Below are positions 1-64,000 of a stretch of DNA of 64,000 bases, in pieces. The position numbers were made by a program, and so were the translations under genes. Numbering within the stretch: position 1 is the stretch's first letter; each line of letters starts with the position of its first letter. A model generated the notes under the pieces. The model searched no databases and had not been told where the DNA came from. It saw nothing but the letters and a program-made list of their open reading frames with translations. This DNA is from Selaginella moellendorffii (taxonomy: Eukaryota > Plantae > Lycopodiophyta), in contig NW_003314374.1 in assembly GCF_000143415.4 (NCBI RefSeq), forward strand, positions 145,225 to 209,224. Reading direction: 5' to 3'.

Positions 1-1349
1 GAGAGAGTCGAGGGGACTTTTACAACCTTTATCTATTCCTCAAAGCTATTGATGTAGTATCTCTATGGACTTCATCACTTGTTTGCCATGCATATAGAGG
101 CAAAAGGAGTAAGTATGGGTTATAGTAGATCAGTTATAGTTATTAGCTCTTTAGTAGACTATCATTGCCTCAGACTTGGTTGTGGTTTACTTGGAGAAGG
201 TTTTTCCTTATTTTGGTTTTCCAGAGGACATCATTAGTGATCAAGATTCAAAGTTCATTAGAGGATTTGGAAAAGCTTTACAAAAATTATGGAAGTGATT
301 TTGAAACTGTTAAGTGTAGATCATCTTCAGATGGATGCAAACTGAATGTATGAATTAGGTGGTGGATGATATACTACACTATAGCATTGATTAAAGGCAG
401 GGACAGTGGAATCTATATCTTCTGTTAGTGCAATTTGCTTACAACAATAGCCAACATAGTGGAACTAAACTAAATCCTTACTTTGCCATATTTAGAAGGC
501 AATCCCAAACAGCAGTGGAATTAGGATTGCATTTGAGTAAAGACATTCAAGATAAGCTTGATTTTGAAGCAACTAATCTAGCCATAGAAATTGATGAGAT
601 TCTAGTGGTGTGCAAACAAAATTTGCAAGTAGTTCAGGATATAGTAGAGAACTTTGCTAATGAGCATCGTCAATTCTGAGAATATAAGGTAGGTGATTTT
701 GTCTTTGTGCGGGTGATTTTTCTGTGGCGGAACACTTTGGTGTCTTTACGGACAAGGAAGAGTGATAAACTTTCTTATCGATATGTTGGTCCATATAAAG
801 TGTTGGAGTGCATTGGTATAGTGGCTTATCAATTGCCAATTGGCTTGAAAATTCATCTAGTATTTTATGTCAACTTGTTGAAATGTGTACTATCTTGAAG
901 TGAAAGGCCCAATGCTTCCTTGATGTATACGGTTGTGAAAGATGGACTAGGAACTTGAGCAAAATTCCCTAGAAAGGGTGATCACTAGTACAATTTGTCC
1001 TTGGGATAAATACTTTGTTGGGGGGGAAGTATTGTTAGGCACCAACTTTGACCATGTGGTCAATGTCAGTCAAAGGGAGGCTCAAGGGTATATTAAGGCA
1101 TGTTAGTATAAAAACTCCTTATGCTAATATGGAACAATGGCACGATGGAGATTTTGAGGTAACTTGGGGGTGGTTGAGTGGTGAGGAACCTTAAGAGGAT
1201 ATGTAGTGTAATCTAGGAAGACTAAATTTTTGTTTTTTTGTGCCAAATTATAACATCTTTTGACTTTAAAGTAGTAGTTGGTGCAATTGCTTGATGCTAT
1301 ATAAATATAGTTGAACAATTAAACTTAGTTGATATTGGCATTCACAACA
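1..1349 (+). mobile_element. 3' end of a decayed Ty3/gypsy element (integrase remnant, PPT, 3' LTR 1033-1349)
   Basis: Integrase-like fragments (QFAYNNSQHSGTKLNPY; GPY/F motif RYVGPYKVL...IHLVFYVNLLK). PPT GGGGGGAAG at 1021. LTR bounded by TGTT...AACA. Confidence 0.75.
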
Positions 1350-1373
1350 TGTGGTATAGCTCCTTCTGCTCTA

Positions 1374-4300
1374 GGCTATGAGGGGTTCCAAATGTATAGT
1401 AGAGATAGTGGTTGGAATGTATGTCTAACCACCTGAGACATTAGTTTGGCTTCTAGTGGGTTGTGTCGTTCCTTGTTTTGCGTCTGGCTTGGGTCTAAGC
1501 CTAAGCTCCATGTTGCTTTAGTTGGTGGGGTACCCTCTTCCTCACGTTAAGCCACCGGTATGCCAAAATTGTGCTAGACACCGTCTGACACCATTTTGGA
1601 TGTAAGTGCTAAATACAGGGAGCTAGTGCTTGTGGGATTATACTGGACCCTTGTTTGCTAGCACAACAAGCTTGAAGTTTGGCTCCAAATTCAAATGCGT
1701 TATATTTGGTATTAGAGAGATTATCTTAGCAATTCCTATCCCACTTTTGTCGGATTTTCTGCCTTAAATTGCATATACAAAGATTTTTTTAGATCATCTG
1801 AAGTGACCTGTGTAAGATTAGTTGGATTGCACCATTCGGTAAGAACATTGTATGCATGTTTAGTTACTGATAGAGGCATGCATGCAACTAGCGAAATGGT
1901 GAAAAGGAACTATGTTGATGACACTGAAACCTTTAGACGGGCAAATCGAGAGGAGGAAACTCTTGCTAGAGATGCTGCAAAAGAGGCTAAGGCTGAGTCA
2001 AAAGAGGAAGAGCCAGATGCTACGGCACTGCAACATACGGCTCAGGAAGTTGAGATTGAGAATTTGTGAAGGGAAGTTTGTAAATTGAAGAAGGAGAATA
2101 AGAAGGGGAAAAAAGAAGCTAAAGCAGCTAAACCAGCTAAACCTAAGCAACCGGACTCCTCTTCAAGTTCTAAGGACGATGAATTTCTATAATTGCCCCT
2201 AGTTACACAAGTTTCAAAGTTCAAGCTTTCGAAACCACTCAATTTTAGAGGCATGTGGGACTATCAGGACTAAGTCTACAATATGGAAAACTATTTCATA
2301 GCGGCAGACATAGATGATCGTACGAAAGTTGTGTGTGCATAATCGTTTCTCACCGATCATGCCAAAACTTGGTGGTGACAGGTGTGTGCTGAGAAAGGGT
2401 AGACTAGAAGTTGGACTAAGATGTGGTCTTGTATCTGTAAGGAATACTTGCCAGATGATCTTGGTTTGAGACTTCATATGGAGCTACGGTAGTTAAAGTA
2501 GCGAGGGGACCTTATGCATTATGTTAATGCGTTTGCTCATAAGTGCATTATGATTGTCAATATGAGTGACAAAGATGCTTGGAGTTATTTCTTAGGGGGT
2601 TTAAGTTCACTTTCTTGCAATAAGATTTTAAAGTTTAAGCCAAAGACATACTTGGAGTGTAAGGAAGCAGCACAGCAACTTGCCTTTAGTCACTCACTCA
2701 TGGAACAATATCAGCAACCGTATGCTAGTACTTCGGACAAGAATAAAAATTCTGGGAATAAACAAGGTGATCGGAAACAGAGGATGGAAGGAAGGATCCA
2801 CCTTGGGAGTTCACAAGTAACAGTTAACAAAGGTGGTGGTGGTTGGCAACCACCAGTAGCTTCTTCTAGTCCTAGACCCTTTTTTCCTCCTCCTGGTGGG
2901 TACAAGCAATAGTAACTTACAAAACCTACTTCTAATAGAATAGGTAGTGTGGTTCATTGCTTCCATTGTGGAGAGTTAGGACATAGGTCCTCAGAATGTC
3001 CCAACAAGCATAAGACAAAGTTTCATATTAATGTTATGAGGGAAGATGGTGGTGGTGAAGCTGAAGGGGTTGACGAGTTGGTCAATGCAAACTATGAGGA
3101 AGAGGAGGTAAGCTACTTTTGTTGCTTTCCTCAAGCTTTTCTTGCAGTCAATGCAAACATTGATTTGTTGATGTATTTGGTAAGCGTTTTCTACAGATAC
3201 CGAATCCAAGTGATGATTGATATGGGAGCTACGCATAGCATGATATCCAAAGGCTTAGTTAAGTTGTTAGGATTGAATGCTAAGCAGATGTCACCTATAT
3301 ACTTCCAGCTTGCAAAAGGTGGGAAAGTAGTTAGAAAATTTGTGAGTGATGTTCTAATAAAAATATCCAAGTGGAAAGAAAGAGTGGACTTGGTAGTGTT
3401 GAAGATACCAAATTTTCAGATGATGTTTGGTATGGATTTTTTCAACAAATATATTAAAGGGATTTATGATGCTGGACAAAGTCACATCATATTGAAGTCA
3501 GGAGGACAACCCGATGTGTCCTTCCAATTGCAAAAGCTCTCCTCAAAGGATTGGGATGCTAAGTTCCTAACTGCGAAAGCCGCTCAAAAAGTAGCTAAGA
3601 AGGGGTGGCAAACCTTTTGGGTTCAAGTGATGGAAGCTGAGGGAGTTGATGACTCAGTTTGAATTGGTGATGGGGTTGATCCTGTACCAAAGAAGATATT
3701 GGAGTTGTTGGGGCAGAATCAGGATATCTTCCCGAAGGATTTGCCGCTAGAGCTACCTCCTAGCCGTGAGATTAATCATCAGATTGAGATCATTCTGGGT
3801 TCTAAACCACCTACAAAAGCTCTATATTGTTTGAACATCAAGGAGATAGCTGAACTCAAGAAGCAACTCACGAATCTTCTTGACAAAGGTCATATCCGAC
3901 CAAGCAAGTCATCTTATGGAGCGCCGGTCCTTTTTGTTATGTAAAAGGATGGAACCATAAGGATGTGTATTGACTATCAGGCACTCAATAAGATCAAGGT
4001 CAAAAATAGTTATCCTTTGCCTCGCATTGATGACTTATTTGACCAACTTTTAAAGGCTAAGTATTTCATGCGACTTGATTTGTGGTCCAAGTATCATCAA
4101 ATACGGGTGGCAGATCAAGATGTGAAGAAGTCAACCTTTAAGACTCAATACAAGTCTTATAAGTTCCTTGTCATGCAATTTGGGTTATGCAATGCTCCGG
4201 CAACATTCAACACTATGATGGATAGAATATTTGGAGATTATTTGGATGCATTTGTTGTTCTATATGTCGACAATATTCTAGTCTTTAGTGAAATGTTGAA

Positions 4301-7300
4301 AGATCATTTGAAACACTTAGAGCTGGTGTTTCAAAAGTTGCGTAAACACAAATTGTATGCTAAAGAAAGTAAATGTGCTTTTGGACAATTGCATATGACT
4401 TTCTTGGACATATAGTTGGGTTCGAAGATNNNNNNNNNNNNNNNNNNNNNNNNNNNNNNNNNNNNNNNNNNNNNNNNNNNNNNNNNNNNNNNNNNNNNNN
4501 NNNNNNNNNNNNNNNNNNNNNNNNNNNNNGTCTTGAGAAGTTCCACCACTGTGTAAGATGTTCGTTCCTTTCTCAGTTTGGCGGGATACTATTGGAAGTT
4601 TGTCCACAATTTTACAAGAATTGCTCTTCTGTTGACTGAGTTAATGAAGAGTAGTATACCATTTCATTAGACACTAACTTATCAGCATGTTTTTGTATGG
4701 TTTGAGGAGATCTTGACTACAGTTCCTATTCTTAAGATCCTAAATCTTGATAAACCCTTCGAAGTGCATTATGACACATCTAGCTATGCTATTGGTGCCG
4801 TGTTACAGCAAGATTGTGACAAAGTGGTTGGTGTTATGCTAAAGCGACATGGTTGTCTCATTTCAAGAAATTGGATGAAACCCAATGAAGATGGCCAATG
4901 CATGAGAAAGAGATATTTTCTATAGTGTTGGCATTGGAACACTGAAGACACTATTTGGGTGGATATACCAAAGTTTATACAGATAGAGCTACTTTGCTAT
5001 GCAGCCAAAACTTATGCCAAAGAAAGCTCGTTGGCAAGAGAAGCTTGCTAGATTCGATATTGAAATCATCTATAAACCTAAGACAATATTGTTCTGGATG
5101 CATTGAGTTGTTAGACTCAGTTCTGAGCAATATCAACAATCAGTTCAAATTGATTGGAGGTTGTTCGGACTTCATATGGTAGTGATCCATTGGCAAAGGC
5201 AATCTTGCACCGTGTGGAGTTGTCAAAGCAGAACCCTAGTAGCAAAGCAACAAAAGTTGTTAGTCGAACCAATGTGAAACTTCACTTCTCAGTTCATGAT
5301 GGGCTTATATTCTATAAGTAAGAAAGATTGTATCTTCCCTCTAAGGATCTACAACAGTTGTTTCTACGGGAACATCATGATATTCCGGCAGCAGGATATG
5401 GTGGAAAGCAAAAGACTCTTGCTTCATTGAAAAAGGGATTTTTTTGGTCTAGTATAGAAGGTGATGTAGTGGATTATATCCGTTCCTACCCTATATGCTA
5501 GCAATGTAAGTGCAAAACTAAGAAGTAGGTTGGAAAGTTGTAATACATTCCAGCACCGGCATAGCCATTTCAAAGTGTGATACTTGATTTCATCACTTGC
5601 TTGCTGAAATCTAAAGGTTATGATACTTTGATAGTGCTTGTGGATTGGTTGTTAAAGATTGCACACTTCATTCCAATTATGAATGCAAAATAAGCAACAA
5701 AGCTCTTTTTCCATGAAATAGTGTGGGTTTGTGGTCTTCTATAAGAGATGATCTCAAATAGAGATTCAAGATTTACGAGGAAGTTTTAGGGCATATTATT
5801 CCAGTTGTTTGGTACCAAATTGAAGTTTAGTATGGCTTATCATCCTTAAACTAATGGGCAAACCGAACGTGTGAATGCTCAAGTTGAGCATTATCTACAG
5901 TACTATATCGCGACAAACCAACGCAACTAGGTTGAACATTTGGACATAGCAAAAATCTATTATAACAACACATTTCACAGTAAGTGTTGGTCTTAGCCAT
6001 TGAGACTTATGTGGAGCAACTACCCCAAGGTTGGTCTAGAGCTATTGAGGCAATGAGCAAAGCTCAGGATAGGTATCGACGTGATAAAGATCAGCATCGT
6101 TGGGATGTATCCTATCAAGTGGGAGATCAAATGTGGCCATCTTCTTGGAACTTGAATGTTAAGGGATCTTTATCTTGGAAATTGTTACTGAGATATATTG
6201 GGCCCTATTGGGTATTGGTGCGAGTTGGTGATGTATCCTATAAGTTGGATATTCCGGACGAGTTATCCCATGTACATGATGTGTTTCATGTCAGTTTATT
6301 GGCACCATATCATGTTGATGCAAATCGCTCTATGGATATTCGTCCCCCTCTGGAAGTTATGAATGGTGACATGGAGTATGAGGTCGAGACAATTCTTTTG
6401 TCTTGCAATAGTTAAGTGGAAAGGTTACTCGATTTGTGAATCAACTTGGGAACGTTTTAGGAATCTTACACATGCTCATGAGCTTGTCACGGAGTATGAG
6501 AATAGTAATAAAGCCTAGCTTTTGTAAATCTTGTATTAAATCTTGCAAATCAATAAAGTAATATATTTCTATAAATCAAAATTTGTTTCTCTTGTTCGTT
6601 AGTACTTGCGTTAGTTTTGGCAGGCTGACTTTAGCACTTCAGTGCATGAGTTCAATCCATAACTATGGGGATAACTATTATAGACTAATTATAAAGTCCC
6701 TACCTCTCTCTCAATGACTCATTTTTGAAAAGGGACATAGTCGTATAAACAATTTAATCTACCAATTTATTATAGTTGTCTAAATCTTCCTGACAGGGTT
6801 GATTTCTTGCTTAGGGAAGTTGGGCCTCTAGCCTTCTCCCTATGTCCCTGCGAGCAAAGATGTATCATTCCTTTGAAAGCAAAGTGGTACTCGGAGCAAC
6901 AAGGGTGGCTAACTCCGTTAGTCATTTCCTTGTCAATGACAGCCGGAGGGTGTTTAAGTCTTAATATCTTTGGACGTAGAGGAGAGGTCATTCCATAACT
7001 CATTTAAGTTGGTGTGTTTTCCACATAATATGCTTTTTATTAACTTTCGGAGTTGTTTCCTTGACGGTTTGCTAAACTTAAGTATATATCGACGAGGACA
7101 TCAATCTTCCCCAAAGGGGGGAGGTGTCACGAATATGACTTTGGGTATCGAAAGATATTTATCGGCCAGTTCTTATGGACACTCTTTCCTTACTGTCATG
7201 ATGGTAGGAGGTCGGTATAGTTGGTTCCCTTTATTGTTCCTACTTGAGCTAGTTGAGAAACTGGTCAATGACCTTGTATTTAAATTGGATAAACATAAGG

Positions 7301-7985
7301 TAGGAACCCTATGTGTTTCTTGCTGAGCATACTTAGCCTAGTTTAAGAAACTCGTGTCATTGGCTTGCACTTACTAGTATTAAGAACCCCCATGATATTG
7401 AGATTGGTCCCTCAATATTCACTAAATGATAGCTTACCATATCTGCCAAACACCCTTGCTATCATGCCCTTTGTATTAGTCTTATTTCGTTCCATTGGCT
7501 AATTAAGGAAAGTGCTAGATTTGCTAATTTGGCATATCTATGGAGTATAGAGATTGGCCTGATTATAATGGTTTTTGTCCCATATCCAAATTCACAATCT
7601 AACATCATTCCATATTTAATAAATTTTGAGTTAGTCCAAAAGCATGTGTTCCTCAAGACGGGGGGGCGCTTTGGGAAGTTCCAAATATATAATAAGGATA
7701 GTGGTTGAAGTGTATGTTCAACCATTTAAGATATTAATTTGGCTCCCGTTAAGCTGTGTCACTCTTTATTTTGCATCCGGCTTGGGTCTAAGCCCAAGCT
7801 CCACGCTGCTTTAGTCGGTGGGGTACCTTCCTCCTCATATTAGGCCACCGGTATTCAAACATTGTTTGACACCATTTTGCATGTAAGTGCTGAATATAGG
7901 GAGTTGGTGTGCATGGGATTGTATCAGACCCTCGTTTGGTAGTCCAACGGGCTTGGAATTTGGCTCCAAATTCATGTGCACTACA
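1374..7985 (+). mobile_element. Decayed Ty3/gypsy chromovirus ('family B'): truncated 5' LTR to 1704, gag-pol remnants, 3' LTR 7125-7985
   Basis: PBS TGGTATTAGAG (tRNA-iMet type) at 1707. Zn knuckle CFHCGELGHRSSEC, protease DMGATHS, RT (YPLPRIDDL, FGLCNAPATF, YVDN), RNase H, integrase and chromodomain remnant (EYEVETIL..KWKGY..STWE) near 6370-6510. PPT at 7114-7124. 1374-1704 aligns with the 3' half of 7125-7985. Many stops and frameshifts. Confidence 0.9.
4430..4529. other. Assembly gap (100 N)
   Basis: Run of N. Confidence 1.
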
Positions 7986-8337
7986 GTGCTCTAACCATGT
8001 GGCTAGAGTGAGGTTCTACCAAGCCATGCTAGGTATCCAAGTAAGTAGTGCCACTTACACTTGGATTGGGAGTATCAACCATTTAATCTCTCGAAGGAGG
8101 TAGAATTAGCTTTTGAACACTTCACCAAGTTATCCCACTTGTCCATCCATGTGTCACTTTAGCCTTGAACTCCTTAGTGGTTATATTGTCACCCACCATG
8201 TAGGTATAGCTATCTTTGGTCACACTAACCTTTCCTGGCTAAATTGATTCCATTAAAGTCCTCCCCCCTACTATACTTTTGGAGCTTACCAAACCCCTCA
8301 GGGTCTAGGAGACAATCACTTTAGGCTTTCACCCTTA

Positions 8338-8530
8338 GACTCAGACTCGGAGACGAACTTGGTCTTAGTCCCGGTCTTGGTTCCCAATCCTGGTCCTAGG
8401 CTCCATCTCAAAATCAACCTCAAGGTCCATCTCAGACTCAATCTCAAACTCTATCTGGGACTCCATCTCAAACTCCATCTCAGACTCTTTCTCGGACTCT
8501 ATCTTAGATTCCTTCTTGGACTTAATCCCA
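8338..8530. repeat. Degenerate 6/12-bp tandem repeat (ACTCCATCTCAG-like)
   Basis: Periodic ctcag/ctcaa/catctc units. The minus frame reads as an E/S/M/I repeat. Confidence 0.6.
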
Positions 8531-8859
8531 ACACTTCCATGTGTCATAACACTTGTCATGTATTAGTCCTTCTTGTATCCCTTTCTAGAGACTCATTCAT
8601 CAATCACTTCATACTCATTTCTTGAGCACTTTTTTTGGAATTCCACTCCCACTCTCAACTTTTTGGGTTGGAGTTTTTGGTCTCAACATGTTATGCTTGT
8701 TGGACTTTTGTTTCGACTACTGCCATATAACACACTTTTGGCTCCACTCACATAGTAATCATGGACACGAGATTGATTCAACCAATGAGGGTCCATACAA
8801 AGCAAGAAAGAAATTCTTGACCTTATGTCACTTTGAACCTTAGTAATCTGGTGTCCTTG

Positions 8860-9554
8860 TGTAGTGCACTCTATCTCTCTCCCCTTAAACCAACTGAAAA
8901 AAAAGCAATTGCTTAATGAGAGAGCCCTTAGTGTCTATTTTATCCCTATTTATGCCCTAAGATTCTAAAGATCCATAGTGACAGTATATCCAAATTTCAT
9001 CCCATGATTATATACGCTACACTCCATATATGTTACATTCACCCCCCCTTCAGAAATGTCAATGTCCTCATTGATTATTGACTATTGACTAACAACCCTT
9101 ACCGAGCCAAAGGGAATCAACACGTCCATTTCTATACTGAATCTACTGATCCTTCTATTGTGTAGACTAGCTATTCCATGTGAAGCAACTAGTTATCCAC
9201 CCGTACCGCAGTCCTACGGTGGATACTTTTATCCATGGATACTCCACACAAGAGGAAGGACGTACGCATGAATGCCTAATATGTACGATTTCAAATTTAG
9301 GGGTAGCAATATACCTTGTTCAAGGGTATATTATATTTTTAAGTAGCCATTAATCAATAGGAATTGAACCCGTGCTATTTGCTCTGATACCACATGTAGC
9401 GCACCCTATCTCTCCTCTTAAGCCAACTGGAAAAAGGGCAATTGCTTGATGAAAGAGCCCTTAATGGCTATTTTATCCCCATTTATCTCCCAAAGTTCCA
9501 AAGATCCATGGTGACAGTATATCCAAATTTCATCTTATGATCACATGCACTACA
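8860..9554 (-). mobile_element. TRIM (non-autonomous mini LTR element), LTRs 8860-9021 and 9396-9554
   Basis: Two ~160-bp direct repeats TGTAG..CTACA. PBS (rc GCTCTGATACCA) at 9381-9392, PPT near 9042-9049, non-coding ~370-bp interior, flanks CCTTG/CTTTG. Confidence 0.85.
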
Positions 9555-10922
9555 CTTTGATGCATGGTAATATCATCAAAAGCCTCTTCCTTCTCATCAT
9601 GGCCATCATCATTAATGCCATACTCTTCATCAAGATTTATATCCCACTCCTCTACCATCCTCAAAAGAATATGCCACTTTGATACCAATGAAACGAGCAC
9701 CAATTCCCAACCCTTAATGTGTTCCAGCCTTAAATCCCACAAGTCATAGAATATATTTAAAATATTCCTATGGTTTGTGTCATATTTCATTTTGTTAGCT
9801 AGTTACACTTAAGACAAAATAAGTTATATATGCTTGCAGATCGAATGGGTTCCTATTTATTTTAATCTACTTAAAGCATCCCCTAACCTAAAGCTATGTT
9901 ATTTAATATCATTGCAAATAAAATTCCAAGAAAATATATGGTTATACCATTTGTCACACAGAATTAAATAATAGAATCTGCTATAGAAGGTAGCTATAGC
10001 AATTTATATTATAATTTGTGAACATGCTAAATAAAGTGTAATAACTTAGTTGAAGCTATATAAGTTTTCAAGAGTGTCTAAGAGAACCTTTGGAATTGCA
10101 TGATTTCAAGAGAGAAGAAACAAATTTGAAAAATTGTTACTCTTGCAAAGAAAGGAAAGAATGTGGCTAATAATCTAGAGTTATGTCAAGATTGGCTGTA
10201 ACAATGCATATACACTAAATATATCTGATGTAAACAATGTCATAATTGTTATTACTAAAGCTTGTGTGATTATAAGTGCTCTAGATCTAGCAATAAAGAA
10301 AGAATATGCAAAACCAAATCAATGAGAAAGTTCTAGATTTTTATTATAACCTTTTGTGCCTAGAAAGGGATAAGCTCTCTTTCTCATCAACTTTGATAAA
10401 GACTTTTTGACTAATATAATAAAAACATGAACATTCTCTTTATATTCACTATTTTTTTTATCTTCTTGTTTATTTTTATAATTTCAATAATTTCTTACAT
10501 AATATACATCATAAAATAATATATTTAGAAAAATTCAAAATATAATTTATTATTTAAAGTAATGAGCATTAAGGGTTTTAGTCTTAATATTGAAATATAA
10601 AACTAATACTAATTACTTTTCTTCATTTTATTTCCACAATCTGGGACTTTGGGACAACATTTTGAAACATTGCAACCCTATACAAGCCTCATGGGTACTC
10701 TCCCTACATTATGTGGATAAGGCAAGGTTTCAATAAGCTATGCCAAGTATCCAAGTAGGTAGTGCTAACCACACTTAAACTGGAAATATTGACTATTTGA
10801 TCTCTTAGGGAAACTAAAGTTGGCTTTTAAACACTTTATCAAGTTACCTTATTTATCTATTTGTATTCATTGTAGCTTTAGACTTCTCAGTGGTTATATC
10901 ATCACCCACCACATGGGTATAA

Positions 10923-12194
10923 TGTCATGAATGTGACTTCGGGTATCGAAAATTATCTATCAACTGTCTTTTTGAATATTTTTTCTTTACTGCCATGACT
11001 AAAGAAGGTCAATATTGTTGGACCCTTTATTAGTCTCCACCTAAGCTAGTTGAAAAACTGGTCATCACATATGCACTTAAACCAGAAGGGCACTAAGGAA
11101 GGAAATTCTAAATTGTCATTTGTCAAGCAAACTTGACACAGTGATAAGAAACTTATGATGTTGGCTTGCACTTACTAATGTTGGGAACCCCTATGATATT
11201 AAGCTTGGTCCTTCAACATTTGCTAGATGATAACTTACCGTGTCTGCTAAACACCCTCGCTATCATGCCCTTTGTATTAATCTCATTCGGTCCTAAATAT
11301 TATTTATGGAAAGTGTCTAAATTTGCTTATTTGGCATATCTACTGAATGTAGAGATTGTCTTGGATACAATGGTGTTCATCCTATTTCCAAATTCGCAAT
11401 CTAATGCCATTCCATATTTAGTAAGTCAAATTTATCCCAGAGACTAACTCTTGATATTAAGGGAGGTTTGGGGTGAAAGCCCAAAGTGTGTGTTCCTCAA
11501 GGGGGGGGGGGGGGGGGGGGGGGGCCTTTGGAGGGTCCCAAATTGTAGCGCATGTGATCATGGGATGAGATTTGGATATACTGTCACCGTGGATCCTTGG
11601 AACCTTGGGAGATAAATGGGGATAAAATAGCCACTAAAGGCTCTCTCATCAAGCAATTGCCCCTTTTCCAGTTGGCTTAAGGGGAGAGAGATAAAGTGCG
11701 CTACACAAATGTATAGTAGGGATAATGGGTATTTCGGGTATAGCTAACCAACCTAAGGCATAGTTTAACTCTTACTTGCATATCTGTCCTTGTTTTGCGT
11801 CTAGCTTGGTTCTAAGCCTAAGTTCCACATCATATTATTCCTCACGTCAGGAGGACTCCATTTAACTCCGTTTTGCATGTTAATTCTGGTATTGGGATGC
11901 TAGATATTGTAGGATTGCTCCAAGTTACTCTGTGCTCCTGTCCCTTCGCTCTTTGGGTTGTATGATTGGAAGTTGCTCTATGGTTCAATTTCATCATTCT
12001 TTGGCTCTATGATTAGGAGTTTAACACCGTTCCTTCGTTCAGCAGCCCAAGGCCTTGAAACTTGGGTTCTACACCACTGTCCTTTGGACATGTGGCATGT
12101 GGCATGTAACACATGGCACATAGAAGGTTTAAGTTTTACTCCATGGTTATAATAAATCACCATAGGATAAAAAGTAAAAACCACATGCATTACA
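10923..12194 (+). mobile_element. Solo LTR of family B
   Basis: TGTCA...TACA termini, perfect 5-bp TSD TATAA (10918-10922 / 12195-12199), homologous to 7125ff and to rc of 57951-59080. Confidence 0.9.
11544..11705 (+). mobile_element. Solo TRIM LTR nested in the family-B solo LTR
   Basis: Reverse complement of the 9396-9554 LTR. TGTAGCGCA...GTGCGCTACA termini, TSD CAAAT. Confidence 0.9.
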
Positions 12195-12722
12195 TATAAC
12201 CTTTCTAGGTCACACTAACATTTCCTAACTAAACTAGTGCTACTAGAGTCTTCCCCTGTACTAAACCCTCTATAGTTTATAATTGTCAACAACTACATTA
12301 ATGGTTTTGTAGGAGCCTTTAGTTTTTATAGCAATTTATAATTGCCTAGTATAAGCTCTAGATATTGCACTTAATTTATCATCATCACTTTTGTATCTTC
12401 TAAAGGGGAAAATAGTGTAAGGTCTATAACTATATGTATTATATTAATTCTAATATTATAGCATATAAATAAGTAAAGGTCTAAACCTCAATTAAGATAC
12501 TTATTCCCATTTCTTGAACACTCACAAATAAAGTTATTTTTAATTCCTATAAAATTAATTAACATGTCAACTTTGATCTATAATAAAAGGGAATATATCT
12601 TATAGTGGCTTCCACTTTGCTATACTAAGTTTGACTTACTCATTATAGTTATAGTTAGAATTAAAACGGATTAACCAGTTTAGCTTATGATTTTAAGAGT
12701 TAACAATACTAGGTTTTGTTAG

Positions 12723-13120
12723 TTATTTGTTGTCTCTGCTCTTGAACACGCTTGCACCAAAGAAGAGGAACATCCAGATGAATGCTGCCACCACAATTTG
12801 CGCCTTGGTGCTCAGATCATTCAGCTTCCCTGCAGAGTAGATAGAATCTAGAGGACGTCACAGAAAAACAGTTGGGACTGGCTCCTCCTACCTCCCAAAT
12901 TTCCAAAAGACCCCTCATGCGATTCATCCTCGCCATTGTTGCTGCTGTTGCTCCCGCCGCCATCACCAGCCGCAATCCTCATGCTCCCTTCTCGTCCACG
13001 AAAAAATCTACCCGGTAGTGGCACCCACAGGCGGCAGGGAGGAAGAATCCGATGGTGCAGCAACAGAGGCGTTGAATCGGTGCCGGGTGTGGCGAACGTG
13101 GGACTGATCAATCCCCTCAT
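12723..13120 (-). CDS. Small (111 aa) predicted plastid protein with a C-terminal TM helix; exons 13120-12892 and 12829-12723
   Basis: Transit-peptide-like N-terminus. A GT-AG 62-nt intron restores the frame to GKLNDLSTKAQIVVAAFIWMFLFFGASVFKSRDNK*. Confidence 0.65.
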
Positions 13121-13375
13121 CCGATGGGAAACAGGAACAAATTACGCATGAGAACTAGTACTGCTGCGGAAGGAGGCGATGCCAAATCGAAGTAGCAAAA
13201 AAATATCTACCCACAATCAACATACTAACATACGATCAACGTAGAAAAACCACGAATCAACAGCATGGCAGCACATTCCAAAGCGATAAGAAAAAAATCT
13301 CTCCTTGCAAATGGATAAGAAAAGAAAAGCACAATCAGGGCAAGCAACGTCTCCTCTCCCCGCGGCAAAATCGCC

Positions 13376-14119
13376 ATGGCTTCCATCTCCGCGGCCACGA
13401 GAGGACTCCGAAACCCATCAGGTACGCACTGGCACTTCACGCAGAGACCCACCGCCATTCTCGCTCCGACGACCAGCATTCTCGCGCGATCCAAAATCCT
13501 TGGAACCCAATTACGCTGGCGAGTCGTCCTCCCGCATCACCACCACAACCACGCTATCCGCGCGGCCATCGGCGAGAATCCCACGAACAACCCGGACGAC
13601 TTCGTGGTGCTGGGCCTGGGCCACTGCTTCATCGAGGACTCGAACGGCAAGCTCCAGGACCACTTCGTGCTCGAGCCCATCGGCGCGGGCGCGCTCGAGT
13701 GCATGGAGAACGGCGGCAAGACGTGCTACAAGCACGTCGCCAGCATGCACTTGAGCACCGCGCTGGCGCAGGATCACTCGCAGCTCCCCGAGGAGCTCCG
13801 CAGCGGCGCCTTCTGCGAGGACTTCGCCTTCCGGACCAAGTGCGCGGCGCGCTCCTGGATGCGCGACTACCCGCAGGAGAAGATCGTGCGCTACATCCCG
13901 CTGGGGACGGTGCGCTCCGACTTCAACTACAACCTCGAGGACAAGCGCGTGCTCAACAAGGTGAACATCGTCACCGACGCCGACAACATCAAGCAGGACA
14001 TGAGCATCGACGTCTACGGCCGCAAAAAGGACGACGATGCCAACACCGCCACCGACGCCGCCCCGCCCTCCAAAAAGGAGCTCGAGGAGGATCTCATCTC
14101 CAGCTTGTACAACGCTTGA
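13376..14119 (+). CDS. Intronless 247-aa plastid-targeted protein of unknown function, resembling a cyanobacterial conserved hypothetical family
   Basis: Strong GC3 codon bias, S/T/R-rich transit peptide, motifs DDFVVLGLGHCF..EPI..ALE and DFNY..KRVLN..DNIKQ. The family resemblance is from memory. Confidence 0.85.
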   Translation: MASISAATRGLRNPSGTHWHFTQRPTAILAPTTSILARSKILGTQLRWRVVLPHHHHNHAIRAAIGENPTNNPDDFVVLGLGHCFIEDSNGKLQDHFVLEPIGAGALECMENGGKTCYKHVASMHLSTALAQDHSQLPEELRSGAFCEDFAFRTKCAARSWMRDYPQEKIVRYIPLGTVRSDFNYNLEDKRVLNKVNIVTDADNIKQDMSIDVYGRKKDDDANTATDAAPPSKKELEEDLISSLYNA

Positions 14120-14777
14120 ATCTCAATCGTCTTGGCCTTCCAAGTTTTCCAAAGTTTTAGATCGATCAAGATGAACAGCCGAAGCCCACCTTGAATTGTC
14201 TGCTCTTCCAGCCTCGCCATCTTCCCTCCAGCTTGCGTTCCAACTAGTTTTATCTGCTTAGCAGCACACACTCCATCCAGTTAACAAGCACACACCACGG
14301 ATTCTTCGAGTTGCATCATATAAACCAAGAACTTGTATACAAAATTGTCAGTGAGAAAAACAACACCCAGGCAGTAGGACCATTCGCTTGCAATCCCTGC
14401 CTCTAGCTACTAGTTAATATGTTACTGAATAGCTATGCATCCATCCACACACCTAGATATAATATGTACACAGAAGCTAAGACCTCTCTGGCTAGCACAA
14501 GCAATCCACAACCAAATTACAAAGGGAGTAGCGGTAAAGACAGTACCTCCGGCTTGCTTTTAGAGTATTAGTAGAGCTGGCCTGAAGCGGTGTTTTTGCT
14601 GCGGCTAGCTTCTTGATGTGTGGGACAGACACAACGCGAGAAGCGAGCTCGCGGTGTTGCCTACTTGGTGAAGGTGATGATCACGATGGCGATGGAACCA
14701 CCAGCTTGAGGTTGATCTAAAACTCCTCAACTTCCACTGTATCAATGCGTGTCAATTATCAGCGTCAATCTGGTGTG

Positions 14778-17700
14778 TCACGGCTTACCGCCGGGATTGG
14801 CATCCTGTTCTGTAAACTCTTCATTCGTTCGAGCCTGTATGGCATTCAGCTGCTCTTGGTTCATGTGACTCAGCTCCGAGGGAGACATGATTTTGATGCA
14901 CCGGACGCAGCTCACAAATTCCCTGCGGAAAAAGGAAGTGTCTGAATGAGCCACCACCTTACATGGAGGACGATTTAATCGAAACTTACTCCCAAGGATC
15001 GTCGCCAACGAGTAAAACATCGTTCTCGTTGTCCACGAACACGAGCTGCCAGCCTGATCGGTGCGGGTCTTCAAGCTGTCCCTCAAGTCCAAACATTCGA
15101 GCCAGCTCACTTCTCAGCCCATCGTAACAGTTCAGACGTGTTAAGTCCAGAGACCTTCCGACAGAGCCTGTCTTATACACCTGTTCACAACGAGACCAGT
15201 AAGATTTGTAAGCTCTGGAAAAAAAATCACAACAAAACTGGCACATTACCTTGGTGAATGTTCTCGGCAACATGGGCTGCGCGCTAGAACTTCTCTGTAA
15301 GTACGCAGGTTCTTCCAAGGTGCCGTTGTCTGAGCTCAAGTGGAGATCAGAAGAAGTCGAACCGAGGACTCGTTGCTGACCATCCTTCGATTTCGGCCCC
15401 TGGCTCGAAGGAGTAATGCATTCGGGCTCTATGCTGACCCCAAAGAGGAGATGACTCCTGGAATCTAGAGGCAACGTATCTTGCTCCTGCTGCTGCTGAG
15501 CATCCTTGAAAGTTAAACCGGCCGTTACACCTTGCTCAATGTCATTAATAGAGAACACGGGCCCAGTGGCAGAGTATCCGTCCAAATGTCCGAACTGCAG
15601 TGGCTGTTCTGTAGTAAAATCCTTCTCTCCCACGTACCAGCCGTGAGTATCCTTGATTTGGATTTCTTGCTCACCGCCTATGTTTCTTGCGTACTGTTGC
15701 TCCAGCATACTGCTCTGGTAAGATCTTCCGTAGGAGCTCAAGGCAATATCACTGGAGTCCCCACGCTGCTTCAGGGATTGAGGCCCACTTGAGAGATGCA
15801 ATGCAGACTCGGACGATTGTTGCGAGAGTTGAACAACCTGCTGCTGCTGTTGCTGCTGCTGCTGATGCTGATGGCAGTTATACTCGTGAGCTTGTTGCTG
15901 TTGGGGTAACGCAGACAGTAGTTGCGTATGCTGCTGCTGCTGGCCTTTCATGTGAATCTGCTGCTGCATGGGCAAACCTTTCGGCGTTTGCGAATGCGTT
16001 GCGTCTTGAACCCGGCTGCAGTCATCGGGACGAAAAAAGTCCGACCTCGCTCCTGACGCGGCAGAATCCGGCCGTTGATGGAGCTGCATGAGTTGCTCCG
16101 AGTACATGTTCCACGACAGGTTCTTTTCCAAACCTTCGCTCTTGATCCATTTTCCTGCGTCCACAGCTTCAACTTCTCCTGAATGTGAAAACAAACATGA
16201 GTTAAAAGCCTCGAGTATCACGGGGCTTACTTGCTATTGGATTGGGCCCCAACGCCTGGGACCACGGCCTTTTGGATCGAAAAGTGAAAGACGGAGAACA
16301 GACGAGGTATGGTGTTGAAGCCGGTTCTATCTCCCAAAGGGATATGCGTTGCTGCTTTTCGCCAGCGGCAGGCTCGTCCCACTCAACCTGTGAGTACAAG
16401 TCAGGAAAGAAAAAAAAAACTTTAAAGACCTTTAATGAGCGCCAATGAGAATTCGGCCATCGCACTGGATCCAGATCACCGGAACCAACAATAGTACCTG
16501 TGTGCCTAAAATCATCAAAACAAAAATTTGACACCTTCAAATAGGAAGCCCATTGTTTACCTTCGGATTCCGGACTCCTCAGTCTCGAATTGCATTCGAA
16601 ACCTCATGCCTGGAGAGACTTGCATGTTGTTATATACTGCATTGTAGTACTTTGACAATGGGATCACAAATTCTGATGGACTAGCTCTGCAAGAAAAATC
16701 CGAATCATCTACTGCGAATGCGTAGTCGTCGTCACCTGGGATTGTAGAATATAGTAAATCGACTGCTCGTAGAATTCGCGTGCGCAGCGGCCGCAAGAAT
16801 ACCAATATACATGCTATCAGTTGACAGCAGCGACAGTGGCATGGATGCTTGCTGCCGGTTTGCACGCCTTATTCCAAGAAGAAGTTGCCCCTTCTCGTCC
16901 CTGTGGACACTTGTCAGTTTCGCAGGACGAGAAGCAGAATTGCTAACCTTATGAAGAGAACAGCGTCGCCAGTTTGCAGGCGCTTGGCGCTGACAAAAAC
17001 GCTCCATCCCGTCGTAAGAAGGTGCCGCCGTGGCTGGCCTGCAATGCCGGCACATAGCATTGCTTGCACAGGATCCATGGCTAATGAAGCATACCTCGAT
17101 AGATGTGTCTGAAGCGCCATTCCGTGTCGTGTAAATCCCTCGCAACAATCTCCTGGGCCGGAGGTTGCTGGGAAAAGTCCTATAGCAGCAAGTTTACAAG
17201 TAAGCTCGTGACGACAGTTGAAATGCTACACATACCAGAGGGGGGAACACTTTCTCGGCGGCCCTACGAGGGATAGAAAACCCGCCGTGTGTACTTGTGT
17301 CACTTGCTGTCAGCGTTTTACAAAAATACTCCGACGGCTGCCGGTTCTGTCTGCCCAAGTCAGACACCATGAACGAATCCTTCTCTTGCTACAAAACCAT
17401 GCGAGCGAGAAATAAAAAAATGAGTAACAATGATCCGGAACAGTAAACTCGAGACAACTTACAGCATTCATAGGCTGAAGAGTCATCTGGGCATACACTT
17501 CATCCGTCTCGGTATCAGCCTGCGTATGAGAAGAGTGTATAGAGCTCACTCACTCGCTCGCAAAGAACTAGAACTTACATGGAGAGTGATGTTGTGGAGT
17601 TGACAAACGAGATGGGGCGGAAGATTGGGATAGCTAGGAATGTCGGCATCGGCCTCCTTCTGGGTCGAGGCAGCCACCTTGAAGAGAAGGAGAACCTTGG

Positions 17701-17945
17701 AATCAGTCTTAAGCTCTCCAGTGGAGGAAGAATCTCGCTTACCTGTTCGCTGTGGCCTTGGGGGAAGTAGACCACTCGAGTCCCAACAGAGGGCAGAGAC
17801 ACGAGCGGCCCAGCACAGGCATGCCAAAGCTCCGGATTTGGACCTCGTTTCACACCTGGAGTGAAGCATTGCGGCTTAGAGCTCTGATACACTCCTAGCT
17901 CCGCTAACATTGAAATCCGGCCGAAATGTCATCCTTACCTTCCAT
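14778..17945 (-). CDS. ARF: Auxin response factor, class A (activator; B3 DBD, Q-rich middle region, PB1), multi-exon
   Basis: [43 protein letters not shown], poly-Q tract, [32 protein letters not shown]. Likely 7-nt first exon ATGGAAG at 17939-17945. Confidence 0.95.
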
Positions 17946-17979
17946 TGCCACTCGCGATGCGCAGCGCCGGGCAGGAGAA

Positions 17980-18009
17980 TCACTTCACCGCGCTTCTCAT
18001 CCCGCGCAT
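17980..18009 (-). promoter_or_regulatory. uORF (MRGMRSAVK*) in the ARF leader
   Basis: ATG...TGA ending 34 nt upstream of the inferred ARF ATG. Whether it lies in the transcript is not shown. Confidence 0.45.
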
Positions 18010-19961
18010 TCTCACTCGGCGCGGCGCCGCGGCCAAACCCCTGCCTCTAGATCACCCCCACACCGGTCCACATTGCCAAAATCCTTCCAAAGCCACCAGA
18101 TCCGAGACGATCACTCGAAGCAGCCGCTCAAAGAGACCCTAGCAGCGCCCTGGCGGCTCTAAGGAGCCAAGAAATCTGCCACATTGAGGAGCTATGGAGC
18201 TACGCCGCCGGCCTATGCGCAATACGAACCTCGTCCAGCCAAATGCAGCGAGACCTAACTAGCGAACACGAAAACGCCACCAATTGTAGCGGTCCGCCAA
18301 ATTTTGGCTTAGCGGTTCCCCATGGCAGTACGCTGTCTTTGGAGCATGGCCTGGGCATCACCCCTGTGTGTCTGGGCACATATATGTCATTCCACGTACC
18401 GGTCTTTGTCCGAGGGATTCTTCTAATGTCCGCCAGTTTACAACCCCACAGCGTTAATAGACCCATCGGTTCATTGCGGCTTGCTGGCGTGGTCGGGCAA
18501 ACGCCGTCGGATGCGCTGGAATTTGGTCCCTGAGATCCCCCGCGAGAAACGTTGTAATCATTAATGGTCCCACGCACATGGTTCCAGACGTGGACGTGGC
18601 GACATAGCAGCCGTGAGATGCCATCGCGTCCCTAGTTTTGGTATCCCCCTCCGTTGGATCCATAAGGGCGGGATTCCGAAAATGGACGGACACGACGGAA
18701 CGGACCACAGTGTGCCATATGCCCCATCCCACGCCATACCGGAGCCGCCGGTCCGTACCGGTCCATGGATAAGCTTTGAATGAATGAATGCTGGCACACA
18801 CATACATACCCCTTTCTTTTTCAGAGGAACCATGGCATCCATAAGCTTTCAGGAATCGATTAAAAATTCGGTGTAAAGTATTTAGCTCCAAGGTTGTAGA
18901 CGACGAATAAACAAAAGATGGCCTAGGGCACGAGTGCCTATGTTAAACACGGCGAAAATGGAAATCAGACGTAAGCATGAGAGGGAGATATCGTCGTTTT
19001 TTCTGTATTCTTGTCCACTGAAAAGAAAAAGCTCTGTGGGTGTCTGATTTGACATGACATGGCTTTACTTTAGGTTAGCACAGCAGCGCATGCCCCATTG
19101 CCCATCTTATCCCAAGCACCAATCGTATAATACGGCCGCCGGGGACATTTCTTTTTACGTGAATCGATTCCATGATCATTGACAAAATGGATTATTGCCT
19201 TCCATAGTGCGATTAATATTTTAAACGCCAAGCACATTAGTGATGTTGTTTGATCACAGATGGAGGTTTTCTCCCACCATAATGGAGCCCGAAAATTCCG
19301 CGAAGCCCGGCCGTGACCTATTCTCTTTTGTGGCCACGACGAGTGGAGGAATCCCCTCTCGCGCCCCTTTAAACAAGTAGGCCTTTTAACTTTACTACCA
19401 AGTGAATCAAGCGAGATCAGATCCGCGGCTGTGCATTGCATTGCGCCCAAAAAGCGCAACACTTGTCAGCCCTGGGGAAGAATTTTGAAATCTTCAGCAC
19501 GGAGAATGCGACACCCAAACAAACGAAGATGCCGGGGAATATACTGCTAGCTTGCCCTAACTCCAGGAACAGGGGGGGCATCTTTTTTGGCGTTGTGACA
19601 GCTGAAAACAGGCACGCTAGGCTCCAGGCGCCGGCTGCCGACACGTGGCTAGATCCAGGGCCGCGAGCTTGCGCGTTTCTTTGCTCGTCACCTAGTGGGA
19701 GCTATTTGCCCCTGTTGCTTGTCGGATGTGTGGGTTTATAGGTGAAATTTTTGTTTGTGGGGCTGCTAGTTTGTCGCATCGATCTAATAATCAATGCATC
19801 GACCGATCGATCATTTGCAAAATGGGGGAACCAATCGATCCATTCGAGATTTTTTGACTACTCTACGTTAGGTTGGCTGATCGCTTTCATGTGAGCTATA
19901 TTCCGGTACGGTGTACTAAAAAACTCAAGGATCTGGAAGAACTTGGGGACATTTTTTCCAG

Positions 19962-21548
19962 ATGGATCGGCTGCTAGTGATTGATCCAAAGGAGCTCGTC
20001 TTTGATTTCGAGATTGGGCAGCGATGCAGCAGCTTCGTGATTCTCAAGAATGTCATGTTCACGATGCCGGTGGCGTTCAAGATCACTGCGTCGTCCAATG
20101 CCGGGATGGCCAATTCCAAGAAGTACACGATGAAGCCATCGCAGGGGATCATCTCTCCCGCCGGGAGGGCCACCGTCGAGATCATCCTCAACCCCCAGCA
20201 ATCCCTCCCGGACGAATTCCCAAACTCGCTCGACAAGTTCGTCGTCAAGAGCTTGGTGGTTCCCGGCGGGAATCAACACAACAGCGTCTCCAACGAGTGG
20301 TTTGAATCCAAGAAGAACTTCGTCTACGCCGACGCTGGATTGAAAGCCTTCTTCAAAGGATCGGCCATCGTCTCCGCTTTGGTTGCCTCTCCGGATTCGA
20401 CGATGGAAGACGTGCGAGAAGTCCTGGAACGGGGCGTGGACTTGAACAAACCCGGATCCAGCGGCCCGGATCGATCCCCGCTCCACGTCGCCATAGCTAG
20501 CGGACGGCCCGAGATGGTCCAGCTCCTTCTCGAGTTTGGCGCGAATGTTGAGGTCCGGGACAGGTTCGGCAAAACACCGATGCACGAGGCTGCTGCCGCG
20601 GGACAGACGCTAGCCATGGAGCTCCTTCTCGCAAACGGAGCAAACACGGAGGCCCGGACGGAATCCGTCGGATGGACAGCACTCCACTTTGCCACGTACG
20701 CACATCATTTGGACGCGGTTCGAATCCTCTTGGCGAAGGGCGCGGATGTCAACAGCACCGCCGGGCCGGAGGAGCGTACCGCGCTGCACATTGCTACCGC
20801 CGGCGGTGCACAGCGGTGCTTGAAGCAACTGCTCGAGCGTGGTGCCAATCCTAACGCCGTTACCGCCACTGGGCAGACGGCGCTCCACATCGCGGCGGGC
20901 CAGGCCGACGTGGCGGCATCTCGGCTGCTGATCCAACATGGCGCCTGGCGGAATGTGCGGGATTTGAATGGACATATTCCGTTTGACGCCGCGGTGGAGG
21001 CGGGAGCTGATAAGAGCTTGCTCGATCTGCTCAAGCTCGGCGATGATCTCCGGCGCGCAGCCAGGAGGGGCGATCTCAAATCGGTGAGGGTTTGTCTTAA
21101 GCAGGGCGCCGATCCAAACGGGAGGGATGAGAATGGATGGACCGCGCTCCACTGCGCGGCATTCAAGGGGAGTTTGGAAGTGGTGAGGCTCTTGATCGAC
21201 AGGAATGTCGATGTGAATTGCGAGGATTGCGAGGGATACTCGCCGCTCCACTGCGCGGTGGAGATGGGGCACAGCGAGATCGTCCAGGTTTTGATGAGGA
21301 GAGGGGCGGATGTGAATGCCAAGATCAAGAAAGGGTGTTGTGCGGTCAAGATTGGGAGCTTGATGGGCGAGGATGGAATCGTGGGATTGCTGCTGGACGG
21401 CGGCGCAAGGGACGCGAGATCGTTGGTTAGTAGCGTCTCCACAATAAATTTGGGGAAAATCCGCGGTAGCGATGATTCGTCTCTCAAAAAGAAGAAGAAT
21501 GGCGAGAGGTTTCCAAGATCCAGGACATTGAGCTGCGAAGCCTATTGA
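19962..21548 (+). CDS. VPY: VAPYRIN (N-terminal MSP/VAP domain + ankyrin repeats), intronless
   Basis: MDRL..GQRC..LKNVMFTMPVAF..KPSQGIISP..EWF..KK.V N-terminus typical of VAPYRIN, followed by ~9 ankyrin repeats (TPMH/TALH/SPLH). Confidence 0.9.
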   Translation: MDRLLVIDPKELVFDFEIGQRCSSFVILKNVMFTMPVAFKITASSNAGMANSKKYTMKPSQGIISPAGRATVEIILNPQQSLPDEFPNSLDKFVVKSLVVPGGNQHNSVSNEWFESKKNFVYADAGLKAFFKGSAIVSALVASPDSTMEDVREVLERGVDLNKPGSSGPDRSPLHVAIASGRPEMVQLLLEFGANVEVRDRFGKTPMHEAAAAGQTLAMELLLANGANTEARTESVGWTALHFATYAHHLDAVRILLAKGADVNSTAGPEERTALHIATAGGAQRCLKQLLERGANPNAVTATGQTALHIAAGQADVAASRLLIQHGAWRNVRDLNGHIPFDAAVEAGADKSLLDLLKLGDDLRRAARRGDLKSVRVCLKQGADPNGRDENGWTALHCAAFKGSLEVVRLLIDRNVDVNCEDCEGYSPLHCAVEMGHSEIVQVLMRRGADVNAKIKKGCCAVKIGSLMGEDGIVGLLLDGGARDARSLVSSVSTINLGKIRGSDDSSLKKKKNGERFPRSRTLSCEAY

Positions 21549-21776
21549 TCCCGGACAACATTCTTTTGTAGATTCCATCAAAATTGAAAAAGGAAAAAAG
21601 TAAAGTTTTGATTGGTTAAAGGTCGCATTCTTGTATAGATTCCATCAAATTAAATAAAGGAGAACTGAAGAGTTTTGATTGGCTAAAAGGTTGGCGGAGT
21701 TTACCATCAAATTAAAAAAGAAGTTTTGATTGGCCATAGTTCGGCGGCTACCAGGCATATGCTTCTACCATTGGCC

Positions 21777-21849
21777 GGGGGCGGAGCTCAATTGGTAGAG
21801 CATTCGCCTTGCACGCGAAAGGTACGGGGTTCGATACCCCGCGCCTCCA
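21777..21849 (+). tRNA. trnA-UGC: tRNA-Ala (TGC)
   Basis: Cloverleaf with acceptor GGGGGCG/CGCCTCC (G3:U70), anticodon arm TTCGC-CTTGCAC-GCGAA, T-loop GGTTCGA, oligo-T downstream. Confidence 0.9.
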
Positions 21850-21868
21850 TTTTATTATATATCGTTTT

Positions 21869-22543
21869 TTACTCGGACTGCTTCTTCGATGGCTTTTGGA
21901 CGATGAAGCTGATGCACTGGACTTGCTTGATGTTGTCAAATCCAAGAACCCTAATGTAGGCATTGGGATACATGGATTTGCACTCCTCGATTTCCCTTAA
22001 AACTTGAGCTGGATCACTGCAGCCAAACATTGGGAGCTTCCAAAGAGTCCAGTAGCGACCGTCGTAGTAACCAGGTTCTCGCGAGTTCTCACGGCTAATC
22101 GCCCCAACCTTATTAGATCAAGAAACCCGTCAGGAACTCCCGAAGATAAAAGTAAACTTAAGAACATTACGTGATCGAATTCGAGGCAGGGAATCCAGTT
22201 CTTGCTCAGCATGTAGTCGATCTCTCTGGCAACGTTGTCGGGTGACAAAGGGGGCAAATACGAGAGCGTTTCGAACCGGGAATTGGAGAGCGGGCAAACA
22301 ATCTTGCAAGATTTGGGCTCTGGATTTGAGAGGATTAAAAACGATATATAATCTTACCTGCATGCAATTCACGCGGCTGCCACTCGAAACCCTGGATGTC
22401 TTTGCGATCAAATTCCGGAAAGCTCTTGTTGCTCCCTTGAGCGGCCATAGGAACGACGATCTTGGCGAAGATCTAGATGTTGATCTGGGATGATCCCACA
22501 CGCCACCGGGAAATCGCAAGAACACACTCGCAGCGGCTGCCAT
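21869..22543 (-). CDS. RbcS: Rubisco small subunit (T-type-like), 3 exons
   Basis: Transit peptide ending RVNCMQ; [25 protein letters not shown]; [51 protein letters not shown]. Confidence 0.95.
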
Positions 22544-22698
22544 AAGATCGTCAATCACTCTCGCCGGTGATTAAATATCCGGGGATCGCACGAAAATAAT
22601 ACGCATTGCGAAAGCTGCCTACTTTTGTCACTACCTCGATATTGCATGTGCGAGGTGGCAAAATTTATAGAAAATTAGGGTATAGTATGATTCCTTCT

Positions 22699-22778
22699 TG
22701 TTGACAGTGGGGTTCGAACCCACGCCCTATCGGACCAGAACCTTAATCTGGCGCCTTAGACCACTCGGCCATGTCAAC
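22699..22778 (-). tRNA. trnL-AAG: tRNA-Leu (AAG)
   Basis: rc GTTGACATGGCCGAGTGGTCTAAGGCGCCAGATTAAGGTTCTGG...GGTTCGAACCCCACTGTCAACA, with a long variable arm. Confidence 0.95.
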
Positions 22779-23436
22779 CACGATGATACGTTGAAATCTT
22801 TTTGACTCCACACCACATTTGCCACATTTGATGCATTTGAAGCTTCGCAACTTACCTTTATCTTTGTGATCATCCCATCATAGTTTTGATTCGATGAAAC
22901 TTCAGCGCTAGATAGTTCCTAAAACCTTTTGGCTAGTGGGAATCACCCGGACCCGACTGGGACAACTCTTTGACTTTTAGATTGGCTTCGAAATTCTTGC
23001 GAGAGGAGATAGATTTGGTATTCTTCAAAGATGGAACTAACAGCACATTTTCATCATCCAAGACGTGTCTCCAGATCTTTCCATGGGACCACTACCCTTT
23101 TAGGGCAGGCATCGAACCGCAAATTCCCGTGCCGTAAACAACCACACAGGGGCGGGTGTACGGCACTTGACAACGTTGGTTTCGTACACGGCGGTACTTG
23201 GTAGTCGGTGGCTGTACACGTCAGCTTACTGCCTACACGTTGTCGCACTGGCAGCCGCTGGATTGACACACACGGTGGTTCGCTGCCGTCGATCTTAGGG
23301 AAGCTCGTTGAGGGTTTCCGGGCATTTAAAGGGGCAGCAGCGGTCTCCATCGATCGATCGTAGCATCTCGATCCAAACGAGTGGGATGCGTGTAAGCCTG
23401 TGAGGGTTGTGGATCGATCGATCAGTGCGGTCGATC

Positions 23437-26062
23437 ATGGATTCTCTGCTCGGCAAGTCGATTCTCGCGGCATTTCCTCGATCGCGATCGCAGGCGCTGG
23501 CGGATGCCGCGGCTCGGCCTTGCGCGGCGAAGGTGAGCAATGGCCAGCAGCCGGCATCGACGTCGTCCAGTGCTACGAATTCTGGAACGCTGCCGCTTCC
23601 GCCACGGTCTTCACTCCCCGGCCCGTTGAAATTTCTATGGTTTTCCAAGAATCAGGGTGAAATCTCGCCCAGCGATCCATTCTCGGTTGCCGAATCGCTG
23701 GAGACCAGCAATGCGAGCGGCGAGCTGCTGGTGGGATCGGACGCTGCCGACGAAAAAGTGATCGATCCAAACGGTAGGTCTTGGGCTCAGAATATTTGGG
23801 GATTGCGGGCTTTGATGGGGAGAAGCTCCATCGCGCAAGAAGAATCTGGAAGCGTGATGGTTGAGGACGACACCGCCATTCCACCGCCATCGTTACCGCC
23901 AAGGCAAGGTATTCCAGAATCCGAAAGTGGAAATTTAGAGCAAGAGAGAGCAGGGGCTCAATCGTGTCTGGAATGCGAGGTGGATGGCTGCTCGATTGAA
24001 AGCTCTTCGATGCTGGAAGTTCCTCACGTCCAAGTCTCTCACACCAGGGAATCCTTCTCCAAATTTTTGCAACCGGTGTCCTTGCGAGAGGCCAGAGTGA
24101 TCGCTCGAATGTCACACCTTTGCAACCTTGCGTATAGAGTCGGCGACATCGAGGTACGAAGCTCTCGCTAGATTTTCTTTCTTCTCTTTTGTCTTTTCTA
24201 TCCCCAACTAACTTGTGCCGTGTGCTCTTTCGCATTTTCCAGCCCAGTAATTTACTTCACACCCACGGCTTGGAATTCATGACTTCGTCTTTGGTCAAGA
24301 AAGAGGAAGCGCTGGCCAAAGAGCAAGCTTCTTCAGTTTCTTCCAATGAAAGCGAAGAAAGCGATGGAGGGTCCCCTCGTATTGGGCAGAGGTTTTCCAT
24401 ATCTCCAGCCTCGGCGTATTCAGTGGCGTCGGCTGTAGCATCTTACCTTCACTCGCAGACAACGTCGCTCCTTCGCCATAGAAAAAAAGTTAACGAGGCA
24501 GCTGGAGATGCACTTAAAGATCAGAGATTTGGAGCTGTGAATGGGGACGGGCAGGAGAAGGAGGCGGCGGATTATGAGTCGTCAGAGATGGCTACTTTAA
24601 TCGCCTCCTCGCCTGTGACTGCGGTGGTTGCTGCCAAAGAGGGCACAAAGGATGCAGTGGCCAAAGACTTGCAGTCCCTGCACAACTGCCCGTGTGAGTG
24701 GTACTGCTGCGACGACAGGAAGACTTCCACGCTACACTTTGTTATTCAGGTAATCCGCTTTTGATTTGTGCTAACAGGAGTTTTAGCTGGCATGTCTTCA
24801 ATCTCCAGGGATCCGAATCGCTGGCGTCCTGGCAAGCCAATTTGTTATTCGAGCCGACGCACTTCGAGGTCAGCTAACTCCATTTTCTATGTGTGGAGGG
24901 TGGTGTTTATTATTCTTTCGTTTGTGGACAGGATAGTAGCCTTGGTGTCTTCGTTCACAGGGGAATTTACGAAGCCGCGAAGGGACTTTATGAGCAGTTG
25001 CTGCCTTGCGTCCTCGAGCATCTACGCTTACATGGGGACCAAGCACGGCTTTGCTTTACAGGGCACTCTTTAGGAGGCAGCCTTGCTACGCTCGTGTTCC
25101 TAATGCTCCGGATTCGGGGGGTGGTGCAACGAGAAGCGTTGTTGCCTGTCTTGACTTTCGGCTCGCCATGCATCCTGTGTGGCGGCGATTACCTCCTCGA
25201 CAAGCTGGGCCTACCAAAAGATCACATTCGCTCAGTCATGCTACACCGCGACATTGTTCCCAGGACTTTTGCGTGTAACTATCCCGATCACGTCGCGGAG
25301 ATTCTCAAGAGATTAAACGGCAACTTTCGGGATCACCCGTGCCTCAACAACCAGGTAAGAAAACTTTTTTCTTCCTCGACATCTTTCTAGTCACACTCAA
25401 TACTGAACTTTGCGATGACACAGAAATTACTTTACGCGCCAATGGGCCAGTTTATACTCTTGCAACCCAGCGAGGACGTTGCCCCGCCGCATCCACTGTT
25501 ACCGCCGGGTCTAGGACTTTACGTGATGAGGCATCCGCGGGAAGGGAACTGTAGCAGCAAGGTAGAGTTTAGAGCAGCGCAGCGGGCCTTCCTCAACTCG
25601 CCACACCCGCTGGAGATCTTGAGCGACCCGGGTGCTTACGGCTCCGACGGGGCGATCTGCAGGGACCATGATCCACGGAGCTACATGAAGTGTATCACGG
25701 GCGCAGTGCGGCAGGAAGCCAAGAGGAGTAGACGATTGAAGCGGCAGCAGCGGCGGGGACTTTGGTGGCCTCTTATCACGGCGGAGTTGTCATCCATGTT
25801 TAGAGACGGTGGTGGTGGTGGTGGTGGTGGACAGGATAGAACTTTTTTAGTTCCAGGAACCACAACAGCAGGAAGAGGGGCAGTGGTTCTTTCCGGATCG
25901 TCGGCGCCGGGGCCAAGTGTGGTGGCGGCGGAGAGATTCTACGCGGGTGTTGTTCGTGGGATCCACGAGCACAGGAGGCAGGGTCAGGTGGTTCTTCTAT
26001 TCTTTTTCTCGGTGAAGCTGGCGCTCATGCAAGGCTTTGCTGCGTTCTTCGCTTGGGTGTAG
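23437..26062 (+). CDS. PLIP: Class 3 lipase, PLIP-type plastid phospholipase A1, multi-exon
   Basis: [38 protein letters not shown], catalytic [33 protein letters not shown]. Confidence 0.9.
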
Positions 26063-27326
26063 TCGAGGTCGAGGACTCCGTTCCGGCGAGCTCCAGAGGA
26101 AGAACGGAGGAAGTGTCATCTTTTTGGATTGGAAGAAATTCCAATCGCGGGGATAGAACTTCTCTTTTAGGAGAAATCCAATCCCTTGGGGATAGAAACT
26201 TTGAGGAGGGCATTTTTTGTACAAACATTGGGGTGTAAATATTACTGTCGGCATCGATTTATTCTATTTATCTCGTTACCTGAAATGGCGAAGAACACGG
26301 CACGCAAGTGTATAAATGTTGGGGGGAGTGTCCAACCGAGTAGTTGTTGTCGTGCAGCTTTTGGGATACATTTCTTCGGACGTGAGCATCGCAATGCAAT
26401 GCGGCAAAGGACACGTGGACATTAAAAAAACAATTTTATTTATTTGTTTTTAGAAAAACCACATGACGAAGAAGACAAGGACCATGGACAAATAGATAAT
26501 GTTCCCGTACAAAATCTCCTCGTGTTTTTCCCATTTGATCTCTCTTTTGGGGATTTTTAGCTTTAAATTCTAGTGGAATGGGATGGCTCTGTCAACCACC
26601 AGCAGTTGCAAAGCTGAGAAGAAAACAATGGAAAAAAAAGCTTCTTTTAGTCCATCAGGATCAGCAAAAGAAAAGAGAGTGATCGATCGATCGAGCGATC
26701 AATCGCGCAAGTCGTATAGAGCATGAAAGTAGTAGAGAATAGATTGATTCGTAAGTTACTATACAGTCATGTTATAAAAGTGGAAGCAACGCAGGAGCCG
26801 AGGGAGAGAGCTATACAAAAAAAAAATCCACTCACTGCCTTTCTTTACTTCATCTTCTCTCGATCCCGGAGCTAAAAAAGAGAGGGAGGAGAAAAACAAA
26901 GGAGAAAACAAAGCTGACGAACATGGAGGCACAAGCCGCGAAGAGAGAGAGAGAGAGAGAGAGATAAGAAAGATGGAAATGGAGGGAGACTCGCGAAACA
27001 AAGGATATAATACATTACCACCACCGCCGCGCCGCCACCGTCGCCGCATCGATCACCACCACCATCGCCGCCTCCACAAAGTAAAGCTTGTTCTCGTCTC
27101 TTCTTCGTTGGCTCCGTGTCTCACTTCCAAGTGCTCTAAAAACTCTGCTGCTTTTGCTCTCGTCACTGTGATGAACTGAGGAAAACTCCTGCTGCTCTGC
27201 CGGTTGATGAAACTCTCACTTCTCTTTTCTTTTCTTATGTCTGTCGGTCGAAGAAATCCTCCCCTCTCTGCCGTGCGACCGGGAGGAACTTTTCCCTTTC
27301 TTTTCTCCTTGTTTGCTCGTCTTGAA

Positions 27327-28447
27327 TCACGGACTCCTGGAGGCCAAAGTTAGGTGCTCGACGCTTGTCTGCAGCGCAAGCCTCTCCGACACATCCGCCA
27401 ATGATTTGAGGTTGCACTTGATCACTGTCTCCACGAAGAAACATGTGTCCTCCTTACTGTTCCCTTCGGGAGTGTCCACAACGTACGACTCGATCGCCAA
27501 TGTCCCGGGCCTACCGTTGATCATCTCGGAGTGGAGCGTGATTATAGACCAGTAATTCTGAAAGAAAAGATCCACTGCTGTGAGATGATGATGAAAGATA
27601 GCATTCACGAGCTGTAGAAAAAGGAAAATCCAGCCGACACTGTGCGAGTGAAGCGAGGGAGATAACGAAGCGATAAGAAAAATAGTTTAAGAGAAAAAGA
27701 AAACAAGAGGAAACTTCGAGAAACTTTGGATGAGATGGGATAGATGGGAAGACCAATTCGAAAAGAAAAGCGAGAGCGAGAGAAAGAAGAAAAGTGTACC
27801 TTGAGTCGATGATCTCCTCCAAGGATCCGGTAACTAAAGATGTGCTCCTCCTCGTCCAGGATCTCCAGCCTCTCGGTGCTGCTCGTGGCTGGAAGCCCCG
27901 TTACCACATTCACGTTTCGGATGCTCCCGACTTTGCCATCGCCATTCACAGTGCAGCTCTGGATGAATCTCTTGTAGCCTTGCGGTTGGTCAAATCTCCG
28001 GACGAGCGACCACACCTGCGCAAGAACAAAAGAGAGAAAAATCTCAGCTAGAGAGTAAGATCAAGCGCTCTTGGTTGTGAGAAATCGAGAGAGATAGGTG
28101 TTTGGGAGGTGACAAGAAGTCGAGAGATCGCAAAGAATGGATGCTTGGATGCTTGGTTGTGAGTAATCGAGAGAGCTACACCCTTTGGAAGAAAGAGGAG
28201 TTTGTTAGATCACTAGAATGCAAGAAAGCAAGCAATGTACTACACAGATTTCACGAATCTCGCACCAAATTCCTAGAACAGCACGATCTCCTAGCAAATT
28301 CCTAGCGAGGAGAGTGAGTGGGCTTACCAGCTGCACGGGCGCATTGATGCGTTTGATGAGGATGGATCCACACTGATACTCTTGCATCTCGTGCTTGTGG
28401 TAGCGCCATATGTGCTCCTCCTCCCTAGACAATGCGTTGCTGCTCAT
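27327..28447 (-). CDS. PYL: PYR/PYL/RCAR abscisic acid receptor (PYL8/9-like subfamily), 3 exons
   Basis: [14 protein letters not shown], gate [13 protein letters not shown], latch [32 protein letters not shown]. Confidence 0.95.
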
Positions 28448-28546
28448 CTCATCGATCGATCGATCCCTTCCCCTGCTAGAGCGGCTAGAGCTCTCACTCG
28501 CTCGTTCGATTAGAACCCTAGAAAACCAAAAGGGAAGAAAAAAACG

Positions 28547-28568
28547 AGAGAGAGAGAGAGAGAGAGAG
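28547..28568. repeat. (AG)n microsatellite in the PYL leader/promoter
   Basis: GAGAGA run. Confidence 0.8.
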
Positions 28569-29414
28569 GGTAAAAAAAAACAGAAGAGCAATTTTCGTGG
28601 ATAATAAAAACTTTCCAGGTAACACCTGTATCAGATGTTACCGCTCCCACGAAACGACCTATACGGTCCCACGCGCATCAAAGAGTAGAAAGTCGCCTTC
28701 CCCAGCCAGGGGGAATATTCCCCACCTCGCGGAAAAGAATAATTTCGTGCTTGGCTTTTCAGGCCCATCAAGAGCTTCACATGCTTCCCTTGTGCACTGC
28801 CTTTCACGCTTCTTTCCTTGGAAGCTACCTCCTTTAGAAATAAACTTAACTTCTTCTTCATCCATTTGCTTCTTCCATTTTGGAGATCTCGATCGATTCA
28901 ATAGCTTCATCGATTCTATGGTCGCTGAGAGCTTGGTCGATTCAAAGATCACGGGGCAAGGAGAAACTCTTCGCATAAGAAACCAAAGTTAAAAGTTTCC
29001 AGTCAAAAAACCAAGCTGAAGCGTTCTTTCAAACTTGACACAGTAGCTCGCGAGCGATTGTCTCGGTCAAAACCTCGAGTCTGGGATTAATAAACAAAAG
29101 CAAAGCTTTCTCTACACAAGCTGGAGCTTACCTTGCAGCTAAGTATGACTTTGAGGACGATGAAAGACGACGAACGATCCATTCTTCGAGGCTGTCCACG
29201 CATGAGATCGCTTGGGGCCAACCAGATCCTTCCGCAGGCCGCTTTCAGCCACCCCCCTCATCTATGTGAATTCGTCAATTCCTTTTTTCCTTTGTGTCGT
29301 TATCCCTGGAAGAGTTTGGTAAGTGAAGTATGCGTTCCTTCGAAGGGGGAACAATAAAAGGTATGAAAGGGAAGGAGCTTACCAGCTTTTATTTGTTTCT
29401 TTTCTTGCGAACAC

Positions 29415-30348
29415 TTAGACCCTGGAGCTCGCAAACCTCTTCTCGAAAAGCCTGCGCAGTAAATAGACTTGGAGCAGGCTTGCAGAGATCAAGGCCGCGG
29501 ACTCCACCACGGCTTTATAAACCACTCGCTTGCTCATTGCGTTGTTCACTGCAAGCACCATAAAACCGGAGCCGAGTCCAAACACGAGCCAGTCAGTCAG
29601 TCCCCTTGGACGGGAAACAGAGAACAAAAACGAATTTAAGAGCCAAGCGACAATGCACTTACAGACGGATTGACGCTCAGTCTGAGCTTGCAGCCAGTGC
29701 TGCTCGAAAGAAACACTGTAGAGAGCCTCCTCAAGTCTCGCGATCTGTCCCATCAGTGGGTCAATGTGGTCTGCAAAGCAACGAGCGTGACCAAAAGTTC
29801 ATGAAAAAAAAAAAGAGAGAATTTTGTTCTTACCATCCTTTGCATGATCGTCCGGCGGGGGAAAGTGGCCAACGTAAACGTCGAAAGCAATGGTTTCGTG
29901 AACTGGAGAGAGGTTGTGGAAGCAAAACTTGTAGAGGCCTTTGCTATGTGCCACAAACTGGCCCTTTTCCTCGGGCTTGTTGCGAACATCATAGGCTTGA
30001 ATGCCTCCAGGCCCCTCGACCTGGCCAAAGAACACAAAAAAGAACCATAAGACTTTGCTGTGATCCATGAAAAAAAAATCCAAGCACTGCTTCTTCTAAG
30101 CTAGAGATTTCCTTCCTGTGCTAGACGATTACCACTAGATCCACGCCGGCTTGCTCGAATGCCCAGGTACTGTCCGATTTGACCACCACGTACGAGACAT
30201 GGACCAAATCGCCGTCATACTCCACCGGATGAGCGAAGCACTCCTTCCTGTCGATCACGAATCGCAGCGCCTGTGCGGAGGTCGCCGAGAGGAGAAGAAT
30301 TGAGAGAGCCAGCGGCAGCAGCGGCAGCGCCATCGTGAATCGCGCCAT
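29415..30348 (-). CDS. p24/emp24/gp25L (GOLD domain) cargo receptor, beta-type, multi-exon
   Basis: Signal peptide, LRFVIDRKECF, GLYKFCFHN, coiled coil LEEALYSV.FEQHWL, C-terminal TM helix and tail LFEKRFASSRV*. Confidence 0.9.
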
Positions 30349-30404
30349 GATCTCTCCTATAAACCCTAAATAGGGTTCTAATGGGCCAAACGCGCTTCTT
30401 TTCT

Positions 30405-30858
30405 TTAGTTTTTTCTCTTCGCCTCGATCCAGGGATCCGGCTCCTGGCCAAATCCGCTGCTCGGATCTTCCCAATTCTCGCGCGAATCACCGTCGGCCCT
30501 GCGGCTGCCGTGCTGCGCGATGTATTCCTTCATCCAATCCTGCCTCTTCTTCTCGTGCTCTTCGATGCCGAAGATTATGTCGAGCATCGTCCCGGTGGTG
30601 CCGTAGATGAGCAGTGGCGCCAGCGATTTGCGTTTCATTCCCACTGGAATCGCGGCAAGCGCCCCCACAACCGAGAAGAGCCACCAGCTGCGAGGTAGTA
30701 GCAGAGATTTTCAGCAAATGTGGCTTCAAATCGATCGATCTCTACCTGCGAAATGGAACCTCCTTGTCAAGATCGATCTCCGGAGGGAGCTGATCCAGAA
30801 GCTCCTCGATCTCCCTCTGCTTTTGGCGGCTCCTCTCGGTGCCCAACACGCTCCCCAT
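30405..30858 (-). CDS. Small conserved plant membrane protein of unknown function, 2 exons
   Basis: MGSVLGTERSRQ..EVPFR | WWLFSVVGALAAIPVGMKRKSLAPLLIYGTTGTMLDIIFG; the GT-AG intron keeps the frame. Confidence 0.7.
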
Positions 30859-31050
30859 TGCTCCCTAAAACCCTAGCAATCCCCCCAAGGATTTTTGAAA
30901 GCTTCTAAGATGAACGGAGGAGATTAATATTTCACGTACACAAGCCAATGTACACGTTCCCTCTCTCGTGTTCTTCTCATGGTACTCGAGCCATACTCGA
31001 GCCACCATTGCGAGCGAGGAAACTGTCGATCGATCCATCGAATGGAGCGA

Positions 31051-34000
31051 TCAAGCCGATTGTGGAACCAGCTGCTCGGCGATGGTTTCATCGCTGAATG
31101 CTTCGTTTGCTTCCGGCGTGTCTTCCTCGCTGGGCGGAACGAGCTGCCAGAACTTTGGAAGAAATGCGTCCCAGTTTTGGAGAATATGGATTGCTCTGCT
31201 GCTCCCAGTCTTGTCCTGCGTAGCGCGACGAAAACAATGAGAAAAACCATTCCAGTACCTTGTAAAACAAGAGTAAAGAGTGTTCTCTCTTCTTACCACA
31301 TGAGCTTGGATCAGTCGACGAAGCTGGACTTGTCCCGCGGGAGCGGTCACTCTTTGCATCCTTACAATCTCTTTGTTCACCTGTTAAGTTTGAAAGAGAA
31401 CTTAGAACGGCGAATCCAGAAAGTTCTTCACTCGTGTACCTTTGGGGTGAGCGTGTCATCTTCGTCCAGGAAATATGCCAAGCCACCGGTCATACCAGCA
31501 CCGACGTTTCGGCCAACTCTGCCCGACGAAACGTTAAAACACGAAAGAGAAAAGAAAAGTTTGTTTTTCTTACTTTCCGAGAGAGACTACGCAGCCTCCA
31601 GTCATGTACTCGCAGCAGTGATCCCCGGCACCTTCCACAACAGCCTCCGCGCGGCTGTTTCGAACCGCAAATCGTTCGCCAGCCTTCCCGCGTGCATAGA
31701 ACTGGCCTCCAGTAGCTCCATAGAGGCATGTATTGCCAATGATTGTGGAGTCCTCAGGCACGAAGCCGGTCTTCTCGGGTGGAGTAATAACTAGCTCCCC
31801 GCCAGCCATTCCCTGAAACAAAACATTTTCTTTCTTCTTTTGAATGATAGAAGAGAAAAGTCAGTAAGTCACCTTGCCAACGTAGTCATTAGATTCTCCA
31901 ATAAGCCGGATGTTCATCCCCGGAGTCAAGAAACACCCAAAGGATTGGCCTGCGCTGCCAATAAATCTACGCAGAAAACGCATGTGTGAGAGATAATTCG
32001 AAAGCACGCATACATGCGCACTTACGTTATGTTCAACTGTCCAGCGAAACCAGTGTCGCCGTAAGCTTTGGCGATGGAGCCTGCAATTCGTCCACAGACT
32101 GCACGATCGACATTATAGATCTTGAATGTCTTGGATATCGTCTTCTCGTCAGCGATTGCCTCCGAGATCTGAAGCATGCAAGCGTTATATACAGTGTAAA
32201 GATGATAACAAATGATGATAACAGATACTACCTCAGGATCAGCCAACACCACATCGTCAAGTACAGGTCCGTTGGTATGAACATTTTGACGCCTTATTTG
32301 GGTGCTTGAAAGCTTTGGCAACCCAGCGTTCTGTAATGCACGAACTTACAGCGAGCGAAAGGGTACAAAATAGAAAGAATACCGATAGCAAGTAACTCAA
32401 GTCGAGTAGTCGCGTTTTTACGAGGGGAACATGTCTTGGTTGCAAAAGCTCCGTTCTTCCAATGACGTCGTCGAGCTTTTCATAGCCAAGATGAGCAAGC
32501 AGGCCCCGCACCTATTTATAAAAAATGATGAGAGTATGGACCAAATACAATCCATTACCAAAGAAAACTCCTACCTCTTCAGCAACGTACAAGAAGAAAT
32601 TACAAAGATCATTTGGTACTCCGGGAAATCGAGCACGCAACTCTTCCCTCTACGCATTGTTTAGAAAAGCTTCATCAAAAGAAAATAATCACGTCCTGAA
32701 GAAAGTTACCTGACTAGCAACACCAACTGGGCAATTGTTGGTATGACAGATACGAGCCATGATGCATCCCGTTGCTATCATCGCTACCGATCCAAATCCA
32801 TATTCATCAGCTCCCATAGCAGCAGCCATCAAAACATCCATGCCGCTTTTAAATCCACCATCGACACGAAGAACAACTCGTTCCCGAAGCCCATTCAACA
32901 AGAGAGCCTGACGGAGAAAGAACAAGAAATAAAGAGCTTAAATTCAAGAAAGTTTGAAAAGTTTGTTCGAACTGCACCTGTTGTGTCTCTGTCAACCCGA
33001 GTTCCCAAGGGCCCCCGGCATGCTTTATTGAGCTGATTGGACTGGCCCCAGTTCCACCGTCGTGTCCAGATATCTAAAGACAAAACGTAAGTTGGCAACA
33101 AAGGTTGAAACAAATTGAAACGCACCTGTATAATGTCTGCATTAGCCTTGGCAACACCGCTTGCTACAGTGCCAATACCCGCCTCTGCAACAAGCTTCAC
33201 AGATACTTTGGCACGGGGATTCACCTGTCAACACAATGCATGAGAAGCGGAACGACAAATGTCGAACACGTACCTGATGAAGGTCAAAAATTAGCTGTGC
33301 TAGATCCTCGATTGAGTAGATATCGTGATGGGGAGGAGGAGAAATAAGTGGCACACCAGGTTTGGAGTTTCGCAGGACAGCAATGTAAGTACTAACTTTC
33401 TTTCCAGGCAATTGGCCACCTTCCCCGGGCTTAGCACCTTGTGCAATCTTAATTTCGAGCTGGTCCGCATTCGCCAAAAACGTTGGCGTGACACCAAAGC
33501 GTCCAGACGCAACCTTAACACCCGAATACCAGTTTAAATGAGATCTCTGAAAACGACTGCGCACCTGTTTGATCACACTTGTCGCGGTATCCCCATTTTG
33601 CAATCCTCTAAGATGTGGTAATGTCGGCGAATAACCATCCACTACGTCCGTCAAATGCCTCCAGCGTACAGGATCCTGAAACGACAATTGGTATTCCACC
33701 ATAAAAGAACGAAAATATACCTCGCCTCCTTCGCCCGAATTTGATTTGCCACCTAGCCTGTTCATTGCAATTGCAATCACCTCGTGTGTTTCCCTCGAAA
33801 TAGCTCCTAGGGACATGCCTCCAGTACAGAAGCGTTCCACGATACTGGTGGCAGGTTCCACTCTTGACAGTGCAATGGGTTCTCTGTCGCTTTTTAAAGT
33901 AAGGAGATCCCGAAGAACCTGTAAATCAAGTTGGGACGCTCAAGAAAATGATTCTGAACAGAAACACCAGACTACTCACATTTACAGGGCGGTCACTCAG

Positions 34001-37000
34001 GTGGTTTTGATATACAGCATACGCGCTCTCATTCTTCTCACGGACTGCTTTGTGAAGAAGCTTCGACATCTCTGGGTTATTTCCGTGATATTCGGCTGGA
34101 ACAAAAGAATGTTAGAACAAACAATAATTTCATATTCAAACATTACCCCCATTTCTAAACTGAATAAATCCATAGTTTTCGAGTTTTTTGGCTCCTTCGT
34201 CCGACAAGCCTTTGGCCCAAAATGATACAGATTCACGAGCGAGCTAAATTGCGTAAAGCATCCTTTTAGTTAAGTAGGGAAAAATAAAGCAAACAACGAG
34301 CCAATCAAATACCTCATCTAAAGTCACTCCTCCTATACGTGAGACGCTTCCCCTAAACGCGGTATCTACAACTTCTTTTCCAAGGCCATAAATTTCAAAA
34401 ATTTGTGCTCCACAGTAGCTGCAAGAACGATTAAGCGTTAATACGAAAATATCTTGTGGAAGTCTTAACGAACAAACCTTGATAGAAGAGAAATTCCCAT
34501 CTTCGAAAGAATTTTTAACAGGCCAGCTCTAACCGCCTGGTACTACAATGTTAGTATACATGTGTTAACAAGACAAAGATCTTCACCTTGCGAAAATTCT
34601 GCTGCGCCTGTTCTATTGTCACGGTGGGTATTTTACCATTTTTCATCAGCCCAACAGTTCTGTTGCTCAGACGCCATTGCCTACACGTTTCTAAGGCCAA
34701 ATAAGGACAAATTGCACTGCAACAGGTTTAACAAGTTTAGAGTGATAAAAGAAGACAAAAGCAGAATGCGCAACATTACCTGGCACCATAGCCAACAAGG
34801 CATGCAAAATGGTGTGTACTGAAACATTGAGCAGTATCAGCAATAAGAGATGCTGAAGTGCGAAGTCCGTTCTGAATAAGGTGGTGGTGTACTGCTCCTA
34901 CCGCAAGCAGCATCGGTATGGCAGGCTTAGTGGCTACCTGCACTTCAAACGAGCGTTTAATACCTAACACTTTAGCCACTATGGAGACAAGCATACCAGG
35001 TCATTTGCTCTGTCGCTCAAAATCAAAAGCTGTGATCCTCCACGTACAGCCTCATCAGCAACTTCACACAGCTTGTCCAGTGCAGAAGAAAGTGATCCTT
35101 CGAGTCCATTACTAATGTCAAAGAACGTTGGAATTGTCGAAGCCTTCAAAACTGGATCCGTCTTCAAAGTTTCGAGCTCTCCTTCGTTCAATACCGGGCT
35201 CAGTAACTTCAGCTGCACATGCAAGACAATAGCCGGATGATTAAACTGCAACTATAACCCGCACCTGAGCAGCATTCTCAGCTTTTGGTTCCAGAATGTT
35301 TTCTCGCTTCCCAATATTGACGTCAAGAGACATCACAAGTCCCTCCCGTAAAGGATCAATAGCAGGATTTGTTACCTGCCAAAAATTAATCTTTATGTCC
35401 ATCCAAAGCCAATAGCTCTAGTTACCTGAGCGAATCTTTGCTTGAAATAGTCATACAGCATATGACCTCTCTGAGACAGAACAGCCAGAGGGATATCGTC
35501 CCCCATACAAAACGTCGGCTCTTTGCCTTGCGATGCCATGTTTTCTATAACCATTTGGACATCCTCAGATGAATACCCAAATGCCCTGAAATTTAAAGAC
35601 ATGAGCACATGTAAACCAGCATAAAACAATAAACGGCTTACTGTTGTCTCTGAAGGAGCTTATCAGTGTCCATAAACGGTTCAGCTGAAAATTTACAAAC
35701 GGGAAGACTACGGCTTTTCTCATCCAGCCATTGGCGATAAGGATGTGAAAGAGCGACCCTCTTTTTCACCTCCGTATTTTCGGATACCTGTAGTAGCTTC
35801 ATCACGTTATTACAAATGCAAAGCATGTTCTTCTTCTTGCCTTTCCAGAGTTCAAGTCTATGGCTATCATCATCCCAGGGCCTAAACGACCTTTAGAGAT
35901 GATATCAGAATCCGGAATCGGGAGAACGCCCACCTATGTAAGGACATGGTTGTAGTTCTCGTCAAGTATAGCTAAAGGTAACGTGCTTCCATACCTCAGA
36001 AGCGACATACAGCATTCCATCCTTCGTTTCCCAATATCGAGCAGGACGGAGCCCGTTTCGATCAAGGCAAGCACCAACCGTCCTCCCATCACTTCAAATA
36101 CATACGTTAAGGAACGTCTTCCTTTGAAAAAAATTAGCTTGTACCTGAAAAGGAGCAATGCAGGTCCGTCCCATGCTTCCATCTGGCCTGTGTAATACTC
36201 GTAAAAGTCAATAACCTGGTACAGACCGGAGAAATAAGTAACAAATCAGCTGCTGTTGGCATAACAAACCTCCGGATACTTGATGGACAGTGTAGGGTGA
36301 TTTTTGTAAGCCTCTGGAACGAGCATCATCAGAGTTGCTTCCGGGGTTCGTCCGCTCCTCATTAAAAGCTGAGATAGATTACTTTTAGAGGCTGTTCAGT
36401 TCGAAATAAATAGCATACTTACTTCAGCAGCCATGTCAAGGTTGGCCGAATCAGAAGCCCTGGGATTTCCAAAAGGTCGAAGTTCCTCCTCTCTCCCCCG
36501 CCAGACGGCACATTTTAGAGAGGCCTCTCTTGAACGCATCCAGTTAAGATTGCCCTTCGCAGCTATCACTGTAAGATGAAGATTCACGACGCTCAGAAAG
36601 CGCTGCTTACCTGAAGTGTGTTGATCTCTCCGTTATGTCCCAAGAATCTCATCGGTTGAGCTAGTGGCCATTTCGGGTTGGTGTTTGTGCTGTACCGTCT
36701 GTGATAAATCGCAAAAGTTGATGTAAAGCTCTTCTCGCGGAGGTCCAAGTAAAACTGGCCAAGGACTTCCGACCGCAACATTCCCTTGTAAACGATGGTC
36801 TGAGCAGACAGGGAACAAAAGTAGCACTCGTCCCCCCATGCTTCTCCTTCGATTTCCCGTTCGACCAGCTTTCTCGATATATACAGCTCCCTTTCAACAT
36901 CCTCCACCGTACTCTCGCCACTGACCTTGACAAACACCTGTTCAATTGTTGGAAGGGCCATTTTCGCGTAGTATCCGACGACTGAAACGTCAACTGGAAC

Positions 37001-37749
37001 TTTTCGCCATCCCAGAATCTCGAGGCCTTCACGATTGAAGACTTTGCAGATAGCTAGAAACGAAACCCGAAAAAAAAATACCGAGAGAAAGTCAACTATA
37101 AGATGTCGCTCAAATCCTATGAAATTCACTCACCTTCTTTGGCAGCGATGGCCGACGCTTCGTCTCGTGGAAGAAAAACCATTCCCACTCCAGAGTTGGA
37201 CTGATCGGGCAAAGGGAATCCTTGCTCCTGAAACCAGCTGTTAAGCATGTCCCAAGGAATTCTCGTCATTAAACCGGCACCATCTCCAGAATCGCTATCG
37301 GCACCACAGCCGCCGCGATGCTCCATGCAGCCAAGGGCTGTCAGTGCATCCTCGATAACTTTGTGAGAGGACTCTTGCTTGGTGCTGGCTATAAACCCCA
37401 CGCCACACGCATCGCGTTCCGCTAGGATGTCTTCTAGATCGGCCACCTAGAATTTCATCCATGAAAGTTTTGCTAGAAGAGAAAATTCGCGTACCTGGAA
37501 GCGTGATGGCGAAGAATCCCTGCTTTTGAGAGACTGTGCGCGAGTGGAGCCATCGGGAAGAGCCTGCGCCCATGCCCGATATCGATTGTCGCAGGGATTA
37601 TGGAGAAATCGTCGTTGCAATCCACCGAATGCTGAAAACCTGGTCCTGGCGGCGATAGCAATCGAGCTCGAGCGCCCGGCGGCAGCTCCACGAGAATCTT
37701 GGAACCTGGAAACGTAGAGAGTAGGGCTATTTGCCAGATACACAGCCAT
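31051..37749 (-). CDS. GLU1: Ferredoxin-dependent glutamate synthase (Fd-GOGAT), ~30 exons
   Basis: Transit peptide, [106 protein letters not shown]. Confidence 0.97.
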
Positions 37750-38305
37750 AGCGCGATTGAGCTGGAATCGATCCTGGTGATGAGAGAAGACGCCGCCTCC
37801 TAATCTAGCATTAGCCCAGCTCCATCCACCGATCGACCGAAAGGAGCCCCCTTAGGTAAGGGGAGAGAAAGCACACAAACAATATCGTCCTTCTGACAAG
37901 GAATGAAAAAAATTATAGGAATGCGCTACATGGTTGGAAATCATGCCACGTGGCAACACGTAACCTAAACTCTATAAGTTCTAATATAAAAAATATAACT
38001 AAAAGTTAAGCATAGAATATTCTTACATAGCTCACACATATGGTTAAGTTATAAGGCAATAAAAAAGTTCTTAGATGAAGTAATGAAGGTTTCACACCAC
38101 ACTATAGTGAATAACAATCTTTTTGGCCATTGGCATTTTGATTGTTCTAAAAACAGTTTTCATGATTTATTTAATTATTAGTTTTAATCTATAAGAGGTA
38201 TAAGTTTATATTATTATAGCATTAAGGTTAATGTCTCTATCAAAGAGTAATACAATCTTAAAATAATAAAACTCTTAAAAAATATTTAATATTATTGCAT
38301 TTATT

Positions 38306-38806
38306 TTATTTTGGAACATGTTTGTTTGATGGTATTATAAACAGCAATATATCCATTATCCTCAACACATGCCATTTATTGATCCAGTAAATATTATATG
38401 ACCATATCACATTAAAATGTTTATCATACATTACAAGATTTTCATCATTTTGGATCCTTAAAAAACACATATCTTCTAAATTATCAGTATTAGTAGTCCA
38501 AACAACAGTTTTACCACTATATAGAACTAAATTACAATCTAATTGCATATGCAAAGAATAATTTCTATTAGGAGATTGAAAAAATTCACCACTATATAGA
38601 TTTGAAAATCTTGAACAATCTTTTAAACTTCTAATGCATGTGTACTTCCAAATGCAATCAACTTTGGTTTGAATTTCATCAATTATAAATCTGTTTATTG
38701 ACTGCTTTAATATTAATATCAATCTTTTCATTAGTGTTTTCAACTGTATATTAAATGCTATACCTGCCACAAATTTTTTTAAAAAAATCACGTTGTATAA
38801 TCTAAC
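38306..38806 (-). pseudogene. Bulb-type (GNA-like) mannose-binding lectin domain gene, interrupted on its 5' side by an LTR element
   Basis: QxDxNxVxY motifs MQLDCNLVLY and IQNDENLVMY, VVWTTNT. Very AT-rich; the third subdomain appears degenerate. Confidence 0.7.
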
Positions 38807-39137
38807 TGTGAGGGCCAAGTGTACGGCTACGATGCCGTATACTAATATTAGCGTAGTGGATTTTGGTAGCCGTCAGATTGGTTTCAATCCAGACCACTCG
38901 CTCCTGTATATAAACTAGGGTTTTTGGGTTAATTGATATGCACACATTTCTGTATTCCCTTTCCATATTCCATGCACACACATTGGTGGAGATGAGGGGC
39001 ACCTTTGATTGTCCCTGGGGAGTGCTTGGATTTGGGATTTTGGTTTAGATCTAGCTTTTTGCATTGTCTAGATCTACCATTTCTTTCCAGCTTTTTGTCA
39101 TTTCTCTTCTTTTGCTCTTTCTTTCTCATTCATTTTC

Positions 39138-40070
39138 ATGGCCGATCCGCAATCTCCTCCTTTGACTCTAGAGCAGCAGTTGGTTCAATTGCTTGATGCT
39201 ATGCGCCTGCAATTGAACAACCAAACTCAGTTGATGGCGGCGTTCACGGCACATGGTACAACTCCTCTTGCTTTTGGTGCCAATCCTCGCGTTCGGCCGG
39301 AGTTCTTTCTTGGGAATCCTGGGGATGATGTGTACTATTGGTTCGATCACTTCACGGTGATTGCCACATATCATTCTTGGGATGATGCTCGACGTTTGCG
39401 TGAGTTCCCCACATGTCTTCAAGGGACGGCATTGCAGTGGTACAATGGATTGAGCGCAGCTACTCGTGGCGATTGGAGTGTTCTTCCGGACGTCTTCAAA
39501 CGCGCCTTTGGACACGCCGACGATTGTGATGATGCCTTCCAACAATTGCATCGTCTTCGCCAAGGGCCATCTGAGTCGGTGATGCAATTTGGCGTTCGTT
39601 TCCGAAGTCTTTTGCTTCGTGCGGAGCCAAATATGTCGGAGCGGATCAAGCTAGGAATGCTGTGGCCAGCACTTCGTCAAGATCTTGTCGGACTTGTGCA
39701 TGCACTTGCTCCTGCCACTCTTGACGATGCTCTTCGCTTGGCACAACGTTATGAGACGTCGCCTCTTCCACTTCTTGCTACACGTCCTTCAGCTCCACTT
39801 CCTATGAGTGATGGTCCTGTTCCCATGGAGGTTGATGCTACTGCTACTTGAGTCCAAGGACAAGGGCGAGGACGTGGTCGTGGCCGTGACATTCGTTGCT
39901 AGGCGTGTGATGAAGTTGGTCATACTTATCGGCGTTGTCGGCGCTTTCCGGATTGGCGACCTCCATTTCCTGGGTGGAGACCTTGGCGTCAGCAACGTCC
40001 CGTTGGTGCTGCTGCAGTGGAAGGTTTGGATACCGAGGTGCATTCGGGAAACGAGGAGTCGCGCGAGTAA
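39138..40070 (+). CDS. gag: Retrotransposon gag (in-frame stops at 39849 and 39900)
   Basis: Capsid motifs LQGTALQWY, LRQGPSESV.QF. The frame continues through an RG-rich tract and knuckle C*ACDEVGHTYRRC to TAA at 40068. Confidence 0.85.
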
Positions 40071-43000
40071 TGGAGGGACCTTGCGCGAATAAGTTAGTGA
40101 CCCCTCCATCTTTCTTTCGGGAGTATCATCAAGGGGTTCACTCGGCACCGGTTCATCCAGTGTTTACTTTCCAAGCTCGTTTTTATAACAAGAGGTCTCC
40201 TATTCTTCTCTCCGTGTTGGTTGATACAGGTTCGAGTTTATCTTCTATTGCTCGACCTGTTGCCACACGTTGTCGTCTACACTTGCGTCGTGCGGCGGAT
40301 CCAGTTTTCATTCTTTATGGCAACGGCCGTACACATGCATGTGCACGAGATGAGGCGGACCTGGTTGTGCGTGTGGGCGATCTCGAGCTTGAGTTGCAGT
40401 CGTTGCGGGTGGTGCCGAGTCAAGCTTTTGACCTCATTTTTAGTATGGATTGGTTGCAGCACAATCATGCCAAGTGTGACTTTGAGGCTTTTCCCCCTTG
40501 TCTCATACTTCCTTATGTTTCATCCATTCCTCTCACTTCCGTACCTCTTCGTCCCTCTACTTCTACCTCTGCTTCCATTACTTTTGTTCCCCAATTATTT
40601 CCTCTTGTGTTTCCATCTTGTTCTGCTCTTCCCTTTTCCGATCCCTCCGATGATCTTTGTGTTGCAGCTGTTGACCAGCTCATGAAGGAGTATTCTGATC
40701 TCTTTGAATTTGACCTATCGTCTGGGGCCAAGATTGCCACACGTCATCCCATTCCAACCGGGGATGCTCGTCCAATCAAGGTTCCTGTTCGTTGTCGGTC
40801 ACCCAAGGAGATCAAGATTTTACGTGCAAACGTCAAGGAGATGTTGGAGAAGGGTGTTATTCGGAAGTCGCGGAGTCCTTGGGCATGTGAACCTCATCTT
40901 GTGACGAAGCCTGATGGGAGTATTCGTTTCTGCATCGACTATCGTCCGTTAAATGAAGTGACGATCCCGGACGTGTACCCTCTTCCTCACACTGCTGATC
41001 TCTTGGATCGTCTGGGGCGAAGTCGTTGGTTCACCAAGCTAGATCTTGCTTCTGGGTATTGGCAAGTACCGATGGCTGAAGACGATATTCCTAAGACTGC
41101 TTTTCGTACACCATTTGGTTTGTACGAGTTTTTGGTGATGCCATTTGGTTTGAACAATGCTCCAGCAACTTTTCAGCAAATGATGGACGAGGTTCTTTGC
41201 GATATGCCGGAGGTGACGGCTGACTTCATTGATGATGTCTTGATCCAGTCGGAGGGGACGTGGGAGGAGCATGTTTGTGATGTTTGTAAAGTGTTGGATC
41301 GGCTACGCGACGTTGGTTTAAAGCTAAAGCGGTCGAAGTGCGTGTTTGGGTCCAAGGACACAACTTATCTTGGGTACCGTATTTCTCGTGAGGGTTTGCA
41401 AGTTGATCCTGACAAACTTGTGGCTGTTCTAAAGTTCCCTACTCCGAAGTGTGTGAATGATGTGCAGCGCTTTTTGGGTAAGGTGCAGTATCTCGGTCGT
41501 TTTGTGGATCATCTTTCCGATCGCACTTTACCATTGCGAGCATTGCTGAAGTCATCAACGTCATCTTTCATCTGGTCTCCCGATTGTGAGCGGGCGTTCG
41601 TGAATCTCAAAGAGCTATTGACGACTCCTCCGGTTTTGGCATATCTTGACTACACTCGACCTTTTATTTTGCGCGTGGATGCTTCTGACATTGGTCTTGG
41701 AGGTGTGTTGATGCAAGAGAGCTCGAGTGTGCCTGGTCAGCGCCATCCCATTGCATACATAAGCCGTACATTACAACCAGCGGAGATGAACTACTCCACG
41801 ACGGAGAAGGAGTGTTTAGCAGCAGTCTGGGGTTTCGAGAAACTTCATGCCTATCTACATGGTTCTCGGACGTTACTTGAAGGTGACCATGCTGCTGTTA
41901 CTTCATTATTGAAGCGGAAGAACCTGGTTGGTCGTACGGCTCGATGGGCTTTGAAGCTTCAGATATATGATTTTAATGTTGTTCATCGCCCAGGGAGTTC
42001 TATGGCTGATGCTGATGCCCTTTCTCAAGCTCCTCTTCCTTCTCCACTCACTTCTCATGTTTCTGACGAACCTGTTGTTCCAGCATCTGTGGATTTTCTA
42101 GATGAGGATTCTGTGCCGTCGGCGGTTGCTGTCCTTGACGTTCAGTGTCCACAGGGCGTAGAGCAAGATCTACCTTCTCTGGATGAGGTTCGCGAGGCTC
42201 AAAAGATTGAGCCGTGGATTCGAAGGCTTCGAGATGGGTTTGAGAATCCTGCATCACTTGCTGATGACTTGCCTTTTCGGCATTTACATTCTCAATATCG
42301 CCTTGAAGATGGCCTTCTTTATTTTGTGGGGACGGATCCTGATGCTCATTTACGGCTGGTGGTGCCTTCGGTGTTTATTCCGCGGTTTCTCCATGCCTAC
42401 CATGATTCTCCTATTCTAGGTGGGCATATGGGACACCGTCGTGTCACCGAGAAGTTGCGCAGATCTTTCTATTGGCCAGAGATGCGACGTGATATTATCC
42501 GGTATGTGCGTAGCTGCGTTTGGTGCCAAGCTCGTAATACTCCCCCTTGTGCTGCGGAAGGACGGTTGGAGTCAATTGCAGTTTCTCGTCCGTTTGAGTT
42601 GGTGGCGTTTGATCTTATGGGACCTTTTCCGCGATCGACTGCTGGCAATGAGTATGTTATTATTGCTTCTGAGTACTTGACTCGTTGGGTGGAAGTTGGT
42701 GCTCTTGCTAGTGCCTCTACAACTGCTGTTGGATACTTCCTCCTCAATCGAGTGGTGTTCCAGCATTCTTGTCCAGAACGGATTCTTTCGGATAATGGTC
42801 CTGCATTTATGGCTGAGGTATTTCATGTTTTGACATCTCGGTTGGGGATACGCCACACTTTTACGAGTGCTTATCATCCACAATCAGACGGTCTGGTGGA
42901 ACGACTCGTTCGGACATTCAAAGGGATGATTGCGAAGTATGTGAACTTTCAACATTCGGATTGGGATGGTTATTTGCCGTCTCTTCGGTATGCTTATGTC

Positions 43001-43534
43001 ACAGGGGTGCAGAGTTCTGTTGGTGCTTCACCATATAAACTTCTATATGGTCATGATCCAATATTACTAACAGAGCTAGGTTTACCTTCGCGATTGCCAC
43101 GAGCTCCTGATGCTAGGTCATGGGATCAATATTTGACAAGCATTCTTCCACTTGTCCGAGCAGAGTCTGCTGAACACTTAGGCCGCGTACAAGTGGGACA
43201 ACAACAGCACTACAATTCCCATCATCGTCCACCAGCGGAGTACAAAGTGGATGATTTGGTGTTAGTCCGTTTTCCCCATCTTACGGTACGTGGTTTATCT
43301 AAGGGGCTCCTTGCGCAGTGGAAAGGACCGTATCAGGTGTTGCGGCAAGTTGGACCACAAGTTTATGAGGTTCGGCATGACGTTCAGCAGGCCGATCCTC
43401 CGGAGATTGTGCATGTGCAGCGGTTAAAACGCTTCATACAGAGGGATCAGGAGCAGTTAATACCGTCTACAGATCCACCGATGCCTCCTCCTGACGTTCC
43501 TCCAGATCCCGGCCCATCTACAAGAGAACCTTGA
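40046..43534 (+). CDS. pol: Retrotransposon pol (PR-RT-RH-IN), open frame entered by -1 frameshift
   Basis: VDTGSS, FCIDYRPLN, LDLASGYWQ, FIDD, VDASDIGLGGVL, HHCC, SDNG, GLVER, KGPY. No chromodomain. Confidence 0.95.
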   Translation, partial: GKRGVARVMEGPCANKLVTPPSFFREYHQGVHSAPVHPVFTFQARFYNKRSPILLSVLVDTGSSLSSIARPVATRCRLHLRRAADPVFILYGNGRTHACARDEADLVVRVGDLELELQSLRVVPSQAFDLIFSMDWLQHNHAKCDFEAFPPCLILPYVSSIPLTSVPLRPSTSTSASITFVPQLFPLVFPSCSALPFSDPSDDLCVAAVDQLMKEYSDLFEFDLSSGAKIATRHPIPTGDARPIKVPVRCRSPKEIKILRANVKEMLEKGVIRKSRSPWACEPHLVTKPDGSIRFCIDYRPLNEVTIPDVYPLPHTADLLDRLGRSRWFTKLDLASGYWQVPMAEDDIPKTAFRTPFGLYEFLVMPFGLNNAPATFQQMMDEVLCDMPEVTADFIDDVLIQSEGTWEEHVCDVCKVLDRLRDVGLKLKRSKCVFGSKDTTYLGYRISREGLQVDPDKLVAVLKFPTPKCVNDVQRFLGKVQYLGRFVDHLSDRTLPLRALLKSSTSSFIWSPDCERAFVNLKELLTTPPVLAYLDYTRPFILRVDASDIGLGGVLMQESSSVPGQRHPIAYISRTLQPAEMNYSTTEKECLAAVWGFEKLHAYLHGSRTLLEGDHAAVTSLLKRKNLVGRTARWALKLQIYDFNVVHRPGSSMADADALSQAPLPSPLTSHVSDEPVVPASVDFLDEDSVPSAVAVLDVQCPQGVEQDLPSLDEVREAQKIEPWIRRLRDGFENPASLADDLPFRHLHSQYRLEDGLLYFVGTDPDAHLRLVVPSVFIPRFLHAYHDSPILGGHMGHRRVTEKLRRSFYWPEMRRDIIRYVRSCVWCQARNTPPCAAEGRLESIAVSRPFELVAFDLMGPFPRSTAGNEYVIIASEYLTRWVEVGALASASTTAVGYFLLNRVVFQHSCPERILSDNGPAFMAEVFHVLTSRLGIRHTFTSAYHPQSDGLVERLVRTFKGMIAKYVNFQHSDWDGYLPSLRYAYVTGVQSSVGASPYKLLYGHDPILLTELGLPSRLPRAPDARSWDQYLTSILPLVRAESAEHLGRVQVGQQQHYNSHHRPPAEYKVDDLVLVRFPHLTVRGLSKGLLAQWKGPYQVLRQVGPQVYEVRHDVQQADPPEIVHVQRLKRFIQRDQEQLIPSTDPPMPPPDVPPDPGPSTREP

Positions 43535-43968
43535 TGGCCTTCCATTATTCCGAGAGGAGGGGATGATGTGAGGGCCAAGTGTACGGCTACGATGCCGTAT
43601 ACTAATATTAGCGTAGTGGATTTTGGTAGCCGTCGGATTGGTTTCAATCCGGACCACTCGCTCCTGTATATAAACTAGGGTTTTTGGGTTAATTGATATG
43701 CACATTTCTGTATTCCCTTTCTATATTCCATGCACTCACATAACAAAAAAAAAAGCACAAACAGATCACATTTTGTAATCACAAATTAAATGTTTTGTTT
43801 TGATTTAACATTTCAAAATCATTGTATAATCTCCCGTAACATCCTAAATAGTATTAATCTTATAGATCTACCAGGATATATGACACCAAAGCTGGGAAGA
43901 ACGAAGAAACAGATTTACGTCCCAAGGCCGGGGAGAGATCAGCCATTAACTTCGTCCCCGGAGTGAGG

Positions 43969-44713
43969 GTGATGCGGTCTTATGCCTGCATAAGATTTCC
44001 CGTTTAGCTTTTGGTGGTTTGACCACAAACACACGAGCTTACCTCCGGGCAGGCGCAGACAGGATCACAGAGTTTTTCACGTCTTCCTCACTGCAAATCT
44101 CCACTTATAAAAATAGTGAAGAAAGCAGATTGGACAGTTCCTGTGCCGCTCTGTGAACCTTCGACCTCTTCTTAAAATAAGTACTCACCTCTTGCAAGAT
44201 GTTCGTATGTTTTTCCTATGGCTCGATGTTGAAGCTGGGTATGAATGCGCAGCCAAGTGCAGTGTCCGTGTCCGCACTCGCATAGCAAGTTGACGAGTGC
44301 CAAGTTGAGTCCTCGAGGTTGTACGCATATGGAGCATACGCGTACAGAGTCTCGTAGCAATCCGAGAAAACTATTGTGCTCCCAACAAGCAGTGCCTGGA
44401 TATGGAAGTGTTCTCTCGACGGCTTCTTGCCATACAGCTCTTTGTACCGTCTGCTTGACAAAACCTTCCACTCTCCTGCCACAGTGTCCAGCTCCCAGAC
44501 CACCACGCTGCTAAACGAGTGCGTCACCATGAAACTCCTGTCTTTCCACCTCAAGACTCCACATAAGGAAGTGGCCTCACGGCCATACTCCTGGTAGACG
44601 TAACCATTGTGGGGAACTGGATCACGATCATCAACGAAGTGCTTATGGCAAGACCAGGCCATGGAATCTGGATCGTAGGCCATGAGAAAGTATGGCTGGT
44701 ACTCGAGGCCCAT
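43969..44713 (-). pseudogene. Inverted partial copy (3' half + downstream flank) of the F-box gene at 54662
   Basis: The 165-aa ORF is largely identical to the C-terminus of the 374-aa F-box protein but lacks the F-box motif. Confidence 0.9.
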
Positions 44714-44764
44714 GGTATGCTTGTTCGGTATAAAACGCGCGTTTCATCAGGCTTTGTCGCTGAG

Positions 44765-45066
44765 GCCCTCATCAGCGAAACCACACAGCTTGTCCAGTGA
44801 TGTCAAAAGACGTAGAAATTGCCGAAGCGGATCCGTTTCGCGTTCAATACCAGCCTCAGTAACTTCAGCTGCAATTAAACTGCAAATATAACCCGCACCT
44901 GAGCAGCATTGTTTTCTATAACTATTCGAGCATCCTTGGATGAACGCCCTGAAATCTAGAGACACGAGCGAGCACACGTAAAACCAGCATCAAAAAGTAA
45001 ACGGCTTACTGTTGTCCCTGAAGGGGCTTGTCGGCATCCGTAAACCGTTCAGCTGAAACTTTACAA
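44765..45066 (-). pseudogene. Deletion-riddled Fd-GOGAT fragment with intron sequence
   Basis: Patchwise match to 35050-35700 in the same orientation as the parent gene. Confidence 0.85.
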
Positions 45067-45119
45067 ACAGAATGCACAAAGACGCAGATATCTAAAGACG
45101 AAAAGAACCGAGATATTCA

Positions 45120-46196
45120 TTTCTGAGACGTAAAATGGTCGTACGACATAAGACCGGGAAGTTTAGCCAGAACACAAGGCTCCACGAGAAGCATTCCTGG
45201 GAAAAGAAAATAACATTTTTTCTCTGACGGAATGTGATGAGCCATACCTGGATCAACGAACTTCTTCCGTGAAAGCCTCTGCTTATTTTTATTTCTAGTC
45301 AATCGCCGACCTGTTCAAAATGGTAGAGCAGTGATTATAAAGAGAATACGATTGAAACGAAACGTACATTTTTATTCTGCACTGTAGTACTCAGAGGTAG
45401 CGTTTTCCGCTTCCTCCTCTTCCCTCTTCTTCTTCCAGTTCCAGTTCTGGTTTCTCTTCCTCTTCCACTTCCACTCCCACAATGCGCATCACGCTTTCCT
45501 TCAAAGCCGTTCTTGCTTCCTCATTCTCTGGGAGGAGTGCCATTGCTTTCTTGATCAGCTTCAAGTACAGCTAAAAGGTAAAAGAAGTTAACAAAACGAA
45601 AACAAAGTTAAGAAAGATGGAAAACATACCTCAACACCATTTTCTTCCTCCAAATGCACATTTCGCTGCAGCCGTACATCGTATGCACTGAGATATCCCA
45701 GGCTCGCCAAAATTCACTCGCTCAGTGGAGCTGGGATGTCCTTAGACGTCTCAACGTGAAATTCCAGTAGCCGCAAGGCACAGGTCGAGATGTCAACTCC
45801 CCGGTGTGATTTTCTCTCCATCCTACACGCATTTCTTGTGTGTGAGAGAGAACACAAGGATAACACTCACTGAACCGCAAATCTGAGAAGATCTTCTCTC
45901 ACTTCCTTCGGCGTGAGTCGAGCTGTGAAATCCCGAAAACGTGTGTTACCAAAGGTAAAATCTACTAGATTGATTGAGTGCGGCAGTGCGGATCCTTGTC
46001 CATTCTCTGGCTCAGATTCTGGTGCAGGCAGGCCAGGCGTAGCAAGATCACTGCGCGGAGCTGCAAAATCCCGAGAATGTCGCAAGGGCGTATATCTGAT
46101 TGGAGTACCTGGAGCAGATCGGTCGAGCGCAGCAAGATCTTTCGGCGGCAGCGCAGCAGATCCCGGCGGGCCGCTCGATTTTCCCCGCCGCGCCAT
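45120..46196 (-). pseudogene. Decayed paralog of the uncharacterised gene at 49453-51136
   Basis: EVREDLLRFAVQ|MERKSHRGVDISTCALRLL..HLEEE..|LYLKLIKKAM..SEYYSAE with the same intron positions. TGA at 45714-45716 and a frameshift in the poly-E tract. Confidence 0.7.
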
Positions 46197-46494
46197 CTCT
46201 CCCCGCCCGACCGAAACTTACGACTATCATTTTAGGGCTTCCTCCATGGCAATCTTCGCGATCACGCTTTCTAATTAAGAAGGGCGCTGTAGAGAAGTGA
46301 CGTTGCCTTGCCCGATGAGTCCAACTGTGAGTGTTTTTAGCTATCTGTGAAGTCTTCAATCGTGAAGGTATCGAGATTTTGGGTTCCAGTTCACGTTTCA
46401 GTTTTGCGAGAGTAGGCCTTTACATCAACTTTTTTTTATTTTCACAGTCGGAGGTAAGCTGAAAACGTTTATCTTAAAACTGGAGCTGCTGAAG

Positions 46495-46645
46495 TCCGCT
46501 ATCTCAGCTAGCTTTTAATGAGGAGCGAGAGGCTTTGTCCATCGATAGGTTCCTGATTTCTCTCACTTTTTATGAGCATGGGATGGACCTGCATTTTCAG
46601 GTGTCAAGTTAATTTTGAAACTTCTTTGGTATGTGAGGTAATAGG
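46495..46645 (+). pseudogene. Small remnant of an inverted Fd-GOGAT copy
   Basis: TATCTCAGC..TTTTAATGAGGAGCG and GCATGGGATGGACCTGCATT match rc of 36150-36380. Confidence 0.55.
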
Positions 46646-46920
46646 TTCCATCCTGCTCGATATCTTTTGAAGTCTAGAAAAACATTATCAGTGCTAATGT
46701 CAAGGATCTGCTGCTTGTTGAGTCTTATGGGACACTATTGTAATGGAGGAAAAACATTTGGAAATCTTTATCTATGATATCATCGCAAGTATCACTGCCC
46801 TCAAGCATGGATATTAGTATGGGCTTTAGAAAACGGTTCACTAACTTCGTTTTGGATTAAGGTAACGTGGTTAGTTAGTAATAGAGACAATTGCTCACAA
46901 GTAGTTCACAATTACAGTGC

Positions 46921-48572
46921 TGCCAAAGAAGATTTATAGAGAACCAATCAAGTAATATATGTACTTTACCATTATAATTACACTGGAAAACAAATAGTTA
47001 AAATGTTTTTGAGAGACTGTGCGCAAGTAGAGCCTGCACCCATGCAATAGCATATATATCGATTGAGCATTTTGGATAGCAATAGCAAGCTCAAAATGCG
47101 TTTAAAATCTAGCTCGTGGGCTGAAAAATGCGCGTCCACAAGTTAACATGTAAAAAAAATGACATGGTGCAAAAAATTGCATATGTGACATGGTGTTAAT
47201 CTGGATTTTGCCATGTATATATGGAGATCACCAATACATTCCCATGCATAAGGAAATTAGTTATAGTTTTATAACTATATAACTTAGCTATGGAAATTAT
47301 AATTCCTTATAATGGTGAAATTATATAAGCATAGAATAAAGTTGAGGTGTGTAAGAAAATAATGAAGTTAAGGTGTATTTTATTTTCAGATGATTTCAAG
47401 TATGTAAAGAGTATTATATGATTTTGTTCTAATTATTATTCAGGTTTTATATTAGTTCTAAGTATCTAGTTCTATACAGAAAAAAATTTTAAAAATAGTT
47501 TGAATATTAACTATCCAGTTAAATAGATTGAGATAAAATCCAATAGTTACAGAAATTATTTATAATTTATATAGTGATTAGTGCTCAAATGTATATCACT
47601 AATAACTTAAGTAATAGAATAGAATATATGAGAATAATATATCAAGAATAAATATACTTTGAAAGAAATTAAAATTTTCTATGCTAAAAATATATGCTAC
47701 CCTTTTATTTGATCAAAGGTGGCTTTGTTTTTCAAAGCTAAGTCAAGTTTTTAGTCAAGTTTATCTTAGTTTTGTTTCTCTCTCCCTCTCTATTTTGTAA
47801 GATATCTGTATGCATTTACATCAGGTGGCTTGGCATATATAAGATACATTTTATTACTTTGTTTTCTTATATAATAATGTATTGTTCCTAGTAATTACTA
47901 GCTAATATTTTATCTGATATTTTTTGCCGTGATAAGTAAAATTACCTAAACAATGTTCGTGGGAGGTTCAATTAGATTAAGGTAGTAAGAAGTTGAGAGT
48001 GTTCCTGTCGAAAGACAGCGACACCGAAGTCTGCATGTAAGAGTAAGAGCAATGCCTGTAAGAGCAATCTGAGGTTGAAGAGAAGGAGGAAACGCAGAGG
48101 GCTACAGAGGTGAACGCAGGAAATGTGACTCACAGAATTTCCTTACTCGAGCTTGCACAATTCTCCCGAGAGCTCTTCCCTCCGCAGGAAATCGCCCACT
48201 CAGCGTTCCTTCGGCAGCAGCAGCCTCTCTAGCATCCACAAATCGCGGAAGAAACATATTTTTCTGCAATGGAATGTTGTAGACCTTGAGCGTCGGTTGA
48301 CAGAGGAGCCGACACTCCTCGGTGGATTACCTTCCTAGCTGGGATAATCTCTTGTGCGTCACAGCTCTGTTGCTACCAATCTGTGCAAGTCGTAGCTTGG
48401 CATGGTAAGAGCAGATCGGGCGTGATGCAATCTTATGCCTGCGTAAGTTTTCCCCTATAGATTTTGATGGTTTGTCCTCAACCACACGAGCTTACCTCGA
48501 GGATTGCAGAGTTTTTCACGTCTTCCTCACTGCAAATCTCCAGTCATAAATATAGTGAAGAAAGCACATTGG
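46921..48572 (-). repeat. Left arm of a ~1.6-kb inverted repeat (partner 55875-57562)
   Basis: Continuous reverse-complement similarity, e.g. 47041-47093 vs 57401-57453. Confidence 0.9.
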
Positions 48573-48585
48573 AAACATCAAAAGC

Positions 48586-48656
48586 TATCTGAGCTTTATT
48601 GCTAAGATTATCAAAAACAGCAAGTTTTTGATAATCTTAGCAATAAAGCTCAGATA
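48586..48656. repeat. Perfect hairpin: 33-bp stem, 5-nt loop
   Basis: TATCTGAGCTTTATTGCTAAGATTATCAAAAAC-agcaa-GTTTTTGATAATCTTAGCAATAAAGCTCAGATA. Confidence 0.98.
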
Positions 48657-49452
48657 CTAGCAAAGTGCCTGTATACACTTTGTGCAAGCTTTTCAGCCAA
48701 GAACAACACATGGACTGGGGCTTATACGAGTGATCGTAATCGTCCAGGCTATGGACCTTGGATGCCGCGGCCTATTCATGTGAGACAGTGTGACAAAGCC
48801 AGCGAGATGGAAGTAATCTCGTTTACACATGAAGCTTGCCAGTGTCCTCCGAAAGAGATTCCCACAAGTAAGGCTTTCCACCGAAATGCAGGTAAGAAAA
48901 CCATTGACAAGGATTCGTAATTTACCAAGGCAAGTTGAACGGCAGAGTGTATGGCTTTGCTTCGAGACAAGCAAGCGTTCGATACTGCCTCTGTGAACTT
49001 GGTCATGGTGGCCAAGTGTGATTTCATCTGCTCGCAGGATTGAGCTTACGTTCTTGTCACATGGATCGAAACTAGGAATGTTTACGTCGCATTGCTTTTG
49101 CGATGAGATTTCTAAGCCCAAAGCGCAAAAGTCTTTTCTAAAAGATTTGCATCGTCTCTAAGAGTTACTTGCATCGGATCCACTCCGGCTCAAGAGGTCA
49201 GCAGTAGTGCTGCTTAAGATCAAAATCCATGGCCATTACACGACGCAAGATCTTCCACCGTAGACTTTGCCTTCGTGCAACAAGCAGAAAATCTCCGCCG
49301 TTCCCTGCAACGAATCAGAATGTCTTGTGAATATTCCCGGTCTGGGCAATATCCCGCCCAGAGAGCAAGAGATAGGGCATTTAGTGTGAAGAAGGTAGCG
49401 AGAGTGATAGGGTTTTGTAGAGAGAGCGCTAGGCGGAGAAGCACCGCCGACT

Positions 49453-51136
49453 ATGTCGACGCGTTCCGGGCACATCGCGGACTCATCGCCGACGCACACT
49501 CGCCACTCCGACAGGATTCTGGTGGGTTCAACCTCCGGCGTGGTCTGCCGGGATTTCCAGCGCGGGAGGTAAGTGGAAAGCTCGATTTGATCGATTTTGA
49601 GCTTGATTTCTTGTCTTTCCAGCTGCCGCTTTGGTTCGCACTGCAAATTTGTCCACCGGCAGGTCGCGGATCCAGTCTCATCGAATCGCAATGTGAGTTC
49701 TTTGCTATCTTCTTTCTCTCAGGCCTGAAACCTTTCAGGTGCGCACTGTGACCTCGGGTCCTCGGATTCTGGTGAGTTCTTTTTGGCGATCTAGCTGCCC
49801 AGGCCTGAAAGTAAAAATTCTTATAGGACACTATGGCGAACGCCGAGAGGCCATCACCAACTACGCCACGGGTCCGTGCTATGCCATCCAGCTCCAGCCC
49901 GGAGCAGCAGGGAAATGAAGATAAAGGCGTTCCACAAGGTATTTGCTCTATCGGTTGACCGTGATTCCTGTCTATTGTCTTGTGTGATATCTGTAGATCG
50001 AGAGTGTTTTCTTGTTGGTTTTATGTGGATGGATGCCTGTTCGTTAGTTCTTTTCATTCTTTTTTTTATTCTTCTGTACACAGGCTTTCGTTTGAAGAGA
50101 GGCATGGCGCCTGGAGTGGAATCAGTGGCACCTGTTGTGCCCGACCCGGCTGAAGAGACTCAGGAAGAATTTCGGAAGGCGATTTTGCAGTATGCCACGC
50201 AGTAAGTACTATTTCTCTTAAGCCCTCTCTTTCTTTGTCTTCTCGTAATCCTCGTTTATCCAGGATGGAAAAAAAGATGCACAGGGGCGTTTCTTTGCAG
50301 GCTTGCTCTCTCGGGCTGCTGGTGAGGCATATCAAGCGCTGCCCCGACATTAGTCCTGCGTTAAAGAGCTTGCTGCATTCCCGGATTGACAACATTTCGC
50401 TGGAGCCGTGCTCAGTTACGTATCAACATAAATGCCATCTCGATGAAGAGGCGGCGCTACAGGTAAATTCTTCGTGCGTAATTTGGTTTCTTGTAACTGT
50501 TCTAATTTCTCAGCACTATTCCAAATTCATTGACGAGGCACTCTCCATGCTGGAAGAAGAAGAGGCTTTGGAAGACCTCCGTGCAAGTATCAAGAAAGTG
50601 AAAGACAAGTCAGCTGTGGCCCCTTCTGTCGCCCCTTCCACCCGCTGTTTTGAGGCCAGCGTGAACAGGTACCATGTTTTTTTCCATTCCAACTCTGTGT
50701 CTATCTATCTTAGTCCTGCCCCTACACTGGCAGCGTTGCTTCTACCCTCCAACCACGCCGTCGTCGTGCTTCGAAGATCAAAGCTGCTGAAGAAGAGAAC
50801 TTGTCTGCCGAAGAGGAAGAATACTTCTCGGCCGATGAAATTTTTGAAGACGAATCCATGGTAAATTAATAAAAAAGGGGGCTAACTTTTTTTTTGTTTT
50901 GTTTTTTTTTGTTAGATTCTTCGCCTCAAGCTATTACACTTGCAGCAACTTGCCAAATATGTGGTGTCCATGGCGGCTTTGATGTACGAATATGTGAGGT
51001 AATTCAATTCTATACTAATTTTTTAGCTTGATTGTTTTTATTTTCTATTAGCCTCAATTTGGCACATGTCAACCCTCTCCTCAAGCAGCTAGAAAAAATA
51101 AAAAACGAGCTTAAGGAAGCTCTAAACAATCTGTAA
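49453..51136 (+). CDS. Uncharacterised 10-exon gene (~365 aa): CCCH zinc finger, unknown helical domain, acidic FFAT-like motif, C-terminal coiled coil
   Basis: Exons 49453-49568, 49623-49692, 49739-49771, 49827-49938, 50084-50201, 50264-50462, 50514-50668, 50734-50860, 50916-50998, 51052-51136 join via GT-AG introns into a stop-free frame containing CRDFQRGSCRFGSHCKFVH. Confidence 0.75.
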
Positions 51137-51159
51137 GTGGCTTTTGATCAATCGATTTG

Positions 51160-53700
51160 AAATTTTTTTGCATGTTTTGCTCGGCTGGTAGTCTTTCTCA
51201 GAAAGTGAGACAAACTTCTCTCTTTCGTGTTCTCTAATGTTCCAGTTGGCCGACCAAGGTACACAACTGAAGAACCTTCTAACTTCTTTTCCAAATTTCC
51301 AGGTGAGCAAGGAGATTGTAGAATGCAAGGTAAGAACCAGTCTTGTCCTGAGAAGCACGAGGAAAAAAATTTGAGAAAAACCAATCCAGTACTTTGTCTC
51401 TCTTCTCCAAAACTGGGAGGCGTTTCTGCCTTTAATGAGGAGCGGACAAAGCCCAGAAGCAACTCTGATGATTCTCGTTCCAGAGGCTTATAAAAATCAC
51501 TGTCCAACAAGTATCCAGAGGTTAACAGCAGCTGATAAGTTACTGATTTCTCCGTTCTGCATCAGGTTATTGATTTTTACGAGTATTACAAAGGAAGCAT
51601 GGGATGGATTTGCATTGTTACTGATGGAAGTAAGTATGCTATTTATTTCGAACTGAACAGGCTCTAAAGTAGTCTATCTCAGCTTTTAATGAGGAGCGGA
51701 CGAACCCGGGAAGAAACTCTGATGATTCTCGTTCCAGAGGCTTACAAAAATCACCCTACACAAGTATCCGGAGGTTTGTTATGCCAACAGCAGCTGATTT
51801 GTTGTCTGTACCAGGTTATTGACTTTTACGAGTATTACACAGGCCAGATGATGGAAGTAAGTATGCTATTTATTTCGAACTGAACAGCCTCTAAAGTAGT
51901 CTATCTCAGCTTTTAATGAGGAGCGGAGGAACCCGGGAAGAAACTCTGATGATTCTCGTTCCAGAGGCTTACAAAAATCACCCTACACAAGTATCCGGAG
52001 GTTTGTTATGCCAACAGCAGCTGATTTGTTACTTATTTCTCCGGTCTGTACCAGGTTATTGACTTTTACGAGTATTACACAGGCCAGATGGAAGCATGGG
52101 ACGGACCTGCATTGCTCCTTTTCAGGTACAAGCTAATTTATTTCAAAGGAAGACGTTCCTTAACGGATGTATTTGAAGTGATGGGAGGACAGTTGGCGCT
52201 TGCCTTGATCGAAACGGTCTGCTCGATATTGGGAAACGAAGGATGGAATGGCTTCTGAGGTATGGAAGCACGTTACCTCTAGCTATACTTGACGAGAACT
52301 AAAACCATGCCCTTACGTAGGTTGGTTCTGATATCATCTCCGAAGGTCGTTTATAGACCCTGGGATGATGATAGCCATAGGCTTGAACTCTGGAAAGGCA
52401 AGAATAAGAACATGCTCTGCATTTGTGATAACGTGCTGAGGCTACAGGTATCCGAAAATACGGAGGTGAAAAAGAGGGTCGCTCTTTCACATCCTTATCG
52501 CCAATGGAAAAGCCGTCCCCTTCCTGTTTGTAAATTTTCAGCTGAACCGTTTATGGACACTAACAAGCTCCTTCAGAGACAGCAGTAAGCCGTTTATTGT
52601 TTTACGCTAGTTTACGTGTGCTCATGTCTCTAGATTTCAGGGCATCTGGGTATTCATCTGAGGGTGTCCAAATGGTTACAGAAAACATGACATCGCAAGG
52701 CAAAGAGTCGTATGGGGGACGATATCCCTCTGGCTGTTCTGTCTCAGAGAGAGAGAGGTCATGTGCTGTTTGACTATTTGAAGCAAAGATTCGCTCAGGT
52801 AATGAGAACAGATTTTGCAGGCAACAAATCCTCCCATTATCCTTTACGGGAGGTGTCTCTTGACATGAATACTGGAAAGCGAGAAAACCTTCTGGAAGAA
52901 AAAGCTGAGAATGCTGCTCAGGTGCGGGTCATAATTGCGGTTTAATCATCTGGCTGTTGTCTTGCATGCGCAGCTGAAGTTAGTGAGCCCGGTATTGAAC
53001 GAAGGAGAGCTCGAAACTTTGAAGACGGATCCAGTTTTGAAGGCTTCGACAATTCCAACGTTCTTTGACATTAGTAATGGACTTGAAGGATCACTTTCTT
53101 CTGCTGGACAAGCTGAAGGTGCTGATGAGGCTGTACGTGGAGGATCGCAGCTTTTGATTTTGAGCGAGGCAACAGAGCGAATGAACTGGTATGCTTGTCT
53201 CGCTGAAGTTCTCGGTATTAAACGCTCGTTTGAAGTGTAGGTAAAGCCTGCCATACCGATGCTGCTTGTGGTACACCACCACCTTATTCAGAACGGACTT
53301 CGCGCGTCAGCATCTCTGATACTGCCCAATGCTTTTGTACACAGACTTCTTGGCTTATGGTACTATCATTTTAACCTTTGAACCTTGCCCTTAGAAACGT
53401 GTTGTCTTCAGGTGACGACAGAAGGGGCGCGGCAACAGAAACTTTAACAAGCCAATTAAAATGTTAGTATGCAGGTCGACAATTGTCTCGATATGGGAAT
53501 TCTCTTGTATCAAGGTATGCAATTCCGCAGGATACTAGGATCAACAAAATAATTATTTGTTCTAACACTGTGGAAATAACCCGAAGGTGTCGAAGCTTCT
53601 CCACAGAGCAGTTCGTGAGAAGAATGAGAGCGCGTACGCTGTATATGAGTTACCGACTGTAGATGATTTTCTTGAACGTCTTAACTTGATTTATAGGTCC
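51160..53700 (+). pseudogene. Scrambled, mostly inverted partial duplicate of Fd-GOGAT with introns and an internal triplication
   Basis: 51857-53700 is the rc of ~33930-36425 with deletions. [20 protein letters not shown] occurs three times. Short pieces of the GLU 3' end lie at 51170-51395. Confidence 0.92.
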
Positions 53701-54661
53701 TTCGATCAAGAATTTCGCCTCACTTATTTCTCCTCCAGGCTAATGTAGAGGTGCGTTCTACTTTTGTTTTCTTGTTGTAACTTATAACGGTGGAACCAAT
53801 CAGATCATTCATGTCGGTGGACTTGGGTTGACGAGCGTGCTAAAATTTTATCAGCTCCAGCCAGGGCGAGCGCACAATGTGGTACTGTATTTCCTTTTTC
53901 GATGGATTTACGAACGTTCCAAAGAGAGGAACATTTGAAGAGGCAAAACCAGAAGACGGAGGTGGGATTTGTCCTTTTTTTCTCTTCACTGTTTGTGTTG
54001 TCCAGTAACAAACTAAGGAGATTGTTGTGGCAAGCAACAGCTGTAGATAAAATATTGAGGGAGCTTCATCAAAGGGAGAGAGAGCAAGCAGTCTACAAAA
54101 TTCGGGGAGAAAAGAATCTCTAGTGTCAACCACTGGTGGACAAACTTGCTCCTTTCGTGAGGTAAACCGCTCATCGAATCTTTTTGTTCTCTCTCAAATC
54201 CTGTTTGTTTGTATGCAGCTACATGGACGAGAGAATGCAATGCAATGAGGATAGCTCTCAACTCCTGTCAGCATCCAAGGTACGTTCGTTAACTTGAAGG
54301 TGTGTTTCGAGCAGCACCCCGATAAATGGAAAACTTCTGCAGGAGAGACGTTCTCAGCAGGGACGAGATTGAGCTACCAGGGTGGGTGTGTTTTGCTTGG
54401 ATGATGGCGCGGGTTCTAATGTGATATGCTTGTGGACATCGCGGACAGTCTTCTAAGCCTCTTCAAGCTTCGATATGGTAGCTACGTTGGCTGCTACGAG
54501 CACAAAGAGACACGGTTCTATAGTGGAAGTCATAGAAAACAAGAAGTGATTTTTCGAGCTCGACGCTACTGGAAAAAAAACGTGATTTTTTCCCCTTAAC
54601 GATCCCTTTAGGTAAGGGGCATATAAATTGAGTTTTCCTTCCAAGGGTCAGGGCAGGCAGG

Positions 54662-55786
54662 ATGGAGCGCCTAACGGAGGATTTGTTGCTCCGGGTGTTT
54701 GCGAGCCTGGAGCTTGACGATCTAGGGAGGCTGCGATGCGTTTGTAGATCCTGGGACAGCGCCATTACTTCTCACGAATTCGCCAAGCAATGGAAGGGAA
54801 GGGACGAGGTCTGTTGTGTCTTGCGCACTAAGGACAGCATCCACAGAGAAGTGTGGTTCCCGGGCAGCGGCGCAAGAAGATCTACCGGATTGAATCCAGG
54901 GCCTCGTGGGTGTTTCTCCATTGGGGTTTCTTCGTCACACGGCCTGGTTTGCGGATTGCTACCAGAAGAGGGCCGCTACTGGAACACGCCTGACACAGCA
55001 TGGAAATTTGTGGTAGGAAATCCATTGACAAACAAATGGAGGCGGTTGCCTCCAATCGATATCCCTTCTCGTCCGCTCTACACCATGGAAAGGATCCATC
55101 TCCAGGCTGATCCGTCCAAAGGTTCCTACAAGCTGGTCATCACCTACAGTGAAGATGGCGTTGACTACCAAGTGATCTACCAGGCGCGCCAGTATGATTC
55201 AGAGTCGCGGGTTTGGACCTCGGCAGTGCCCTTTATTGGCGAGCACGATTGCGCAAACACGAAGATTGATGGCTCCATGATTGGAAGCGCGGGGCTCCAG
55301 TACCCTCCATACTTTCTCATGGGCTACAATCCAGATTCCATGGCCTGGTCTTGTCACAAGCACTTCGTTGGTGGTCGTGATCCAACTCCCCTCAATGAGT
55401 CTGTCTACAAGGAGTATAAGCTTGACAGCACCACCTTATGCGATGTCTTGAGGTGGAGAGGCAGGAATTTCATGGTGACGCACTCGTTTAGCTGCGTGGT
55501 GCTCTGGGAGCTGGACACTGTGGCAGGAGAGTGGAAGGTTTTGTCAAGCAGGCGGTATAAGGAGCTGTATGGCAGGATGCCGTCGAGAGAAAACTCGGAG
55601 ATCCAGGCGCTGCTTGTTGGGAGCACAATAGTTTTCTCGGATTGCTACGAGACCCCGTACGTGTATGCGCCATATGCGTACAACCTCGAGGACTCAACTT
55701 GGCACTCGTCAACTTGCTGTGCGAGTGCGGACACGGACACTGCACTTGGCTGCGCATTCATACCCAGCTTCAACATCGAGCCATAG
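54662..55786 (+). CDS. F-box protein (intronless, beta-propeller-like C-terminus)
   Basis: F-box motif LTEDLLLRVFASL..LGRLRCVCRSW; SSSHGLVC, VGNPLTNKWRRLPP, YDSESRVW. Confidence 0.92.
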   Translation: MERLTEDLLLRVFASLELDDLGRLRCVCRSWDSAITSHEFAKQWKGRDEVCCVLRTKDSIHREVWFPGSGARRSTGLNPGPRGCFSIGVSSSHGLVCGLLPEEGRYWNTPDTAWKFVVGNPLTNKWRRLPPIDIPSRPLYTMERIHLQADPSKGSYKLVITYSEDGVDYQVIYQARQYDSESRVWTSAVPFIGEHDCANTKIDGSMIGSAGLQYPPYFLMGYNPDSMAWSCHKHFVGGRDPTPLNESVYKEYKLDSTTLCDVLRWRGRNFMVTHSFSCVVLWELDTVAGEWKVLSSRRYKELYGRMPSRENSEIQALLVGSTIVFSDCYETPYVYAPYAYNLEDSTWHSSTCCASADTDTALGCAFIPSFNIEP

Positions 55787-55874
55787 GAAAAGCATCTTGC
55801 GAGAGGTGAGTACTTGTTTTAAGAGAGGACGAAGGTTCAGCACAGGGGCGGTCCAAAGGTGGGACTTTTCTTTG

Positions 55875-57562
55875 TGCTTTCTTCACTGTTTGCATAACTG
55901 GAGATCTGCCGTGAGGAAGACGTGAAAAACTCTGCGATCCTGCCTGCGCTTGCGCCGAGGTAAGCTCGTGTGTTTGAGGACAAACCACCAAAATCTAAAG
56001 AGGAGAACTTATGCAGGCATAAGATCGCATCACGCCCGATCTGCTCTTACCACGCCAAGCTACGACTTGCATAGCAACAGAGCTCCTGTCAACCGACGCT
56101 CAAGGTCCACAACATTCCACTGCAGAAAAGCATGTTTCTTCCGCGATTTGTGGATGCTGGAGAGGCTGCTGCTGCCGAAGGAACGCTGAGTGGGCGATTT
56201 CCTGCCGAGGGAAGAGCTCTCGGGAGAATGTGGATTGAAGGCATTGTGTGTAAATACTTCATTATTTATTGAAACATTATACTAAACACTACTTTAAACC
56301 ACTGATCTGAAGAGAATGTACTAATATCTAGAGGTGATCCTCAGGCTGAATTTCTGCTGCCGCCGTGGGCGAGTGAGCTCTACCGGAGCTCTTTCCTGCC
56401 GCGACGTGCAAGCTCGAGTAAGGAAATTCTGTGAGTCACATTTCCTGCGTGCACCTCTGTAGCCCTCTGCGTTTCCTCCTCTTCAACCTCAGATAGGCAT
56501 TGCTCTTACTCTTACAAGCAGACTTTCCTGTGTCGCTGTCTTTCGACAGGAACACAAATTAACAATGTCTCATACTACCACTTAATCTAATTGAACTTCC
56601 CACAACCTTGTTTAGATAATTTTAGTAATTACTAGCTCATTTATATTAATAATTATTTTAAATATTTTATCTCATATTTTTGCCGTGATAAGTAGGAACA
56701 ATAAATTATTATATAAGAAAACAAAATAATAAAATGTAGCTTATATATGCCGAGCCACCTGATGTATGTACACAGATATCTTATGAAATAGAACTAGAAT
56801 AAACTTGACTTAGCTTTGAAAAACAAAACCACCTTTGATCAAATAAGAGGGTAGCATATATTTGTTAGCATAACAAATTTAATTTCTTTCAAAGTATATT
56901 GATTCTTGATATATTATTTTCATGTATTCTATTTCTATTACTTAAGTTATTAGTGATGTATATTTGAGCACTAATCACTATATAAATTCTAAATCATTTC
57001 TGTAACTATTTGATTTTATCTCAATCTATTTAACTGGATCGTTAATATTCAAACTATTTGTTTAATTGTTTTCTGTATAGTACTAGATACTTAGAACTAA
57101 TATAAATAATTAGAAAAGTTACCTCACCTCAACTTTATTCTATTCTTATATAATTTCACCATTATAAGCAAGTATAATTTCCATAGCTAAGTTATATAGT
57201 CATAAAACTATAACTAATTTCCTTACATATGGGAATGTATTGGTGATTGCCGAGGCAAAGTCTAAATTAACACCATGACATATATGCAATTTTTTGCACT
57301 ATGTCTCTATATCTTCTTTTTTTTTTTTTTTTTGATATGTTAGCTTGTGGATGCACATTTTTCAGCCCACGAGCTATATTTTGAATGCATTTTGGATGGC
57401 TGAGCTTGCTATTGCTATCCAAAATGCTCAATCGATATATACACTATTGCATGGGTGCAAGCTCTTCCCAATGGCTACATTTTAACTATTTGTTTTCCAA
57501 TGTAATTATAATGGTAAAGTACATATATTACTTGATTGGTTCTCTATAAATCTCCTTTGGCA
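55875..57562 (+). repeat. Right arm of the ~1.6-kb inverted repeat
   Basis: rc of 46921-48572, with an extra ~180 bp near 56225-56405. Confidence 0.9.
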
Positions 57563-57950
57563 CTTTGTCTTGTGGACAGTGATATACCTATGATTGGAAA
57601 AATATACGAGTGTATAAATAAGTTGGATGCAAGTTTAGAAGAAGGACAGTCAAATTCAGGTAGGTACATGGAACTTCATCAGATCATGTCTAACCAGTGG
57701 CATGAGTATCATTCACTTATGCACTCGGTAGTATATATACTAGACCCCGAGTTTCAAGAGCATGAAAAGCATGCCAATAGAGAAGTTATGAAGGATTGGA
57801 ATGCTTATCTATTGGCCATGTTTACATCCAGTGAGAGGGACGTGATACAGGATGAGTTTTTAATTTACAAGAGGATAGGAGGCATTTTGAACTCAATTGA
57901 TGCTAAGGTTAATCACATTAAAAAGGGAGTTGTATGTTGGTAGGAGGATT
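57536..57950 (+). mobile_element. hAT-type transposase fragment, cut by an LTR insertion
   Basis: LVDSDIPMIGKIYE...W.EYHSLMHSVVYILDPEF...VVCW pattern of plant hAT transposase C-terminal halves. Confidence 0.7.
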
Positions 57951-60900
57951 TGTAGCGCACGTGGTTTTGACCCTTTATCCTATGGTGATTTACCATAGGA
58001 TAACACCACGAAGCGGAACCTAAACCCTCTTTGTGCCACGTGACAGATGCCACGTGTCCATGCCACGTGTCCATAGGAACCCGAGGTTCAGGGCCTTGGG
58101 CCACTGAACGAATGAACGGTGCCAAACTCCCAAGCATGGAGCCAAGGAGTGATGGAACCGAACCACGGAGCAACTCCCAAGCATACAGCCCAAGGAGCGA
58201 AGGGACAGGGGCCCGGAGCGACTTGGACCAATCCTAGAGCAACCAGCATCCCAATGCCAAGACCAGCACGCAAAACGGAGCCAAACGGAGTCTGGCGCTA
58301 TTTCGGCATACCGGTGGCCTTACGCGAGGATATGGGTACTCCACCAACTAGCATGGAATGGAACTTGGGCTTAGACCCAAGCCGGACGCAGAACAAAGAC
58401 AGGCACGCAAGCGGGAGCTAGACTATGCCTCAGGTTGGTCGGCCATGCCCGACCTACCCACTATCCCTACTATACATTTGGAACCCCCCATAGCCCCCCC
58501 CCCCTTGAGGAACACACGCTTTGGGCTTTCACCCCAAGCCTCCCTTAGTATCAGGAGTTAGTCTCTGGGACAAGCTCGAAACTTACTAATTATGGAATGT
58601 CCCTAGATTGCGAATTTGGACACGGGACGAACACCATTGTGTTCAGGACGATCTCTACATTCCGTAGATATGCCAAATGAGCAAATCTGGACACTTTCCA
58701 TAAATAGCATTTGGGACGAATTAAGACTAACACAAAGGGCATGATAGCGAGGGTGTTTGGCAGACACGGTAAGCTATCATTTAGCGATGTTGAGGGACCA
58801 ATCTCAATATCGCGGGGGTTCTTGATACTAGCAAGTGCAAGCCAATGACACAAGTTTCTCAAACCAGGCCGAGTATGCTCAGCAAGAAACACATAGGGTT
58901 CCTACCTTATGTTTATCCAATCTAAGTGCATGTTCATTGACCAGTTTCTCAACTAGTTCAAGTGGGAACTGATAACGGGTCCAGCAATACCGACCTCCTG
59001 CCATCGTGGCAGCAAGGTAAGAGTGTCCGTAAGGACTGGCCGACAGGTAACTTTCGATACCTGAAGTCACATTCGCGACACTCTCCCCCCCTTGGGAAGA
59101 TCGACGTCCTCGTCGATGCATACTCCAGTCTAGAATACCGCCAAGGAAACAACTCCATAAAAAGTTCACGGTACTCACACTATGTGAGAAATGCACCAAC
59201 TTAAATGAGTTAGGGGGAACCTCTTTGTCTAACGCGGATGTGCTACCAGCTCAGACACCTTCCGGCCGTCGCCGACAAGGAAATGACCAACGGAGTCAGC
59301 CACCCCTGCTGCTCTGGGAGTCACCCAGCTTACAAAAGTGTGATATGCCCTGCCCGCAGGAACATAGAGAGAGAAGCCAGAGGCCCCTACCCTCCTAAGC
59401 AAAGAAACCAAACCCGTCGGTAAGGTTTAGATAGACTACTGTAAACAGGCAGTTAGAGTTGTTTACACGGTCACGCCCTTTCAACGGAATAAGGAACATC
59501 GACAAAGAGGCGGGTATGTGACCAGTCGACAGTAGCTACCCCATGACTAGAGATTTCACCATGCACACGAAATGCCGAAGCCAATCTGCCCATTACTGGC
59601 CCAAACTCAAAGATCAATAGATGGACAATATCAAAGTCATAGACAATGATAGTTTAGAGATTTAATTATCAGGGAATAAAGCTTAGATTAGAACACAAAA
59701 GTATTCCAAGTAAGTTATCATCCGATAAACTAGTATTACAGTATAGGAACCACCAAGATCACTATCATTGGAAAACATAGGATGCACCATCCAACAAAAT
59801 TCAATAGCAAGTATATCATCAAGTAAACGCAATGATAAAACTTAACTACCGAGGATAGCAGACAGTAAGCCAACAACTTACTAGAGAGAACTCAAAGAAC
59901 ACAAAGTATCATTGACTAACAAGCACAATGCTCGCGAATGTATCACCCAAAGGAAATAACATCCAAATCTATCAAAACTAACTCGAGCAACAATCAACAG
60001 AAGAGAATGAATGTGGGAAGACCAACAAACACTCATGCCTGCCAACTATCACAAAAGCCAATCTGAATAGATCCCAGCCAACAATACCAAGGAACTTAAG
60101 TTGCCTAAGCAAGAGTTAGCAACATCCTACTGATGTCTTAAACCCAAAAGACCAATCCAGAGCAAACCACAAAGATATATGGTATTGCAAAAAGCCATAA
60201 GCTATCAAAGAGAACAACTAACCATCATGAAAGATCATCAATCATCCCATAAATAAAGAGATGCAAAATCATCGTCTAAGAAGGAATCCACCATCCCGAA
60301 GAATAGCGAATCAATCTAGATCAACGATAATCAAGCAAAACCTCTTACAAAGATAATCAATTATCCCAGATGATAGTCAATCATCACCAATGATTGCTAG
60401 ATGCAAATACTAACTTCAACATCTAAGCTAATGAGCCAAAATGCCTTCCCCAACAACTTCTAACAAATGGAACAATGAGCACAAAACTCAAGAACCAAAA
60501 GCTCGAAGAAGCCTATAACTAAGTCTTGCCTAATAATGATCACGAGTCTCATAGAAGCTAACTTCAATGCTAAAGAAGAAATCATGGTGCAACCCACAAT
60601 ATCTTCCTCAACACATCCATAAGCCAAACTTCATAATACCAAAGCTAACGAAAAGCATTTCTACATCAATCCAAAAGCTAAGTATAACGAAGCTATGCTC
60701 AACAAGTGATCATCCAACGATCCTCCATGAATCCATCTATAGCAAGACGTAACTCACTTCATAACAAGCTCAAAAAGAATCATTAATGATTGCTATATTC
60801 CGAACTCAAATCCAGCAAGGACTCAACATTCTAATATCGATCACTAACTCTTCTTCTCGTAGAGTTAGCATAGTCCACGACTAAATCACTTTTCAAGGAA

Positions 60901-63900
60901 AAGCTAAAGCTCAACCCTCTACTAAATAATCTCGTCTAGAACACAACTAACTTAACTTGCCACTCAGTTCATTTGAACGTCAACACAGTTGCTAACTAGC
61001 AAATGCACGAATGCCAACAACACAAAGCTATAGCCAAATCATCAACACTATATTCATCAAGACTAATGAAACTCAATATCAATCCTTAGAAGGATATCTC
61101 ATTTCACTCAGATCTCAATATCAACAATGTCAATGACAAAGCATCACTTCAATGCCATCAACACCAAAACAAAGCTAGAAGAAAGCATGAGTGAATCACC
61201 ACTCGGAGCTTTCCAGCAACCAAGCTAACCAAGGTCAAAGATACTTTAATTAGTAACCGAGACCAATCCTTTAGCAAAACTCAGTTACAGATAACACTTC
61301 ATCAAGGAGTGATTCACCACATCCAAGACTCAATGAAATCTAACACTATGGCTAAATGTAACCAAATGATATCAACAGAGGTAGAGTCGACATGCCAACA
61401 TGAAAAACTCATGTAAGTCTAACGACACGATCCTCCACAACACCATCCGGTAAAGCAAGCCCATCACTGCTAAATCATCATCGAGCAACGCAAGTATCAA
61501 CAGTCTTTTTGACAGAGTCTACAAGTAATCACTAGTCGCAAAGCAACTAACAATCATTCTTTCAACTTGCCTTCACAAGACCCAAACACTAACTCATGTC
61601 ATCGAGTTACATACTTGTCCAACAAGAACGTGATACCCCAGGTACGAGATAAAAGTTCATAGACAAGCACAAACTAAATGACCACTCGAATCCAACTCAA
61701 CCGCAATAAGCTCACTAATGCATTTAGTCAACAGTTCTGAGCATGCCTTGAAGAGGCTAGCTATGCATGATCAACACTCAGTCAAAACTAAAGTGAAGAC
61801 CATGAGATGGACTCATATTGGTACACAACCTCCTCATAGACAAAGCTATAGTATGGGTACCAACATCTCAGCTTGCAAACAACTAAGTTGGACATCACCA
61901 TCCTCAGCCAAGGCGCAGGGCCACCAAGACCAAGTCAAGATCAGTGAGAGCTCACTACTCTCATAGAGTCTAACGTAATGCAAGGTGCAACCTGCCACCA
62001 AGCATAACGCTACAAAAGAAAGGTACAAGGGTCACCTTTCTTAGAAAAGCGCAACGGCCACTTTCCTACACTAACTCCAGACTCTATCCAACTCAATTGC
62101 CTTAGCCCCAAAAGTCAGCATCCCTTTCGGGTCGCATCATACAAACTACTTACTAAGGTTTAAGCCAACCGAAGCCAACTCCAACCCCTTCAATAGTTTG
62201 TACTGGCTTACGAAAACGGAATGGTTTTCGAGCAAAATGACCAACAGATCAGCCATTGGAAAAGTCTAAGAAAATTTGTGGAAAATTTCCCATCCTAGAG
62301 AAAGAATGACTCTCAGTCCAGGATTGCAAACTTTCAAGACTCAACCAACTTCCTCCTACAAACAACTTCACATAGGCTCACCTCAACACAAATTCTCATG
62401 ATCCAAGAATACGTCTAAGCATCGAACATCTTTGCCCATTTAACCGTTATCTAACACCGATATCCGCAAAGTGCAAAATGAACATCCAAGGCTTGATCAC
62501 GAAGACCACTTCTTCGGATATCCATATTGCACTAACACTCTTCTTCAATCACCTTCAAGATCCAATGTGAAGCCAAAACACTAACAAGAAAAATGACATG
62601 GAAAAATCAAGGTCCAAGGAAAATTCCTCATCACTTGAAATAACAATGCCACTTCCACTAACACAAGTGCTAGTGATATCAATGCCCCAACTACACATCT
62701 TCTCCATCCAACAATTTACTCCAAGTGCTAACGGATCAACCGACAAGCCATAGCAAGTAAATGCTATAACCCTTTTCCAACACTAATGGGCAAAACTCAA
62801 GGAAACAAGGAACCAACTTAAGCTTAGCATAATGAACCACCACCAAGAATCCAGTCAAAGCTACTACAATGCTACTTCGTGCAAGTAGACTAGCTTCTCC
62901 ATCCACCACTTTGGGGGTTGATCATCATTTATCCAAGCAACTTCGTAAACACATTGCTCATTATCACATGGATATGATATATAATCACAATGACTTGATC
63001 ATCAATTGAGTAACACAATGAGCAATGCCTATGTCATTACTTCAAACGTTTATGTGAGTATTAAATGCCAACTCGATTCGACAAAATGCAACATAAATGC
63101 CACACTCCACCAATAGAGGTTTACGACACCCAACACCACTAACTTTTGTTCACAACACAGACAAGCTCATGCCACTCTCTTTCCGACCAAACTCAACACT
63201 AATCCAACACCAAGCTACTCAAGGAGCAATAGCAAGGTTCCCCGGAAAAGAATTGAGCATTGCAACCCAAGTCTTCCAATAGCGAGCCTAGACAAAATGG
63301 TTTAGTGTTTCACCACTATCCATCCCATAACTCACCACTTGTAAGACCATCACTTCCAACATGCATCAAGGTAGGGACTCTTGATTGCATGATGTGAACA
63401 CAAGCAATGAGTTAACACCTCGTTGCAAATCATCTCTCCAAGAAGAGAAAATGATTTACGTATTTGATCCTCCGTCCCCGATGACTCTCTTTTCGATCTC
63501 ATCTTTGACCAAACCTCAAGCTTGCTTTCACACTGCCTTCAGTTCAATCCAAGAAAAGTTTATGAGAGAGCACGGCAATGATTACTTGAACCAATAGACT
63601 ATTCCCTACAATCTTGATTGATCCAATTATAATCATGCCTAGGAAGGATCCACTAGTGCCGTGCTAAACAGCTACGGACCAGCCTATTTGCCACTCATAG
63701 CAAACCCAGGTAGGTTTGCTTTCACCCATGGTACAAGGAATAACTCACGGAACCACTAATAGGCTAACATTAATCCTGCCAACTCAAAGCGTAACCTCGA
63801 GTTGCTAATGTGCCTCACTCACGAGCCCAAGCGCAAACTCGTGCTACTGGAACAACTCAAATCCATCTTATGAGCCCAAGAGTAAGCTCACATAATTACG

Positions 63901-64000
63901 GTACAAGAAGGTAACCGAATCCATACCCAAGGAACGATTGCGAAGTCTTTGCACCAAAACGTGTACCCACTCGGATCATCGTTTTCATCTCTGCGTATGC
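57951..64000 (-). mobile_element. Family-B LTR element: 3' LTR 57951-59080, PPT 59081-59093, ORF-less interior running off the window
   Basis: LTR homologous to 10923-12194. 59085-59595 is homologous to rc of 6620-7120. No ORF >82 aa beyond 59500. Confidence 0.8.

What the first reader, a model, noticed from the sequence alone, without database searches (positions are those of the whole stretch)
49453..51136. Hidden 10-exon gene: CCCH zinc finger + unknown domain + FFAT-like motif, with a diverged paralog
Seen: the ORF track misses this gene, but canonical micro-introns join it into a stop-free ~365-aa frame, with a C-x7-C-x5-C-x3-H finger split across intron 1. A paralog at 45120-46196 keeps two intron positions, the ME.K.HRGV..C.L.LL core, and an acidic tract ending EYFSADE versus EYYSAE. 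Known: FFAT motifs (acidic tract + EFFDAxE-like) bind the MSP domains of ER VAP proteins, and CCCH fingers bind RNA. Inference: a lineage-specific family that could tether RNA to ER contact sites. An MSP-domain protein (VAPYRIN) lies in the same window, possibly by coincidence.
Basis: partly seen in the sequence, partly recalled or inferred. Interest (0 to 1): 0.78.

Follow-up and report, generated by a model that had tools for sequence, protein, structure and literature searches.

The report
Spikemoss-only CCCH zinc-finger gene
This is a real, spliced and expressed plant gene missing from the public protein sets searched; it encodes a small RNA-type zinc-finger protein of a family found so far only in the spikemoss Selaginella, and the proposed link to the endoplasmic reticulum rests on one short, untested sequence motif.

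Summary
The 10-exon, 365-aa model at 49453-51136 (+) is reproduced exactly. Transcriptome-like contigs from four independent studies remove all nine GT-AG introns. ATG 49453 is the first AUG of the transcript, and the TAA at 51134-51136 is the stop.

The only relative in 1.84 billion representative proteins is one Selaginella moellendorffii gene, LOC9633936 ('uncharacterized protein'), called gene C here. It is 61% identical and shares intron positions and the stop, and it sits in the same [gene - GOGAT fragments - F-box] cassette. dN/dS between A and C is about 0.3, so both are maintained as coding genes.

The finger is a canonical C3H1 type; the closest solved match is CPSF30. The middle domain models as a six-helix bundle with no convincing sequence or fold relative and no transposon-protein match.

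The in-window paralog is degenerate. It has no finger and an in-frame TGA, and its EYYSAE lies in a different frame from the exon before it.

The motif (EYFSADE in A, AYFSCEE in C) has Ser at position 4. It could only be a phosphorylation-dependent 'Phospho-FFAT', and an NLS-like basic cluster sits directly upstream. VAP/ER tethering is untested and I rate it unlikely.

The scan had already noted the surrounding cassette on this window (s1-382147).

The parts
49359..49452 (+). 5' UTR (minimum extent)
   Evidence: The X1 1705-nt contig starts at 49359. There is no upstream ATG, and in-frame stops lie upstream of 49453.
49453..51136 (+). Gene A coding region: 10 exons, 9 GT-AG introns, 365 aa, TAA at 51134-51136
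   Evidence: Searches give the model. One search gives spliced contigs in 4 runs of 4 studies. The X1 contig runs unspliced through the GTAAGT at 51133, so the stop stands.
49546..49656 (+). C3H1 (CCCH) zinc finger C32-x7-C40-x5-C46-x3-H50, interrupted by intron 1 (49569-49622)
   Evidence: The paralog's finger matches the solved CPSF30/CPSF4 finger (E 0.0046), MBNL and TTP. Pfam PF00642/PF18044 are on record for the paralog.
49657..50148 (+). Ser/Pro-rich linker, residues about 51-132 (coordinates include introns 2-4). The exon 4 part is nearly identical to gene C.
   Evidence: exon 4 is 88% nt identical; dS 0.13.
50149..50600 (+). Family-specific all-alpha core domain, residues about 133-245 (coordinates include introns 5 and 6)
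   Evidence: 62% identity to P0001/P0002, the only hits of 1.84e9 proteins. dN/dS 0.19. AF2 model of the paralog's core: pLDDT 77.9, six helices. No PDB or Atlas relative.
50756..50782 (+). Basic cluster RRRRASKIK (residues 276-284), NLS-like
   Evidence: Read from the sequence. It is conserved and stronger in gene C: HRRRPRKVKKVKKVKV. The NLS function is an inference.
50789..50854 (+). Acidic tract E287-E308 containing the FFAT-like core E297-Y-F-S300-A-D-E303 (50819-50839) and a second aromatic, IFEDE
   Evidence: The strict pattern occurs in 2 of 200,000 composition-preserving shuffles. Gene C has AYFSCEE-LFEED. S300 lies in an S-x-x-E (CK2-type) context; this is an inference.
50916..51133 (+). 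C-terminal amphipathic helical region (residues 311-365, exons 9-10; coordinates include intron 9)
   Evidence: dN/dS 0.25. Helices in the low-confidence whole-protein model of gene C.
51137..51629 (+). 3' UTR running into Fd-GOGAT fragment repeats, with a spliced 3'-UTR intron at 51511-51565. Several contigs end near 51134-51141.
   Evidence: X1 and X2 contigs, joint 51510>51566; GOGAT-derived tandem repeats.
45120..46196 (-). Degenerate paralog B. Introns 46061-46108, 45823-45870 and 45571-45629. Core MERKSHRGV...PLSE followed by an in-frame TGA (45714-45716). EYYSAE-stop (45375-45395) lies in another frame than the preceding exon. No CCCH finger.
   Evidence: RNA joints 46060>46109 and 45821>45870 come from contigs that differ from the window by 3-6 letters and one inserted G.

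Best explanation
Gene A is a genuine, expressed, selectively maintained protein-coding gene of a small family detected only in Selaginella moellendorffii. It encodes a 365-aa modular protein. The parts, in order, are: one canonical C3H1 zinc finger, a disordered Ser/Pro linker, a family-specific six-helix domain, a basic NLS-like cluster, an acidic tract with a conserved Tyr-Phe-Ser, and C-terminal amphipathic helices. Shown: the gene structure, its transcription and splicing, purifying selection, the finger type, and the absence of detectable relatives. Inferred: it acts as an RNA-binding adaptor. In that reading the finger contacts RNA, the helical parts mediate protein contacts or oligomerisation, the basic cluster directs it at least partly to the nucleus, and the acidic-aromatic tract is a phosphorylation-regulated docking motif whose partner is unknown. 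The gene travels in a duplicated cassette [gene - Fd-GOGAT fragments - F-box] present at least three times. One of those copies (B) is decaying.
For: Model and frame. Spliced contigs in 4 runs of 4 studies, with zero depth between genes. In all, 20 runs of 10 studies hold the stretch, at shares near the exon fraction. First AUG with upstream in-frame stops. The only relatives are P0001/P0002, which are LOC9633936 of S. moellendorffii on GCA_000143415.2. Gene C has the same intron positions and phases in 8 of 9 introns and the same CTG-TAA-GT stop. Identity is 61%. dN/dS is 0.32 overall, 0.19 in the finger region, 0.19 in the core and 0.25 at the C-terminus; none of 1000 bootstraps reached pN/pS >= 1 in these parts. 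Finger similarity to CPSF30, MBNL and TTP fingers. Same cassette at L001.
Against: No function has been tested. A single CCCH finger binds RNA weakly on its own. The nuclear localisation and adaptor role are inferences from sequence only. The 3' UTR intron and the read-through into GOGAT fragments could make part of the transcripts NMD targets. The joined gene A protein itself could not be searched; only its exons and its paralog were. The coverage of other lycophytes in the protein libraries is unknown, so 'Selaginella-only' may reflect sampling or fast divergence.
Confidence: 0.75

Rival explanations
1. One reading: the protein is an ER-contact tether. Its acidic-tract motif is a working (Phospho-)FFAT that docks on the MSP domain of VAP27-type proteins (or VAPYRIN), while the CCCH finger holds RNA.
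For: The core E-Y-F-S-A-D-E has 4 acidic residues in the 7 upstream. It is rare in composition-preserving shuffles (about 1e-5 per protein). Y-F-S and the acidic flanks are kept in gene C despite 61% overall identity. Ser at position 4 sits in an S-x-x-E context, so constitutive phosphorylation is plausible (inference). The region models as low-confidence, probably unstructured. Plant VAP27s do bind FFAT proteins such as ORP2A (PMC9618059, PMC11255254).
Against: Position 4 is Ser, and the unphosphorylated D-to-S version of a conventional FFAT does not bind VAP (PMC7705450). Phospho-FFAT-like scores are common, in about 10% of human proteins (PMC7705450). Positions 1 and 5 change in gene C (A and C). 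A strongly basic NLS-like cluster lies directly upstream in both genes. Conservation across species, one criterion for predicted FFAT-like motifs (PMC8306308), cannot be tested because no orthologs were found. No paper in the library links VAPYRIN to FFAT.
Confidence: 0.12
2. The gene is a passenger or accessory gene of a mobile or repeatedly duplicated DNA segment (transposon-borne or capture-derived), not a host gene with a cellular role.
For: It occurs only inside a cassette with captured Fd-GOGAT fragments and an F-box gene that is present at least 3 times. hAT-like and Ty3/gypsy sequences lie nearby. One copy is decaying. A and C are mosaics, 78-94% identical in the 5' half and 61-77% in the 3' half, which suggests frequent exchange between copies.
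Against: Only three copies were seen, not a high-copy family. No similarity to any transposase or known TE accessory protein was found in sequence or fold searches. Purifying selection acts on the coding parts. Expression is steady across 10 studies.
Confidence: 0.08
3. The locus is transcribed and spliced but yields no functional protein (a young chimeric transcript).
For: The 3' UTR extends into pseudogene fragments and carries an intron 374 nt past the stop. There are no homologs outside one species. Paralog B is transcribed although broken.
Against: Two copies have kept a 335-365-aa frame, nearly all intron positions and phases, and the stop at a synonymous divergence of about 0.8, with dN/dS of about 0.3.
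Confidence: 0.05

Closest known systems
Selaginella moellendorffii LOC9633936, 'uncharacterized protein' (P0001; longer model P0002; L001:8441-9996 on GL377616.1)
   Same: Same architecture (CCCH finger, linker, helical core, basic cluster, acidic Y-F-S tract, C-terminal helices). 61% identity. Eight shared intron positions and phases. The same stop inside a GTAAGT. The same downstream GOGAT fragments and F-box gene.
   Different: The N-terminus is shorter. A's intron 7 is exonic in C. The motif is AYFSCEE instead of EYFSADE. The 3' half is far more diverged than the 5' half. It is annotated, whereas gene A's protein was absent from the protein collections searched.
C3H1 (CCCH) zinc-finger proteins, e.g. 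CPSF30/CPSF4, MBNL, TTP (Pfam PF00642)
   Same: C-x7-C-x5-C-x3-H spacing, with the usual aromatic and glycine positions. The best solved match of the paralog's finger is CPSF4 ZF (E 0.0046).
   Different: There is only one finger, whereas most RNA-binding members use tandem fingers. Nothing else in the protein resembles those families.
Phospho-FFAT proteins (STARD3, MIGA2, PTPIP51, Kv2; Di Mattia et al. 2020, PMC7705450) and plant VAP27 partners (ORP2A)
   Same: Aromatic residues at positions 2-3, Ser at position 4, a small residue at position 5, an acidic position 7 and an acidic upstream flank.
   Different: No evidence of phosphorylation, of cytosolic location or of MSP binding. A basic cluster lies immediately upstream. 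Orthologs are lacking, so conservation could only be tested in one paralog.

Membership tests
C3H1/CCCH zinc finger (PF00642) | Cys-x7-8-Cys-x4-5-Cys-x3-His spacing | tested here: met
   C32-x7-C40-x5-C46-x3-H50 in the spliced frame. The splice across intron 1 is seen in 4 runs.
C3H1/CCCH zinc finger (PF00642) | Sequence similarity to established CCCH fingers / a Pfam model hit | tested here: inconclusive
   Tested on paralog C only. Its exon-2 stretch, which holds the second half of the finger, is 83% identical to gene A's. It matches CPSF4 at E 0.0046. The precomputed Pfam hits PF00642/PF18044 are marked weak for P0002 and listed for P0001. Gene A's own finger is split by an intron and has no reference, so it was not searched.
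Conventional FFAT motif (EFFDAxE) | Acidic residue (D/E) at core position 4 | tested here: not met
   Position 4 is Ser in A (S300) and in C. PMC7705450 states that position 4 is invariably acidic in conventional FFATs.
Phospho-FFAT motif | Ser/Thr at position 4, an aromatic at position 2 and an acidic flank | tested here: met
   A has LSAEEE-EYFSADE and C has TEAEEE-AYFSCEE. The published scoring matrix was not available, so no formal score is given.
Phospho-FFAT motif | Conservation across species | not testable with these tools
   No orthologs were found. There is only paralog-level conservation of Y-F-S and the acidic flanks.
Phospho-FFAT motif | Lies in an unstructured, cytosolic part of the protein; Ser is phosphorylated; binds an MSP domain | not testable with these tools
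   Low pLDDT around the motif in a poor single-sequence model is compatible with disorder but is not proof. Localisation, phosphorylation and binding need experiments.
Winged-helix / LOTUS (OST-HTH) domain (considered for the core) | Alpha/beta winged-helix fold or sequence match | tested here: not met
   The better model is all-alpha with six helices. No such hit appeared in the sequence or fold searches, and no OST-HTH Pfam is on record for P0001.
Transposon-encoded accessory protein | Similarity to a known TE protein; high copy number | tested here: not met
   The exhaustive HMMER search of the core found only gene C. The fold searches gave only generic helical bundles: Foldseek E >= 0.44, VIA Z <= 6.4, Atlas TM <= 0.51. 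No dedicated TE library was available.

The most novel reading that the evidence does not exclude
A Selaginella-specific family uses a CK2-type phosphorylated FFAT-like motif to dock a CCCH RNA-binding protein onto VAP27/MSP proteins at the ER or nuclear envelope. This would be a lineage-specific way of anchoring RNA at membrane contact sites, built on a helical domain with no known relatives.
Probability: 0.1. Interest if true: 0.6.

Novelty: new variant of a known kind. Interest (0 to 1): 0.33.

Why it matters
The result adds a validated, expressed gene that the public protein sets searched do not contain. It also defines a species-restricted CCCH-finger family with an unrelated helical domain. 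The family is under purifying selection yet sits in a repeatedly duplicated, gene-fragment-carrying cassette. That makes it a useful case of how lineage-specific genes arise and persist in a lycophyte. If the acidic Tyr-Phe-Ser motif proved to be a working Phospho-FFAT, it would be one of few plant examples and would link RNA binding to VAP proteins. At present that is only a hypothesis.

Tried and rejected
Word-based protein search with the exon 6-7 read-through ORF found no hits.

The ESM Atlas gave nothing usable, either by features for exon 6 or for the core of gene C; the Atlas's own model of that protein has pLDDT 0.36.

PDB sequence searches with exon pieces and with the core profile gave nothing meaningful.

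The AF2 model of whole gene C as a single sequence had pLDDT 44.8 and was not used for fold search.

A first fragment alignment (A1) was misaligned, and two of its references were in the wrong frame. It was discarded and replaced by A2.

I dropped it after the better model was all-alpha and no fold match appeared.

Complex prediction of the VAPYRIN MSP domain (19962-20366) with the exon 8 peptide returned 'no answer'. It counts neither for nor against binding. No VAP27 sequence was available by reference.

I considered extending the gene past the GTAAGT at 51133 into downstream exons. I rejected this because the contigs run through that site unspliced and because the P0001 model of gene C ends at the same stop.

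The published FFAT scoring matrix could not be obtained; no supplement is held.

Exons were searched by reference, and the annotated paralog served as proxy. The exons were joined only inside local scripts, for the frame check, tblastn against the window itself and the paralog region, the motif shuffle test, and dN/dS.

Full report
**Observation**

The ten exons are 49453-49568, 49623-49692, 49739-49771, 49827-49938, 50084-50201, 50264-50462, 50514-50668, 50734-50860, 50916-50998 and 51052-51136. They join into a stop-free 1098-nt frame of 365 aa. All nine introns are GT-AG and 46-145 nt long. The finger C32-x7-C40-x5-C46-x3-H50 is split by intron 1. ATG 49453 is the first ATG downstream of 49340, and in-frame stops precede it.

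**Expression**

Twenty public runs from ten studies hold the stretch. Their shares of about 0.3-0.54 lie near the exon fraction of the stretch. I laid contigs of four runs from four studies on 45750-51700.
- Eight introns appear as GT..AG joints in the runs.
- The ninth (50861-50915) had its joint row dropped at a T-run. The records of X2 and X6 place 81 letters, which is exon 9, between exon 8 and exon 10, so it is removed too.
- One X10 contig (50831-50944) retains that intron.
- Depth is zero across 46347-48137 and 48536-49331, so these runs behave as RNA although their type is only guessed.
- A 1705-nt X1 contig runs from 49359 to 51510 without using the GTAAGT at 51133. The TAA at 51134-51136 is therefore the stop.
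- The 3' UTR continues into Fd-GOGAT fragment repeats and has a spliced intron at 51511-51565.

**Relatives**

The word search with the exon 6-7 ORF found nothing. The exhaustive HMMER search of 1.84 billion representatives with the core (window:50265-50666) found two proteins, P0001 and P0002, both 62% identical. They are two models of one gene. That gene is named 'uncharacterized protein LOC9633936 [Selaginella moellendorffii]' and lies on GL377616.1 of GCA_000143415.2.

Searching the full-length paralog in 5.8 billion proteins returned only itself. Gene A's own protein is therefore absent from that collection, and no other relative was seen. A loose end (TTGCAAGAGGGAGAGACGG...) translates to LQEGETES of that paralog, so it is transcribed in the same organism.

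**Gene C structure and selection**

Gene C (L001:8441-9996) has nine exons. Eight introns share position and phase with gene A, and A's intron 7 is exonic in C. It ends in the same CTG-TAA-GT.

A and C are 61% identical. Nei-Gojobori dN/dS values are:

| Region | dN/dS |
|---|---|
| Overall | 0.32 |
| N-terminus with finger | 0.19 |
| Core | 0.19 |
| C-terminus | 0.25 |

No bootstrap replicate reached pN/pS >= 1 in these parts. The exon 3-4 linker is almost identical (dS 0.13).

The locus is a mosaic. Exons 1-4, introns 1-5 and the upstream region are 78-94% identical. Exons 5-10 and introns 6-9 are 61-77% identical. The flanking F-box genes are 89.6% identical in protein, with dS 0.12. The cause is either gene conversion of the 5' half and flanks or faster divergence of the 3' half. 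I could not decide between these.

**The in-window paralog B (46196-45120, minus strand)**

The core is homologous: 29% over 100 aa, E 6e-9 against that region. The intron after ...Q|ME has the same position and phase, and RNA joints confirm it. The intron after ...EE..|[HL]Y is shared by sequence.

However, B lacks the finger. It has an in-frame TGA at 45714-45716. It carries its basic cluster, acidic tract and EYYSAE-stop in a different frame from the preceding exon. The contigs on B differ from the window by 3-6 letters per piece and by one inserted G after 45975, so they come from another allele or copy. B is best read as a decaying copy.

**Domains**

The finger of gene C matches solved CCCH fingers of CPSF30/CPSF4 (E 0.0046), MBNL and TTP. 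Pfam zf-CCCH is on record for it. Gene C's exon-2 stretch, which holds the second half of the finger, is 83% identical to gene A's.

The core has no PDB sequence relative. The whole-protein single-sequence model was poor, with pLDDT 44.8. The core alone, with a six-row alignment, gave pLDDT 77.9, pTM 0.67 and six helices. The fold searches gave only generic helical-bundle rows:

| Search | Best result |
|---|---|
| Foldseek PDB | E 0.44 |
| VIA wide | Z 6.4, below the stated helical noise level |
| Atlas | TM <= 0.51 |

No transposon protein appeared. The domain stays unknown.

**The motif**

Gene A has ...RRRRASKIKAAEEENLSAEEE-EYFSADE-IFEDES. Gene C has ...HRRRPRKVKKVKKVKVTEAEEE-AYFSCEE-LFEEDA. 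A strict pattern ([FY][FY][ST][ACSG]x[DE] with at least 4 acidic residues in the 7 upstream) occurs in about 1e-5 of composition-preserving shuffles. So it is not a trivial by-product of composition.

Several points weigh against a working FFAT:
- Position 4 is Ser. Di Mattia et al. 2020 (PMC7705450) show that conventional FFATs need an acidic residue there.
- The same paper shows that a D-to-S peptide binds VAP only when phosphorylated.
- The criteria for predicted FFAT-like motifs include cross-species conservation, a cytosolic location and a disordered context (PMC8306308). None of these could be established here.
- The conserved basic cluster directly upstream looks like a nuclear localisation signal (inference).

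The Ser lies in an S-x-x-E context, so CK2-type phosphorylation is plausible (inference). I put VAP binding at about 0.1.

**Context**

The gene sits in a cassette [gene - Fd-GOGAT fragments - F-box]. The cassette occurs twice in the window, in inverted and rearranged form, and once on another scaffold. It lies next to the parent Fd-GOGAT gene. The scan had already noted this cassette (s1-382147). VAPYRIN (19962-21548) lies about 28 kb away, and nothing connects it to this gene.

**Verdict**

The family is real, expressed, under purifying selection and so far Selaginella-only. The most likely role is an RNA-binding adaptor, possibly nuclear. The FFAT/ER-tether idea remains an untested minority reading. 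Interest is moderate to low: this is a validated orphan-type gene with one known finger, not a new mechanism.

The joined gene A protein was not sent to any search tool. Exons were searched by reference, and the annotated paralog was used as proxy.

Noticed in passing
window 51425-52100 (and on to 52613): Fd-GOGAT exon fragments form a three-copy tandem array (period about 227 nt, copies 88-99% alike). The array is part of gene A's 3' UTR in some contigs, with a spliced intron at 51511-51565.
   Followed up: partly
window 49062-51136 versus L001:8078-9996: Mosaic divergence between gene A and its paralog. Upstream, exons 1-4 and introns 1-5 are 78-94% identical. Exons 5-10 and introns 6-9 are 61-77% identical. 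The flanking F-box genes are about 90% identical (dS 0.12). This suggests gene conversion or uneven divergence within the cassette.
   Followed up: partly
window 43969-48575 and 55291-57562: Sixteen inverted-repeat arms (83-99% complementary) link the two sides of the locus, including a truncated F-box copy (44216-44713 versus 55291-55795). The order of the arms is not a simple mirror image.
   Followed up: no
window 48138-48535: Contigs of three runs lie here with loose ends on both sides (48320, 48351). This is a transcribed piece of a repeat that continues differently elsewhere in the genome.
   Followed up: no
window 50831-50944: One run (X10) has a contig that retains intron 8 of gene A, at about a third of the depth of the spliced contig.
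   Followed up: no
window 19962-21548: Intact single-exon VAPYRIN-type ORF (MSP domain plus ankyrin repeats, 528 aa). Its MSP keeps some but not all residues that I recall as FFAT-contacting in animal VAPs (from memory, not tested).
   Followed up: partly
window 2514-6415, 39138-43534, 57536-57943: Two Ty3/gypsy-type retrotransposon coding regions (one with a 1199-aa pol ORF) and a hAT-transposase-like ORF fragment.
   Followed up: no
L001:8441-11983: The public model P0002 (628 aa) fuses the paralog to downstream GOGAT GXGXG fragments by splicing at the GTAAGT that contains the family's stop codon. By analogy with gene A's unspliced contigs, the shorter model (P0001) has the better 3' end.
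   Followed up: partly
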